From positions 97,793 through 161,792 of the forward strand of contig JASGJN010000025.1 in assembly GCA_049840735.1 (NCBI GenBank): DNA of 64,000 bases, given 5' to 3'. The notes beneath the pieces are model-generated. The model had not been told where the DNA came from, made no database searches, and saw only the letters and a list, made by a program, of their open reading frames with translations. Position numbers and translations under genes: made by a program. This document shows, piece after piece, positions 1-64,000 of this stretch; positions within the stretch are counted from its first letter, which is position 1, and each line of letters begins with the position of its first letter. This DNA comes from Anaeromyxobacter sp. (GTDB lineage Bacteria > Myxococcota > Myxococcia > Myxococcales > Anaeromyxobacteraceae).

Positions 1-945
1 GCCGTGCCGCCCGGCCAGCAGAACTTCTTCATCCGTCGCGGCCGCATCAAGACGGTCTACGACGGCGACCTGACCCAGTACGTCCTGCAGCTCGACGCCA
101 CCCCGTCCGGCGTCGGCATCAAGGAGGGCTACGCGACCCTCAAGCTCCCCGCCGGCTTCGCGGTGGACGCCGGCCTCCAGCTCTTCCCCTTCGGCTACGA
201 GGTGCTGGTGCGCTCGTCCGCTGACCTCGACCTGCTCGAGCGCGCCCGCGTCACCCGCGCCTACCTGGGCGGTGAGTACGACCTGGGCGTGGCGCTCCGC
301 GGCGCGTACGGCCCGCTGAACTTCAAGGTCGGCGTCTTCAACGGCAACGGCATCGACGCCAAGACCTCCGGCCTCGACAACGACCAGCTCAAGGACGTGA
401 TCGGCCGCATCGGTCTCGACTTCGGCATGGTCACCGGCGGCGTCTCCGGCTGGTACGGCAAGACCCGCAACTACTCCTCGCTCGCCGCCACCGAGCCCAG
501 CGACCCGCAGGACTACGACCGCAAGCGCCTCGGCGCCGACCTGCAGGTCTTCCTCGACCTGCTGCCCATCGGCGGCACCGCCCTCAAGGGCGAGTACATC
601 ATGGGCACCACCACCATCAGCGACAAGAACGGCGGCGCCGGCGACCTGCTGGGCAAGAAGGGCAACGGCTGGTACGGCCTCCTCACCCAGAACGTCGGCT
701 CCTGGAACCAGGTGGCGGTCCGCTTCGAGGAGTTCACCCCGGACAAGGAGGTGGACCTCTCCGGCGACACCAACACCAAGGTGAAGACCCAGCAGGAGCT
801 GCAGGCCGCGGTTCACACCTTCATCGGCGGCAACTACAAGCTGTCCCTGGCCTACTTCCACCCGCTGAACGGCGACAAGGGCGCCGCCGCGCCGTCGGAT
901 CCCAAGACCGACCAGTTCATCGTCCAGGCCCAGGCCAAGTTCTAG
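1..945 (+). CDS. Phosphate-selective porin (OprO/OprP-like), 5' truncated
   Basis: Beta-barrel-like alternating pattern, 'FFIRRGRIK' and 'GVFNGNG' motifs, C-terminal Phe (QAQAKF); lies directly upstream of pstS. Confidence 0.75.
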   Translation, partial: AVPPGQQNFFIRRGRIKTVYDGDLTQYVLQLDATPSGVGIKEGYATLKLPAGFAVDAGLQLFPFGYEVLVRSSADLDLLERARVTRAYLGGEYDLGVALRGAYGPLNFKVGVFNGNGIDAKTSGLDNDQLKDVIGRIGLDFGMVTGGVSGWYGKTRNYSSLAATEPSDPQDYDRKRLGADLQVFLDLLPIGGTALKGEYIMGTTTISDKNGGAGDLLGKKGNGWYGLLTQNVGSWNQVAVRFEEFTPDKEVDLSGDTNTKVKTQQELQAAVHTFIGGNYKLSLAYFHPLNGDKGAAAPSDPKTDQFIVQAQAKF

Positions 946-980
946 AGCCCACACAGACAGAGAAAGAGGAGCAACGACCC

Positions 981-1793
981 ATGAAGCGCATCCTGCTCGC
1001 CCTCGCCGCCGCCGCGCTGCCGCTGTTCGCCAGCGCCGCCACCACGGTCAAGGGCTCCGACACGATGGTGATCCTCGCCCAGCGCTGGGCCGAGGAGTAC
1101 ATGAAGTCCAACCCCGGCAAGAAGGTGCAGGTCACCGGCGGCGGCTCCGGCGTGGGCATCGCCGCGCTGATCAACGGCACCACCGACATCGCCAACTCGT
1201 CCCGGTCCATCAAGGGCGACGAGAAGGCCAAGGTGCGCGACCGCTACAGCGTGCTGCCCACCGAGACTGCCGTGGCCAAGGACGGCGTCACGGTCTACGT
1301 GCACGAGTCCAACCCGGTCGCGCAGCTCACCACCGACCAGCTCCGCGGCATCTTCAACGGCGACATCACCAACTGGAAGGAGGTGGGCGGCCCGGACGCG
1401 AAGATCGCGCTCTACTCCCGCGAGAACTCCTCCGGCACCTACGTCTTCTTCAAGGAGCACGTGCTCCAGGGCGACGACTACGCCCCGCAGGCCCAGACGC
1501 TGCCCGGCACCGCCGCGGTGGTGAACGCGGTGGCCAAGGAGAAGCTCGGGATCGGCTACGGCGGCGCCGCCTACGCCAAGGGGGTGAGGGAGGTGAAGGT
1601 CGTCGCCAAGGACGGCCAGGCCTACCTGCCCACCGCCGAGAACATCGCCGCCAACAAGTACCCGCTGGCCCGCCCGCTCTTCATGTACACGCGCGGCAAG
1701 CCGAGCGGCGAGGCGGCCGACTTCATCCGGTACTGCCTCTCCCCCGAGGGGCAGGCCCTGGTGAGCAAGGTCGGGTACTTCCCGGTCAAGTGA
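981..1793 (+). CDS. pstS: Phosphate ABC transporter substrate-binding protein
   Basis: Signal peptide; KGSDT, GGGSGVG, SRENSSGT and YPLARPLFMY motifs; AGGAG RBS. Confidence 0.95.
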   Translation: MKRILLALAAAALPLFASAATTVKGSDTMVILAQRWAEEYMKSNPGKKVQVTGGGSGVGIAALINGTTDIANSSRSIKGDEKAKVRDRYSVLPTETAVAKDGVTVYVHESNPVAQLTTDQLRGIFNGDITNWKEVGGPDAKIALYSRENSSGTYVFFKEHVLQGDDYAPQAQTLPGTAAVVNAVAKEKLGIGYGGAAYAKGVREVKVVAKDGQAYLPTAENIAANKYPLARPLFMYTRGKPSGEAADFIRYCLSPEGQALVSKVGYFPVK

Positions 1794-1795
1794 CG

Positions 1796-1835
1796 GCGTA
1801 ACGCGTCTGTCACACAGCCGCCACCCGGGTGCAAC
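1796..1835 (+). promoter_or_regulatory. Putative Pho-box array between pstS and pstC
   Basis: Four heptamers at an 11-bp period: GCGTAAC (1796), CTGTCAC (1807), CCGCCAC (1818), GTGCAAC (1829), resembling the CTGTCAT/CTGTAAC half-site. Confidence 0.45.
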
Positions 1836-1840
1836 GCGCC

Positions 1841-2857
1841 ATGACTAGAACAGCGCCCGTGCAGGTGGCCATCGAACAGCAAGCGGAGGCCGGGGCGGCG
1901 CGCCCCTCCTCCGCCATCCGGCGGCGGCAGCTCCGGGAGACGGGCATCGCGGCGGTGATCACCGCCGTGGCCCTCACCGGGATCGCCGCCGTCATCCTGA
2001 TCTTCGTCTTCGTGGGGCGAGAGGCCCTGCCCCTCCTCACCTCGCACGAGGTGCGGGAGGAGGTGGACTTCACGCGGATGTTCCTGCCCCAGGTCTGGCG
2101 GGCGGGGCGCGCGGCCACCTACGTCTGGCAGCCGGTCAGCTCGGTCCCCAAGTACTCGATGATCCCGCTCTTCGTCGGGACGCTCAAGGTGACCGCGGTG
2201 GCCATGCTGATCTCGGTCCCGGTCGGCATCGCCGCGGCCCTCTTCACCTCCGAGTTCGCCCCGCGCCGCGTGCGCGAGGTGCTCAAGCCCACCATCGAGC
2301 TGCTGGCCGGCATCCCCTCGGTGGTGGTCGGCTTCTTCGCCCTGGTGGTGCTGGCGAGCTGGCTGCAGACCACCTTCGGCTTTTCCTTCCGCCTCAACGC
2401 GGTGGTGGCCGGCGTCGGGCTGGCGCTGGCGGTGGTCCCGGTCATCTTCACGGTGAGCGAGGACGCGCTGGCGGCGGTCCCGCGCGCCTACCGCGAGGCC
2501 TCGCTGGCGCTGGGCGCGACGAAGTGGGAGACGGCCTACAAGGTGGTGCTGCCGGCGGCCGCCCCGGGCGTCCTGGCCGCCGTGGTGCTGGGCTTCGGCC
2601 GCTCCATCGGCGAGACCATGATCGTCCTGATGGCCTCGGGGAACGCGGCCATCACCTCCTGGTCGCTGGGAGAGTCGGTCCGCACGCTCCCCGCCACCAT
2701 CGCCGCCGAGATGGGCGAGGTGGTCTTCGGCGGCACGCACTACTCGGTCCTCTTCTTCATCGGCGTGGAGCTGTTCCTCTTCACCTTCGTCCTGAACGCG
2801 CTCGCCACCTGGTCGGTCCGCCGGCTGGTGCGCCGCATGTCCGGAGCCAGCGCGTGA
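1841..2857 (+). CDS. pstC: Phosphate ABC transporter permease
   Basis: [21 protein letters not shown] and GRSIGETM motifs; multiple TM helices. Confidence 0.95.
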   Translation: MTRTAPVQVAIEQQAEAGAARPSSAIRRRQLRETGIAAVITAVALTGIAAVILIFVFVGREALPLLTSHEVREEVDFTRMFLPQVWRAGRAATYVWQPVSSVPKYSMIPLFVGTLKVTAVAMLISVPVGIAAALFTSEFAPRRVREVLKPTIELLAGIPSVVVGFFALVVLASWLQTTFGFSFRLNAVVAGVGLALAVVPVIFTVSEDALAAVPRAYREASLALGATKWETAYKVVLPAAAPGVLAAVVLGFGRSIGETMIVLMASGNAAITSWSLGESVRTLPATIAAEMGEVVFGGTHYSVLFFIGVELFLFTFVLNALATWSVRRLVRRMSGASA

Positions 2858-3769
2858 GCGTGGGGGCCCGCAGAGATCGTCGGGACCGGCCTGACCTGGG
2901 TCACCGGCGCGGCCGCGCTGCTGGTGGTGGGGATGCTGGCGCTGATCCTCTGGGACGTGGTGAAGGGTGGCGCCGGCCGGCTGAGCTGGGAGTTCCTCAC
3001 CGCCGCGCCCTCGGAGGGCATGACCCAGGGCGGCATCTTCCCGGCCATCTACGGCACGGCGGTGATGACGCTATTGATGACGGTGGCGGTCATGCCGGTG
3101 GGCGTGGCCACGGCCGTCTACCTGCACGAGTACGCCTCCCCGCGCTCGCGGCTGGCGGAGCTGGTGCGGGTGGCGGTGACCAACCTGGCCGGCGTGCCAT
3201 CCATCGTCTTCGGCCTCTTCGGCCTGGGCTTCTTCATCCAGTTCGTGGGGCGCGGGCTGGACTCGGTCCTCTCCGAGCCGGGCACCATCGCCTACGGCAA
3301 GCCCTCGCTGATCTGGGCGGCGCTCACGCTGGCGGTGCTGACGCTGCCGGTGGTGATCGTCTCCACCGAGGAGGCGCTCCGCGCCGTGCCGCGCGAGCTG
3401 CGCGACGCCAGCCTGGCGCTGGGCGCCACCAAGTCGCAGACGCTGGCCCGGGTGGTGATCCCCGGGGCGCTGCCGGGCATCCTCACCGGCGCCATCCTGG
3501 CGGTGGCGCGCGGCGCGGGCGAGGTGGCGCCCATCCTCTTCACCGGGGTGGCCTACTTCCTGCCGGAGCTGCCCGGCTCCCCGCTCCAGCAGTTCATGCA
3601 CCTCGGCTACCACGTCTACGTGCTGGCCACGCAGTCGCCGGACGTGGAGGCCACCCTGCCGCTCCTCTACGCCACGGTGCTGGTGCTGCTGGCGCTCACC
3701 TTCGCCCTCAACCTGATGGCCATCGCCATCCGCACCCGCACCCGGCGCAAGGCCGAAGGCGCCCACTGA
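2854..3769 (+). CDS. pstA: Phosphate ABC transporter permease (apparent 1-nt frameshift near 2872)
   Basis: [24 protein letters not shown] and ARGAGEVAP motifs. GTG at 2854 overlaps the pstC stop; the frame joins after removing one base near 2872. Confidence 0.93.
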
Positions 3770-3770
3770 C

Positions 3771-4559
3771 ATGCAACCGTCCACCCAGCCCCCCGCCGCC
3801 CCGGCGACGCCCAAGATGGAGACGCGCAGCCTCTTCATCCGCTACGGCCAGAAGGCCGCGGTGAAGGACGTCTCCATCCGGCTCCCCGAGCGCCAGGTCA
3901 CGGCGCTGATCGGGCCCTCAGGCTGCGGGAAGTCCACCTTCCTGCGCTCGCTCAATCGGATGAACGAGCTCATCCCGGGGGCGAGCTTCGAGGGCACCAT
4001 CCTGCTCGACGGCCGCTCCATCCTGGAGCGCCACCTGGACGCGGTCGAGCTGCGCCGCCGCGTGGGCATGGTGTTCCAGAAGTCCAACCCCTTCCCCAAG
4101 TCCATCTTCGAGAACGTGGCCTACGGGATGCGGGTGGGCGGCGTCCGCGAAAAGCAGCTGATCCAGGAGCGGGTGGAGCGCTCGCTCCAGGCGGCGGCCA
4201 TCTGGGACGAGGTGAAGGACCGGCTGGGCGAGAGCGCCCTGGGCCTCTCCGGCGGCCAGCAGCAGCGGCTCTGCATCGCCCGCGCGCTGGCGGTCGAGCC
4301 GGAGGTGCTGCTGATGGACGAGCCGGCCTCCGCGCTCGACCCCATCGCCACGGCCAAGATCGAGGACCTGATCCACGAGCTGAAGGCGCGCTACACCATC
4401 GTCATCGTGACCCACAACATGCAGCAGGCGGCCCGCGTCTCGGACCAGACGGCCTTCTTCTACATGGGCAATCTCATCGAGGTGGGCTCGACCGAGCAGA
4501 TCTTCACCAACCCCCGCGAGCAGCGGACCGAGGACTACGTCACCGGCAAGTTCGGGTAG
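3771..4559 (+). CDS. pstB: Phosphate ABC transporter ATP-binding protein
   Basis: [32 protein letters not shown]; ends YVTGKFG. Confidence 0.97.
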
Positions 4560-4643
4560 CATCGGACGGCGCTGCAAGACGATCGGGTGGGGGCCCCGGC
4601 GACAGCCGGGAGGGGGTGCAACCCCCGCAAGGAGAACCAGCGC

Positions 4644-5321
4644 ATGGCGAGCACGCACACTGACAAGTCCTACGAGAAGGAGCTGACCTCGCTCCGCGAG
4701 CGGCTGCTGGAGATGGGCGGCCTGGTGGAGCAGGCCATCTCCGACTCCGTCCGGGCCATGACCGAGCGGAACTCGGACCTGGCGGAGGGGGTGAAGCACA
4801 AGGACCGGGTCATCAACCGGATGGAGGTGGACATCGACGGCGCCTGCCGCCGCATCCTGGCGCTGCGCCAGCCGGCCGCCTCCGACCTGCGCTTCATCAC
4901 CACCGCGCTCAAGATCGTCACCGACCTGGAGCGGATGGGCGACCTGGCCGTCAACGTGGCCGAGCGCGCGCTGGACCTGAACCAGTCCCCGGCCATGGGG
5001 CCGATGCACGACATCGCCAAGCTGGCCGACCTCTCGCAGGAGCAGCTCAAGCGCGCCCTCGACGCCTTCGTCACCCGCGACGTGGCCAAGGCCGAGGAAG
5101 TCCTGAAGGGCGACGAGCTGCTCGACGCGCTCTACCTCAAGATCTTCAACGCCCTGCTGGCCATCATGATGGAGGACTCCCGCGCCATCCGCCGGGCCAC
5201 CTCGGTCATGTTCGTGGCCAAGCACCTGGAGCGCTTCGGCGACCACGCCACCAACCTGGCCGAGATGGTCATCTACATGGTGCGCGGCACGGACGTCCGG
5301 CATCCGAAGAGCCGGCTCTAG
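4644..5321 (+). CDS. phoU: Phosphate signalling complex protein
   Basis: LALRQPAASDLR, DLERMGD and LERFGDHATNLAE motifs; AGGAG RBS before ATG 4644. Confidence 0.96.
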   Translation: MASTHTDKSYEKELTSLRERLLEMGGLVEQAISDSVRAMTERNSDLAEGVKHKDRVINRMEVDIDGACRRILALRQPAASDLRFITTALKIVTDLERMGDLAVNVAERALDLNQSPAMGPMHDIAKLADLSQEQLKRALDAFVTRDVAKAEEVLKGDELLDALYLKIFNALLAIMMEDSRAIRRATSVMFVAKHLERFGDHATNLAEMVIYMVRGTDVRHPKSRL

Positions 5322-5323
5322 AG

Positions 5324-5353
5324 TAGGGGTCGCGTCCTTTCACATTACCCTTT
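5324..5353 (+). repeat. 30-bp direct repeat, copy 1
   Basis: TAGGGGTCGCGTCCTTTCACATTACCCTTT; one mismatch to the copy at 5794-5823. Confidence 0.9.
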
Positions 5354-5417
5354 ACCGTCCGGGCCGGCGAAGCCGCCCGAACCGCCGCTGGCGCAGCCCA
5401 CGGTCGCTTCGGCCCCC

Positions 5418-5468
5418 CCCGTTCGGCCTGAGCGTAGCCGCCGCGAAGCGGCGGCGGAGTCGAAGGCC
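5418..5468. repeat. REP-like palindromic intergenic element
   Basis: CCGTTCGGCCTGAGCGTAGCCGCCGCGAAGCGGCGGCGGAGTCGAAGGCC, with internal hairpin GCCGCCGC-GAA-GCGGCGGC. Confidence 0.55.
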
Positions 5469-5532
5469 AGGGATCCACGCGAGGCCAGCGCTGGGCGTCA
5501 TCCCCCCCGCCGCCTGCCCGCAGTGCGGTAGG

Positions 5533-5796
5533 ATGTGCACCTTCGCGCTGGTCGTCCGAATCACCCCGGAGCACGTGATGCACAATCCCATCGAGCTCGA
5601 GCTCCTGGTCCGCCACCTCGGCAAGGCGAAGGGGATCGAGCTGGTCCGGCTGTCGAAGCTGCCTGGCTCCCGCGAGCTGGCACCGGAGGCCTTCGTGGCC
5701 CTGGCCGCGGCGGTCGAGGGGTTCCCTGGGCTCTACGGCGACCCGGCGGAAGCCAGCCACGCGCTCGAGGACCTTCGGGAGCGTTTCCCGAACTAG
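5533..5796 (+). CDS. Small hypothetical protein between the direct repeats
   Basis: 87-aa ORF with normal composition; its TAG stop is the first three bases of repeat copy 2. Confidence 0.5.
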   Translation: MCTFALVVRITPEHVMHNPIELELLVRHLGKAKGIELVRLSKLPGSRELAPEAFVALAAAVEGFPGLYGDPAEASHALEDLRERFPN

Positions 5797-5823
5797 GGGT
5801 CGCGTCCTTCCACATTACCCTTT
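5794..5823 (+). repeat. 30-bp direct repeat, copy 2
   Basis: TAGGGGTCGCGTCCTTCCACATTACCCTTT. Confidence 0.9.
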
Positions 5824-5915
5824 CGGCCCTGCGGGGACGCTGCCGGCGTAGTCCCTCCGCGCCTGCGGCCGGCCGCTTCGCTCGGACGTCCTCGGCCCGC
5901 CTCGGGCCTCGTCCT

Positions 5916-6473
5916 TCACCGCGTCGTCGGCGTCGCCCCCTGCGTCGCGCCGGGGTTGGGGCTCCCGCCCGCGCCGCCGTTGTTGTTCCCGCCGGTGGTG
6001 GTCGTGGTGCTGCCAGTCGCGCCTGGCGTGGACGGCACGGCCGAGCTGCCGGGGCCGGTGGTGGCGCCGGGCGAGCCGGTCCCGGTGCCGCTCCCCGCCG
6101 CGTCCCCGGTCCCGGTGGCGCCGCCGCCCACCGGCACGCAGCGCACGCCGTTGGGCGCGTTGGTGGACGTGCCGGTGGTGTTGGTGGCGGACGACGAGGA
6201 GGAGGCGCTGCTGCCGGTGCCGGTGCTGTCGGCGGTTCCGGCGCCCACGCTCCCGGTCGACGAGTCGGGCATGGTGCCCGGCGGGCAGGTGCCGACGCTG
6301 CTGCCGGTGGTGGCGGTGGAGGTCCCGGGAGCGGTGCCGGTGCTGCCGGCCCCTGCCGTGCCGGTGCCTGTCCCGGGCGTTCCAGACGTCCCGGTGGTTC
6401 CACCACCGACCTGCGCGCTCGCCGGCAGCGCCAGCGCCGCAATCAACACTGCCCATGCCCAACGGTTCGCCAT
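5916..6473 (-). CDS. Secreted low-complexity Gly/Thr/Ser-rich protein
   Basis: Signal peptide MANRWAWAVLIAALALPASA; G/T/S-rich body with two Cys; GGAG RBS. Confidence 0.7.
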   Translation of the reverse strand: MANRWAWAVLIAALALPASAQVGGGTTGTSGTPGTGTGTAGAGSTGTAPGTSTATTGSSVGTCPPGTMPDSSTGSVGAGTADSTGTGSSASSSSSATNTTGTSTNAPNGVRCVPVGGGATGTGDAAGSGTGTGSPGATTGPGSSAVPSTPGATGSTTTTTGGNNNGGAGGSPNPGATQGATPTTR

Positions 6474-6526
6474 GGCTCCCTCCGTCCGGGAAGGGTGCGC
6501 ATGGGCGGGGCGCGAGGCCCGGCGCG

Positions 6527-7135
6527 TCAGTGGACCAGCAGGCGGGCGGCCAGGCCCGCCAGCACCCCGAGCGTCCCGCCGGCTGCCACGTCGAGCGGGT
6601 AGTGCGCGCCGAGGTAGACGCGCGAGAGGCCGATGCCGGTGGCGAGCAGCAGGAAGAGCGGCCCGAGGGCGAACGGCTCGCCGGCGAAGGCCACGGCCAC
6701 GGCGAAGGCGGCGGCGGTGTGGCCGGAGGGGAAGGAGAACTTGTCCGGGTTCTGCGCCAGCGCCTCGAAGCCGGCGATGGCGCTGTCCGGGCGGGCCCGG
6801 GTCAGGCTGCGCTTGAGCGCCTGCGAGGCCAGCGTGGCCAGGCCGGAGGCGGTGGCGAGGCGCAGGCCGAGGTGGACGCCCAGCTCGGTCATGGTGGCCA
6901 GGCAGGCCAGCCCGCCCACCGTCCAGCTGCTGGCGTCGCCCAGCCGCGTCAGGGTGCGGGCGACGAGGGTGCGGACGGGGTTGCGGTAGCGCTGGACGGC
7001 GACGAGGAGCGCCTCGTCGAAGGAGAGGATGCGCTGGAGCCGCCCGTGCTGGCGGACGACGACGACGCCCGCTTCGCCGTCGAGCTCGAACGACGCGCCG
7101 TCCGCGTCGAAGGTCGGGTTTCCTTGATCACCCAT
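6527..7135 (-). CDS. PAP2-family phosphatase
   Basis: KxxxxRxRP, SFPSGH and SRVYLGAHYPLDV motifs. Confidence 0.92.
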   Translation of the reverse strand: MGDQGNPTFDADGASFELDGEAGVVVVRQHGRLQRILSFDEALLVAVQRYRNPVRTLVARTLTRLGDASSWTVGGLACLATMTELGVHLGLRLATASGLATLASQALKRSLTRARPDSAIAGFEALAQNPDKFSFPSGHTAAAFAVAVAFAGEPFALGPLFLLLATGIGLSRVYLGAHYPLDVAAGGTLGVLAGLAARLLVH

Positions 7136-7920
7136 CGCTGCAGAGCCTGCTCCCCGGCCGTGCCAGCGGCGGGGCTCGTCTGCAACATCTGGGTGAACGG
7201 CCCATCGAGCAACGCCCCATAGGCGACGAACAGCTCGCCCGCCAGGTAGCGCGTGCCGCGCCGATCCTTGCCCCGCTTCACCCTGATGTGGGCGTTGGCC
7301 TTCGGGTCGGAGGGGCGGGACAGGTCCATGCGGATGCGCTCCACCCGCTTGCCGCGGTGGAGCAGGGTCACGGCGTCGCCGTCCACCGACTCGACCAGCG
7401 CCACGTGGGTGATGCCGTCGTCTACCTTGCCGTTGCGGTTCCGGTCGAAGGTGTCGTGGAAGAAGGCCAGGTCGCCGGGGCGCGGGTGGACGATCCGGGC
7501 GCTGGCGTCGAACATGCCCATCGAGCGCAGGGTCGAGGTCACCGGCACGACCTGGACGCCGCCTGCGCGGTAGGCGGCCAGGACGTAGCCGGAGCAGTCG
7601 AGCCGCACCGACTTGCCCACCACGTGCTGGGCCGCGGCCAGGATGCGCGCGCGCAGCTCCGCCAGCTCGGGCGGCTCCTCGAGCTCGGGGCCGGCCGGGG
7701 CCGGCTCACTGGGCGGCGGCGCGGCCTCGGCGGCGGTCGGCGGCGGCTCGACGGGCTCGGCCGGCGCCGCGGACGCGGGCGCGGCAGGCGTCGCCCCGGT
7801 CGCGTGCCCGACGTCGGCGGGCGGGCGGACCTGCGTCGTGGCGCAGGCGGAGAGCGAGCCGAGGAGGACCAGGGCCAGCGCAGCCAGCGCCGGCCGGGAG
7901 CGGGCGTCGGGCGTGCTCAC
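6949..7920 (-). CDS. NlpC/P60-family lipoprotein (true 3' end probably near 7130)
   Basis: Lipobox LSAC; DCSGYV, PGDLAFF and THVALV motifs. The tail overlapping the PAP2 gene is low-complexity and suspect. Confidence 0.85.
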   Translation of the reverse strand: MSTPDARSRPALAALALVLLGSLSACATTQVRPPADVGHATGATPAAPASAAPAEPVEPPPTAAEAAPPPSEPAPAGPELEEPPELAELRARILAAAQHVVGKSVRLDCSGYVLAAYRAGGVQVVPVTSTLRSMGMFDASARIVHPRPGDLAFFHDTFDRNRNGKVDDGITHVALVESVDGDAVTLLHRGKRVERIRMDLSRPSDPKANAHIRVKRGKDRRGTRYLAGELFVAYGALLDGPFTQMLQTSPAAGTAGEQALQRWVIKETRPSTRTARRSSSTAKRASSSSASTGGSSASSPSTRRSSSPSSATATPSAPSSPAP

Positions 7921-8558
7921 GCGGCCGCCCGCTCCGCGCTAGCCGGCCCCGCGGCCAGACGGGCCAGCTGCCGGTCCTGGAGGCGCGACAGCAGCAGCTG
8001 CGCCAGCAGCGCGCCGCACAGGGCCATGAACATGTCCCACTGCGTGTCCCAGGGGTCGCCCTGCGTGCCCAGGAACGCGTCGGCGCCGGCGCCCAGCAGC
8101 ACCGCGGCCAGCCACTCCACCAGCTCGTAGAGCGCCGAGATGGCCAGCGCCACGCTGGTCACCAGCGTGAACAGCCAGCCGCCGCGCCGCAGCGGCGAGG
8201 TGCGCAGCAGGACCTCGCGGGCCACCAGCGCCGGGACGAAGCCCTGGAAGAGGTGGCCGAGCCGGTCGTAGGGGTTGCGCGAGAGGCCGAGCACGTCCTT
8301 CACCCAGAAGCCGGCCGGCACCTCGGCGTAGGTCCAGTGACCGCCCACGCAGAGGACCATGGCGTGCAGCGCGATCAGCACGTACAGCACCGGCGTGAGC
8401 GGGAAGCGCTTCCGGGTGGCGAACAGGACCGGGAGCGCGACCAGGCCGGGCGCCACCTCCATCCACCAGGTGCTGCGCTCCTTCGGCGCCACGCCCGACC
8501 AGGCCAGCACGATCAGGACGGCGACGAGGAGGATGGCCTGGAGGCGCGTGAGCGTCAT
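7917..8558 (-). CDS. DUF2238-family inner membrane protein
   Basis: GGHWTYAEVP, RNPYDRLGH and FLGTQGDPWDTQWDM motifs; ATG at 8558. Confidence 0.9.
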   Translation of the reverse strand: MTLTRLQAILLVAVLIVLAWSGVAPKERSTWWMEVAPGLVALPVLFATRKRFPLTPVLYVLIALHAMVLCVGGHWTYAEVPAGFWVKDVLGLSRNPYDRLGHLFQGFVPALVAREVLLRTSPLRRGGWLFTLVTSVALAISALYELVEWLAAVLLGAGADAFLGTQGDPWDTQWDMFMALCGALLAQLLLSRLQDRQLARLAAGPASAERAAA

Positions 8559-9530
8559 CGGCGGGCGAGCTCCTGGAGGAGGGAGGCGTCCACCATACCC
8601 GAAAGCTCGCCGGGTGGGGCGAACCCGAGCGCCTGCGCGTGCCTGGCCATCTGCACCACCTGTGTGGGCATGGGCATCCCGGGTGGGCTCGAGGCGCGTG
8701 AAGGCGTCGGCCACGATCTCGTCGGGGAGCCGCTTCCCGGCCGCGCGCTGCAGCCCGTCGTTCACCGCGCGCGCGAAGGCGCGCGGGTCCTGCGCCCAGC
8801 GCGCGGTGAGCGCCAGGTGCGCCTGCAAGAGCCGCCGCACGTCCTCGCGCCGCTCGCGCAGCGCGCGCGTCGAGGCCACCAGCACGGTGGTGGGGAAGGC
8901 GCCGCCGGGCCAGAGCGTCCGCTCGTCCACCAGGATCCGCCCCCGCCCCTCCGCCACCAGCCGCGAGGCCCACGGCTCCGGCACCCAGGCCCCGGCCAGC
9001 TGGCCGCGCACGAAGAGCGAGAGGATGTCGGCGTTGGCGAGCGGCGTGACCCGCACCTGGTCCGGCCCTTCGCCGTCCTCCAGCCCCTGCGCGTGCAGCC
9101 AGGTGCGGAGCGCCACGTCCTGCGTGTTGCCCAGCTGCGGCGACGCCACCCGCTGCCCGCGCAGCGCGGCCGGCGAGTCCACGCCGGCGCGCACCACCAG
9201 GGAGGCGCCGCCCGACGCGGCCCCGGCGATGATGCGCAGCGCCTCGCCGTGCGTGCGCAGGTAGGCGATGGCGGCCGGCCCCGGGCCCACGTAGGCCACG
9301 TCGAGATCGCCCGAGAGCAGCGCCTCCATCTCGGCCGGCCCGGCGTTGAAGAGCCTGACCTGGAGGCGGCCGTCCACGGCGCGCGCCAGCGTGCCGTCGG
9401 CCACGCCGGCCAGCGCCTGCGCGTGGGTCAGGTTGGGGAAGTGGCCCAGCCGCAGCGGCCCCCCGGGGCCGGGATCGCGCCGGCAGGCCGCCGCAGCGGC
9501 GAGCGTGAGCAGCACCAGCAACCGTCGCAT
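8555..9530 (-). CDS. SsuA/NrtA-like ABC substrate-binding lipoprotein (frameshift near 8675)
   Basis: LGHFPNLTHAQ, PQLGNTQDVALR and WVPEPWASR motifs. The C-terminus continues in another frame (…GMVDASLLQELARR*) and its stop overlaps the DUF2238 ATG. Confidence 0.85.
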
Positions 9531-9548
9531 GCAGATCCTCCGGCGGCG

Positions 9549-10310
9549 TCAGGCCGCCTCCAGGAGCCCCCAGCGCCGCCGCACCCGCAGCTCCAGCCAC
9601 CGGAAGAGCACCTGATCCACGGCCACGCCGATGACCACGATGCAGGCCATCACGCCCATCACCTGGGCGGCGTCGAGCAGCTCCCGCCCCTGGTTGAGCA
9701 GCTGCCCCAGGCCGCCGGCCACGAAGATCAGCTCCCCGGCCATGAGCGCGCGCCAGGCGAAGCTCCAGCCCAGCTTGAGCCCGGTGAGCAGCCCCGGCAG
9801 CGCCGCCGCCAGCAGCACGCCGGCGTGGAAGCGCAGCCCGCGCACGCCCAGCGTCCCGGCGGCGCGCAGCAGGATGGGGTCCACGCCGGAGACGGCGTCC
9901 TCGGCCGCGATGGCGATGGCCAGGAGCGAGCCCATCACCACCACGAAGACGATGGCCGACTCGGAGAGCCCGAACCAGAGCAGCGCCAGCGGCAGCCAGC
10001 AGATGGACGGCAGCGCCTGGAGCCCCAGCACCACCGGCCGGAGCGCCTGCTGCACCAGGCCGCTGCGGGCCATGACCACGCCCAGCGGCACGCCCAGCAG
10101 CGCCGAGAGGCCGTAGCCCTGCGCCAGCCGCGCCAGCGAGCGGCCCAGGGCGTCCCAGAGCCGGCCGTCGGCCGCCATCTGGGCCACGCTGCGCGCCACC
10201 GCCGGCGGGCCGGGGAAGAGCCAGTGCGGCCAGGGGCCGACGCTAGAGAGGAGCGCCCAGGCCGCGATCGCCAGCAGCAGGAAGCCCACCGTCGCGAGCC
10301 GATGCCTCAT
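9549..10310 (-). CDS. SsuC/TauC-like ABC permease
   Basis: LQALPSICWLPLALLWFG and AWRALMAGE motifs. Confidence 0.9.
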   Translation of the reverse strand: MRHRLATVGFLLLAIAAWALLSSVGPWPHWLFPGPPAVARSVAQMAADGRLWDALGRSLARLAQGYGLSALLGVPLGVVMARSGLVQQALRPVVLGLQALPSICWLPLALLWFGLSESAIVFVVVMGSLLAIAIAAEDAVSGVDPILLRAAGTLGVRGLRFHAGVLLAAALPGLLTGLKLGWSFAWRALMAGELIFVAGGLGQLLNQGRELLDAAQVMGVMACIVVIGVAVDQVLFRWLELRVRRRWGLLEAA

Positions 10311-11190
10311 CCCCCACCTCCTCCGCGCCGCGGTCCGGCGCCGGCGCCGGCAGCGCCTGCCCGGCCCCCTCGGCCCGGCGCAGCTCGCCGCGGATCTGGC
10401 GGGACAGCTCCACCAGCGCCTGGTCGTCCGGATCGCGCGGCCGCGGCAGGTGCACGTCCAGGTCCTGCAGCACGCGGCCGGGGCGCGCCGCCATCACCAC
10501 CACCCGGTCCCCCAGCACCAGCGCCTCGCGCACGTCGTGGGTGACGAAGACCACCGTCTTGCGCGTGCGCAGCCAGATCCCCTGCAGCAGCTGGTGCATG
10601 TGGCTGCGGGTCTGCGCGTCGAGCGCCGCGAACGGCTCGTCCATCAGCAGCACCGCCGGCTCCATGGCCAGCGCGCGGGCCAGCTGCACCCGCATGCGCA
10701 TGCCGCCGGAGAGCTGGTGGGGCAGGGCGTCCTCGAACCCCTCCAGGTGGACCAGCGCCACGTGCTCGCGGGCGCGCGCCAGCGCCTCGGCGCGCGGGAG
10801 GCCCCGGGCGCGCAGCGGGAAGGTCAGGTTCTGGCGCACGGTGAGCCAGGGGAAGAGCGCGTGGTCCTGGAAGACCAGCAGCCGGTCCGGCCCGGGGCCG
10901 CGCACCTGCACGCCGTCGATGTGGATGGAGCCGCCGCTGGGGGCGAGGTGGCCGGAGAGGGCGTAGAGGAGCGTGCTCTTGCCGCAGCCGGAAGGCCCCA
11001 GGAGGCAGACGAACTCGCCGGCGTGCACGGCGATGTTGACGTCCTTGAGCGCCACCACGCCGCGCTTGCCGAAGCGGTGGCCGACCTGCGAGACGTCGAT
11101 CTTGGGCGGGCCGGCGCGGGCGCGACGCGGCACCAGCCGCCCGGGCCGAACCGGGCGACCCGCCAGCCACGAACGGAGCTCGCGCCACAC
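10243..11190 (-). CDS. SsuB/TauB-like ABC ATP-binding protein
   Basis: [24 protein letters not shown] and VTHDV motifs. Confidence 0.92.
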
Positions 11191-11256
11191 GCAGCGACAA
11201 GGTGCGTTGGCACGGGCAGGCCGGCCTGCCCGGCTGCCTGCCCCCGCCTGGCCGGA

Positions 11257-12204
11257 TCACGGGCGGTAGACGAGCAGCCGGCAGGCCAGGCCGCCGTTGC
11301 GCACCGCCAGCGCCTCGGCCGGGGCGGCGGGGAGCAGCTTCTCCAGCCCGCGGTCGGGGCCCAGCACCACCGCGGTCCAGCCGCCCAGCCGCGCCAGCAG
11401 CGAGGCGAGGGCCTGCCAGGCCTCCCGCGTGCCCTCGTCGAGCCGCACGCCGTAGGGCGGGTTCACCGCCAGCAGGCCGGGCCCGTCGGGCGGGCGCACC
11501 CGGCCCGCGTCCTCGCGCGCGAAGGTGACGAGCTCGGCCACCCCGGCGGCGGCGGCGTTCTTCTGGGCCAGCCGCAGCGCGCCGGCGTTGCGGTCCGAGG
11601 CGTGGATGGGGACCTTCACCGGCCGTGCGCGGCCGGCCAGCGCGGCCCGCAGCCGGGCCAGCCGGGCCGGGTCGTGGCCGGGGAGCCGCTCCAGGGCCAG
11701 CGGCCGCTCCAGCCCGGGCGCGCGGCCGGCGGCGGCCAGCGCGGCCTCGATGGCCACGGTGCCCGAGCCGCACATCGGATCCAGGAAGGGCCGGTCCCCG
11801 GCCCAGCCGCCGGCGCGCAGCAGCGCCGCCGCCAGCGTCTCGCGCAGCGGCGCGGCGCCGACGCGGGCTCGCCAGCCGCGCCGGTGCAGCGGCTCGCCGG
11901 CCGCGTCCACCGACAGGGTCGAGGCCCGGCCGGCCGGGCGCACCAGCAGCTCGGCCCCGCCGGCGCGCCGGGCCGCGGCCCTGCGCGCGGCGGGCAGCTC
12001 GGCCGCGTCGCCGGTCCAGAGCCGGAGCAGCACCGAGTCGGCCAGCCGCGAGGCCAGGCAGGCCATCGCGGCGGCGTCCACGCCCTCCGCCTCGGCGCCG
12101 CCCGGCACCGGCCGCGCGCCCAGCCCCAGCTCGCGCAGCTCGCCCGCCAGCAGCGGCTCCAGCCCGGGCGCGCAGGCGCAGAAGACCGACTCGGCGGCGC
12201 TCAC
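11257..12204 (-). CDS. Class I SAM-dependent RNA methyltransferase (RlmL/UPF0020-like)
   Basis: LHRRGWR, APLRETLAAA, DPMCGSGT and NPPYG motifs. Confidence 0.9.
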   Translation of the reverse strand: MSAAESVFCACAPGLEPLLAGELRELGLGARPVPGGAEAEGVDAAAMACLASRLADSVLLRLWTGDAAELPAARRAAARRAGGAELLVRPAGRASTLSVDAAGEPLHRRGWRARVGAAPLRETLAAALLRAGGWAGDRPFLDPMCGSGTVAIEAALAAAGRAPGLERPLALERLPGHDPARLARLRAALAGRARPVKVPIHASDRNAGALRLAQKNAAAAGVAELVTFAREDAGRVRPPDGPGLLAVNPPYGVRLDEGTREAWQALASLLARLGGWTAVVLGPDRGLEKLLPAAPAEALAVRNGGLACRLLVYRP

Positions 12205-12749
12205 CGCGCCAGCTCGAGCCGCAGCTTCACCAGCGTGTCCGCGCGGCAGGTCAGCTGGCGCACGGCCGGCCTGCGCCCCTTCAGCGTGGCGCGGACCTCC
12301 ACCGGCTGCCCCGGCTCGCAGGACACGCCGGCCAGCGCCGGCGCCTCGCCGCGGGCCTGGCCGGCCACCGTCACCAGCGCGCCGGAGGGGACCGTCTCCA
12401 CCGACACGGCGAACCCCTCGAACGGCGCGGTCTCGAGCCCCGCGGCCGGATCCGGGGTGAGCTGCAGCGGCGGCAGCGCGGTGATGGGCGTGCCCTCACC
12501 GGCCGGCTCCTCCGGCGCGGCCGCGGGCTGGGCCCGGCGGTGGCGGCGCCAGAGCGGGGCCACCATCACCGTGACGAGCATGATCGCCAGGAGCCCCAGC
12601 GCCACCCAGCGCGCGCGCCGGCCGCGCGGCGGCGTGGGCGGCAGCGGCGGCAGGTCGAGCCGGTCGGGGCGCTCGCCGGAGGGCGCGGCCTCGGCCCCGG
12701 CGTCCGGAGCGCCGGTGGGGTCGCCGGTGGGTGGAAGTTCCTCGGGCAT
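12201..12749 (-). CDS. Single-pass membrane protein with PEGA-like domain
   Basis: MPEELPP start, one TM helix, 'VSVETVPSGALVTVAG' PEGA-like motif. Confidence 0.7.
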   Translation of the reverse strand: MPEELPPTGDPTGAPDAGAEAAPSGERPDRLDLPPLPPTPPRGRRARWVALGLLAIMLVTVMVAPLWRRHRRAQPAAAPEEPAGEGTPITALPPLQLTPDPAAGLETAPFEGFAVSVETVPSGALVTVAGQARGEAPALAGVSCEPGQPVEVRATLKGRRPAVRQLTCRADTLVKLRLELAR

Positions 12750-12821
12750 GGCGCCAGTGTAGCGCGCCCGCCCTCGCCAGCAATTGCCGGACTCGCCGGC
12801 CGCGTGTACGCTCGGCCGCCC

Positions 12822-13931
12822 ATGCGGCTCGGCTTCGACGCGAAGCGCGTCTTCCACAACGCCACCGGGCTCGGCAACTACGCCCGCGACGTGCTCCGGA
12901 TCCTCTCGGCGCACGCGCCCGGCCACGCCTACCTGGCCTACAACCCGCGGCGCGGCCGCATCCCCTTCGCCGCCGCCGGCGTGGAGGAGCGGCGCCCCTC
13001 CGGCGCCTGGGCGCTGGTGCCCCCGGCCTGGCGGCAGCTGGGGCTGGTGCGCGACCTGGTGGCCGACCGGGTGGAGGTCTTCCACGGCCTCTCCAACGAG
13101 CTGCCCAGCGGCCTGCAGCGGAGCGGCGTGGCCGGCGTGGTGACCATCCACGACCTGATCTTCGAGCGCTACCCGCACCTCTACCGGCCGGCGGACCGGC
13201 GCATCTACCGCTGGAAGTTCCGCAGCGCCGCCAAGCGCGCCCGGCGCGTGGTCGCCATCTCCGAGCAGACGCGGCAGGACCTGATCGAGCGCTACGGGAT
13301 CCCCGCCGAGCGGATCGTGGTGGTGTACCAGGGGTGCAACGCCGCCTTCCGCGCCGAGGTGCCGCCGGAGCGGCTGGCCGCGGCCGCGGCCCGCCACGGC
13401 GTGACGCCGGGCTTCGTGCTGCAGGTGGGGACGGTGGAGCCGCGCAAGAACCTGGCCGCCACGGTGGAGGCGCTGGCCGGGCTGCCGGACGCGCGGCTGG
13501 TGGTGGTGGGGCGCGAGACCGCCTACGCGCGCCAGGTGCAGGCGCGGGTGGCGGAGCTGGGGCTGGGCGGGCGGGTCCGCTTCCTGCGCGGCGTGACCAC
13601 CGAGGAGCTGGCCGCGCTCTACCGGCTGGCGGCGGTGGCGGTCTACCCGTCCTTCTTCGAGGGGTTCGGCATCCCCATCGTCGAGGCGCTCTGCTCCGGC
13701 ACGCCGGTCGTCACCACCCGCGGCGGCGTCTTCCCGGAGGCGGGCGGGCCGGGCTCGGCCTACGTGGACCCGGAGAGCCCGGCGGAGCTGCGGGCCGAGC
13801 TGGCCGCCATCCTGGGCGACGCGGACCGGCGCGCGCGCATGCGGACGGCGGGCCTGGCCCACGCGGAGCGGTTCCGGGACGAGGTCATCGCCCGCGAGCT
13901 GCTGGCGGTCTACGCTCAGGCGATGGGCTGA
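12822..13931 (+). CDS. Glycosyltransferase family 4
   Basis: MRLGFDAKR…TGLGNY, VTIHDL, VEPRKN and EGFGIPIVEAL motifs. Confidence 0.93.
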   Translation: MRLGFDAKRVFHNATGLGNYARDVLRILSAHAPGHAYLAYNPRRGRIPFAAAGVEERRPSGAWALVPPAWRQLGLVRDLVADRVEVFHGLSNELPSGLQRSGVAGVVTIHDLIFERYPHLYRPADRRIYRWKFRSAAKRARRVVAISEQTRQDLIERYGIPAERIVVVYQGCNAAFRAEVPPERLAAAAARHGVTPGFVLQVGTVEPRKNLAATVEALAGLPDARLVVVGRETAYARQVQARVAELGLGGRVRFLRGVTTEELAALYRLAAVAVYPSFFEGFGIPIVEALCSGTPVVTTRGGVFPEAGGPGSAYVDPESPAELRAELAAILGDADRRARMRTAGLAHAERFRDEVIARELLAVYAQAMG

Positions 13932-16162
13932 GCCGCCGCCATCGGCTCGCCGGCCCCGGACGCGTCCAGCGCCGCCCGCACCCGCGCCAGCAGCGCGTCC
14001 GGCGTGAAGGGCTTGGCCAGGAAGGCCACGCCCGAGTCGAGCACGCCGTGGTGGGCGATGACCTCCTGCGAGTACCCGGACACGAACAGCACCGGCACCG
14101 GCCCGTGCCGCCGCCGCAGCTCGTCCGCCACCGCGCGCCCGTCCAGCCCCGGCATCACCACGTCGCTCACCACCAGGCGCGGGCGGCGGGCGGCCTTCCC
14201 GAAGAGCTCCAGCGCCTCGGCGCCGTCGCGGGCCACCAGCACCTCGTAGCCGCCGCCCTTCAGCGCGCGCACCGTCACCTCGCGCACCTGGGCGTCGTCC
14301 TCCACCACCAGCACCGGCTCGGTGCCCCGCACGTCGGCCGGCGGCGGCGGCGCCGGGGTGCAGACGGGCCGGCCGTGGTGGCGCGGGAACCGGAGCTCGA
14401 AGGTGCTGCCGTGGCCCGGCGCGCTCTGCACCGTCACCTGGCCGCCGCTCTGGCTCACGATGCCGTAGACCGAGGCCAGCCCCAGCCCCGTCCCCTCGCC
14501 CGGCCCCTTGGTCGTGTAGAAGGGCTCGAAGATGTGGGCCTGGACCTCGCTGGACATGCCCTCGCCGGTGTCGGTGACCACCACCGCCACCGCGTCCGCC
14601 TGGTGCGGCGCCCCGGACACCTGGCGCGTCTCGATGGTGAGCGCGCCGCCGCGGGGCATGGCCGCGCGCGCGTTGAGCGCCAGGTTGAGGATCACCTGGC
14701 CCAGCTGCCCCGGGTCGCAGCGGATGGCCCAGTCGCCTGCACCCAGCAGCACGCGCAGCTCGATGTCCTCGCCCAGCACGCGGCGCAGCAGCTTCTCCGC
14801 GCCGCGGATGGCGTCGTCCGGATCGAGCGCCTCCGGCGCGATCACCTGCTTGCGCGCGAAGGCCAGCAGCTGCCGGGTCAGGTCGCTGGCGCGGCGCGCG
14901 GCGGCCCGGATCTCCTCCACGTCCTCGGCGCTGGCCGCGCGGCCGCCGCCCAGGTCGTCGAGGAGCGCGCCCGACGCGCTCAGGATCACCGTCAGCAGGT
15001 TGTTGAAGTCGTGGGCCACGCCGCCGGCCAGGCGCCCCACGCTCTCCAGCTTCTGCGCCTGGTGGAGCCGCTCGGCCGCCTCCGCCAGCTGCCGCTCCGC
15101 CTCGCGCCGCCGGGTGATGAGCTCGCTGTGGACCAGCAGCCCGCCCACCGCGCCGCCCGCCTCGCGCCAGGGGTGCACCTCCCAGCGCAGCCACTCGGTG
15201 CGCCCGTCCGGGCGCTGGAACGCGTCCTCCTCCGACCGCTCCACCGCGCCCGCCAGGCAGCGCTGGAACACCCCGCGCCAGCCCGCGGGCGCGTCGGGCA
15301 GGACCTCGGCGTGCGGGCGCCCCGCCAGCGGCCGATCACCGAGGCCGAAGTCCTCCCGCCAGCGCTGGCTGGTGGCCAGGTAGCGCAGCTCCCGGTCCAG
15401 CATGGCCAGCGCCGCCGGCGCGTCCTCCACGAAGAGGCGCAGCCGCTCCTCGCTGGCGCGCAGCCGCTCCTCCGCGGCCTTGCGGTCGGTGATGTCCCGC
15501 GCGTTGCAGAGCAGCCCCACGATCTCGCCGTCCGGATCGCGGTAGGGCGACTTGGAGGAGAGGACCAGCCGCCGGCCGGACGGCGTGCCGATCCACTCCT
15601 CCACCGTCTCGGCCCGGCCGCTGGAGAGGATGCGCGCGTCGTTCGCCAGGATGGCGGGGGCCAGCGCCGGATCCCGGTGGACCTCCTCCACCGAGCGGCC
15701 GATGACCTCGTCGGCGGGGCGGCCCAGGAGCGTCAGCGTGGCCTGGTTGGCGAACACGAACCGGCCCTGCCGGTCGCGCAGGAAGACCGGGTCGGGCACC
15801 GCCTCCGCGATGGCCCGCAGCAGCTGGTCGCGCTCCAGCAGCGCCCGCACCGACCGGCGCTCGCGCACCAGCACCCGCCGGATCCCCAGCGCCAGCAGCC
15901 CGGCGGTGGTGAGCACGAAGCCGATCCCCTTCACCAGCGACCAGAGCGCCTGCTGCTCGCGCGTGCCGGTCTCCACCAGCACCAGCCGGTCGGAGAGGGT
16001 GACCCAGGCGACGGAGAGGACGGCGTAGAGGCAGGGGATCCAGAGCTCGGGGTGGCGCACCAGCCAGGCCGCCGGCCGGCGCACCGCCGGGCTCGCGCCG
16101 GCCGGCGCGGTGGCAGCGGCCGGCCCGCCGCCTGCAATCTTGCTCGGCGCGCGCTGGTGCAA
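13916..16162 (-). CDS. Hybrid PAS sensor histidine kinase/response regulator
   Basis: Two TM helices, two PAS domains, AGGVAHDFNNLL, FEPFYTTK, GTGLGL and a receiver domain (SDVVMP); exact start uncertain. Confidence 0.93.
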   Translation of the reverse strand: MHQRAPSKIAGGGPAAATAPAGASPAVRRPAAWLVRHPELWIPCLYAVLSVAWVTLSDRLVLVETGTREQQALWSLVKGIGFVLTTAGLLALGIRRVLVRERRSVRALLERDQLLRAIAEAVPDPVFLRDRQGRFVFANQATLTLLGRPADEVIGRSVEEVHRDPALAPAILANDARILSSGRAETVEEWIGTPSGRRLVLSSKSPYRDPDGEIVGLLCNARDITDRKAAEERLRASEERLRLFVEDAPAALAMLDRELRYLATSQRWREDFGLGDRPLAGRPHAEVLPDAPAGWRGVFQRCLAGAVERSEEDAFQRPDGRTEWLRWEVHPWREAGGAVGGLLVHSELITRRREAERQLAEAAERLHQAQKLESVGRLAGGVAHDFNNLLTVILSASGALLDDLGGGRAASAEDVEEIRAAARRASDLTRQLLAFARKQVIAPEALDPDDAIRGAEKLLRRVLGEDIELRVLLGAGDWAIRCDPGQLGQVILNLALNARAAMPRGGALTIETRQVSGAPHQADAVAVVVTDTGEGMSSEVQAHIFEPFYTTKGPGEGTGLGLASVYGIVSQSGGQVTVQSAPGHGSTFELRFPRHHGRPVCTPAPPPPADVRGTEPVLVVEDDAQVREVTVRALKGGGYEVLVARDGAEALELFGKAARRPRLVVSDVVMPGLDGRAVADELRRRHGPVPVLFVSGYSQEVIAHHGVLDSGVAFLAKPFTPDALLARVRAALDASGAGEPMAAAQPIA

Positions 16163-16333
16163 GGCACCCCCGGAGAGACAGCCTACATCCTTTCAAGGTG
16201 CGCGCCGGAGCGTCAAGCCGGCGGCGAGCCCAGGCGGGACTGTCACAGCGGATCGGCGGGCGCCTCACGGATGGGTCGGCGTTTGACGCAGGGTCGCTTC
16301 CGCCAGGTCCTGCGGCGCCTCTCGAGGTCTTCG

Positions 16334-17813
16334 ATGGCCCATCGTCTTCCCCGCTGGATCCTCGGCGCGCTGCTCCTGCCCGGCCTCCTGGGCCTGGCCG
16401 GCCCGGCGCCGGCAGCCACGCTCATGCCCATCACCACGCGCTCGGCGAAGGCGCGGGCGCTCTACCTGGAGGCCCGGGCGCTGGCCGAAGGGCAGCGCGC
16501 CACCGAGGCCCGGGCCCGCGCCGAGGCCGCGCTGCGGGAGGACCCCGGCTTCGCGCTGGCCCACCTGCTCCGCTCCACCGTGGCCGCCGATGGCCAGGTC
16601 CGGTTCCAGGCCCTGGCCCGTGCGGTGGCGCTGGTGGGCGAGCCGCGCTTCTCGCAGGGGGAGCGCCACCTGGTGCTGGGCGCGGAGCGGGCCGCCAGCG
16701 GGGACGTGGCCGGCGCCACCGGCCACTACCAGGCGCTGGCGGAGCTCCACCCCCAGGACGCGCGGGCCCTGATGCCGCTGGCCCTGCTCCGCTTCGGCCA
16801 GCGCGAGTACGCCGGCGCGGCGGAGCTGCTGGGGCGGGCCGTGGCGCTCGACCGGCGCGACGCAGCCGCCTGGAACATGCTGGGCTACGCGCTGCGCTTC
16901 CAGGGGCGCGCCGACGAGGCCGTCCGCGCCTTCACCGCCTACGCCGAGGCCTTCCCGCGCGATCCCAACCCGCAGGACTCGCTGGGCGAGCTGCTGCTGG
17001 AGCAGGGCCGGCTGGACGAGGCGGTGGCCGCCTACCGGAAGGCGCTGGCCCTCGAATCCGCACTTCGCCTCGGCCCACGCCGGCGTGGCCACGGCGCGCT
17101 GGGCACAGGCGCGGCCGCAGGAGGCCATGGCCGCCCTCGAGGCGCAGCGCAGGGCTGCGCGCGACGCCGGCGAGCGGCGCACCGCCGTCTTCTGGACCAC
17201 GCTGGGCTGGCTCCACCAGGAGCAGCCGGCGCGGGCGCTGCAGGCGTTCCAGGCCAACCTGGCCGGCTCGGTGCAGGACGCGGCGCTGCACGCCGCCAAT
17301 CTCTTCATCGTGGCGGAGATCCAGCTGCACGCCGGCCAGGTGGACGCGGCGCTGGCCACGCTGGGCGAGGTGGACGCGGCCCTGGCCCGGGCCACCGCCG
17401 CGCCGGAGGGGGTGCGGGAGGCGCTGCGCCGCAACCGGCTGCACCTGACCGCCTGGGCCGAGGCCGCCGGCGGCGACCGCGCGGCCGCGCAGCGCGACGC
17501 GGCGGCCTTCCGCGCCCAGGCCGAGGCCAGCGGGCAGCGGCTGGAGCGGCAGCGGGCGGACCTGCTGGACGGGGTGGTGGCCCTGACCGCCGGCGACGGG
17601 GCGCGGGCGGTGGCGGCGCTGGCGCCGCTCGACGAGGGCGATCCGGAGGTGGAGGCGCTGCGGGCGCGGGCGCTGGAGGCGGCCGGCGACCGCGCCGCGG
17701 CGCGGGAGGCCTGGCGCCGGGCGGCGGAGTACCGGGGCGTGCAGTTCGCGCTGAGCTGGGCCTTCGTGCGGGCCGAGGCGGTGCGCGCGCTGGATCGGCT
17801 GGGCGCCACCTGA
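16334..17813 (+). CDS. Secreted TPR-repeat protein (frameshift near 17060)
   Basis: Signal peptide; TPR motifs (AAWNMLGYA, NPQDSLGELL); continues in ORF 17085-17813. Confidence 0.8.
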
Positions 17814-17867
17814 GGCCCACCTGAGCGGGCGCTGGCCGCGGGGGAGCGAACGCGCTACGCCTGTGCG

Positions 17868-18899
17868 GTGGAGCTGCCCCGCCAGTGGTTCGTGGCCTGC
17901 CGCTCGGACGCGCTGCGCGCGCGGCCGCTGGCGGTCCAGGTGCTGGGGCGGCCCCTGGCGCTGTTCCGCGGACCGGGCGGCGCGCCCGGGGCGCTGGAGG
18001 ACCGCTGCCCGCACCGCAACGCGCCGCTCTCCGCCGGCCGGGTGCGGGGCGGCGAGCTGGAGTGCCCGTACCACGGCTGGCGCTTCGACGGCCGGGGCGG
18101 CTGCCTGGCGGTGCCGGGGCTGGAGGCGCCGCCCTCGGCCGGCGCGGTGCGCGCCGAGGCCTTCGCCTGCGCCGAGCAGGACGGGTACGTCTGGGTCTGG
18201 TCCAGCCCCGGCGACCCGCCGCCCGCGCCGCCGCCGCGCTTCCCGTGGCTGGGCGCGCGGGGCTACCACACCGCGCGGCGCGAGTTGACGGTGCAGGGCT
18301 CGCTGCAGGCGGCGCTGGAGAACACCCTGGACGTGCCGCACACCGCCTACCTGCACGGCGGCCTGTTCCGCACCGCCGGGGCCGGCCACGCGATCGAGGT
18401 CGAGGTCCGCCGCTTCGCCGACCGGTGCGAGGCGGTCTTCAGCGGCGAGCCCAGGCCCTCCGGCCTCGTGGGCCGGCTGCTGGCGCCGGGGGGCGGCGAG
18501 GTGGAGCACGTCGATCGCTTCCTGCTCCCGTCCATCGCGCAGGTGGAGTACCGGCTGGGCGCGGCTAGCCACCTGGTGGCCACCACCGCCATGACGCCGG
18601 AGGCGCCCGGCCGCACGCGGCTCTTCGCGGTGGTCACCTGGCGGCTGCCGCTGCCGGGCTGGCTGGTGCGGGCGGTGCTCACGCCGGTGGCGGGCCGGAT
18701 CCTGGCGCAGGACGCGCGCATGCTGGCGCTGCAGGCGGAGAACGTGCGCCGCTTCGGCGGCGAGCGGTTCACCTCCACCCGGCTCGACGTGCTGGGGCCG
18801 CAGATCGCCCAGCTGCTGGAGCGCGCGGCCCGCGGCGAGGCGGGGCCGGTCGGGGACGCGCCGCCCGAGCACGCGCACCGCGCGCGGATGGTGCTCTGA
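17868..18899 (+). CDS. Rieske non-heme iron oxygenase (VanA/KshA-like)
   Basis: CPH…CPYHGW Rieske motif; ENTLDVPHTAYLH iron site. Confidence 0.92.
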   Translation: MELPRQWFVACRSDALRARPLAVQVLGRPLALFRGPGGAPGALEDRCPHRNAPLSAGRVRGGELECPYHGWRFDGRGGCLAVPGLEAPPSAGAVRAEAFACAEQDGYVWVWSSPGDPPPAPPPRFPWLGARGYHTARRELTVQGSLQAALENTLDVPHTAYLHGGLFRTAGAGHAIEVEVRRFADRCEAVFSGEPRPSGLVGRLLAPGGGEVEHVDRFLLPSIAQVEYRLGAASHLVATTAMTPEAPGRTRLFAVVTWRLPLPGWLVRAVLTPVAGRILAQDARMLALQAENVRRFGGERFTSTRLDVLGPQIAQLLERAARGEAGPVGDAPPEHAHRARMVL

Positions 18900-19873
18900 T
18901 GCGCCTGGCCGACGGCCACGCCGACTCGTTGATGTGGAACCGCGACCTGACGATCCGGCAGCGGCGCGGGCAGGTGGACGTCCCGCGGCTGCGGCAGGCG
19001 GGCGTGGCGCTGCAGGCCTTCACCATCGTGACCCGAGGCTACCCGTGGCTGGACGGCTTCGGCGCCTTCGCCGCCGCGCGCGGCTGGCCGCGGGCCGCCC
19101 GGCGCGCCCCCTGGGCGCGCTGCCTGCACCAGGTCGAGGCGCTGCACGCGCTGGCCGCCCGCTCCGGCGGCGCGCTGGCGCTGGCCGACTCGGCCGCGGC
19201 GCTCTCGGTCCACCTGGACGCCGGCCGGATCAGCGCGGTGCTGGGGGTGGAGGGCGGCCACGCGCTGGAGGGGGACGCGGGGCGCGTGGCGGAGCTGGCG
19301 GCGCGGGGCGTGCGGTTCATGGGGCTCACGCACCTGGGGAACAACGCGCTGGGCGGCACCTCCACGCCGCTGCACGGGGATCGCCCGCTCAGCACGCACG
19401 GCTTCGAGGTGGTGGACGCGCTGGCGGCCTCGGGGCTGGCGGTGGACCTGGCCCACGCCTCGCCGCGCACCTTCGACGACGTGCTGGCGCACCCGGCCCG
19501 CCCGCGCCTGCTCTGCTCCCACGCCGGCATCGCCGCGGCGCGCCCGGGCTGGCGCAACCTGTCGGCCGGACAGCTCGGCCGGCTGGCCGACCGCGGCGGG
19601 GTGGTGGGGGTGATCTTCGCCACCGTCTACCTGGGCGGCAGCGGCCTGGAGGACGTGGTGCGCCACGTGGAGGCGGCGCTGGACGGGGCCGGCGAGGACG
19701 CGGTGGGGCTGGGCTCGGACTTCGACGGCATGGTCCCCATGCCGCCCCAGCTCCGCGACGTGACCGGCCTGCCGCTGCTGGTCCAGGCCCTGGAGCGCCG
19801 GCTGCCGGCGGCCACGGTGGAGAAGGTGGCCTTCGGCAACTGGCGCCGGTTCTACGGCGAGGTGCTGGGCTGA
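18899..19873 (+). CDS. Membrane dipeptidase (peptidase M19)
   Basis: DGHAD, GVEGGH, VDLAH, SHAG and GLGSDFDG motifs; ATG overlaps the upstream stop. Confidence 0.92.
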   Translation: MRLADGHADSLMWNRDLTIRQRRGQVDVPRLRQAGVALQAFTIVTRGYPWLDGFGAFAAARGWPRAARRAPWARCLHQVEALHALAARSGGALALADSAAALSVHLDAGRISAVLGVEGGHALEGDAGRVAELAARGVRFMGLTHLGNNALGGTSTPLHGDRPLSTHGFEVVDALAASGLAVDLAHASPRTFDDVLAHPARPRLLCSHAGIAAARPGWRNLSAGQLGRLADRGGVVGVIFATVYLGGSGLEDVVRHVEAALDGAGEDAVGLGSDFDGMVPMPPQLRDVTGLPLLVQALERRLPAATVEKVAFGNWRRFYGEVLG

Positions 19874-20310
19874 GCGGGCAGCCGCGCGGGCCCCTTCGGC
19901 TTCACCACCCAGCTCGCCACCATCAGCCCCAGCCCCACGAACACCGGCACCACGCCGATCACCCCCAGCCCCAGCGCGGCGGTCTGCGGCAGCAGCCAGA
20001 GCACCAGCGCCACGCCGAACCCGGCGAAGAGCGTGATGATGCCGCCCACCAGGAGCCCCTGGGCGGTGCGCTCGGCGCGGGTGCGCGGGTCGAGCCCCAG
20101 CTCCTCCCGCTCGTCCGCGTCGGCCATCGACGGCGGGGGCGGCAGCGTGGCGGGGTCGAGCCCCTTCTCGATGGCCACGATCCGCTCCTGCATGGCCAGC
20201 TCGGCGATCTTCTGCTGGGCGCGCATGCGGAAGATGCCGGCGGCGATGCCGCCCACGATGGCGACGATGGGGATGAGCAGGGCGACGAGCGGGATGGAGA
20301 AGGCGAGCAC
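19852..20310 (-). CDS. DUF6249-like membrane protein
   Basis: GTG start after AGGAG; N-terminal TM, 'ERIVAIEKGLDP', then two TM helices. Confidence 0.75.
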   Translation of the reverse strand: MLAFSIPLVALLIPIVAIVGGIAAGIFRMRAQQKIAELAMQERIVAIEKGLDPATLPPPPSMADADEREELGLDPRTRAERTAQGLLVGGIITLFAGFGVALVLWLLPQTAALGLGVIGVVPVFVGLGLMVASWVVKPKGPARLPAQPSTSP

Positions 20311-20360
20311 GGGGGCGGCTCCTGTCTGGCTGGGGCCGCGCCGTGCGGCCCGTTCGCTGC

Positions 20361-20390
20361 TTGGACCGGCGACGGCGGAGGGCGGTTTCA
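20361..20390 (-). promoter_or_regulatory. Putative ECF sigma promoter for the DUF6249 gene
   Basis: TGAAACC-N16-GGTCCAA on the minus strand; same motif as at 20459-20489 (+). Confidence 0.7.
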
Positions 20391-20458
20391 GCGGCCCCGT
20401 CCGGGACCCCGGAGTCGGTGGGGCCGGGGGTAGGGTCGTGACCGATTCCGGGCCAGGG

Positions 20459-20489
20459 TGAAACCGGCGGCCCCGGTCGGCCGGTCCAA
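20459..20489 (+). promoter_or_regulatory. Putative ECF autoregulatory promoter
   Basis: TGAAACC-N17-GGTCCAA immediately upstream of the sigma gene. Confidence 0.7.
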
Positions 20490-20496
20490 CGCGGAG

Positions 20497-21105
20497 ATGC
20501 TCTCCCTGGTGACGTCCCCTCCCGCCCACGAGCCGCAGCCCAGGCGCGCCGCAGCTGCGTCCACGGGCGAGGAGCGGGCGCTGCTGGAGCGCGCCCGGCG
20601 CGGAGACGCGGCGGCCTTCGGGGCGCTGGCGGCGCGACACCAGGACCGGGCCTACGCGGTGGCCCTGCGCATCACCCGCAGCCCGGCCGAGGCAGCCGAG
20701 GCCACGCAGGAGGCGCTGGTACGGGCCTGGCGGGCCCTGCCCGGCTTCCGCGGCGAGGCCAGCTTCGGCACCTGGCTGCAGCGCGTGGTGGCGCGCCGGG
20801 CGCTGGACCGGGCCGAGGCGCTGCAGTCGCGCCGCCGGCGCGAGGTGGCGCCGGAGGCTGCGCTCGAGGAGCCGGCCGCGCCGGCCGCCGAGGGCGATCC
20901 GCTGGCGGCGCGGCAGGTGGAGCGGCTGCTCGAGCGGCTCACGCCGGCGCAGCGCGCCGCGGTCACGCTCTACTACCTGGAGGAGCAGCCGGTGGAAGCG
21001 GTGGCCGCCGCGCTCGGGCTGCCCGCCAACACCGTGAAGACCCACCTGCACCGGGCGCGCGCGGCGCTCCGGCAGGCCTGGGCGGAGCAAGGAGGCGAGC
21101 CATGA
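20497..21105 (+). CDS. ECF RNA polymerase sigma-70 factor
   Basis: Region 2 (EATQEALVRAW…FGTWL) and region 4 (NTVKTHLHRAR); start placed downstream of the promoter motif. Confidence 0.93.
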   Translation: MLSLVTSPPAHEPQPRRAAAASTGEERALLERARRGDAAAFGALAARHQDRAYAVALRITRSPAEAAEATQEALVRAWRALPGFRGEASFGTWLQRVVARRALDRAEALQSRRRREVAPEAALEEPAAPAAEGDPLAARQVERLLERLTPAQRAAVTLYYLEEQPVEAVAAALGLPANTVKTHLHRARAALRQAWAEQGGEP

Positions 21106-21599
21106 CGTCCTGCGAGGCGCTGCGGCGCTGGATCGACGAGGGTCGGCCGGCCGGCGACGCCGGTGCGCTGCTGGCGCACGCCGCCGGGTGCCCGGGCTGC
21201 GCGGCCGAGCTGGCCGCGGCCGACGCGCTGGAGGCGGCGCTGCGGGCGCCACCTCCCGCGCGCGCCCCGGCGTGGATCCTGCCGGCGGTGATGGCGGAGG
21301 TGTCGCGCGCGCAGGCCCGGTCGCGGGCCCGCCGCCGCCGACGCGCGGCCTCGCCCGGCGCGCTGGTGGCCTGGTCGGCGGTGGCGCTGGCCGTAGGGGG
21401 GGCCGGCTGGGCGGCCGCCGCGCTGGGCGGACCGGCGCTTCCGCCGCTGCCTTCGATCCCGGCGCTGCAGCCGGAAGCGCTCCAGGGGCCCGCCGTGGCT
21501 GCCGCGCTGGCCACCGTCTCGCTGACGGCCTCTGCCGGCCTGACCTGGCTGGCCCTGTGGCTGACGCGAGCGGTGGAGGCGGCGGCGCTGCGGAGGTGA
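21102..21599 (+). CDS. Zinc-finger anti-sigma factor
   Basis: HAAGCPGC (HxxxCxxC) plus TM helices; ATGA overlap with the sigma gene. Confidence 0.85.
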   Translation: MTSCEALRRWIDEGRPAGDAGALLAHAAGCPGCAAELAAADALEAALRAPPPARAPAWILPAVMAEVSRAQARSRARRRRRAASPGALVAWSAVALAVGGAGWAAAALGGPALPPLPSIPALQPEALQGPAVAAALATVSLTASAGLTWLALWLTRAVEAAALRR

Positions 21600-21687
21600 G
21601 GCACGGGGGATGCTCTCGGCCGCAGCGGGAGCGCGCGGCCACGGTCTGGTGGCCGCCTGTATCGACTAGCTGGGGGGCAAGGGGGAA

Positions 21688-21714
21688 AGGGTTCGAATCC
21701 CTTTTCCCGCTCCA
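21688..21714 (+). tRNA. 3' fragment of tRNA-Gly (T-arm, acceptor 3' strand, CCA); probable att core
   Basis: AGGGTTCGAATCCCTTTTCCCGCTCCA resembles the 3' end of tRNA-Gly; no canonical D or anticodon arm upstream. Confidence 0.75.
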
Positions 21715-21718
21715 TCTT

Positions 21719-21758
21719 GCCCCCGGTTTCCTCCTTGGAGACCGGGGGCTTTTCGTTT
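21719..21758 (+). terminator. Rho-independent terminator
   Basis: GCCCCCGGTTTCC/GGAGACCGGGGGC stem followed by TTTTCGTTT. Confidence 0.8.
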
Positions 21759-21771
21759 CGGGGCCCTTCCA

Positions 21772-21803
21772 CCGTAACCCCGACCGTAACCTCCGCCGTA
21801 ACC
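21772..21803 (+). repeat. Three CCGTAACC direct repeats at a 12-bp period (candidate integrase arm sites)
   Basis: Copies at 21772, 21784 and 21796, beside the att-like core. Confidence 0.6.
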
Positions 21804-22050
21804 TCGGCGGCGGTGGTCGCCTCCACGGCGCCCGCCCAGGCCGCCGGGTCGATGGCCAGGACGGCCTCGCACATCCCCGGCCACTGCATCTCGAGGCGCG
21901 TGTAGAAGTCCGACGCCCGCTTCGGCTTGGGGTGGGTGATCAGGTTCAAGTGGGTAAGCGCTGCACGAACCCCGTCTGGCGGCGGGCGGGCCGGGGAGGC
22001 AGGCTGGGCGCGTGGACTGGAACCACGCGCGAGCGCCAGGAGCGGCCCGG

Positions 22051-23800
22051 TCAGCCCGGCGACACCTGCTCACCCGCCACCGGGAGCGGCGGCGGGACGG
22101 TGAGCGTGCCGATCTCGTTGGCGAGCTCGGCGGGGTCGAGGCGCGCGCGGGTCTGGGCCCAGTACCTGGGTGCGAGCTCGAGGTAGCGGTCGCGCGGCCA
22201 GTGCGCGAGGACGCGGAAGAGGTCGCGCAGGTAGGCCTCGGGGTCGAGCCGGTGCAGCCGGGCCGAGGCGACGAGGGACAGGATGTGGCCGGCGGCCTCG
22301 CCGTGGTCGTGGCTGCCGACGAAGAGCCAGCTCTTCCTGGCCGACGGCGACCCTGCGCAGCTCGCGCTCCGAGCGGTTGTTCCTCGAGTTGGAGCCGCCC
22401 GTCCTCGAGCACGCGCGATGAGCGCGTCCTTTCTGCCGGACGGCGTAGCCGAGCGCCGAGTCGGAACGAGCCCGCGCTGATCCGCGGACGCGCTCGTACT
22501 CCGCCTCGGCCCAGGCGAAGAAGTCGACCAGGTGCACGCGCAGGTGCTGACTACGCTGGCGCAGGATGGTCTCGGGCGGATCATTTCGCCAGAAGTCATC
22601 GAGCGCGAACACGTACCCCGATGCGCGCCAATCCCTCGCGGGCGACCTCGCTCTTCGTGCAGGTCGCCTCCCAGAACTTGCGTCGCGCGTGGGACACAGC
22701 AGCCGACCTCGACGCGGGTGGTCCTGACCACCCTCGCCGTCCCTCGGGCGGCTTGTCCGGCTCGCGGAAGAGCACGTCGTAGACGCTCTTGGCGTCTGCC
22801 TGGATGTAGCCGGAGTACCCCTCGAACATCTCGAGCAGCGTCGCGCTGGTCTCCTTGCGCGCGTACTCGAAGAAGACGTGATCGCGGTCGGCGATTTGGA
22901 CGAAGTAGTGGCCCCGGTGGCAGGGCTGGGTGCTTGCCGTCCTCGCGCGGCTCCGGCTGGACCGGGATCCCGGGTCGCGGTCGGTGGCGATGCAGAAGGC
23001 GGTGCGCCACGCCTCGTCGCGCGCGGCCTCGATCACCGTCGCGCCAAGCGGTCGCCCCCGCGTCCTCGACCCACCGGCTCATCGTCCCGCGGTCGAGGTG
23101 GAAGCCCTCCCGGGCGAGCCGGTTCTCGATGCGGTGGAGGGGGAGCCCGTCGCAGAACTTGTCGGTGAGGAATGTGCGCCAGGAGCGATGGCGCCGCCAG
23201 CGAGCGCGGGAAGCACTCGGGCGGCATCGGCGTCGTCTCGATCATCGAGTCGCCGTTCCGCGTCGACCACCCGGTACTTCGCCCGGGCGTGCTCGAGCAC
23301 GCGCGCGCCGCCGCGCTGCCAGGGGGCCACCTTTCGGCTCTCCTCGAACCCGAACCGCTCGGCCTTCCCCTCCGCGACGAGCTTCTCGAAGGATGGGGGT
23401 CGAACTGGCTCGACCCGCACCACCGGGAGCTTGAGCGTTGCGCAGGTCCCGGCGGCCGGTTGGCTTGCGCTTCTCCTTCGGCTCGGCGCCGTCCTCGCCG
23501 CCTGCCTTCGGCGGCAAGCCACCCCCGAGCCGGTTCAGCTCGGCCAGCTTCGCGGCGAACTCCAATCTCGAGCTGCGCGTCGTGTCCACCCGCTCGGCCT
23601 TGGCCACGAAGATGCGGCGCTTCCCAAGCAGCTCCAGCTCGAACCGCAGCCGCTCGTGCGAGGCGCGGAGCAGATCACGCTCCTGCGTCAACCTTCGCCA
23701 GCTCCGCCTCGGTGGCGGCCAGGGGCGGCATCGCGGGCAGCGAGCGCCGCCTCGAGCTCCTTGATCCGATCCTCCACCGTCGTCGCCGCCATCGCGACCA
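22051..23800 (-). pseudogene. tnpC: IS66 transposase TnpC (multiple frameshifts)
   Basis: Fragments GYSGYIQADA, HARRKF, NNRSERELR, KSWLFVGS and LDPEAYLRDL lie in different frames. Confidence 0.85.
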
Positions 23801-23819
23801 CGGTTGTAGTCACGCCGCG

Positions 23820-24185
23820 CGATCTGTCAATGGGTGCGGACCACCGCGACCTTCGCTTTCTTCTCCTGCACGTCGATCCCCGTCGAGCAGGTCGTCCAGC
23901 GCCCGCTCGTCTGATGGCGATGCTCGTCGGCACCCTCCGGCGCGTCCGGCAGCCTGAATGTGCCGCGGTCCAGAGGCGCTTGTAGAAGAGGCACATCCCC
24001 CGTCCCATCGCAGAAGGAGGACCTTCATCGCGTCACGCCGCTTCCCGAAGAAGACGAAGAGCGCGCCGCCACCGGGCCTCCCGTGCCGGATCCGCTCCGT
24101 CACGATGCCGGCGAGCCGGTCGAAGCTCCACCGCAGGTCGATCCGGGTCGAGCCCCACGAACACATCCACGCCGTGCGGGATCAT
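23820..24185 (-). pseudogene. tnpB: IS66 accessory protein TnpB (frameshifted)
   Basis: IDLRWSFDRLAG, LFVFFGKRRDAMKVL and GMCLFYKRL fragments. Confidence 0.85.
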
Positions 24186-24506
24186 CGGGTGCCCTCCGCG
24201 CGCGCGGCCAGCGTCTCGAGCACGGCGGCGAAGGTCGCCCGGTCGAACCCCGGACGAACCACGATGCGCGCCATGCCGACCTCGACCACCAGGTCCGGGG
24301 CCCGCGGGCGCGCCCGGGACTGCCGGCAGGCGCACCACCTTCGCCACGCGGATCCGCGCCGGCGACTTGCCGCCGTGCCTCAGCCGATGCGACCAGTGCC
24401 GCAGGCCGCCCGCCGTGAACCCCTTGCCCTCGCAGAACCGGGGGGAGCTGAGCCCGCTCGCCCTCCACTCTGCCACCCGCTTCGCCCAGATCTCCCGACT
24501 CGACAT
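24182..24506 (-). CDS. tnpA: IS66 accessory protein TnpA (frameshifted)
   Basis: WAKRVAEWRASGLS…FC…LRHW helix-turn-helix. Confidence 0.8.
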
Positions 24507-24565
24507 GCCGGCCAGTGTGCGGTGGGCCGCCCCGCGCCGCTAACCGGGGTCCGTGCAGCGGTTAC

Positions 24566-24954
24566 GATGTGGATGTCGCGGCCGCGCACGCCCGGTTCGC
24601 TGGGACGGACCGTGCCGAGGCGGCGCGGCGCGGGGCCCGCGCGCTCTCGCCGAGCCGCAGCCGTCTCAACATCTCGCGAACGTCGAGCACGTCGCATCTC
24701 CTCTCTGCCATCCACACCCTCCGGGCAAAAGGCCCGGAGTGGCACGCGCCCTCGGCGGCCACAAGGCGCACGTCGGCCCCTCCGCGCGCCTCCCGGCGGC
24801 GGCCGTGTCGTCGTGCTGTGGGGAGCTGCGGGGTGGATCAGTTACCCCGCTCCTGGGTGGATCAGTATGGGTGATCACGGGTGGATCACCATGCCCGCCC
24901 CTGGGTGGATCAGCTTGGTCGCTCCTGGTGGATCACCTACCGCGCCCACCGACA
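24566..24954 (-). mobile_element. IS21-family left-end remnant with truncated IstA N-terminus
   Basis: Minus strand begins TGTCGG at 24954; five GGTGGATCA repeats; ORF MAERRCDVLDVREMLRRLRLGESAR is cut by IS66. Confidence 0.75.
24832..24935 (+). repeat. Five GGTGGATCA repeats spaced 24, 24, 24 and 23 bp
   Basis: Copies at 24832, 24856, 24880, 24904 and 24927. Confidence 0.9.
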
Positions 24955-25107
24955 GGCGGCGTCCAGGAGACGTGGAGGGCGCTTGGATAGGCACCAAGAA
25001 CGACAACCGCTTCACGGTGCCCAGGAGGCGCGAGCGTGTCGGTGCTGGCGCGACAGGCGAGAGTACGAGGAACACTGCCAGCGACACTGGCGGCGTTCGC
25101 GGTCACG

Positions 25108-26728
25108 TCACCGACCCTCCTCGTCCTTCCCCACGAGGAACGGCCCGCGGCGCTCCTCCTCGAGTTCGGCTCGCTTGGCTTCGGCCTCGGCTCGCGTAGC
25201 GAAGCTACCCACCCACACCCGGTACCAACGACCCTTGCCCGGGACGTCCGCTGCTACCACGCGCCCGTCCAAGCCATGGGCCGTCATCTGGGCCTCCTCC
25301 TCATTCTGATAGGCGCCGACCTGAACGTGGAACGAGGGGCCCTGCGAGACGTGCTCCGGGGACGGTGGTGCGACCGCCGATGGGACGGTAGGTGAGGGTG
25401 GAGGGTCCTGGGGTGCAACGGGCGCAGGCTCTGGACTCGGATCTGCTTGAGCTGTCGGAGGCGTCGCCGAAGACGCCGCCGGCTCGGCCAAGGGCGGTGG
25501 GGCAGCGGGTGGAGGAGTCCAGTCCGGTCCAATCGGATCCTCGACCTTGAACGTCGGATCCGGCTTGAGGTCCATCTTGATGATGATCGGGCTTCGCCGT
25601 GGGAGAAGTTGGACCAGTCCCGTGTCGAGGACGAACTGCTCGACAGTCACCCCACCGGGGATGAAGAAGGGTAACCCGACCTCGATGTCCTTGCCGGGCG
25701 GGATGTCCGTCGACCACAGGTCCGAGGACTCAATCTTGCCACCTGACGCGGGCACGATGACGGCGTTCCTGGACCAAAAGTGGAAGTCATCAGCCCAGGA
25801 AGGGTTCCTGATGTTCACTCTGAGGACAAGTTCGGTCCCATCGTCCCGTGGCTTCGCCGTGTACTCGACAATCCTGATGATCATTCCCGGCCCTGCGAAA
25901 GTGCCGGGCAGGTTCGGCCGAAGGCCGATGGATTCCGCGCTCTGCTTGATGGTCCGGAAGACGGTTTCCTTGCTTCCCAGCGTCTCGGCGTGCTCCTCCC
26001 ACCTCACCATGCTGTCGAAGTCGCCGCGCAGGTACGCGGCTTTTGCCATGTGTAGCGACAACGAGCGTGAGGCAAGAACCCTGGCGCGGTGCCTCGTGTA
26101 GAGAGCCTTCAGCTGGTCGGTGTCGTCACTGCGCGCGAACCCCACCGCGGTCTCGCCAAGAACGATCTCCGGAGGCCGCTCGCCGAAGAGTTCGATGGCT
26201 TTCAGGCGGCGGTCGTTGGCCTCGGCAGGATCGCCGGCCTGCTCCTCGGCCTCAGCAAGCCCGTAAAGTACCCAGGCGTTCTTGTCGAACCTCTTGGCCG
26301 CCTCATCTAGTTCCTCCAGCTTCTTCTCGCCGTCAGGCAGTGCGCGGAGGGCGAGATACTCGAGGTCCCCGTCATCTGGGTGGGCAGCGGACAGCTCGCG
26401 ATAGATGTCGCCGACTCGAGTGCGGTCGTTCCTCACGCGAGCGTCCTGCCAGTCCCGGTGCCACTCAACATCCTTGTGCACCGAGACCCAGAACTTCGTC
26501 TCGGGCACACGTGCGTAGACGAGCCACCCCAGTCCACCGAGAGCTGCCGCAACGAGCACCACCGCCGCAGCCAGTACGAGCTTCTTCCGCTGCTCGGGTG
26601 AGAGCGACGGCAGCCGCTTCCGGTGAGGAAGGTCCAGGCGCTCGCCGCAGTGCTTGCACTTGATCGCCACGGCGAGGATCTTCCTCACCGCACATCGGGC
26701 ACTTCTTCAACGCCTCGTGCGCTTCCAT
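25108..26728 (-). CDS. Zinc-ribbon/TM/TPR-like/SPOR-domain membrane protein (frameshift near 26690)
   Basis: KKCPMCGEE…KCKHCGE ribbon, one TM helix, a helical region, a Pro-rich linker and a SPOR domain (FHVQVGAY…WYRVWVGSFATRAEA). Confidence 0.8.
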
Positions 26729-26810
26729 TCGTGTCCCTCCCCGCGGAGCGGTGTGGGCATGGCACGCGGCGCCCGGGTTGGCGCTGGCGGAGCTGCTCCA
26801 CGAGAACCGC

Positions 26811-27781
26811 TCACGGCAGGTCCAGCGTGCACCCGCCTTCACCATACGTGTGCAGCTCGCCCGTGCCCGGGTAGCGCCAGCTGGTGCCGCCCGCGTCCAC
26901 CAGCTCGACGTGGTAGCTGCGGCAGCCCGAGGCGCGCGCGGAATCGACGGCGCGCGTCCCCTGCGCCGCGCTGCCAAGCGCCACCGACATGGCCTGGGCC
27001 GCGCCGTCCAGCACCAGCGTCACCGACTGCGGCGCGGCGGCGGCGGAGACGTTGGCCAGGAAGCGGATGGTGCTGCCGGTCCGGAGCAGGTGGCTGGCGT
27101 CGAGGAGCGGCGAGGTCTCGGCGGAGGCGCCGCCGCCGAAGTCCTGGGTCCAGTACTGGCCGTAGGGGCTGCCCGAGACCTGGGCCCAGCCCACGCCCAG
27201 CTCGCGGTAGCCGCCGGCCATGAGGTTGCGGCGGTGGCCGTCGCAGCTGGCGCCGTCGGCGCAGCAGCTGCCGCCGCTGGCGTCGCAGATCCAGCCCAGC
27301 ATCACCGCCTCGGGGTCGCCGTAGCCGGCCGCGATGTTCTCGCCGATGGTGCCGTTGCTGTACGTGGCGTGGATGCGGGTGGCCCAGCCGGTCCCGTCGC
27401 AGGAGTCGTGGGAGAAGCAGGGCGTGCTGGCCATGTCCTGCGAGTGCGCCTCGGCCGAGGTGCCCAGGCCGGCGTTCAGCGCAGCGGCGTCATACCGTCC
27501 GCGTAGCCGTCCATCATGCCCGTGCCCAGGCTCCCGCCCGACCAGCGGGCCTTCCAGTGCGCGGGCGACATCCGCACCGCGTCGGTGAGCGCCAGCACCG
27601 AGCGCTCGGGCCAGGCCGGCACGGTGGCCGGATCCCGCCGCCGGTGCCACCCCCGCCACCCCACCGCCCCGCCACCTCCGCCACCGGCGCCGCCAGCGGT
27701 GGCCAGGTCGGAGGTGGCCGGGCCGCAGGCGGCGACGAGGAGGACCGTCAGGAGCGGGGCGAGGCGGCGAGCGGAGATCAC
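26811..27781 (-). CDS. CAP/SCP-domain lipoprotein (frameshift near 27500)
   Basis: Lipobox VAAC; AEAHSQDMA, GENIAAG, GHRRNLM and YWTQDFG motifs. Confidence 0.85.
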
Positions 27782-27909
27782 TCGCCGATGAGAGCGCACC
27801 AGCGGGCGCCGGCGCAACTCACTTCGGCGGCGTGGTGGCGGAGGAGGGTGGGCGCAGGTGCTCCCGCGGGGGCCAGCGCGGCCAGCAGCCGCTTCCCCTC
27901 GACCACACG

Positions 27910-27945
27910 CGGATTGTCCGCCTCACCGACAGGCCTTCCGGCGTT
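27910..27945. other. Probable contig/read junction
   Basis: Abrupt drop in GC and rise in frameshift density; an apparent minus-strand gene tail at ~27820-27905 has no upstream portion. Confidence 0.7.
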
Positions 27946-29403
27946 TCATGCTCGTTCCTGAGTCCAGAATTCTCCGACGGTGTGGATGACGATGTTGTTC
28001 ATCGTGCCGGGCGTGGACATGGAGAGCCCGGAGACGATCACGATCCGTTCGCCGGCCCCCGCCATTTTGCGTGTTTGGACGAATTGGTCCACACAGTGCG
28101 ATCAATTTGGTGGCGCTGGTAGGCGCGGGCATCTCCTGCGGAATGACACCGTAATGGAGGGTCATTCGGCGGAGGGCCGAGGGGGTCGCTGGACAAGGGC
28201 GAGGATCGGCACGGTCATGCGGTTCTTGGAGAAGAGCCGCGCGGTCGCCCGGTCTGGCACCAGACGACGACGAGCTTGAGTTTCATGTCGTTGACGACCT
28301 GCCATACGCCGCGGGCCATGGCGGCGGACAGTTGCAGGGTCTTGAGCTTGAAGTTGGGCTCGGCTCGGGGGGATGGTGTCGAGGTAGTTCTCGGTGATCT
28401 CGGCGATGTCGGGTAATCATCGCGACGGTGGTTCGGGAATTTGCCGACGGAGGTCTCGCCGGAGAGCATGACGGCGTCGGTGCCGTCGAAGATGGCGTTG
28501 GCGACGTCGGAGGCTTCGGCGCGGGTGGGCGGAGGAGATCTCGATCATGCTCTGAGCATCTGGGTGGCGACGATGACCGGTTGCCGGCGGCCTGGCAGCG
28601 GCGGACCGGTTCCCTTCTGGATGATCGGGTCTTGGGCGACATCCATCTCGACGCCCAAATCGCCGCGGGCGACCATGAGCCCATCGGCCGCGTCGATGAT
28701 CGGGTCGATCATGCGGACCGCCTCGGGCATTTCGATCTTGGCGATGAGGTGGATGTCGGAAACCTTGTTGATGAAATGCTGGCGGAGGAGGGAGAGGTCT
28801 TCGGCGGAGCGGACGAACGAGAGCGCCACGTAATCGAGGTCGGTTTTCGATCGCCCAGTCGACGTCGCGCCAGTCTTTGTCGGTGATCGCGGGAGTGTTG
28901 AGGGCGGAATCGGGGAGGTTGATCCCCTTTGAGGACTTGAGCATGCCGCCGTCGGTGCACTTGAGGATCAGCTGGTTGTAGTTCTTGTCGATGCAGAGGA
29001 AACGGAGGAGGCCGTCTTCGATCAGCACGCGGTTGCCGATCTGGACGTCGTCGATGATCTGGGGAAAGATGGAGGAGACAACGCCGTTTTCACCTTCGAT
29101 CCTCGCGACACTGCATGATGAGCTGGTCGCCCAGCGTGATCGGCATGCCGCCGGCCCCGTCGAGGTCTTTGATTTTGCCGAGGCGGATCTTGGGGCCGCA
29201 CAGGTCGCCGAGGATGGCAACCGGCTGGTCGTGTTTGGCGGCGGCCTCGCGGATTTGCGGGTGAGCATGGCGAGATGCTCGTCCAAGGAGCCGTGGGAGA
29301 AGTTGAGACGACAAACATCGACCCCCTCGCGGAAAAGGGCCACGAGCGTCTCGACCGTGGCGACAGCCGGGCCGATCGTGGCGACGATTTTGGTACGGAT
29401 CAT
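27946..29403 (-). CDS. pyk: Pyruvate kinase (several frameshifts)
   Basis: [41 protein letters not shown] and MLSGET motifs; ends [12 protein letters not shown]. Confidence 0.95.
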
Positions 29404-29646
29404 GAATTAAAGGTCACTTAAGCGACAAACCATCCGTGATGGAGCATGTGCACAGACGTCGGTTCAACAGATTGTGATAGCGGATGGGGGGATTGGAAGC
29501 AAGCGATGTGAACGCGTTGACGGCGGTTGGACGCCGGGACGTCTGTGGCAATGGCGAAAGGGCCCACAACGCCAGGGCGGCAGGCAATCGAGGCGGGCTG
29601 GGCATTTGTTTTGAAATTCATTCTGGTTTGTCGTACTTTAAGGGCA

Positions 29647-30181
29647 ATGCGCACGCAGTACGACGCCGACGACGTAGAACGAGTGATTTCCGCCCTGGTG
29701 GAGAAGATCGCCCGTGCCTTCAAACCGGATCAGCCGCTGGGGATCATCGGCGTGCTGACGCACGGCGAGGTGCTGGCCGAGAGGTTGAGTTCGATGCTGC
29801 AGAGCAGGGGGTTTGGCCAGATTCAGGCGTGCTGGAATCGTAGTTGTTGTACGGGACAATCTTCGGGAGATCAGCGAGGCGATCGTTCGGCCGACGGATG
29901 TCGGGTTTGACCTTGAAGGGGTGCCGATCCTGCTGGTGGACGACGTGCTGTTCACCGGGCGATCGATCCGGGCGGCATGGCGCTGGGGGATTTTGGCCGG
30001 CCGGCCGCGATTCGACTGCTGGTGCTGGTCGATCGAGGCGGGCGCGAGTTGCCGATCCAGGCGGATTACGCCGGGTTGGCGTTGACGGACATATCGGCGG
30101 ATTACCGGGTGAACGTCAGGTTGAAGGAAGTCGACGGCGTCGACGAAATCGTCGTTGAACCGCGTCGATCATTTCGATTGA
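29647..30181 (+). CDS. pyrR: Pyrimidine regulatory protein/UPRTase (frameshifted)
   Basis: LLVDDVLFTGRSIRAA and LVDRGGRELPIQADY motifs; upstream of pyrB. Confidence 0.9.
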
Positions 30182-30213
30182 GCTGTCCAGAAACCAGGCA
30201 AACCAAAGGTCTC

Positions 30214-31167
30214 ATGCCCACCTCCCACAAACCGCACTGGACCCGCAAGCATCTCCTGGGCCTTGAAGAGCTCACCAGCGAGGAACTGCGAACGCTGCTG
30301 GACACGGCCGATTCGTTCAAGGGAGGTCGAAGCGGTCGGTGAAAAAGGTGCCGGCCCTGCGAGGCAGGGTGGTGGTGAACGCGTTTTTGAGGATTCAACC
30401 CGCACGCGGACGAGTTTTGCGCTGGCGGCGCAGCGGCTAGGCGCGGACGTGATCGATTTTTCAGAGAAGACAAGTTCGACAAGCAAGGGCGAGACGCTGG
30501 TCGACACCGCGCCGAACATCGAGGCGATGGGGATCGACGTGATGGTGGTTCGGCACCAGGCGGCCGGGGCAGCGGCGCTGCTGTACGCACAGCCTCAAGT
30601 GCAGCGTGGTGAACGCCGGCAACAGCGCACCACGAACACCCGACGCAGGGCCTGCTGGACGCTTACACGATGCGGGAGCGATTCGGGCGGATCGAAGGGC
30701 TGAAGGTGGCGGTGGTGGGGGACATTTCGAACTCGCACGTGGCGAGGTCGAACCTCTGGGCGCTGACGAAGCTTGGAGCGGAGGTGATCTTCGTCGGCCC
30801 GCCGACGCTGTGCCCCAAGACCTTCGAAAAGCTAGGCGCGAAGGTGGTGCATGACTTTGATTCGGTGATCGGGCAGGTTGACGTGATCAACATGCTGCGG
30901 GTTCAGTTCGAGCGGATCAAGTCGAGCCAGTTTCCGTCGGTGCGGGAGTTCACGCGGCTGTTCGGGCTGACGTGGGAGCGGTTCCAGCGGTGCAAGAAGG
31001 ATGTGTTTGTGATGCATCCCGGGCCGATGAACCGGGGAATCGAGATCCAGTCGGAAATCGCCGACGGGGCGCAGTCGGGGATTTTGACGCAGGTGGCCAA
31101 CGGGCTGGCGGTGCGGATGGCGGTGTTATACCTCGTCACGCATGCCGAAGGGCGCGATGCGGGCTGA
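30214..31167 (+). CDS. pyrB: Aspartate carbamoyltransferase (frameshifted)
   Basis: [35 protein letters not shown] and QVANG motifs. Confidence 0.95.
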
Positions 31168-31506
31168 TCCGAACGGGAATTTGAGGGTTCTTAAACGGGC
31201 GGATCGCGACAAGGTGCGAGTCTCTTTCGCTGGAGACCTGATATGTCCTCAAAAGACCGAAAGACGCGCGGGACGGACATCGATCACGCAATCCGGCGCG
31301 ACTCCCAAGACCAGCCGGCCGCAAACGGCCAACGAACTCAAGACCGAGGCGAATCGACCCGTTGAAGCGGGAGGCACGAAGCATCGAGGGGATCGCCGGG
31401 ACATGAACAAGACGTACACCGGGAACAAGCGGCACAGCACGGGAACACGCCGCGGGCGAATGTGTCGACGAGGAAGGCGTGAAGGGCCTGGCCTCGGTAA
31501 TCACGC

Positions 31507-32463
31507 TCAGGGCTGGTTCATGTACTCGCTGGAGCGGTACCAGTCGATCCAGCGTTTGAGGCCTTCTTCGAAGAAGACCTTGGGCTGGTAGCCGATGAGG
31601 CGGTATTGGGCGGCGGAAATGTCGGCCCAGGAGTCGCGGACGTCGCCGGCACAGGGCGGGGCGAGGATGGGCTTGACGTCGGTGCCGAGGAAGCGGTTGG
31701 CGAGCGTGACGATGTCCATCACGCTGACGCACTGCCCGCAGGCGACGTTGACGACCTGGCCTTTGAGGCCGGGGGTTTCGGCGGCGCGGAGATTGGCGTT
31801 CGACGACGTTGTCGATGAAGCAGAAGTCGCGGGTCTGGAGGCCGTCGCCGTAGATGATGGGGGCGATGCCCTTGACCACGCGCGAGACGATGGCGGGGAT
31901 GGCGGCGCCGTTCCCGGCTCTTGGGGACCTGGAAGGGGCCAAAGACGTTGAAATAGCGTAGTGAGAGGGTCTCCATCCCGTGGAGTTGGGCGTAGACGGT
32001 GAGGTAAAGCTCGCCGACGTATTTGGCCGCGGCGTAGGGGCTGATGGGGGCGGGAAGCTGGTTTTCGCGCTTGGGGAGTTCGGGCTGGTCGCCGTAGGCG
32101 CTGGAGGAGGCGGCGTAGATGACTTTGCGGACTCCGGCCTTGCGGGCGGCCTCAAGGAGCTTGAGCGTGCCGGTGGCGTCGATCTCGTGGTATTCGATGG
32201 GCATTTCGACGGACTGGGGCACCGAGGCCCAGGCGCCGTGGTGGAAGACGACGTCGGCGAATTTTGACGGCGCGATCGAGTTTGGCTTCGTCGAGGATGG
32301 AGCCTTCGATGAATTCGATGCGGTCGGCGATGTCGCGGAGGCGGGCGTGGGAGCCGCGGGACAGGTCGTCGAGGACGCGCGTGCGGTAGCCGCGTTCCAA
32401 GAGCGCGTGGGCCAAATGATGCCCGATGAACCCCGCGCCGCCTGTCACCAAAGCCGTCTTCAT
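31507..32463 (-). CDS. NAD-dependent epimerase/dehydratase (WbpP/GalE-like; frameshifted)
   Basis: VTGGAGFIG, ASSSAYG, SPYAAAK and LRYFNVFGP motifs. Confidence 0.9.
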
Positions 32464-32644
32464 AGTTCCTTTCATGCTGATGGGCCGCGCTCATCCGCGG
32501 TCCCACGGACGATTGTGCGCGATTTTCGCCCAGAAGAAAACGGGGCGAAATTCGTCAATCGGCTGAGGCCGGGGATTTGACGGATGGGAATTCATCTTCC
32601 GGGCGGGCTTCGTCCGATAATGTTGATGGTCTTTTGGAGATTTC

Positions 32645-33680
32645 ATGGCTGAACCGACAGTGATCGTGACCGGCGCCACCGGGTTTATTGGCTCGCACAC
32701 GTCGCCAGGCGGTGGTCGGCCCAGGGGTACCGGGTAATCGGGGTGGACAATTTCTGCGATTTTTACCCGCGGAGTTGGAAAGAGCAGAATGTGAAAGCGG
32801 TGGGGTCGGGGCTTGAGTCCGAGGAGATGGACATTACCGATGGGCCGCGGATCAGGTCGCTGATCCAGGCTGTGAAGCCGGAGGGGATCATCCATCTGGC
32901 GGCGATGGCGGGGGTGAGGCCGTCGATGGAGAGGCCGGTCTATCTACTCGAAAGTGAACATCGAAGGGACAACGCACCTGCTGCAGGCGGCGGTGGAGGC
33001 GAAGGTTGGGCGTTTCGTCTTCGCGTCAAGCTCGAGCGTGTATGGGAACAACGCGAAGGTGCCGTTTGCGGAGACGGACGATGTGTCGGAGCCGATCAGC
33101 CCTTACGCGGCGACGAAGTACGCAGGGGGAATTGCTGGCGCACACGTACTGGCATTTGTACAAGCTGCCGGTGGCGTGTTTGCGGTTTTTTCACGGTGTT
33201 TGGGCCGAGGCAGAGGCCGGATCTGGCGATCCACAAATTCAGCCGGTTGATTCATTTCGGGAGGCCTGTGCCGGTGTTTGGGGATGGATCAACCAGCCGG
33301 GATTACACGTTCATTGACGACATTGTCTCGGGGATTCTGGCGAGCTACCGGCGGAACGATCGGTTCCGCATTTACAACCTGGGCGGATCGGATCCGGTGA
33401 GGCTCTCGGAATTGATCGAGGGGATCGAGACGGCCCTGGGGTAGAAGGCGATCATCGATCGCAAGCCGGGGCGTAGCCGGGGGACGTGGAGCGGACGTTC
33501 GCGGACATTTCGCGAAGCCGGGAAGAACTTGGGTATCAGCCGACGACGCGGATGGCGGTGGGGCTGGCGCAGTTTGCGGAGTGGTTCAAGGCGAACATCC
33601 ATTTGTATCGTCTGCCGGGCGAGCCGGCGGTGGACGTGAGCTTTGGGCCTGGAGTGCGGCCGGCGGTGAAGGCGGCTTGA
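32645..33680 (+). CDS. UDP-glucuronate 4-epimerase-like protein (frameshifted)
   Basis: [43 protein letters not shown] and RDYTFIDD motifs. Confidence 0.9.
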
Positions 33681-33767
33681 TGGCGGTTGGTCGTGCGTGA
33701 TGAGGCGGGTTGGACCTTTGCGATGGTTCCGGTGGTATGCTTCTACGGCATTTCACAGGAGATTGTC

Positions 33768-34459
33768 ATGGGCCGCGTTTGCTTTGTCGCGTCGATCTTT
33801 CTGGTGTGTGGTCTGGCCGCCGCCGAGACCAAGGGACCTGGCCGCCTCGCTGTTTTCGCAGAAGGGGAAGTTGATTCTCGAAGACGAGTTCGCGGCGGCG
33901 CCGATCGCGCCGGAGTTGAAGGCGGTCAAGGGAACATGGACGATCGCGGATCGGGGCGCTCAAGGGCGTGGAAAAGGCCGAGGACAATCACCCGGCCGTG
34001 ATTCGGCGCGATCTGGCGGCGAAGGACTTCATAGCGAAGTTCTCGGTGCGTTTTGACGGGGGCAAGCTGGCGGCGTTTTCGATCAACAATTCGAAGGGGC
34101 ACGTCAGCCGGCTGCGTTTGATGCCCAATCTCATCGGATTGAACAAGGACAAGGCGGGCAAGAACAGCGATGACAAGGGCACTATTTGCTCGACACGCAG
34201 AAACTGACGCTCAAGCCGGGCGAGTGGCACACGGTGTTGCTGGAAGTCTGCGGCAAACAGATGGTGGCGACGCTGGACGGCGATGTGGTGGTGGCGGGGA
34301 GCCACGACGGGATCGATGTCGACAAGACCAACATCGGGCTGCCGGTCGCTGGCGAAGGCGTGAGTTTCAAGGATCTCAAGATCTGGGAAGCCGGCGCCTC
34401 CGGCCGATCCGGCGGCGGCGCTCAAGGCGATTTCGGCCAGGCAGGGCAAGGGAAAGTAG
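33768..34459 (+). CDS. Secreted ConA/DUF1080-like jelly-roll protein (frameshifted)
   Basis: Signal peptide; KGKLILEDEF, GEWHTVLLEV and VSFKDLKIW pieces across frames. Confidence 0.6.
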
Positions 34460-35606
34460 CTCGCCGCGCCCTCTTTGGTTCCTTCCCCGGGATGGGCTTG
34501 TTCATCTTGAGCTTGAGCATCTGGAGTCTGTCCCAGGGGAAGGATTTGAGACGGGCGTAGGCGGGGAAGGATTTTTCTTTGTCGTTTCGGCCGCGAAAGT
34601 ATACAGGTGTAGGGATCGACGGCGTATCGGCCGGCGGGATTTTCGGGCGCGGAAGACGGTGCCACCGGCCTTGTCGGAGACGATCATGCCGTACTTTTGG
34701 ACGGCCTTGGCGAGCATGCGGGCGTAGGGATCCATCTGCATCTTGTCGAGGTCGAGATCGGCGGGGAGGCGGAAGATCGCGCCTTCGGGGATGGCGTAGG
34801 GGTTCTTGGCCGGATCGATGTGGCCGTCGGATCGCTGGGCGGGGAAGGAGTAGTAATCCCACTTCATCGCCTCGACCAGGAGGAGGTGGAGGGCGTGGTT
34901 GACTTCACCTTTGAGCTGCTCGTCGATGGTGATGATCCCGGCGAGGAAAGCCAGGCTGGTGGCCTGGGTGCCGAACTTGTAGCCTTCCTTGGTGGTGGGG
35001 AAATAGCCGGGGTTTTTTCGAGGAATGCTTCGATGTGGCCGCCCCACACCACCCCCATTCATCAACTTCAACGCCGGCGAAGTTGCACACCTTGGCGCCG
35101 GTTTTCTGCATCTGCCAGAACTCCCAGTATTTGCCGGTGGAGGGCTGGTAGACGACGGCTTCCATGTCGGTGCCGCTGGCGGCCTGGAAGTTCTCGGGCA
35201 GGGGGACGTTTTCCCACTGGGCCTGGAGGGGTTTGAAGGTCCAGTCGGGCTTCTTCTTGTCGAAGACGCGCACGCGGACGGTGGGGACGTTGGCGGGCAC
35301 CTGGTAGACGGCCGGCATGTAATGGTTCACGTTGACGTTGACGGTGCCGTAGTAGGCCTTGATCTGGCGCTGGAGTTCCTTGACGTAATCGGCGGAATGC
35401 TCTTCAAGGGGGGCGTCGGGCGGCAGGGGTTTGTGGACGTAGCTGTCGGCGGCGAACTGCTTGCCGGGCTCGATGATGATTGAAGGGGGATCGCCGGGAG
35501 CACGTTTGAAAGGCTCGGCGGTTTGCACAAGGCCGTAAGCGAAAACAATGCAATCGAAACGATGCTGGCGGTGAATCTGATAAGCTGGGCTCGTCGGCAC
35601 ATCATG
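34460..35606 (-). CDS. Secreted hypothetical protein (frameshifted)
   Basis: Coherent protein-like segments (GTDMEAVVYQP…YWEFW; GEVNHAL…FPAQRSDG…PEGAIFRL…AVQKYGMIVSDK). Confidence 0.6.
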
Positions 35607-35704
35607 GCAAGCCACTCCGGGGGGGGTGAAACAGGCGGGGATGATACGAGCTGGCACGGCCCAATTCCATCGACGCCAAGCAATCCGCAGGCGGCGGCGG
35701 TGAT

Positions 35705-37105
35705 TCAGCAGGAGGCGGAGTTGGTGGAGGAAGGGGAGCGGATGTGAGCCGAAGCCGGATCACACAGCGGCACAGGCCGTCGAAGCTGACGGGCTTGGTG
35801 ACGTGCTCGATGAAGCCGGTTGCATGGCTCTTTTCGACGTCGGCGACGGTGCCGTAACCCGAAACGGCGATGGCGGGGAGAGCCCTGCCGGCGTTTCTGA
35901 GGTACGCACAGCAGATCGTGGCCGGTGCCGTCGGGGAGGCCCAGGTCGGTGATCAGGAGGTCGAATCGCTGGTTCAGCGTCCGGTTCCGGCCAGGACGGA
36001 ACTGGCGGCCTCGACGTCGTGGCCCTCGGCCGCCAGGAGTCAGGCGCATGATCTTGAGTGTGTCGGGGTGGTCTTCAACCAGCAGGACGCGAAGGGGCCT
36101 GGTGGCGGAAAGGGCTGGCGTCTGAACATCGGTTGAAGACGGTTCGAAAGCGGCCAACGGGGCTTCGGCGCTGATCGGGGCGAGCGGAAGCTCAACGGTG
36201 AACGTTGTCCCTTTCCCGGGGCCTTCGCTGTGAACGATGACCGTGCCGTCGTGCTGTTCCACCAGTGCTTTGGTGATGGCCATTCCCAGGCCAAGCCCGC
36301 CGAATTGACGCGTGATCTCCGGGTCGGCCTGTTCGAAGGGCTGGAAGACTTTGCCGAGGAAATCGGCGTTGATCCCGATCCCGTGGTCGTCGAACGAAAT
36401 CCGCAACCGACCTGGAGTCCCCTGGCGATCGGCGGGCAGCACCTGGGCGAGCACCTCGATGCGGCTGTCGACGGGACTGAATTTGCTGGCGTTGCGGATC
36501 TTCCAGAAGATCTGCTGGACGCGGGCGGCGTCGGCGAAGATGGGTAGGGGCGCAGGACCGTCTGGATCACCAGCGTCTGGTTGCGGGCGTCGAGATTGGG
36601 GCAGACGATGGCGGCGGCGTCGCGAAGGCATCGGGCGGCGTCGATGACCTGGCGGACCAGTTCGATCTTCCCCTGGGCGATGCAAGGTCCAGAAGGTCGT
36701 CGATCAAGCGCTTTTCGAGCGTGACGTTGCGGGCGATCATCGCCAGGTCTTCCTGCACATCGGGTGGAAGGCGTGGATCGCTTCTGAGCGACGTTGCGGC
36801 GGCGAGCACCGGTGTCATCGGCGTGCGGAGTTCGTGGGACAAGGCGGCCAGGAATTGATCCTTGGCGGCGCTGGCGGCCTTGAGCTGGTTTTCAATGCGC
36901 TTTCGCTGCGTGATGTCGCGCAGGATGACCTGCATGGCGCAGCACACCTTGGGTTCGTCGATCGGGGCGGCGGTGACTTCGACGTCGCATGGCTCGTCGA
37001 GGCGGATGATGGCCTCTTCGGTCGGCGGGACCTGTTCGCCCATGGTCAGGAGTTCGATGCGATGGCGGATGGAATCGTGGAAGTCGGGGTGGGCGAGTTC
37101 GAAGG
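35705..37105 (-). CDS. Hybrid PAS histidine kinase/response regulator, 5' truncated and frameshifted
   Basis: LSHELRTP, NASKFS, GGLGLG, LLVEDH and TDLGLPDG motifs. Confidence 0.85.
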
Positions 37106-39043
37106 GCCAAGGTTGAGTACCAGGCGGCGTGTAATGCGCCAGTCATCCTGCACATAGAAGCCGAAGTAGAGATACCTCTGTGTCACTTCGCGAATGGTTT
37201 CGGTGCGGCCCAGGAGGGCCTGTCCGAGGAGGAATGACGCGAAGCTGCTGCCTCCGCTGGCGGGAAAAACAGTGGAACCGGGAATGGAGGTGGAGAGGAA
37301 GCTGAAATCGGCGCGACCGGCGATGTCCTGCTGACCGAAGCCGTTCGCATTCTGGTTCTGATGTTGGAATCCGAACTTGAAGGTGTGTCCTTTGCGCAGA
37401 TAGCTGAAGTCGTTCTTGATGCCCCAGCCGGGTTGATCGGTGCCGTTGTAGGAGGCTGAACCCCAGGCAGTGTATTCAGTGAAGTTGAGCGTAGGGAAGT
37501 TCTGGTTGCAGTCGATTACGTTGGGGATGCAGAGCTTGCTCTTCCAGTTCTTGTCAACGTTGATGGAGTAGCTGTTCTTGCGGAAAGTATTCCAGGCGAA
37601 AGAGAAGTGGTTGATCATGGACGAGGTGACAGTCCAGTCATGCGTCACGCGGTAGGCGTTGGTGTCCCACTGCTGGATCTGTCCGTTGAAGAGGGGCTCG
37701 GGAAGGCCGGGGAGGCCATCGGGGCCTGGCTTGTTCTTGAAGGCGGTGGAGTTCCAGAGGAAGCTGACGCGGTGTTTGAGGTTGAAGACATGATCGCCTT
37801 TGACGCTCCATTTGTCGGTGGGCGAAAGCAGGCTGCCGGCGTTGACCAGATAGTTACTGACGACATAGCCGCGGGTGCCAACGGCAGCGCCGCGATTGGG
37901 TTGGACGATGGCTGCCTGGGTGGAGGCGGCGGCGGCGACGGCCGAGAAGCGATTGACGGGAATCTGATTGTCGGGGAAGATGTCGCGGATGAAGCCGCTG
38001 CCGTTGGGGTTGGCGCGCGTGGAGGCTGGATCGTAGATGGGGATCATTCGATTGTTGGGGTCGATCCAGTTACGGAAATCACCTTTGTACATTTCGGGCG
38101 TGGGGATGGTGAAGATGGAACCGTTGCGGCCGACCCGGTTGCGGAACCCTTCATAGGAGACGAAGTAGAAGGTGCGGTTGCGTCCGTTGTAGAGCTTGGG
38201 GAAGTAGAGCGGGCCGGAGGCGGAGAAGCCGAAATCGTGTTGGCGGTAGATGTTCTTGGTGCGGGCGAAGAAGCCGCGGGCGTCGAAGGCGTCGTTGCGG
38301 GCGAAGTCGTACAACGAACCGTGGAATTTATTGGTGCCGGATTTGGAAGCGAAGGTGAGGATGCCACCGCCGGCTTGCCCGAACTCTGCTTTGAAGCCGT
38401 TGGTGTCGACGGTGAATTCCGTGAGGGATTCGAGCGATGGTGTGTTGAGCGCGGCTTCGGCGGTGTCGCCGGAACGATTGGTGCCGACGCTGTGGCCGTC
38501 GAGCGTGGCGTCCCAGGCGGCGACCTGTCCGCCTCCGAGCGATAGGGCTTGCCCGGTACCCTGTGCTTCGGGAACTACGGCGACGAGATTGAACGGGCTG
38601 CGCATGGAGCCAGCCACTTGCAAGGGTAGTTCGTCTACCATGCGGGTCTCGACTTGCGTGCTGACCTTGGCATCTTCTGTCTGCACAGCATTGAGGGCCG
38701 CGGTGACTTCAATTGCTTCGGTGACCTGGCCGAGTTGGAGTTGGGCATCGACGCGGATGGTGCTGGCGGCGGAGACCATTACGTTCTGGCGAACGAAGCG
38801 TTTGAAGCCGGAGGCGGTGACTTCGAGACGGTAGGCTCCTGGGGAGACGTTGGGGAAGGTGAACTCGCCGGTTGTGGTAGCGAGGGTTCGCAGGGAGGTG
38901 TTGGTGTCGATGTGGGTGAGCGAGATTTCGGCAGCAGCGATGCCTGCGCCCGCCGGATCGAAGACGGCTCCGGTGACATTGCCGCGTTCGCTTTGCGCGA
39001 ACGCAAGGGCGGCGAGAAAGACGGCGAGGGCGAGGGTCCTCAT
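37106..39043 (-). CDS. TonB-dependent receptor (acidobacterial Oar/CarboxypepD_reg type), 3' truncated at the junction
   Basis: Signal peptide, carboxypeptidase-regulatory-like domain, KSGTNKFHGS, YVQDDWRITRRLVLNLG, then an abrupt break. Confidence 0.9.
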
Positions 39044-39140
39044 GTGACGTGGTCTCCCAGGGGTTGTAAATTTTCGGAGGCCAGTATATCAATTGCGGGG
39101 AAATGTGCAAGTACGTGGGAGGGGCGGTGGTTCGCCGCCG

Positions 39141-39887
39141 CTAGCGTGAGCCGAGCGGTTCCATGCCGCTGCGGGTGATGGCGGTGTGTGCGTCTTTGGA
39201 GGTGAGGAAGAGAAGGAACTGTTTGGAGAGGCGGGGCTCCTTTGCATTGGAAAGCACGGCGGCGCTGAAGACCTGGACGAGCTGAATTTCAGCGGGGATG
39301 GTTCCAATCAAATCGACGCCGGGCCGGTTGAGGAGTTCGCTCACGGGGAGTACCGCCATCTCGGTCTCGCCGGCGGCGATGGCGGTTGCGCCGCCGTTGT
39401 TGAGCTTGCTCACGACCTCCTCCGTAAGCCCAAGTCTGGGGAGCAGCCTCTCCTTCATGTATATGGCGGAGGTGCTTTGGACGCCGATGGATTTTGCACG
39501 GAGCAGAGTTTGCTTGAATGCTTCTACAGTGCTGATGTCCGGACGTGGGGCGCCTGCGCGGACAGCAAGCCCCAGCGGGACGCGAGCGAGATTGACTTTT
39601 GTGCCCGGAGCGATCCTTCCCTCTGCGGCCAGTTCGTCCAAACCGTCCCGGGACATGATCACAACGTCGGCGCGAACACCTTTGCGAAGCTGCGCACCGA
39701 TGGTGGTGGGGCCGGGACCCTGGGAGGGACCACGGAGTGTTGTGATGCTGATGCTGTTCGCTTTTTCAAAGGCGGGCCGCAACTCTTCGTACGCCGTCAG
39801 GAAGCCACCCGAGGTGAAGACGGTGAGTTGGGCATGGGACGCGCACGGCAGGGCGAGGGCGAGCAGCAGTTTCCAGCACTGAGACAT
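39141..39887 (-). CDS. ModA-like substrate-binding protein
   Basis: Signal peptide; VFTSGGF, AVRAGAPRPDIST and VSELL motifs. Confidence 0.85.
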   Translation of the reverse strand: MSQCWKLLLALALPCASHAQLTVFTSGGFLTAYEELRPAFEKANSISITTLRGPSQGPGPTTIGAQLRKGVRADVVIMSRDGLDELAAEGRIAPGTKVNLARVPLGLAVRAGAPRPDISTVEAFKQTLLRAKSIGVQSTSAIYMKERLLPRLGLTEEVVSKLNNGGATAIAAGETEMAVLPVSELLNRPGVDLIGTIPAEIQLVQVFSAAVLSNAKEPRLSKQFLLFLTSKDAHTAITRSGMEPLGSR

Positions 39888-39990
39888 GCGGCACAGGATA
39901 GCAGAGGAATTCCAGGATGGTTGCAGAGTGCGGAGGCGTCCCACTATAGTGCGAGAGTCCATTGGATTTTCTAAAGAATTGGAAACATAT

Positions 39991-42900
39991 ATGCCGAATG
40001 TCCACATCACGAAGTCTGATTCGTTTCTGGGTGGGAACGAATCGTTGAGCCTGGATCTGGATTCAGCGGCGAGTCCGGTGGTGGGTGTGGCGTTGTTGAA
40101 TGACACGCCTTTTCCGCCGGGGACGATTCGGCTGGGCACGGTGAAGCTGTCCGCTTCCGGGAGCGGTGACATTTCTTTTGGCGGCGGCGGGACCAAGGGG
40201 AGTGTCGGCTTTAATGCGAGTGGCGGGGCGCGCGCCGGGATTGGTGTGTATGGTTCGTCAGAGGATCTCTTTGCGGATCTGGGTGGAGCGAACCAGTTGT
40301 TGAGCGGCTTGACGTTGGATGATGCAGGCGTGCATCGCTATGTGGCGTTGTATTGGGGCTATGATCTGGCGGCTGCGGCAAAGGGCGCAATGGCGCTGGG
40401 GGTTGGCGGGTCAGCAAAGTTCGGCGTGAGCGGATCGAGCGAGGGGGTGTTCGCGTTTGTGAGGGCATACGCGAATGAGCCAGGCGCGCGGAGCGCCGTG
40501 GAGGATGTTGTGAAGAACTGGCGGCTGCCGCGGCAGATTGACGATTTGTTGACGCTGCCGCCGGGATCATGGGCGATGGCGGAGGTGGATGGTTCCTTTG
40601 CGGCGACACTGGGCGCGCAGTACGGCTACAACTTCAACTGGATTCATCAGGTGGGATTGGCGGGCCTGTCAGGCGATGTGGGGTTGAAGATTCAGGCCGC
40701 GGTGGAGGTGGAGTTGGGGTTCCATGCGAGCGGCAAGTATTTTGTGGTGGTGGGGCGCGATTCGCTGGATGCGGGGAATCAGGTGTTGCGCGTGCGGCTT
40801 CACAAAATGTCGCAGCGAGGGTTCAGCTTTGCGTTGAATACGTCGCTGGGAGTGACGGGTTCGACAGGCGTGTTGCTGCCGCAACAGTTGGATCAGTTGA
40901 TTGCCGGACTATTTGGGACGGCGGCTCCGCAGGTGGTGTCCGATCTGGCGATTTTGCGCAAGGTGGTGGATCCATCGGCGCCGCTGAACAAACTCGCCGG
41001 TGATTTCCTTGTGGATTTTGCACAGAAGGAATTGAACACCGTTGTCGATGTGAAGCAGAAGTTTCAAGAGGCTCAGGCGCGCATCGTGAGGTTTCTTGAT
41101 TTGTGGGATGGCCTGGGTGCGAAGGCGGCAGCAGTGTTGTGGGGGGCGGCAACAAAGGCCGATCCGCAGTTTCAGAGCACGATCAGCGCGCTGGCGGCGG
41201 CGAATGGGAATCCGGCGGCGTTGCAGCAGATTGTGAAGGCGCAGTTTGAACAGGTGGATTTTTTCAGGTCCGGCATCGGGCAATTTCTGGAGACGCAGGC
41301 GTCGAATGGCGTGGTGGCGCTGCTGGCCAATCACGCGGATCTGTCGATGATCAGTGTGCTGGCGCAGAAGGTGAAGGATGTTCTGGATGCGAAGGTAGTT
41401 ACGAATCTTGCGAAGTTCATCGACGATAGGCTGGGACTGGACAAGATTCGCACCCTGACGTTAGATCAATTGGATGACCGGCTGAAGGAGAAGCTGTCAG
41501 ACTTTTTGCAGAAGCCGTTGGACAACGCGGGGTTGACGGAGGTAAGGCAGACGATCAATGAACTGCTGCAGAAAGGCGACAAGCTGTATGCCGAAGCGTT
41601 GAAGGCGTTGAACAACACGTATTCGTTTGAGCTGAATGCGACGTATCAGAAGACGGTGACGAATGATGCCTTGATCGATGTCAGTTTTGATTTTGCCAAG
41701 AATGCCGGGCTGGGGCCGTTTGCCAGCGGAGCGGTGGATGGGGATTTTGTGAAGCTGCTGACGGTACCCATGGCGGGCGTGACGCTGAATGCGGCGACGT
41801 TGACTCATGGAGTGAAGCGGCAAGCTTCAGTGAGTTTCAATATGCCGTACTTCTCGTCGTCATCGGCTGGTGTGAATGAGGCGATCGCGAAGATGGATGT
41901 GAAGGCGGAGAACGGCGGGCTCTTTCTCTTTGATCTGCAGGCATCGGATACGCAGACGCAGGCGCGGAACAACGTGAATCGCTGGTCTGGGCGGTTCGCC
42001 GTGGGAATGAAGATGGCCGCGCTGGGTAGCGGTGTCCGTTCGTACGGAGATGCAGACGAGTTGGGCCGCGAGATGACGGTGAGTTACGGGTTTCGGCGCG
42101 CGGTGAAGGGATTGCGCACGGCGAGTCTGCTGAATCAACTGCAGCCGTTGCAGCAAACCTATTTTCCGGGCCAGTTCAACGCGGGTGGGAAGCCGACGCT
42201 GTTCCAGTGGGTGACGGATATGGACAAGCTCGCCGACGGCGTGGAGAACAACGGCACGGGGACGATCGGGAACACGCTCATCGGATTGGATGTGGCGGCG
42301 CCGGGGACGGTGTTGGCGGGGTGGTTGAATGCTCCTGCGGATGAGAAGGATGGCGCGTATTTGCGCATGTCCGTGGCGGTGCAAGGGGCGCTGCGGCGGC
42401 TGATTCCGTACTGCTATTTCCAGGATGTTTCGCGCTACAAGGGCGGGAATGCGGCGGCTGCGGCGGTGTTGGTGTATGCGTCGATTCCTCCGGTGAATGA
42501 GGTGGTGGTGGGGAGCGGCGGTTTTCCCGTGGCTGCGGCGCATCCGTCGTACTACTGGGATGTGTTTGATCGTGATCTGCTGCGGGCGATGGTGAGTGGG
42601 AATCCGAATACGGGGAACCGGCTGGTGTCGGCCATGGCGAATGTACGGAACCTGATGCTGGCGTTGGATGGGATGCATGGAGAGGCGCAGTTTTATGAAG
42701 GGTCGCAGGCGGGGCGTTTGATGAGCGCCGCGCTGAATTCGACAATCGGGCGGGCGGATCTGAATGCGTTGTTGTTTACGGAGGCGGAGGTGTTGAAGAG
42801 CGCAGTGGGGGCAGGACGCGCGATGGCGGAGTTTCGTGCGAATGCGAACGAGCCGGCGAAGGCGTTGGAGGAGTTGGCGGAGTTTGGGCATCAGATTACC

Positions 42901-43173
42901 GAGGCGTTTCATGGGAAGTTGACGGGGCTGTTCAACGCGAAGGATGAGCCGGATCTGTTGCGGAATTTTGGGACGTTGGTGTTTGTGGAGGCGTCGCGGC
43001 AGTTGGTTGGCGGTGCGGTGAGCGTTGTGCCCACGGCGTCATTGGATGTGGCGGTGATGCGGACGAAGAGTGCTGCGGGGGCAGCGGTGGTGTTTCCGCC
43101 GGCGGGGTGGCCGGATGCGGGGCCTTTGGATGCGGGGAGTTTGGCGGTGGAGCAGCGGATTTTGAATGTTTAG
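39991..43173 (+). CDS. Large hypothetical protein (1060 aa)
   Basis: Uninterrupted ORF with normal composition; no recognised domain and no signal peptide. Confidence 0.85.
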   Translation: MPNVHITKSDSFLGGNESLSLDLDSAASPVVGVALLNDTPFPPGTIRLGTVKLSASGSGDISFGGGGTKGSVGFNASGGARAGIGVYGSSEDLFADLGGANQLLSGLTLDDAGVHRYVALYWGYDLAAAAKGAMALGVGGSAKFGVSGSSEGVFAFVRAYANEPGARSAVEDVVKNWRLPRQIDDLLTLPPGSWAMAEVDGSFAATLGAQYGYNFNWIHQVGLAGLSGDVGLKIQAAVEVELGFHASGKYFVVVGRDSLDAGNQVLRVRLHKMSQRGFSFALNTSLGVTGSTGVLLPQQLDQLIAGLFGTAAPQVVSDLAILRKVVDPSAPLNKLAGDFLVDFAQKELNTVVDVKQKFQEAQARIVRFLDLWDGLGAKAAAVLWGAATKADPQFQSTISALAAANGNPAALQQIVKAQFEQVDFFRSGIGQFLETQASNGVVALLANHADLSMISVLAQKVKDVLDAKVVTNLAKFIDDRLGLDKIRTLTLDQLDDRLKEKLSDFLQKPLDNAGLTEVRQTINELLQKGDKLYAEALKALNNTYSFELNATYQKTVTNDALIDVSFDFAKNAGLGPFASGAVDGDFVKLLTVPMAGVTLNAATLTHGVKRQASVSFNMPYFSSSSAGVNEAIAKMDVKAENGGLFLFDLQASDTQTQARNNVNRWSGRFAVGMKMAALGSGVRSYGDADELGREMTVSYGFRRAVKGLRTASLLNQLQPLQQTYFPGQFNAGGKPTLFQWVTDMDKLADGVENNGTGTIGNTLIGLDVAAPGTVLAGWLNAPADEKDGAYLRMSVAVQGALRRLIPYCYFQDVSRYKGGNAAAAAVLVYASIPPVNEVVVGSGGFPVAAAHPSYYWDVFDRDLLRAMVSGNPNTGNRLVSAMANVRNLMLALDGMHGEAQFYEGSQAGRLMSAALNSTIGRADLNALLFTEAEVLKSAVGAGRAMAEFRANANEPAKALEELAEFGHQITEAFHGKLTGLFNAKDEPDLLRNFGTLVFVEASRQLVGGAVSVVPTASLDVAVMRTKSAAGAAVVFPPAGWPDAGPLDAGSLAVEQRILNV

Positions 43174-44160
43174 ATGCGCCGGCGGCTCTTGCGGAGTTCC
43201 TCTTCTCGTTCGAGCATGATCTCGTAGTAATCGAGGGCGGCGGCTGAGAACGGGTACTTGCCGGCCGCGTACTCGTCGAGCAGCGTTGCGACCTTGCTCT
43301 CATCGAGTTTGCCTATGTTGGCCTCGCGCAGTGCTTCATGATAGTCGAACTGAAATGTCTCCTGTGCTTGCTGCCGGTCCTCGCGGAGCAATCCGTCGTC
43401 CAATCTGAGAATCTCGATCGTTCGTTGCCCGATGGTACTACCGGGCACGGCGGCTTCGATACCACGAACACCGAAGCGGATGTGTTTGTGGGGATCGCGT
43501 TCCGCGATGGTGCTGGTTGGATTGAGGAGCAGAGGTTCCTCACGCTCGTCGAGTGCGTGCGGCGAAAGATAGTAGTGGCCCGGCCACTTCTTGCTTTCTC
43601 GTGGAAGGTCGTCCGGAGGGAAATTCGCGAGTTCTACGGGGGTGAGCGCAACCAATACCAGATGGAGCTTTCCAACAGGCAGATCGAACCGGTCATTCTT
43701 TCCGAGGCCAGAGTTACAGAGTTCGCAAGCCGGAATCAAATTCCTCCAGTCGAGGGCTAACCAGAAATAGCCGGGATGGGGAAAGTCTTGGACGACGGTG
43801 GCGGCGATGGGCAGTGTTTGGAACGATGGCACACTCAGTTTGCCAGTGGCGTCCTTGTACTTTACTGCTCCCTTCGGCCGGTAATGTTCAGCGTCGGGAT
43901 GGGCGCCGGAGACTTTACGCTCACAGTACGCACATTTCCGATAGAACACTTTATGGAAGAGAAAATCCTTGAACTCCCGCCAGATCCTCTGTGCCGAATT
44001 GAAATCGTCAGTCGAAGGATGCACTTGGTCCCGCGGCCATCCAATCCTCGAATGCTGCAATGATTTTGTCAGTGCTAGCCTCCGATCGCTTCTTCCAATC
44101 ATTCCACCAAACGGCATCGGAGCCCTGAAGGATGGTGGGATTGAAGTGGATCCGGGTCAT
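43170..44160 (-). CDS. HNH endonuclease (PtuB/TIGR02646-like; frameshift near 44010)
   Basis: KCAYCE, EHYRPKG, YFWLALDWRNLIPACELCN, KNDRF and PLLLNP motifs; start MTRIHFNP at 44160 overlaps the ATPase stop (ATGA). Confidence 0.9.
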
Positions 44161-47100
44161 TGTTGTATTCCTTTGCGGAATGTTTCGCGCAACTGACGAA
44201 CTTGTGCAGCGAGCTTCTTACGGTCTGATTCTTCAAGGCGTGGAAGAACCTCGTCCAGGCTTTGGAGCAGTTCCAGCGTGCGGCGGCCCTGAGGTGTCGT
44301 CGGTGAAGGTGGGATCCGAGCTTCGAGCGTTCGCTCCAGTTTGCGGCGCTGTGCCTTCTCCGTATCGTCGAGATCGTCTCTACCGAGGAGCATCTTATAT
44401 TCGGCGATGTAGGTCTCGGTCCGGGGATCGAGGGTGCTGTTCAGATCGAAGAGCTCTCCTGCCAGTACCTGGTCCGTCCGCCCGTAGGTCATATCCGGGG
44501 AGAACTCCACCGTGGCAACTTTGCTGTCCTGGAGGGCGAAGCGCGTGACTTCGGCTTTCTCCAAACCGCCGACAATCAGGGGTGAATGGGTGCAGGCTAC
44601 GAATTGGACGTGGGGAAAGGATTGTTTGAGGCGGTACACGAGCGCTTGTTGCCAGCGCGGGTGCATGTGGGCGTCGAGTTCGTCGATCAGGACGAGGGCG
44701 AAGGCTCCGGTGGGGAGAGGATCGTTGGTGGGGTTCTGCAGGGTTTCTTTGAGGCGCTGGCAGAGGACGCCGATCCAACCGAATAAGGAGGTCAGGCCCT
44801 GGCTGAGGACTTCTATGGGGAGTCCGGCGGTGACTTCTCCTGCTGTGACGAGGACGCGGAAGTTTTGATCGACGCGGAGGAAGCGGATGTCGGGGCGGTC
44901 TGTGATGGTGCGGGCGATCTCGAAGAATTGTTCGATCGTTTTGCGTGGTAGGGGTACCGTGTCTGGTGAAGCGATGTCCCAAAATTTGATGGTGATGTCG
45001 GCAGAGCCGGAAGCGGCACGCTTGCCGTCGGGCGTGATGGCGACAGCATGGACTGCTCTTGGTGTGCGCTCGCACGCTGACGGCTGCGCGGCCCGACTCC
45101 GGCTCCCAGATGAGGATGGACCCGTTCTCGCAACCAGCCGCGACGATCCTGCCGTCGTGGGAGATGGCAACGCTGTTGATACCGTCGGGCGGGCCGTTGA
45201 ATTGGTGCATCAGTTTTCCATCATTCGGGTCCCAAACCTGAAGTTTGCCCTTGGACGTGGCGCTCACCAATTGCTTCGCCGTTGGTGTGATGGCGACTGA
45301 CGTAAGGGGCTCGCCGATCTCAATGGTGATCCTATGAGCGGCGCCGTCTGAGACGATGAGCGTGCCGTTTTCGGAGGCTCGGGCGAACGTTGTACCCGAC
45401 GTACCTTGTCGAGCGCGACAGCGGTTACTTTGGCGGCGGTGGAAGGGTTCATTTCCAGCAAGGTGTAGGCTATCGGCTCTCGCCTCCATTGTGCGTGGAG
45501 ACTCTACCGTCTTCATAACCAGAGCCGGCGATCTCTCCGTCATCACTCATTGCGACGCACAGACAGTCCGTCTTTCCCTTGCGGGGAATCTTGCCGAGGA
45601 TCTCGTTGGCAGCGGACCAAAGGATCACGTTACCAGCGCTTGAGCCAGTGGCGGTAATGTCACCGGCGGCGTTCACAGCGACACACTTGACCTTTGATTG
45701 ATGAGCCTTGAATTTGCTGATGAGCCGGTAGGAACTCGTGTCCCAACGTGCGAGGTAACTGTCATCGGACGCTGAAATGGAGGACGGCTCCATTGTTGGC
45801 AAATGCGAGACCAGTGACGCGTTGTGCATGGCCAGTGACGACTTGAACCTCCTTTACGGTGGTTGCCTGTCCTGCTTTGTCCGCCGCGTCGAGGTTGACG
45901 ATCCATTGCTTGAGGCGATCCATGCGCGGGTCGGGTTCGCCGGAGAGGAGCGAGAGGAGATCGTCGGCGGTGGGGCGGCCTTTTTGCACGATGGCTTGGG
46001 GACCGGTGGAGGGAGTCCAACTGACGGTGCGGAGTGGTGAGAAGCCGAGGGCGAGCCAGCCTTCGGCTTCCATGGGACGGCTGGGGAGGCTGATCACTTC
46101 GGCTTCGGACTGCATATCCTTGATGAGGATCTCGGTGACGTAGCCGGTGGGGTTTCTTTCCGTTGTGAGGGTGATGCGTCCTTTTGTTTTTCCCGCACGG
46201 ACGAGGCGTGCGGCGTAGTTGCGGGCATCGCTGCCCATGATGGCTACGGCGATCGCTTTGAGGATTGTGGACTTGCCAACTCCGTTATCGCCGAGGAGGA
46301 TTTTCCATTGGCCTGGGAGAAATCGAGCTCGAGTTTTTCAAATGGGCCGATGTCTTCGAGTGTCAGTCTGTGGATGCCCGGGTTGGTTTGCGTCGTGGTG
46401 GCGTGGGCTGTGGGCGTGGTGGGGGCCGGGGCTTCTTCCTTGAGTTTCCGGAGGAATTCGTTGACTTCAGGGAAACCGGCGGAGACGGGGAAGTCGAGGA
46501 CTTTGACGTTGTAGCGGCGTTCGAGCAGTTGGGCTTTGGCTTTCCAGGCGGCTCCCTGAACGGCTACGAGGGCGTAGTGTTTGCGAGGGTTGGCGCCGCG
46601 GAAGACGAAGCCTGCGAGGAAGTCGGAAATGCCCTCGAGACTGAGTCCTACGAAGAGGAATGTCCTCGAGTAAAAGCAACCTTCCATGAATTTGCCGAAG
46701 GAGATGTTGCGGGAGATGGCTTCGCGGTATTCGATGGGGGCAAAGATCAGCGATTCGGGCTTCTCCAGAACACCGTAGAGCTTGAGAAGGAACTTGCGGC
46801 GTTGGGAGAGAGCGTCGAGCAGGGGTTCGGCGTCTGTTGGGGTAGTGGAGGCCGGAGTGGGCGAAATCAGGGAAGTTTTGTTCGCAGAGGCGGTCGTAAT
46901 TGGTGGTGACGACGGCTGAGAAGCGGGTGGTCTTAAGGGCATCGTGTGCGGGTGAGGTGGCGGGGGTGTTGGGGAAGGTTTGTTCGAGGAATTGATGGAG
47001 GAGCGGGCGGTTGCCGCTGAAGGTTTCGGCGATGCCGTCGGCGGCGGCGTCGCGTTCGCCTGCCTCGAGGGCGGATTGGAAGGAGTGGGCTACTTCTTCG

Positions 47101-48163
47101 TTGATGATTTTGTGTTGCGTGGCGAATTGGATGAGGTTGGCGAGGAACTGGTCCCAGGTGACGACGCCGGCCCGGGCGCTGAGGCCGGCTCCAGCGAAGA
47201 GGACGCATTCGTCTTTGTTGCAGGCTTCGATGAGGTCGGGGGGAGGATGGGGGTGGCGGGTTTGGATGGGAGAGCCGACAGCGAATTTGGTTTCCCTGCG
47301 AACATTCGTCCCCAGTGCTGCTCGGGGGGATCGGTGGCTTGCGGGGCGACTGATGTAGGGTGTAGGGCGGGACGCTTTACGTGAGGGGTCTGTTCAATGA
47401 CATGCCTGAGAAGCAGTTCTCCTCCATTGTCAAAGCGGACTGGAACCTGAACAACACGGATGTCCCGCGTCGAGAAAGGTTTAGGGTCGAATTCAGCAGC
47501 CGGAACGACCGCATAGTGAACTTGCTCTGAAATCTCCAAGGCATCCATGTAAGGAGAGTGTTGCAGTTCATCGGCTTCAAACCCGAGAAAGAGTGCTGGC
47601 CGAACTAGAAAGGCCTCGAGGCTGGATTCAATGTCGTCTTCGTCTGTGCCTTTCAGGCTCTGCCGCTCGGCGACGGTGCCACGGATTTTCCAGATTGCCG
47701 GCCGCTGAAAGGACGCCGGCATCTTCTCATCACGCAGAAAAATGGTGGCGAAAGGGACTCGATTCCTCGCGAACTCGAGCTCGATGGCCCGATCGACGTT
47801 GGGAGTCGCAACGAAATCGGTGAGGAGTGGTATCAGTCGAAGCGGACCCACCCAGTCCCCTTCCGGTACTAGATTTCCAAATACCTCTTCTATGGCGTCT
47901 AGGACGTACATCTCCCCGGTCTTCTTTATGATGTTCTCGGGAGTCAGTTCGTCCAGATAGACCTTCGCGCGTTTCGCGATCTGCCCAAGGAAGTTCTGCC
48001 AGTGTGGCAAGCCGGCTCCTTGAGAAACTCCGGGTCCCGCGAAGACGCTGATACCTGCGCCACTGATCTGGTCGATCAGGTTTCGGATGGCGATCCGGTT
48101 GCCGGGGATTGCGAATAACTCATCCAAGAATTCCTGGGGAACGCCGCCGGAATTTGTAACCAT
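44157..48163 (-). CDS. SIR2-like x2 / ABC-type ATPase with internal WD40 repeats (~1,330 aa; several apparent frameshifts)
   Basis: FAGPGVS…LPHW; FAGAGLS…TTNYD…FLFVGLS; Walker A GDNGVGKS (46269-46292); WD40 repeats; signature LSQG; Walker B LIDELDAHMHP; H-loop THSP. Confidence 0.8.
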
Positions 48164-48207
48164 ACGTACCGGACATGATAGCCGATGTTTCGGAGTAGCA
48201 TAAGGGA

Positions 48208-49120
48208 ATGCCCAAGGTAGACTGGCACGGGGTTTATCCCGCTGCGACGACTCAATTTCGTTCTGACGAATCCATTGATTTTGACGCTACGGCTCGCCAT
48301 TTGGAGGTGATGCTGAAGGCCGGGATTCATGGCCTGGTGCTGTTGGGGAGCGTCGGGAAAACACGGCTCTCGACTATGGCGAGAAGATTGATTTCCTGGA
48401 GCGCATGAAGGATGTTGTGCGCGGACGGGTGCCTATTTTGAGCGGGGTGGCCGAGATCACCACTCGCATGGCATGCCGCTATGCGGCGGACTGCGAGAAG
48501 ATCGGCATCGATGGATTGATGGTGCTGCCGGCTATGATCTACAAAGCTGATCGCGGCGAAGCGCTGGGGCATTTTCGCAGCGTGTCGCGGGCAAGCGGAC
48601 TGCCGGTCATGATCTACAATATCCTTCCGCCCATCACGTCGATGTGACGCCGGAAATGTTTACCGAACTCGCCGAGGAACCGACGATCGTGGCGATTAAG
48701 GAATCGAGCGACAGATCCGCGGCGGATCACCGATATCGTGAACGTGTGCGGGGATCGCTTCATTCTTTTTTCAGGTGTGGATGATTCTGGTTTTGGAGAG
48801 CGCTGACGTTGGGCGCGCAGGGTTGGATCTCCGGCCTGGTGAATGCATTTCCCGATGAGAATCGGGCGCTGTGGGATTTGGCCATGGCGGGAAAGTGGGA
48901 CGAGGCTCGCGCACTCTATCGCTGGTATACGCCGCTGCTGCATCTGGATACCAAGATCAAGCTGGTGCAGTACATCAAGATGTGTATGGCGGCAGTGGGC
49001 CTGGGCAGCGAAGTGACGCGTGCGCCGCGGCTGCGCGTGGAAGGCGCGGAGCGGGAAGAAGTGCTGCGCATCATTCACCACGCGCTGGCGACGCGGCCGG
49101 TATTGACGGCAACTGCATGA
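48208..49120 (+). CDS. DHDPS-family protein (likely pyrroline-hydroxy-carboxylate deaminase; frameshifted)
   Basis: [19 protein letters not shown] and AIKESS motifs; sits in the hydroxyproline cluster. Confidence 0.85.
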
Positions 49121-50033
49121 AGCGCGTGCAGGTGATCGACTCGCACACCGGGGGCGAGCCGACCCGGCTGGTGGTCGCGGGCGGGCCGGAGTTAGGCAAC
49201 GGTACGATGGCTGAACGGCTGGCTGCGTTTCGCAGCCGGTTCGATGAGTTCCGTTCGGCAGTGGTGAATGAGCCGCGTGGTTCTGATGTGATTGTCGGGG
49301 CGCTGCTGTGCGAACCGGTGGATGAGTCGTGCGCGGCGGGCGTCATCTTCTTCAACAATGTCGGCTATCTCGGCATGTGTGGACACGGCACGATCGGTTT
49401 GATGGTGACGTTGGGTCACATGGGCCGCATCGCGCCGGGCGAGCATCGCATTGAAACTCCGGTGGGGGAGATTCGCGCGACGTTGGTGGATGCGAACACT
49501 GTGTCGCTGGACAATGTGCCGAGTTACCGGTTTCGCGCCGCGGTTCCGGTGGAGGTGCCGGGGCTGGGTGTGATCAGCGGGGATGTGGCTTGGGGCGGAA
49601 ATTGGTTCTTTCTTGTGAACGACCATGGGCAGCGCGTCGTATTGGATAACGTGGAGCATTTGACGGATGTGACCTGGCGAATCCGCCAGGCGTTGACGGC
49701 TAGCGGCATCACGGGTGAGCACGGCCAGGAGATCGACCATATTGAGCTGTTCGCGGGAATCGTAACTTTGTGTTGTGTCCGGGCAAGGCTTATGACCGGT
49801 CGCCATGCGGCACGGGGACGAGTGCGAAGCTGGCGTGTCTGGCGGCTGACGGCAAATTGAATGAGGGCGAGGTGTGGCGGCAGGAGAGCATCGTGGGCAG
49901 CGTGTTTGAAGGCAGCTACCGCTGGGCCGGCGATCGTGTTGTGCCGACGATTCGTGGAACGGCTTATGTGAATGCGGAAGCGACGCTGTTACTCAATCCC
50001 GCCGATCCGTATTGCATGGGAATCCGGCGATGA
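49117..50033 (+). CDS. 4-hydroxyproline epimerase/proline racemase family (frameshift near 49760)
   Basis: [23 protein letters not shown] and [11 protein letters not shown] (two catalytic Cys). Confidence 0.93.
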
Positions 50034-51142
50034 GCACGGCGGACGTCGTGATTCTGGGGGCGGGGCTGGTGGGCGCGGCTTGCGCCGAGCGGCTGGCTCA
50101 GGAGAAGTTGCGGGTGACCGTGCTGGATGGGGGCGTGGTGGGCGCTGGGGCGACGGCGGCAGGCATGGGTCATATCACGGTGATGGATGACTCCGAGGCG
50201 CAGTTCGCGTTAACGCGTTATTCACAGACGTTGTGGCGCGAGCGCCGCGCGGAGTTGCCGGCGAGTGTGGAATGGCGAGACACCGGGACGTTGTGGGTGG
50301 CCGCTGATGATGAGGAGATGCAAGCGGTGGCGGCGAAGCAGGCGTTCTATACGTCGCGCGGCGTTGCGGTGCAGACGTTGGATTCGCATGCTGTGGCTGA
50401 GGCGGAGCCGCATCTGCGTCCGGGCTTGGCCGGTGGATTTCTTGTGCCCGACGATAGTGTGATCTATGCGCCATGCGCGGCGGCCTATTTGATGCAGCGA
50501 GCGAAGGCGGCCGGTGCGCAGGTGCGGTTGGGGGTGTCGGCGCTGCGCGTGGATCGCGGCCGTGTGGTGCTGGACGATGATACGCACGTGGATGCTCCGA
50601 GGGTGGTGGTGGCGTGCGGGCACTGGTCGCGGAAACTGCTGCCGGATGTTCCGGTGCGCGCGCGCAAGGGGCATCTGGCGATCACGGACCGCTATCCGGG
50701 ATTTGTGCGGCATCAGTTGGTGGAACTGGGTTATCTGAAGAGCGCGCACGGGCATGAGCAGGAATCGGTTGCGTTCAATGTGCAGCCGCGTGCGACGGGA
50801 CAACTGCTGATCGGATCTTCGCGGCAGTTTGATGTGGAGCAGAGCGCGGTGGAGCCGCGATTTCTGGCTCGGATGCTGGAGCGGGCGTTTGCCTATATGC
50901 CGAAGTTGCGCGCGATGAGCGTGATTCGTACGTGGACGGGGTTTCGCGCGGCGACGCCGGATTCGCTGCCGTTGATTGGTCCCTATGAGCGGATGGAAGG
51001 CGTGTATCTGGCGACGGGGCATGAAGGGCTGGGAATCACGACCTCGCTGGGCACGGCGGCTGTGCTGACCGACCATATGATGGGGCGCGCGAGCGCGATT
51101 CCACTCGATCCTTATTTGCCTGCGAGGTTCCCCAATGGCTGA
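50030..51142 (+). CDS. FAD-dependent DAO-family oxidoreductase (D-hydroxyproline dehydrogenase beta-like)
   Basis: [19 protein letters not shown] and GHEGLGIT motifs. Confidence 0.9.
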
Positions 51143-52539
51143 GCGGCAGGATGTAGTAGCGGCGAAGATGTTGTGCGATGGGACGGCGTTTCGCACTTCG
51201 GTGAGCGGCGAGCCGCGGGCTCCGCTGTGCGGCATGGGAGTGTGCATGGAGTGTCGCGCGACGGTGAATGGCGTGGCGCATCAGCGCACATGCCAGAGCA
51301 TTGTGGGGGGCGGTGGGGGCTTGAAACCAATCCCCGAGCAGTTGGATGTATTGGTGGTGGGTGCGGGTCCGGCGGGTATGGCCGCATTGTGGGCGGCATC
51401 GCAGAGCAGCGCGCGCATCGGGCTGGTGGACGACAATCCGGCGGCGGGCGGGCAGATCTGGCGGAACTCGATTCCGGCGGAGTGGGCGGCGCGCGTCGAT
51501 ACGCTGCCGGTGTTTGCGGGCACTCGCATTTTTGGCATTGGCGGCAAACCGAATTCGCTTTGGGCCGAACGGGGTGGGGAACGTGTGGAACTTCGTTACG
51601 GCAAGCTGATTGTGGCGACTGGCGCGCGAGAGCGCTTTCTGCCGTTTCCCGGTTGGACGCTGCCTGGTGTGTTCGGAGCCGGTGGACTGCAGGCCCTGGT
51701 GAAGGGCGGGTTTCCGGTGGCGGGCAAGCGGGTGGTGGTGGCGGGATCGGGTCCGCTGCTGCTGGCGGTGGCGGCGTATTTGAAAGAGCGCGGAGCAAAG
51801 GTGGTGTTGATTGCGGAGCAGACTACGGTGGCACGGCGGAATCAGTTTGTGAAGCTGTTGCTGAAGAGTCCGGCGAAGCTGAAGCAGGCGATGGCTTTGC
51901 GGTGGCAACTGATGGGTGTGCCGTACCAGATGTCGTCGTGGGTGACGCGAGCGGAAGGCGACGGACAGGTGAGCCGTGTGGTGTTGCAGAACGGGCGCAG
52001 CATGGAATGCGATGCTCTGGCTTGCGGGTTTGGACTGGCTCCGAACACGGAACTCGCCGCGTTGTTGGGGTGCCGGATTGATGATGGTTATGTTGCGGTG
52101 AATCATGCACAGCAAACCACGGTGGATGGCGTTTACTGTGCCGGTGAGCCGACAGGTATTGGCGGACTGGACAAGTCGATTGCCGAGGGGCTGATTGCCG
52201 GCTACAGCGCGACGGGGCAAGTGGAGAAAGCGCGGGCGGAGTTCCCGAAACGTGCACGGGCGAATCTGTTTTCGGCGTCAACTGGACACGGCGTTTGCGC
52301 TGCGCGCCGAACTGCAGTGGATGGCGAAGCCGGATACGATCGTGTGCCGCTGTGAGGACGTACGGCTGGACCAGATACTGGATCATCGTTCGTGGCGCGA
52401 TCTGAAGTTGCAGACGCGGTGCGGCATGGGTCCGTGCCAGGGACGGATTTGCGGGCCAGCGGTGGAGTACTTGCGCGGGTGGTCCGCGGATAGCGTGCGG
52501 CCGCCGCTGTATCCGGTGGATGCCCAGAAGCTGCTATGA
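51135..52539 (+). CDS. Fused 2Fe-2S / FAD-NAD oxidoreductase (dehydrogenase gamma+alpha-like; frameshift near 52280)
   Basis: CGMGVCMEC…RTC in frame with GAGPAG and PFPGWTLPGV; C-terminal VCRCEDV…RCGMGPCQGRIC. Confidence 0.85.
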
Positions 52540-52553
52540 AATAATCTCCCAAT

Positions 52554-54858
52554 ATGCGGATGGTGTTGGGTTTGGTGGTGGTCCAGGTCTTGGGCGCCGT
52601 GGACTTCACGACGGATGTTCGTCCGATCCTCGAAAGATCGTGCTACCCGTGTCACGGAGCGAAGGTCCAGATGCATGGGCTGCGCCTGGATTCGCGGGCA
52701 GCGGCGGTGAAGGGCGGGGAATCGGGCGTGTCGTCGCTGGGTCTGATCTACCGCTACATTTCCGGGCAGGACAAAGACATCAAGATGCCCCCAGGCAAGC
52801 TGCTGCCTGCCTCCGAGATTGCCGTGTTGAAGCAGTGGCTGGATGAGGGCGCGAAGTACGCGGGTGAAGCGGCGAGCGTGCTGACAGAGGATCCGAAGTT
52901 TGTGCGGGGGCGCAAGCATTGGGCGTTTCAGCCGCGGGCGACGCAGATTCCGCCGCATGTGAAACGTCCGGCATGGGCTCGCAATCCGATTGATGCATTC
53001 GTGCTGGCGAAGCTGGAAGCAAAGGGGTGGACGCCCGCTCCGCAGGCTGAGCCTCGTGATCTGTTGCGGCGTGTGTTCTTTGATCTCACAGGGCTGCCTC
53101 CGACACTGGCCGAGCAGGAGGCGTTTCTTGCTGATCCGACTCCGGCGGCCTTGGACAAGCTGATCGACGAATTGATGGAGCGTCCCGCATATGCGGAGCG
53201 ATGGGCGAGGCATTGGCTGGACGTGGTGCGCTATGCGGAATCGAACGGATATGAACGCGATGGGGTGAAGCCGAATGCCTGGAAGTATCGCGATTATGTG
53301 ATCCGTTCCTTCGCTGCGGATAAGCCGTTTGACCGATTTCTGACAGAACAGATCGCCGGTGATGAGTTGGATGAGGTGACGCCGGATACTCTGATCGCCA
53401 CCGGGTTTCACCGGTTGGGGCCCTGGGATGACGAGCCCGCGGATCCTCCTACGGACCGGTTTGATCAATTGGACGATGTGATCTCTACGACGTCGCAGGC
53501 GTTTCTCGGGCTGACCATCGGATGCGCGCGGTGTCACAACCATAAGTTTGAGCCACTGACTGCTGCCGATTACTATTCGATGATTGCGGTGTTTCGCGGG
53601 TTGGAACGGCCGCGCAGTGGGCGTACCGAGTTGGATCTGCCTTTGGGGACTCGGACCGAACTGGAAAAGGAGGCCGCGCGCGATGCGGCGATGGCGCCGT
53701 TTCGCAAAGAGATCGGAAAGCTGGAGGCGCCGTACCGGGCCAAGGGCAAAGGTTGGGAAGAGCAAGTCCCGGTAGATGTGAAGGCGCAGATTGCGGAGCT
53801 GCGGGCGAAGATTGATGCCTACCGGCGGGCGACTCCTGATTTGCCGCGCGGCTACTTTATGCATGCAACCGAAGAAGCCCGAGGCTTCGCACATACTCTT
53901 ACGCGGCAAGCCGGGTGCTTTGGGACCGGAGGTTACACCCGCGGTGCCGGCGATTCTGGTGAAGCAGCAACCGGAGTTTGCGGCTGCGGCGCGAACGAGC
54001 GGACGGAGATTGTCGTTTGCGAAGTGGCTCGCCGGCGGCGAGAATCCATTGACTGCGCGCGTGATTGTGAACCGTGTATGGATGTGGCACTTCGGCGAGG
54101 GACTGGTGCGCACGCCGTCAGACTTTGGATTGATGGGACAGGCCCCTACGCATCCGGAGTTGCTCGATTGGCTGGCGACGCGGTTTGTGGAAGAAGGATG
54201 GTCGTTCAAGAAGCTGCATAAGCTGATCCTGACGAGCAATACGTGGCGCATGTCGAAGGCGTTGCGCACGGAGTATCAGGCGGCTGATCCGGAGAACCGG
54301 CTGTTGTGGCGGATGCCATTCAAGCGGCTGGAAGTGGAGGCCATTCGCGATGCCGTGCTGGCTGTGAGCGGACGGCTGAACCCGGCGATGTCTGGGCCGA
54401 GTGTGTTTCCGGCGATACCGGCGCAGGCGCTGGAGGGCTCATCTGATCCGGATAAAATCTGGAAGGCGTCGCCCGAGGCGGAGGCTTCGCGGCGCAGTGT
54501 TTACGTGTTTCTGAAGCGATCTTTGATTGTGCCGATGTTTGATGCATTAGATTTGTGCGACACGGCGCGGTCCGCCGCGCAGCGCATGACTACGACGGTT
54601 CCGACACAGGCGCTGACGCTCTTCAATGGCGAGTTTGTGAATCAGCAGGCACGGTATCTGGCGGAACGGTTGAGGAAAGACGCGGCGGATTCTGATGAGG
54701 CGCGCATCACGTTGGCGTACCGGCTGGCTTTGGCGCGTAAGCCCGCTGATGGGGAATTGGCGGCCATGAAAGAGTTTCTGGCGAAGGATCGGGAGCGTGG
54801 GTTGGAGCAGGTGGCGCGGGTGATTTTCAACTTGAACGAGTTTGTCTATGTCGATTAA
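52554..54858 (+). CDS. Planctomycete cytochrome c / DUF1549 / DUF1553 protein (frameshift near 53870)
   Basis: CYPCH, HWAF…NPIDAF, WLDVVRYAES, CARCHNHK, NRVWMWHFG and LNEFVYVD motifs. Confidence 0.92.
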
Positions 54859-56260
54859 ACGGCGCGAGTTTTTCTTTCAGGCAGGAGGCGGTTTCGCGAG
54901 CCTGCCGTTGTTGGATCTGATGCAGCGCGAGCAGGCTGTTGCAGTTCCGGCGAAGAGTCCCCTGGCGGTGAAGCAGCCGCACTTTGCGGCGAAGGCGAAG
55001 CGTGTCGTGTTCCTGTTTATGAATGGCGCTCCGAGCCATGTGGATACGTTTGACCCGAAGCCGGTGCTGGCGAAGTTTGATGGGACACCGTATAAGGGTC
55101 CGCTGACGGTGGGATCGAACGCGCGGCCGGTGGGTTATCTGATGAAGAGTCCGTTCGCGTTTCAGAAGCATGGGCAGAGCGGGTTGGAGATCAGCGATTT
55201 GTTTCCGCACACCGCGAAGTTCGCGGATGATCTGTGCGTGATTCGCTCCATGTACACGGACACGGCTGCGCATGCGTCAGGGTGTCTGCAGATGAACACC
55301 GGCGCGGTGTTGCTGGGCAAGCCGAGCATGGGCGCGTGGATGAGCTATGGGCTGGGAACGGAGAACGAGAACCTGCCGAGTTTTGTGGTGATGACCGATC
55401 CGCGGGGTGGGCCGATCAGCGGGGCGTCGAATTGGACATCCGGGTTCATGCCCGCGGCGTATCAGGGTACGTTGTTTCGTGCGACTGGGGCGCCGTTGCT
55501 GGATCTGTCTACGCCTGAAGGGGTGGATGTGGCAGGCCAGCGGCGGAGTCTCGATTTGCTGCAGACGCTCAATCAATCGCACTTGAAGGCACATGGCAAT
55601 GAGGATGATCTGGCGGCGCGGATTCATTCCTATGAACTGGCGTACCGAATGCAGACTGCCGCTGCATCGACGGTGGATTTGTCGAAAGAGAGCGCCGCGA
55701 CGCTGGAGATGTATGGCGTGAATCAGCCGCGCACGGCGGATTTCGGACGGAAGTGTCTCATCACGCGGCGGCTGCTGGAGAACGGGGTGCGGTTTGTGCA
55801 ACTGTATTCGGGCGGGGGCCATATTGAGGATACGTGGGATGGCCATAACGACTGCATTCACCAATCACAAGACGCATGCCGGTGAGACGGATCAGCCGAT
55901 CGCGGCGCTGATGACGGACCTAAGCGCACCGGGTTATGGAAGGATACTTTGTTGGTTTGGGGTGGGGAATTTGGCCGCACGCCGACGAGCGAAGGCGTCG
56001 GGAAGCCGGGACGCGATCACAACTGGTATGGGTTTTCGATGTGGCTGGCGGGTGGCGGTGTGAAGGGGGGCCAGACGATTGGGGCCACGGATGAGATCGG
56101 GTTTGAGGCGGTGGAGGAGCGGTGCCATGTGTCGGATTTGCATGCGACGGTGCTGCACTTGATGGGGCTGGATCATACCAAGCTGACGTACTTTTATTCA
56201 GGGTTGAATCAGCGGTTGACGGGGGTGCGGGGTGAGGTGGTGCGGAAGGTGCTGGGGTGA
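54848..56260 (+). CDS. DUF1501 protein (frameshifted)
   Basis: Tat-like [32 protein letters not shown] and DLHAT motifs. Confidence 0.92.
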
Positions 56261-56269
56261 CATGCGGCG

Positions 56270-56689
56270 TTAGGGTTTTGCTTCTGCGAGATAGAGTTCT
56301 ATCCGGTCACTTGTCCAAGTTGCGACACCGCACCCGAAGAAGTCCATGTCTTCGGTCCAAATAGGGCAATTGAAAGCTAACGCCGAGGCGAGGATGGGCC
56401 AATCCTCTTCATCGCGGTTTCGAAGCCGCAAACGCGCAACGGATTCGAAATCGCTGTACAAGCCGGGTTCCAAGAGCCAGATCAATTCTGTCAACTGATC
56501 GAGGATCCTATTGGCGCCTGATGGATCAACCCCACGCTTCAACAGCAGAGCAGGAAGATGCCTACGAGCTTCATCTAGGGCCGTCGCGGGAGTTAGGAAG
56601 CGAACCGACGACGAGTATTTACCGAGCAGCAAAAGAACTTTGGAACCGAGTGCAGCGGGGATCAAAATGTTGGCGTCAAGCACCACCAT
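56270..56689 (-). CDS. PIN-domain toxin (VapC-like)
   Basis: VVLDANIL, DEEDWPILA and IWTEDMDF motifs. Confidence 0.9.
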   Translation of the reverse strand: MVVLDANILIPAALGSKVLLLLGKYSSSVRFLTPATALDEARRHLPALLLKRGVDPSGANRILDQLTELIWLLEPGLYSDFESVARLRLRNRDEEDWPILASALAFNCPIWTEDMDFFGCGVATWTSDRIELYLAEAKP

Positions 56690-56691
56690 GA

Positions 56692-56961
56692 CTAACGGTT
56701 TTGTTTTCGGTGCTGGGCGCGCTCTCGCCGGAAGTCAGCGACAATCTCATCTTCAGAGGCTCCCGCGGCTTTCAGCAACTGCCGCATTTTCTCTCCGGCG
56801 GTACGGAAGGCTTCCACGTCCTCTTGCGTCGGGGATGGCTTTGTGGGTACGTAAACCCCGATGGTCGTTCCGTGCCGTGTAATTGCGACGGGCGTCTTCG
56901 ATTCGAGGTAGGTGGAGAGGTTTTCGCGGAACTCGCGAATGCCGATTTTTGTTGTGGTCAT
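56692..56961 (-). CDS. Phd/YefM-like antitoxin
   Basis: IGIREFRENLSTYL…VAITRHG; immediately upstream of the PIN gene. Confidence 0.88.
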   Translation of the reverse strand: MTTTKIGIREFRENLSTYLESKTPVAITRHGTTIGVYVPTKPSPTQEDVEAFRTAGEKMRQLLKAAGASEDEIVADFRRERAQHRKQNR

Positions 56962-56973
56962 TGTGCGTCCCTA

Positions 56974-56985
56974 TTGTGTACACAA
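56974..56985. promoter_or_regulatory. Palindromic operator upstream of the TA operon
   Basis: Perfect palindrome TTGTGTACACAA 12 bp upstream of the antitoxin ATG. Confidence 0.65.
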
Positions 56986-57028
56986 AGATAGCACAAGACT
57001 GATTCAGACACGTGAGTGGGAGCGCCGG

Positions 57029-57574
57029 TCAAGGCCGGGCTTGTGCGTTGGCCGTGCGTTTGGGGCCGAGGCCGAGGGCGATCAGTGAGAGAGAGTCGAG
57101 CTTGCCGTTGGCTTCCAGGTTCTGGTCCTGTTGGAAACGGCGAAGGGCGTCGGTGCTGGAGGGGTCCCATTTTCCGGACGGGTCCGCCTGCAGATAACCT
57201 TTGGATTTCAAGGCCTGCTGGATTTCGCGGTAGCGATCGGCGGAAGGTTCGTTCTGGACCGTGTAGCGCGGAGCAGCCGGGCGGGCATACTTACGGTTCT
57301 TGGTGTACGAACTTTGGGGTGCGTTGGATTTGGTTGCGGTCTTGGACTTGGTGGCTGCCACTCGCTTGCCGGCAGTGGAGCCGGCCGCCGACTTTTTGGG
57401 AGCGTTCGACACCATGGTCTTCTGTTTGGTGGGGGAAGACTTGATAGGGGCGGATTTGTGCGGAGCGTTGGAAACCGTCTTTTTCGGAGCGGCCTTCTTC
57501 GTGGCAGAGGTCTGAGCAACGAGCCCGGCCCAAGCGAATAGCAGAAGAGCGGAAAGTGCGGCTATGGATTTCAC
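57029..57574 (-). CDS. Secreted Lys-rich protein with peptidoglycan-binding domain
   Basis: Signal peptide; EIQQALKSKGY…ALRRFQQDQNL…GKLD. Confidence 0.85.
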   Translation of the reverse strand: MKSIAALSALLLFAWAGLVAQTSATKKAAPKKTVSNAPHKSAPIKSSPTKQKTMVSNAPKKSAAGSTAGKRVAATKSKTATKSNAPQSSYTKNRKYARPAAPRYTVQNEPSADRYREIQQALKSKGYLQADPSGKWDPSSTDALRRFQQDQNLEANGKLDSLSLIALGLGPKRTANAQARP

Positions 57575-57582
57575 GCGAACCT

Positions 57583-58608
57583 TTAGTATAACGCTGTTGG
57601 TCCAGGAGGGACGCACTGCTCGAGCGAGTGGATGCTGGCGATCGCTTCCCGCACCTGCGGATCGGGGTTGAGCAGGTCGTCTTTGTAGACCTCGAAGTAT
57701 CGCACGCCGTAGCTGTTGTAGGTGGCGCAGACGGATTGCTGCAAAGGACCCTGGAAGCGATTGGCGGGATCGTTGGAGTATGACCAGATAAACTGTGCGG
57801 CGGCCGGCAGCTTCTGGGTCAACGGAGCGACGTTGGCCAGGCGGTCACTACCGTTGGCGTTGGCATCGGCGGCGAAGATGGCGAAGCGGCCTTCTTGCAG
57901 CGACATCATGAATAACGCCACCTCCCCGTAAAAGGCGCCGCCGTCGTGGTCGGGGATGCAGATTTCGCCGACCGGGGCCGAGACCAGCTTGCGCAGGGTG
58001 GGGAGTGCTTTGTGCATCGCTTCAATGGAGGATTTCCAGGCGTTGAGGTAGTCGGCGCGCGAATAGCGGATGAAGTTGGGTGATTGCGACAGGACGCCGG
58101 CAACGCATCCGACGAGGCTCATTTCCGGGACGGGCACGCCAACGCTGATGTTTTGCACCGCGCCGTTGGGGTTGACCTCAGCCAGATGCGAGGCGAGCGA
58201 GACGACGAAGTCCGACCAGAGGGCGAGGAAGACAGGATCCCATGGCAGCGGCTCATTGCGGCTGATCCCGTTGGGTGCATGCACGGGGTACGTCTGGACA
58301 CCGCGTTCCAGAACCCAGGCCGGAGGCGCTGCGTAGCCGGATGCGAGGATGTGGAGCGTGAGGTGCTTTCGCGCATTGCCCGCTGTTTCGATCTGAGCAT
58401 CGAGAAGCCGCCAATCGAACCGATCGGCCTCCGGCTGCAACGCCGCCCAGGACGTCCGGATGGCCGCGCCATCGACGAGTGGTGATTCCAGAAAGGTTCC
58501 GAGCAGTTCGGTGCTGTCGCGCGGGTCCATTAAGACGAAGGCATCGCCGCGAACCGATTCTTGGGCGTTTGCGGATACAGCCAGAAAGAAGATCAGCACC
58601 AGCCGCAT
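57583..58608 (-). CDS. Secreted glycoside hydrolase-like protein
   Basis: Signal peptide; 'SWAALQPEADRFDWRLLD…PAWV…PWDPVF' resembles a clan GH-A N-terminus. Confidence 0.65.
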   Translation of the reverse strand: MRLVLIFFLAVSANAQESVRGDAFVLMDPRDSTELLGTFLESPLVDGAAIRTSWAALQPEADRFDWRLLDAQIETAGNARKHLTLHILASGYAAPPAWVLERGVQTYPVHAPNGISRNEPLPWDPVFLALWSDFVVSLASHLAEVNPNGAVQNISVGVPVPEMSLVGCVAGVLSQSPNFIRYSRADYLNAWKSSIEAMHKALPTLRKLVSAPVGEICIPDHDGGAFYGEVALFMMSLQEGRFAIFAADANANGSDRLANVAPLTQKLPAAAQFIWSYSNDPANRFQGPLQQSVCATYNSYGVRYFEVYKDDLLNPDPQVREAIASIHSLEQCVPPGPTALY

Positions 58609-58642
58609 GCGGACTTAGTATAGCTTACGTACAATAATCCAG

Positions 58643-59413
58643 ATGCGGAATCTGAAGATCCTAAATCGAGCCCTGGAGCGGCTCTGGCCTCTCCTGTTTG
58701 CCAGCATTTGTCTGGTGCTGCTTGCCTTCAATCTGCGCTGGAGGAACATCACTCCCACAGACATGGCGCTGGCCGGGTTGGCGACGCTGCCGTGGAGTTT
58801 ACGGTGGTTCAGCAGCCTGGTGCAATCGATGAAATTCGGCGGTATGGAGTTGAATTTCCGCCAGGAGATGACGAAGAAGCTGGTGGAACATGAGAAAGCT
58901 GTAGCGGCCGCTCTGACCAGCGGAATCGGTAAACCAGGCGAGAAGGCGCCGCGAAAGCCAAGGAAGAAAAGTGAAGCGGTGAGCCACGGCGTGCCGATGG
59001 CTGCGGAGGATGCGGAATTAGAGACGCGTTCGATGGAGCTGGAAGAGGATATCGACGCGGGCGATCCGAACAAAGGGCATTTCGGCGGCAAAGCGCTGGC
59101 CGCATCGCGGCGTCTGGCTGCGACGGTGAAGCCGTTCCCTGGTTCCGATGATCTTTTCCGGATTCAGGCGGCTGTCGCCTCAGTGAATGCATCGAAACCG
59201 CTGTTGGACGGGACGCCGGTGATCTTCCATCTTCATCCCACGTTCACGCCGCCGGTGCGCAAAGTGGAAGTGTCGCACGGAGCGGCGCGGCTGGAATGCG
59301 TGGCCTGGGGCGCATTCACGATCGGTGTGGAGATTGAAGGAGAGGACCTGTGTCTGGAACTGGACCTGGCCAAGGACGTTCCGGACGCGCCGGCGCTATT
59401 TGTCCAGCGCTAG
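58643..59413 (+). CDS. Membrane protein with C-terminal prokaryotic YEATS (pYEATS) domain
   Basis: Two TM helices, MKFGGME, then VIFHLHPTF…VAWGAFTIGV…LELDL. Confidence 0.8.
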   Translation: MRNLKILNRALERLWPLLFASICLVLLAFNLRWRNITPTDMALAGLATLPWSLRWFSSLVQSMKFGGMELNFRQEMTKKLVEHEKAVAAALTSGIGKPGEKAPRKPRKKSEAVSHGVPMAAEDAELETRSMELEEDIDAGDPNKGHFGGKALAASRRLAATVKPFPGSDDLFRIQAAVASVNASKPLLDGTPVIFHLHPTFTPPVRKVEVSHGAARLECVAWGAFTIGVEIEGEDLCLELDLAKDVPDAPALFVQR

Positions 59414-59439
59414 CCGGACAGCGCTAGCCGGACAGCGCT
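59405..59439 (+). repeat. 14-bp tandem repeat (2.5 copies) between convergent genes
   Basis: CAGCGCTAGCCGGA twice, then CAGCGCT. Confidence 0.8.
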
Positions 59440-59443
59440 GGCG

Positions 59444-60868
59444 CTAAATGGGCGGCATGTTGCGTTTGGACGTTTTGAGACGCACCGCCGGATCTCCGTG
59501 GAGAATATAGTTCCGGGCGTCGTCGCGGCGGATCCACTGGTTGCGGGCCTCGTCCTCCAAACCATCTTCGGTGAGCATCTTTTGCTGCGTGGCGGCTAAC
59601 GGAATGGTGAGCGCGGCCCAGCGAAAATTGAACTGATCGGTGGCGGAACCCATGCGGTTTCCGGCGATGATCCGCAGGATGACGTCGACAAAGCCTTGTT
59701 CCTGGGGACCACCGGCGTCGGTATAGCTGGAACTCCAGGCACGGTCAACGTGGCCGAGCACCGCGAGCGCACCATTCTCAGCGCCGAGCAGTTTTTGCGG
59801 CAGACGGGCCATCATGGGTGAGGGCGCGATGGCGACTTTCTTTTCGTAGTTGAACGTGTCGTGTTTCGGCCAGCCGACGCTATAGCAGGCGAAGAGGAAA
59901 TGCACCATGCCGTGGATGGCCGGTTTCCTGGGGAAGTTCAGGGAGGAGTAATATGTTTCCTCGCGCGGTGGTTCGCCCTGCCATTCCTGGCAGAGAACGG
60001 CGCCCTGGGTATCGGCAAGAAAATCGCTGTTGGGATGGCGCAGCAAGCCGTGGGAACCGCTGAAGAGAATTGCCGGAGCGCCGCCATCCACTTCACCAGT
60101 GAAGATCTTGTGGAGGTTGTCGCGTGTAGCGTTCGGCCCAAGGAACTGCTGGAGTTGAAAGCGGTCTGATTCCAGCCGTCCACCGTTCGCCATCGGAAGA
60201 ATCAGGTTGTTCAGGAGGAGCTTTGCGGCTCCGTTGTCCTTGCCGTTATAGTCCGGCGCAAAGATAGTGACCTTGCGGGCGGTGGCGACGCGGTCCAGCT
60301 TTTCGTAGGCGATGACGGAGCCGGCATAGCGTTCAAAGGCGGCGGGGGATTCGAGCCAGAGGCGGCCCACGCCCCAGTAGAGGTCCAACTCATACTGGAA
60401 GTCGAACGAGATATCTTCGGGCGAGGCGACAATCAGAACGTAGAACGGCACACCTTTGCGCGGGTCGACGACATTGAGGCTAGGCCCGCCAGGCTGAGCT
60501 CTGAGCCACTGTTGCGCCGATTGGCGAGGGGCGGGCGGCGGCAATTCCGGGCAGAGTTGTTCGTCGCCCACTTCCTCCTTACGATGCTGGATCAGGGCCT
60601 GTAACCGGTCTTTGATGGACTTGCTCACGGTGGCGCCGAACATGATGCCCCAGCCGGCTTTTTCGAGATCGGCCGCATTGAGTTCGCCGCCCACCATGCC
60701 GAAGTGGGCGTCCTGCGACGTACCCTTGGCGTCAACGATGGACTTGGGCACGGACTGAAACAGGGATGTGGTTGTGAAGCGCTCCATGGTTGCGGCGTCT
60801 ATGGGTGGGGCGAACTGCCCATCCTCCGAGACACCGAGGGGAAGTGGAGGGAGAATCGAATCCGGCAT
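59444..60868 (-). CDS. Caspase/gingipain (C25)-like cysteine peptidase
   Basis: LFSGSHG (His) and FLFACYS (Cys) dyad; [12 protein letters not shown] and [11 protein letters not shown] motifs. Confidence 0.7.
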
Positions 60869-60934
60869 GGGGTACTCCTGCGGGCGCAATTCACCCCCGC
60901 CGCCGCATTGGACGACGGCAGGGGTGAGGCGATG

Positions 60935-61342
60935 CTACTTCTTTTTCTTGGCGGGCGCTTTCTTGACAGGGGCTTTCTTGGCGGGAGCCTTCTTGGCCGG
61001 GGCTTTCTTGGCAGGAGCCTTCTTGGCGGGAGCCTTTTTCGCCGGTGCTTTCTTGGCAGGAGGAGCCTTCTTGGCAGGAGCCTTCTTGGCGGGAGCTTTC
61101 TTCGCAGGCGCTTTCTTGGCAGGGGCCTTCTTGGCGGGAGCCTTCTTCGCAGGAGCCTTCTTCGCAGGAGCCTTCTTAGCCGGAGCTTTCTTGGGCGCCT
61201 CCGGTGCAGGTGGTTCCGGCTCCGGCGCGGGAGGCGTGGGGTGGTCCGAATCTCGATTGTCGTTCGCCCGGAGGTCCGGTTCGGTCTCCAGCAGGCCCAG
61301 CGCCGGCGGCGAGTCCAGTGGTTGCACTGCGTTCAGTTGCAT
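60935..61342 (-). CDS. Histone H1-like protein with ~16 KKAPA repeats
   Basis: Degenerate 15-bp tandem repeat (~60950-61195) encoding KKAPA, with synonymous variation; acidic, Pro-rich N-terminus. Confidence 0.8.
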
Positions 61343-61388
61343 TTTGGCTATTATCCTTTTTTGCTTCGATTTTGTACTGCTCGGTTGA

Positions 61389-63533
61389 TCATTGCCCTGT
61401 AGCGGAATCCGCGCGCAGGGCGGAAAGCTGTGGATTGCGCTCTAAGAATCCGGCCGGCATGCCCGCGGTGAGGGATTTCTCCAAGGCCGCGAAGGCTTCA
61501 TCGCGCTGACGGATGACCTCCAGCGCAACAGCGGTGTTATAGAGCACCTCGGGGTAGAGTTCGGCCAGCGCGGCTGCTCGTTGCAAGAGCGGCTGGCTGC
61601 GGGCGGAATCGCCCAGGCCGGCGTAGTAGCTGCCCATGTCGGAGAGCAGGTAGACATCGCTGGGCGAAGCTTTGAGGAGCGGCTCGATGAGGCTGATCGC
61701 TTTCCTGTAGCATTCGGCGGCCTTGGATTTCTCGCCGCCCAGGGTGTAGAGACGCCCCAAGAAGCCGTAGGAGCGATCATCTTGAGGCTTGATGCTGAGG
61801 GCTTTCTCGAACATCTGCCGAGCTTCCGGGTATCGGGCTTGTTCCAGCAGAACGAGACCGACGTTGCGGCAGCGATTGAAGGTCGGCTCCATCTCAACGG
61901 CTTTGCGGAAAGCCGCCTCCGCGTCGGAGAGCCGGTCCTGCATGCGATAGGCGATGCCAAGGTCGTTCTGAGCGCGCGGGTTATCGGGCGCGAGGCTGAT
62001 GGCTTTCGAAAAATAGAGACGCAGCTTCCTTCGGTTTGCCGGTATCGGCGTAGAAATGGGCGAGCGTTTGAACGACGCCCCACTGATCGGGGGCCAACGC
62101 CACGGCGTGCTTCAAGGCGGCCTCCGCTTCTTTGTGGCGGGCCGCCTGAGAAGCAGATTCCCGCGAGCGGCGAAGACGGCGCCGCTGTGTTTGTCCAGGC
62201 GTTCGGCTTCATCCAACTCCTGCGATGCCAGGTCGTACTGGTCCGTACGTGTGTCGAGCATGGCGAGGGTGACATGAGCAGAGGCGAGATCCGGTTTCAG
62301 TTGCAGCGCCTTGAGCGAAGCGGTGCGGGCGGCTGTGAGGGTCTTGGGATCTTTTGCCTGAATGTATTGTTGGGCGTTGGCGCGCCCCAAGTCTGAATAC
62401 GCCGGGGCGAAGCTGGGATTCTTCTCAATGATGCGCTCGAGAATGGGGATGGCTGTCTGCAGCGCAGCCGGACGATAGTAGTGTTCCAGGAGGTCATGCG
62501 CCTTTTCATAGTCCTGGCGCAGCCCGTCGGCGAGTTCCATGGCCGGGCCGGAGAACAGCTTTGCGCGAAACTGCGGAACGGCGAAGGGTAGGGCCAGGAC
62601 GAGCGCCGCGGGCGCCAGCATCCACGGGCGAAAGCCGAGGGCGGGGCTGCGGGAGCGCCCACCACCTCCATCGTTTCCGTCAGGGCGGTGATCATTTGCC
62701 CGGCGGATTTGTAGCGGTGTTGCTGGTCCGGATGAGTGGCAGTCTCGATGATGCGGGCGAGCGCCACAGGAAGGTCCGGGCGCGCATCCATCAAGGTGGT
62801 CCGATCGCCGGCAGAGTGCTTCGCCGCCAGTTCCTCCATTGTGGAGCCTTGCACCGGATAGCGCCTGGTGAGGAGGTGGAAGAGCAGGATGCCCACGGCG
62901 TAGAGGTCAGAAGATACCGAAGCATGCCCGGCCTGGAAGAATTCCGGCGCCATGTAGACGGGAGTTCCGCCGATGTTCTGTTGGCCGTGATGCTCCTGCA
63001 GCGTGAGGCCAAAGTCCATGAGCGAGAATGCGGCCACCGGCCTCGCGCATCACGTTGCCCGTTTTGATATCGCGATGAAGCAAGCCTGCTGCATGTACGG
63101 CGCTCACGGCGCGGCAGACATCAATCCCGATCAGCGTGGCTTCCGTGGAGCTGAAGGGGCCGTTGGCGCTGCGAATCGCAGAGAGCGTCTTGCCGTTGAC
63201 AAAGTCGCTCCAAAAGCCGACGCGTCCATCAAAGCGATCGACGCCGTAGACGGGAACGACATTCACGTGGCGGACACGGGCGATGGCGCGAGCTTCCCGC
63301 AGCAATGTGCGCGCTTCGGCTTCGGCGTCCTCCGCCGCGAGGCAGCAGCAGCTTGAGAGCAACCTCGCGTTCGAGGGTGGTGTCGTAAGCGCGATAGACT
63401 TCACCATCAGGAACCCTGCCCGACTTTCTGGATGAGTTTGAACGGACCCCGGTTCTCCACAATCGCGTCCGCATGGACATGTGCGAGAGGCTCATTCAAG
63501 TTGCGCGGTGGTTGTGCATGTTGGCTCGTCCAC
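61389..63533 (-). CDS. Ser/Thr protein kinase with TM helix and TPR repeats (several frameshifts)
   Basis: [34 protein letters not shown] and SDLYAVG motifs; TPR tail; GAGGAG RBS before GTG 63533. Confidence 0.9.
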
Positions 63534-64000
63534 CTGATTCTCCTCAAACGACTGCCGGGTTTGGCTCGATATACCCTAACCCGCACGAACGGGAGCAACA
63601 AAAATGAGTCCATTCGCACTGCTTTGCAACTTTTGACATCATTCGGATTCAGCGGTGTGGTTTTGGTGTGCCGCGAGTGTGGAGGAAACGTTCGAATACT
63701 GCTGCAAGGGCGCCGTCAGCAGGCTTCTTTTTGATGGCGGAATGCAGCAGCGCACTGCGCTCTTGCGTGTCAGTTTGGTCCACGGGACGAAAGCGCCATG
63801 CCCGCGGCGGTGGAGGGAACAGAAGAGGCCGTCCCACGGCGAGTCCCCCTCGTGGGTGTCCTTGATCCAAGTGGCGGTGGCTCAGCGCGGCGTCTTGCCA
63901 TCCATGGAGCTTGAGAAAATCCATTGTGCTGAGGGCGAAGCGATTCAGCGTCGAAGCGGCTGGAGGTGAGTTGTTGACGCGGATTGCCGGATGCCCAGTC

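Follow-up and report, generated by a model that had tools for sequence, protein, structure and literature searches.

A putative Septu-type PtuA–PtuB pair whose ATPase carries a sirtuin-fold tandem and an inserted WD40 propeller, in a copy probably broken by assembly errors

Does a run of minus-strand ORF fragments from an Anaeromyxobacter sp., in which SIR2-like, ABC ATPase and WD40 sequences lie upstream of an HNH nuclease gene, encode a new kind of defence system, and what would SIR2 domains do in it? The window in which it lies is a stretch of 64,000 nucleotides (assembly GCA_049840735.1, contig JASGJN010000025.1, positions 97,793 to 161,792). The reading that we favour, with a probability of about 0.7, is that the locus holds a Septu-type PtuA–PtuB module in which the ATPase has been enlarged by an N-terminal tandem of sirtuin-fold domains and by a WD40 insertion, and that this copy is broken probably by assembly errors.

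The fragments were compared with the ORF listing of the window and with an intact 1332-aa homolog from an Acidobacteria MAG (P0001), which served as the reference for a frameshift-aware protein-to-DNA alignment. Four minus-strand ORFs, at 47090-48163, 46244-46942, 45762-46238 and 44157-45170, lie where a sequence-only reading had placed them. A fifth piece that it had given as 44395-45829 consists in fact of a pair of minus-strand ORFs, 45470-45829 and 44395-45546, that do not share a frame. The SIR2 stretch that it had suspected in an unlisted frame is real, occupying the third frame at approximately 47346-46844 and carrying the GAGLS and TTNYD motifs. The alignment joined these pieces into one gene, collinear over the full length of P0001 (residues 1-1332); of the 1313 codons matched, 796 (60.6%) encode the identical residue, and no stop interrupts the frame. 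The proposal of a single long protein was therefore upheld from end to end, but with eight frameshifts in place of the five or six joins it implied; they lie near 47346, 46844, 46317, 45779, 45475, 45450, 45406 and 45057, each placed to within roughly 10-20 nt, and the trio at 45475-45406 may represent fewer events. The overlap described between the TGA of this gene and the ATG of the nuclease gene is present as ATGA at 44160-44157, and it recurs in the nearest related locus (L010), where an intact PtuA gene occupies 7001-10999 and PtuB 10996-11985. The ORF that begins at this ATG is, however, only 50 codons long (44008-44160), and one more frameshift is needed to lead into the HNH ORF at 43170-44117. 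This stretch of 50 residues matched the N-terminus of PtuB in 13 of 76 related loci, and the joined product is identical to the intact 329-aa PtuB of L010 at 172 of 328 positions. We read the two genes as a two-gene module.

Table 1. Predicted features of the PtuA–PtuB locus (positions in the window).
Feature	Position	Strand	Motifs and basis
PtuA-like gene, ~1331 codons	44157..48163	-	ATG at 48163, TGA at 44159-44157; read through 8 frameshifts; alignment to P0001 and PADLOC PtuA
Outer SIR2-like domain (SIR2#1), degenerate	47316..48121	-	GPGVS, TPNVD, KIRG; Arg in place of the catalytic His; sub-threshold Pfam SIR2_2 match (E 0.002)
Inner SIR2 domain (SIR2#2)	46427..47267	-	GAGLS, TTNYD, LKLYG; Pfam SIR2_2 E 2e-9 on piece 46244-46942
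ABC ATPase N-lobe	45924..46372	-	Walker A GDNGVGKST at 46292-46266
Seven-blade WD40 propeller between the ATPase lobes	44976..45860	-	Flanked by single helices; window pieces match Pfam WD40
ABC ATPase C-lobe and C-terminal helical domain	44160..44948	-	Signature LSQG, Walker B LVLIDE, DAHMH, H-loop CTHSP; Pfam AAA_21 E 2.5e-12
Putative PtuB HNH nuclease gene, ~330 codons	43170..44160	-	ATG at 44160; one frameshift near codon 50 (~44010-44030); PADLOC PtuB and alignment to L010 PtuB

The identity of the pair was examined with defence-system profiles and solved structures. The PADLOC PtuA model matched the window piece 44157-45170 with an E-value of 3e-36 and the intact P0001 with 2e-55, and the PADLOC PtuB model matched the HNH ORF 43170-44117 with 2.8e-32. 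In a PDB search with the C-lobe of P0001, the solved PtuA proteins of retrons Ec78/Ec83 and of Septu (8ee4) were returned at E 8e-21 to 1e-14, the type I-A retron proteins (Eco7/Ec78 and Ec83 PtuAB) being the closest solved relatives at 8e-21 to 5e-16, and the next solved family was AriA at E 5e-5. A PDB profile search with an alignment not confined to the C-lobe was swamped by WD40 proteins, and the search restricted to the C-lobe was used instead. Matches to the NCBIfam equivalogs for retron Ec78 lay below their cut-offs: for PtuA (NF041760) the window piece scored 98 bits (E 5.4e-28) and P0001 123 bits against a cut-off of 500, and for PtuB (NF041761) the scores were 25-27 bits against a cut-off of 150.

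The residues expected of the two proteins are in place. As found by Ishikawa et al. (PMC12673091), Walker-A N95, Walker-B E396 and H400 are essential in Eco7 PtuA, and H57 together with the four zinc-finger cysteines C43/C46/C78/C90 in Eco7 PtuB. The counterparts of the PtuA residues in the window copy are N626, E1159 and H1163/H1165, and the PtuB motifs CAYC...DAEHYRP...PACELCN in ORF 43170-44117 supply the HNH histidine and the zinc-finger cysteines, these being matched by motif and not by structure alignment. The pair shares with Septu (8ee4/8ee7) a gene order in which the ATPase precedes the HNH nuclease and the stop of the one overlaps the start of the other, the Walker A with Asn, the DE of Walker B, the histidines of DAHMH, the H-loop, and the HNH histidine with its zinc-finger cysteines. 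Since both PADLOC's own models and the solved structures identify the genes as PtuA and PtuB, the pair is to be regarded as a Septu variant, a distinct and widespread subfamily as judged by homology, and not as the new kind of defence system first proposed; the description of a Septu-like ATPase and HNH pair with extra domains was sound. A defensive function is suggested by the homology to Septu and by that alone. In the literature that was searched, no published description of a SIR2- or WD40-bearing PtuA was found.

A protein search with the ABC ATPase N-lobe piece as query found 335 homologs. The pair occurs mainly in MAGs of Acidobacteriota, Planctomycetota and Verrucomicrobiota; the loci of the family are spread over dozens of species-level genomes, mostly of uncultured soil and water phyla. 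Intact homologs next to an HNH gene, for which the sequence-only reading had proposed a search, do exist: of 76 loci fetched, 48 had PtuB directly downstream in the same orientation by tblastn, and it was the only widely shared flanking ORF cluster (45 of the 53 loci L010-L062). No conserved third ORF accompanied the pair in these 53 loci, and a weakly LmuA-like pair was nearby in only 6-7 of them. An adjacent 1095-aa ORF was considered as a third component and rejected, having been found in 0 of 76 loci. The idea of a defence-island context was not borne out either, as the window locus and that of the best homolog (L010) are both flanked by ordinary chromosomal genes. At the nearest locus, L010, the protein is only ~58% identical, and a search of 30 relatives for an orthologous locus at the DNA level gave chance matches of 30-48 bases only.

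The domain order of the PtuA-like protein (SIR2-like, SIR2-like, ABC Walker-A lobe, seven-blade WD40, ABC C-lobe, C-terminal helices) agrees with that proposed from the sequence and was obtained consistently by Pfam, PADLOC, hhalign, and AlphaFold2 models with fold searches, the models and fold searches having been made on the homolog P0001 and not on the product of the window itself. In the model of P0001 residues 590-1332, the propeller comprises 28 strands at residues 180-472, with pLDDT mostly >90, preceded by a helix at 157-177 and followed by another at 481-496. The fold search matched it to the WD40 domain of PkwA (5yzv_A) with Z 41.9 over 285 aligned residues (rmsd 1.7), the Pfam WD40 E-value on P0001 was 1.2e-46, and the PDB profile search ranked Apaf-1 WD40 near the top of its matches. 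In the window copy this region contains 4 or 5 of the 8 frameshifts. Walker A and Walker B stand 521-541 aa apart in 40 homologs, and in 68 the distance is 224-251 aa. In the solved retron-Eco7 PtuA, a coiled coil of two helices (residues 255-310), through which PtuA contacts PtuA, lies between ATPase segments 64-254 and 311-442 (PMC12673091); according to the model, the 295-aa propeller takes the place of this coiled coil. The protein differs from Septu also in its ~590 extra N-terminal residues, which constitute the two sirtuin-fold domains, and the predicted PtuB is longer, at ~330 aa versus 216 in Eco7.

The fold of the inner SIR2 domain is that of a complete defence-type sirtuin. In the P0001 model (residues 290-568) the domain aligned with BcThsA (8btp_A) at Z 23.1 over 254 residues (rmsd 3.0), with DSR2 and KomC close behind and Z values from 23 to 17 over the defence-type SIR2 proteins, and P0001 matched the PADLOC ThsA model with E 3e-25. 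The GAGxS and TTN(Y/F)D motifs, which line the NAD pocket in sirtuins, are shared with the SIR2 domains of ThsA, DSR2, KomC, Avs5 and SPARSA; G315, G317, N412 and D414 are invariant in the family and are present in the window copy, where the G of GAGLS is at 47192-47184 and the N of TTNYD at 46901-46899. The Tyr of LKLYG (Y453, at 46777-46775), however, stands where those proteins have their catalytic histidine; in the alignment it is paired with the K(M/L)HGD histidine of three solved ThsA chains. Among 120 listed homologs, this position was Tyr in 90 of 96 motif instances, Trp in 2, Phe in 2 and His in only 2. By comparison, 17 first domains of control SIR2 proteins lacking PtuA motifs keep the His. 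The partner domain of the same relatives (SLOG, STAND or Argonaute) is also absent here, an ABC ATPase being fused instead.

The outer domain is related to the inner one, with hhalign giving Prob 98.9 and E 1.7e-17 over 243 columns between the outer SIR2 class and the inner SIR2 profile, and residues 15-275 of the P0001 model match yeast Hst2 with Z 12.2 (218 aligned, rmsd 4.0). It is degenerate at every motif, with Leu in P0001 and Arg in the window copy at the catalytic-His position. A search of the representative library with the outer domain gave few matches, 30 at E <=0.001, one of which was the window's own product, and served as no more than a lead. Across the subfamily the inner domain is constant, and the outer one is replaced elsewhere by a TIR-like, EVE or unknown domain.

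These observations bear on the proposal, taken from Thoeris, DSR and Sir2-HerA, that the SIR2 domains are effectors, so that activation of a Septu with two effectors would lead to NAD+ depletion by active SIR2 NADases together with nucleic-acid cutting. The intact inner fold, its invariant NAD-pocket residues and the TIR-like N-terminal modules (PF13676/PF01582 in the precomputed domain lists) of some family members, which fit an NAD-directed effector theme, are consistent with it. However, with the catalytic His replaced by Tyr in the inner domain and the outer domain degenerate, NAD+ depletion is doubtful, and we consider this proposal unlikely. PDB entry titles list His mutants of DSR2 (H171A) and KomC (H146N), reportedly made as inactive forms. 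Lacking the His, the SIR2 domains are more likely ligand-binding or assembly modules than NAD+-consuming effectors; equally, the near-invariant Tyr with intact GAGxS and TTN(Y/F)D motifs could belong to a catalytically active variant sirtuin.

A more specific reading, which we put forward tentatively and hold to be rather improbable, is that the His-to-Tyr sirtuin may be a non-hydrolysing nucleotide sensor that binds NAD+ or a ligand derived from ADP-ribose, coupling the Septu nuclease to the NAD state or to an infection signal, while the WD40 domain would separately recognise a phage protein. PtuA would then act as an ABC-ATPase immune receptor that takes two inputs and has exchangeable outer modules (TIR-like, EVE or a second SIR2).

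The broken state of the genes has to be weighed against the quality of the sequence around them. The locus lies in a 36-kb segment of 60% GC that terminates a contig of 74% GC, the change in composition falling at 27,900-28,000 of the window; the segment looks compositionally foreign to the 74%-GC genome and, judged by gene content and closest homologs, is Acidobacteriota-like. The 8 + 1 frameshifts in the PtuA-like gene and PtuB are probably assembly indel errors, because essential genes elsewhere in the assembly are broken too: rpoB lies in two frames, rpoC in two pieces, and secA, which also contains stops, in four pieces or more.

The alternative, that a genuine pseudogene is seen here, a Septu-variant operon decayed within a horizontally acquired and decaying segment, would account for nine frameshifts within 5 kb and for their uneven density, the neighbouring 3.3-kb ORF having none against its homolog (P0152) and the pyruvate kinase gene having 7 and one stop. 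It would likewise fit the other split genes of the segment (pyruvate kinase, OTCase, a histidine kinase and a protein kinase), the truncated outer-membrane barrel gene, and the host's own intact pyruvate kinase on C21. Frameshift-aware alignment of the barrel protein of L010 to 35600-39200 was poor, with 285 identities in 1056, and extended into the histidine-kinase genes; no frameshift count was drawn from it. Against decay, the matched codons are free of stops, identity to P0001 is even along the gene, and the catalytic and motif residues are all retained. Moreover, fragmentation of rpoB, rpoC and secA is not biologically possible, and in a related locus (L014) the gene is broken as well, with a longest ORF of 436 aa over the match. 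Third codon positions show a strand skew some five to nine times stronger, indicating that the genes evolved under selection. Decay is thus a reading to which we give little credence, and since essential genes are broken likewise, the broken state of the pair cannot be read as biology. With a foreign-looking segment and so many assembly indels, the locus says little about its host.

It is highly improbable that the two genes supply the effectors of a type I-A retron (RT, ncRNA and PtuAB) whose RT was missed or lost: the best NCBIfam and PDB matches are the retron Ec78/Ec83 PtuA, the PADLOC retron I-A ATPase model matches with E 1e-32, and the essential residues reported in PMC12673091 are conserved, but no RT family was hit when 111 ORFs of >=125 aa in 26.6-64 kb were scanned with Pfam, in line with the sequence-only reading, no third ORF is conserved next to the pair in the 53 loci, and the N-terminus that contacts RT-msDNA in Eco7 (PMC12673091) is replaced by the ~590 aa of SIR2 domains.

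For the favoured reading, a Septu-type module with an enlarged PtuA, a mechanism may be drawn by analogy. As in solved PtuAB complexes, the ATPase would dimerise head to head and its C-terminal helices would hold the HNH nuclease PtuB, and in its resting, nucleotide-bound state the complex would restrain the nuclease. The propeller probably serves either to recognise a phage protein or to govern the assembly of higher-order complexes, whereupon PtuB would be released or activated and cut nucleic acid. A sensor role for the propeller is probable; the domain could also be purely structural. An ABC ATPase scaffold holding a nuclease until triggered is found too in PARIS (AriA and AriB), which differs in having a TOPRIM nuclease in place of HNH and is without SIR2 or WD40 domains. 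STAND/NLR-like sensors, such as Apaf-1 and bacterial Avs, carry C-terminal WD40 or TPR arrays on an oligomerising NTPase. The PtuA-like protein resembles them in the attachment of a repeat propeller to an oligomerising NTPase, and differs in that the ATPase is of the ABC (Rad50/SMC-like) type and the propeller is an internal insertion.

Septu ranks among the more frequent anti-phage systems, and the forms with solved structures are small ATPase–nuclease complexes. In the subfamily described here, the Septu core serves as chassis for a far larger, modular protein, whose membership of Septu is masked by current names such as ‘SIR2 family protein’, ‘WD40 repeat protein’ and ‘AAA family ATPase’. 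The WD40 propeller at the position of the coiled coil suggests a route by which an ABC ATPase may gain a protein-recognition surface. Furthermore, the near-invariant Tyr in place of the catalytic His, seen only in the PtuA-fused sirtuins, points to a defence ‘enzyme’ domain that may have been converted to sensing or to assembly.

On the minus strand, the ORFs listed for 43170–48163 form a chain of pieces, and a three-frame reading gives a recognisable protein that starts with an ATG (48163), ends with a TGA (44159–44157) and switches frames en route. The Walker-A piece (45765–46337) was used as the query in a search for longer proteins. This returned 335 homologs at E ≤0.001 among 2313 candidates, the best being P0001, an intact protein of 1332 aa from an Acidobacteria MAG that carries the NCBI name ‘SIR2 family protein’. 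A purpose-written, frameshift-aware protein-to-DNA alignment of the window with P0001 spans residues 1–1332, with 796 of 1313 matched codons identical (60.6%), eight frameshifts (near 47346, 46844, 46317, 45779, 45475, 45450, 45406 and 45057) and no in-frame stop across the matched codons. The sequence-only reading had joined the pieces into a single gene, and this end-to-end alignment bears it out; the SIR2 stretch that it placed in an unlisted frame is genuine and bears GAGLS and TTNYD, but its piece 44395–45829 is actually two ORFs in separate frames. Likewise, the ATGA overlap with the HNH gene at 44160–44157 is present, but the ORF from that ATG is only 50 codons long. One further frameshift then leads into ORF 43170–44117, and both parts of this PtuB gene align with the intact 329-aa downstream protein of L010, the nearest intact PtuA/PtuB-type locus (172 of 328 residues identical). 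The PtuA-like gene is also split among several frames in one of its closer full-length relatives, a Bryobacteraceae MAG locus (L014:7001–10963); no ORF across the matching region there exceeds 436 aa.

In PADLOC, the final piece of the long gene hits the PtuA model (E 3e-36) and the ORF that follows it hits PtuB (E 2.8e-32); intact P0001 gives PtuA in two stretches (E 2e-55) and a ThsA sirtuin domain at residues 299–523 (E 3e-25). Against solved PtuA chains (retrons Ec78 and Ec83; Septu 8ee4), the P0001 C-lobe scores between E 8e-21 and 1e-14, and AriA of PARIS comes next among families (E 5e-5). These matches agree with the earlier description of a Septu-like ABC ATPase plus HNH pair. The NCBIfam retron-Ec78 equivalog models are top matches but lie far under their cut-offs (PtuA 123 against 500 bits; PtuB 25–27 against 150 bits), and on this profile evidence the pair is classed as a Septu family member but not as an Ec78 equivalog. 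Passages of PMC12673091 give Walker-A N95, Walker-B E396 and H400 as essential in Eco7 PtuA, and H57 and four zinc-finger cysteines as essential in Eco7 PtuB. Their counterparts are retained in the window, as GDNGVGKST, LIDELDAHMHP and CTHSP in the PtuA-like gene and as CAYC...DAEH...CELCN in PtuB. Confidence is high (about 0.9) in the architecture and in the family to which the pair is assigned; a defence function for the pair is likely, at a somewhat lower level of confidence.

Features of the Septu-type locus and its surroundings (window positions)
Feature	Window position	P0001 residues	Strand	Remark
Outer SIR2 domain	48121–47316	~15–275	-	weak by sequence
Inner SIR2 domain	~47267–46427	290–569	-	defence-type sirtuin fold
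PtuA-like gene	44157–48163	1–1332	-	
PtuB HNH gene	43170–44160		-	
1095-aa ORF	39886–43173		+	intact; stop codon overlaps PtuB stop
TonB-type outer-membrane barrel gene	37049–39088		-	CarboxypepD_reg + OMP_b-brl_4
PIN_2 domain ORF	56273–56734		-	E 2e-38
Prokaryotic YEATS domain ORF	58619–59410		+	E 2.9e-14

In a fold search with the homolog model, the inner SIR2 domain matched BcThsA (Z 23.1, 254 aligned, rmsd 3.0), followed by DSR2, KomC, FAM118B, Avs5 and SPARSA. For the outer domain, Pfam SIR2_2 was found at E 0.002, under cut-off, and ThsA in a PDB search at E 0.16. Comparison of the profile of its N-terminal class with that of the inner domain gave an hhalign probability of 98.9 (E 1.7e-17, 243 columns), and its model matched yeast Hst2 in a single row (Z 12.2, 218 aligned, rmsd 4.0); the ‘SIR2–SIR2’ reading is therefore right. 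The sequence LKLYG of the inner domain aligns with K(M/L)HGD of three solved ThsA chains, with Tyr at the His site. In sirtuin NADases this His is the general catalytic residue; the PDB titles ‘DSR2 (H171A)’ and ‘KomC(H146N)’ fit such a role. Among 120 listed homologs, a two-pattern motif scan gave 96 paired instances, with Tyr at the His position in 90 and Trp, Phe and His in two each; six TTN-type motifs lacked the second motif, and 19 proteins had no first-pattern match. SIR2 proteins from the outer-domain query without PtuA motifs served as controls. His occupies the site in 17 of their first domains and Tyr in one protein of 512 aa; in two proteins with tandem SIR2 domains, the second domain has Asn. 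Tyr is found in two proteins from the same query that do bear PtuA motifs. The tandem proteins, P0146 and P0148, are unrelated to the PtuA family; each combines a canonical His in its first domain with Asn in its second, and the pairing of an active-looking sirtuin domain with a His-less second one may recur.

Residues G315, G317, N412, D414 and Y453 are invariant or almost so in the family alignments A1 and A3, and all are found in the window. The outer domain is degenerate, the motif Asn being retained in 8 of 20 aligned sequences, and the residues tabulated for these at the His position are Ser (eight), Asn, His, Tyr and Glu (two each) and Leu (one); the window has Arg (KIRG). With Tyr for His in the inner domain and a degenerate outer domain, NAD+ depletion by the two, as would befit the effectors they had been taken for, appears doubtful. 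The kept NAD-pocket motifs point to a putative role in ligand binding or assembly.

The ATPase was modelled with AlphaFold2 for residues 590–1332 of P0001 (37-row alignment, mean pLDDT 82.8). The model runs from the ATPase N-lobe through a helix (157–177, model numbering), the propeller (180–472) and a second helix (481–496) to the ATPase C-lobe, and ends in a helical domain. Twenty-eight strands, mostly at pLDDT >90, make up the propeller, and in a fold search it matched the WD40 domain of PkwA, which has seven blades (Z 41.9, 285 aligned, rmsd 1.7). Across the 120 listed homologs, the distance between Walker A and Walker B falls into two classes (521–541 aa in 40, 224–251 aa in 68, unmeasurable in 12), which argues that the propeller is a clean insertion of ~295 aa within part of the family; double-SIR2 forms of ~1010–1060 aa without a propeller exist (loci L016, L021 and L034). 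In Eco7 PtuA, according to a passage of PMC12673091, a two-helix coiled coil (255–310) interrupts the ATPase and mediates PtuA–PtuA contacts; in the present subfamily the propeller occupies this same position. A full-text literature search found no description of a PtuA bearing SIR2 or WD40, though an ABC-ATPase classification might mention such fusions.

A scan of species-representative genomes gave 76 loci (alignment A1), mostly from Acidobacteriota MAGs but also from Planctomycetota, Verrucomicrobiota, a few Proteobacteria/Bacteroidota and one Bathyarchaeota MAG. By tblastn, 48 of the 76 have PtuB as the next gene downstream, in the same orientation, the HNH neighbour that had been looked for beside intact homologs. 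When the ORFs flanking L010–L062 were compared all against all, PtuB was the sole widely common cluster (45 loci; next cluster, 7). The region before the constant Tyr-sirtuin domain, surveyed in 100 proteins, is near-absent (<60 aa) in 32; it forms a cluster with a domain of 109–198 aa in 23, an outer SIR2-like domain in at least 11, an unassigned domain of ~430 aa in 10 and an EVE domain (PF01878) in 7. The 109–198-aa domain was judged TIR-like from the precomputed PF13676 of P0038 and the NCBI name of P0018.

The neighbours of the pair are ordinary metabolic and envelope genes in the window, and a TonB-type barrel protein, an aminotransferase and a BACON-domain protein at L010. Neither a defence island, proposed as a check, nor a reverse transcriptase, already reported as lacking, was seen around the pair in the window or at L010; for the reverse transcriptase in the window, the Pfam scan covered 111 ORFs of ≥125 aa at 26.6–64 kb. 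The 1095-aa ORF converging on PtuB has no counterpart at the 76 related loci and matches nothing in Pfam or PADLOC; a search gave just 18 homologs, most of them ~1065 aa and none with a Pfam domain. Within a few kb of PtuAB, 6–7 of 53 loci have a conserved pair of ORFs of ~600–700 and 480–520 aa (e.g., L027:2217–5914), the second weakly similar to LmuA of Lamassu (E 6e-10). The PIN_2 and YEATS ORFs, 8–11 kb from the Septu variant, may be conflict-system genes. The barrel gene is truncated or rearranged: it matches profile positions 2–387 of 838 only, and histidine-kinase pieces come next.

Contig C25 is 161,792 bases long, and the window makes up its final 64 kb; the genome comprises 26 contigs (6.67 Mb). 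GC is 0.70–0.78 up to ~27,900 and 0.58–0.65 from ~28,000 to the contig end, changing abruptly within a few hundred bases. The low-GC segment contains several split genes among housekeeping types (pyruvate kinase, OTCase, epimerases, histidine kinase, protein kinase), along with families typical of Acidobacteriota and Planctomycetota; the host's own pyruvate kinase is intact on another contig. No tRNA gene was found in the window, no integrase family was found in a Pfam scan of ORFs ≥125 aa (26.6–64 kb), and no DNA resembling the window was found in 30 relatives. GC skew in the segment (28,000–64,000) is ~+0.2, independent of gene strand. It is larger by a factor of about five to nine at third codon positions, where GC3 skew is around 0.5; with the plus strand as reference, the values are +0.32 to +0.53 for genes on that strand and +0.22 to +0.62 for those on the minus strand. 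Since it is concentrated there, the skew is a long-standing, natural and unusually strong mutational strand bias of the source genome, not a sequencing artefact; |skew| is ≤0.09 in thirty related loci. Across the 74%-GC genome, GC falls below 0.66 in 67 of 1321 five-kb windows, mostly at contig ends (including C4:1–30000, C19:1–25000, the 148-kb C22:825001–972777, C25:125001–161792 and the C23 start), with strong skew only at the C25 end. This suggests that the low-GC ends are foreign or mis-joined, and contig ends of the assembly are probably chimeric; the 60%-GC segment may be such a chimeric join or may have been acquired.

The broken frames might alternatively mark a true pseudogene, which we consider improbable. 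In the 74%-GC part of the same assembly, rpoB on C17 is in two frames and rpoC in two pieces (C17:176038–184456), and secA is in four or more fragments interrupted by stops (C13:628743–631214); a second rpoB and rpoC set is in many pieces (C23:1–5000, low GC). Genes this essential must in reality be whole, which means that indel errors are numerous in the assembly, and the frameshifts of the PtuA-like gene are thus not readable as decay. A small chance of decay is retained because frameshifts are unevenly spread, with none in a 3.3-kb neighbour against its homolog P0152, and seven plus one stop in the pyruvate kinase of the segment against a 43%-identical query.

In solved PtuAB, passages of PMC12673091 describe an ATPase dimerised head to head around bound nucleotide and PtuA C-terminal helices that hold the PtuB C-terminal domain, the nuclease being quiet until the complex is disturbed; a review passage describes a retron–Septu release model. 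By homology, the window pair would form the same head-to-head dimer with PtuB held by C-terminal helices. Retron DNA would not serve as the lock in the SIR2/WD40 subfamily, and the added domains would be the obvious sensing candidates. WD40 propellers are protein-binding platforms, and as the propeller replaces the PtuA–PtuA contact element, binding of a phage protein to it could alter how the complex oligomerises and release the nuclease. For the constant Tyr-sirtuin domain, one possibility is binding of NAD+ or a related nucleotide without turnover; alternatively, this domain may drive assembly: the sirtuin domains of ThsA, KomC, FAM118B and Avs5 drive assembly, their solved forms being helical or filamentous. 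The outer N-terminal module appears to vary in the manner of an accessory effector or sensor. This particular mechanism, in which added domains sense and PtuB is freed, is put forward tentatively, at slightly less than even odds.

The locus represents a large, modular Septu subfamily having a pseudo-catalytic sirtuin domain. The window copy is a poor exemplar, and the family merits bench study via an intact member.
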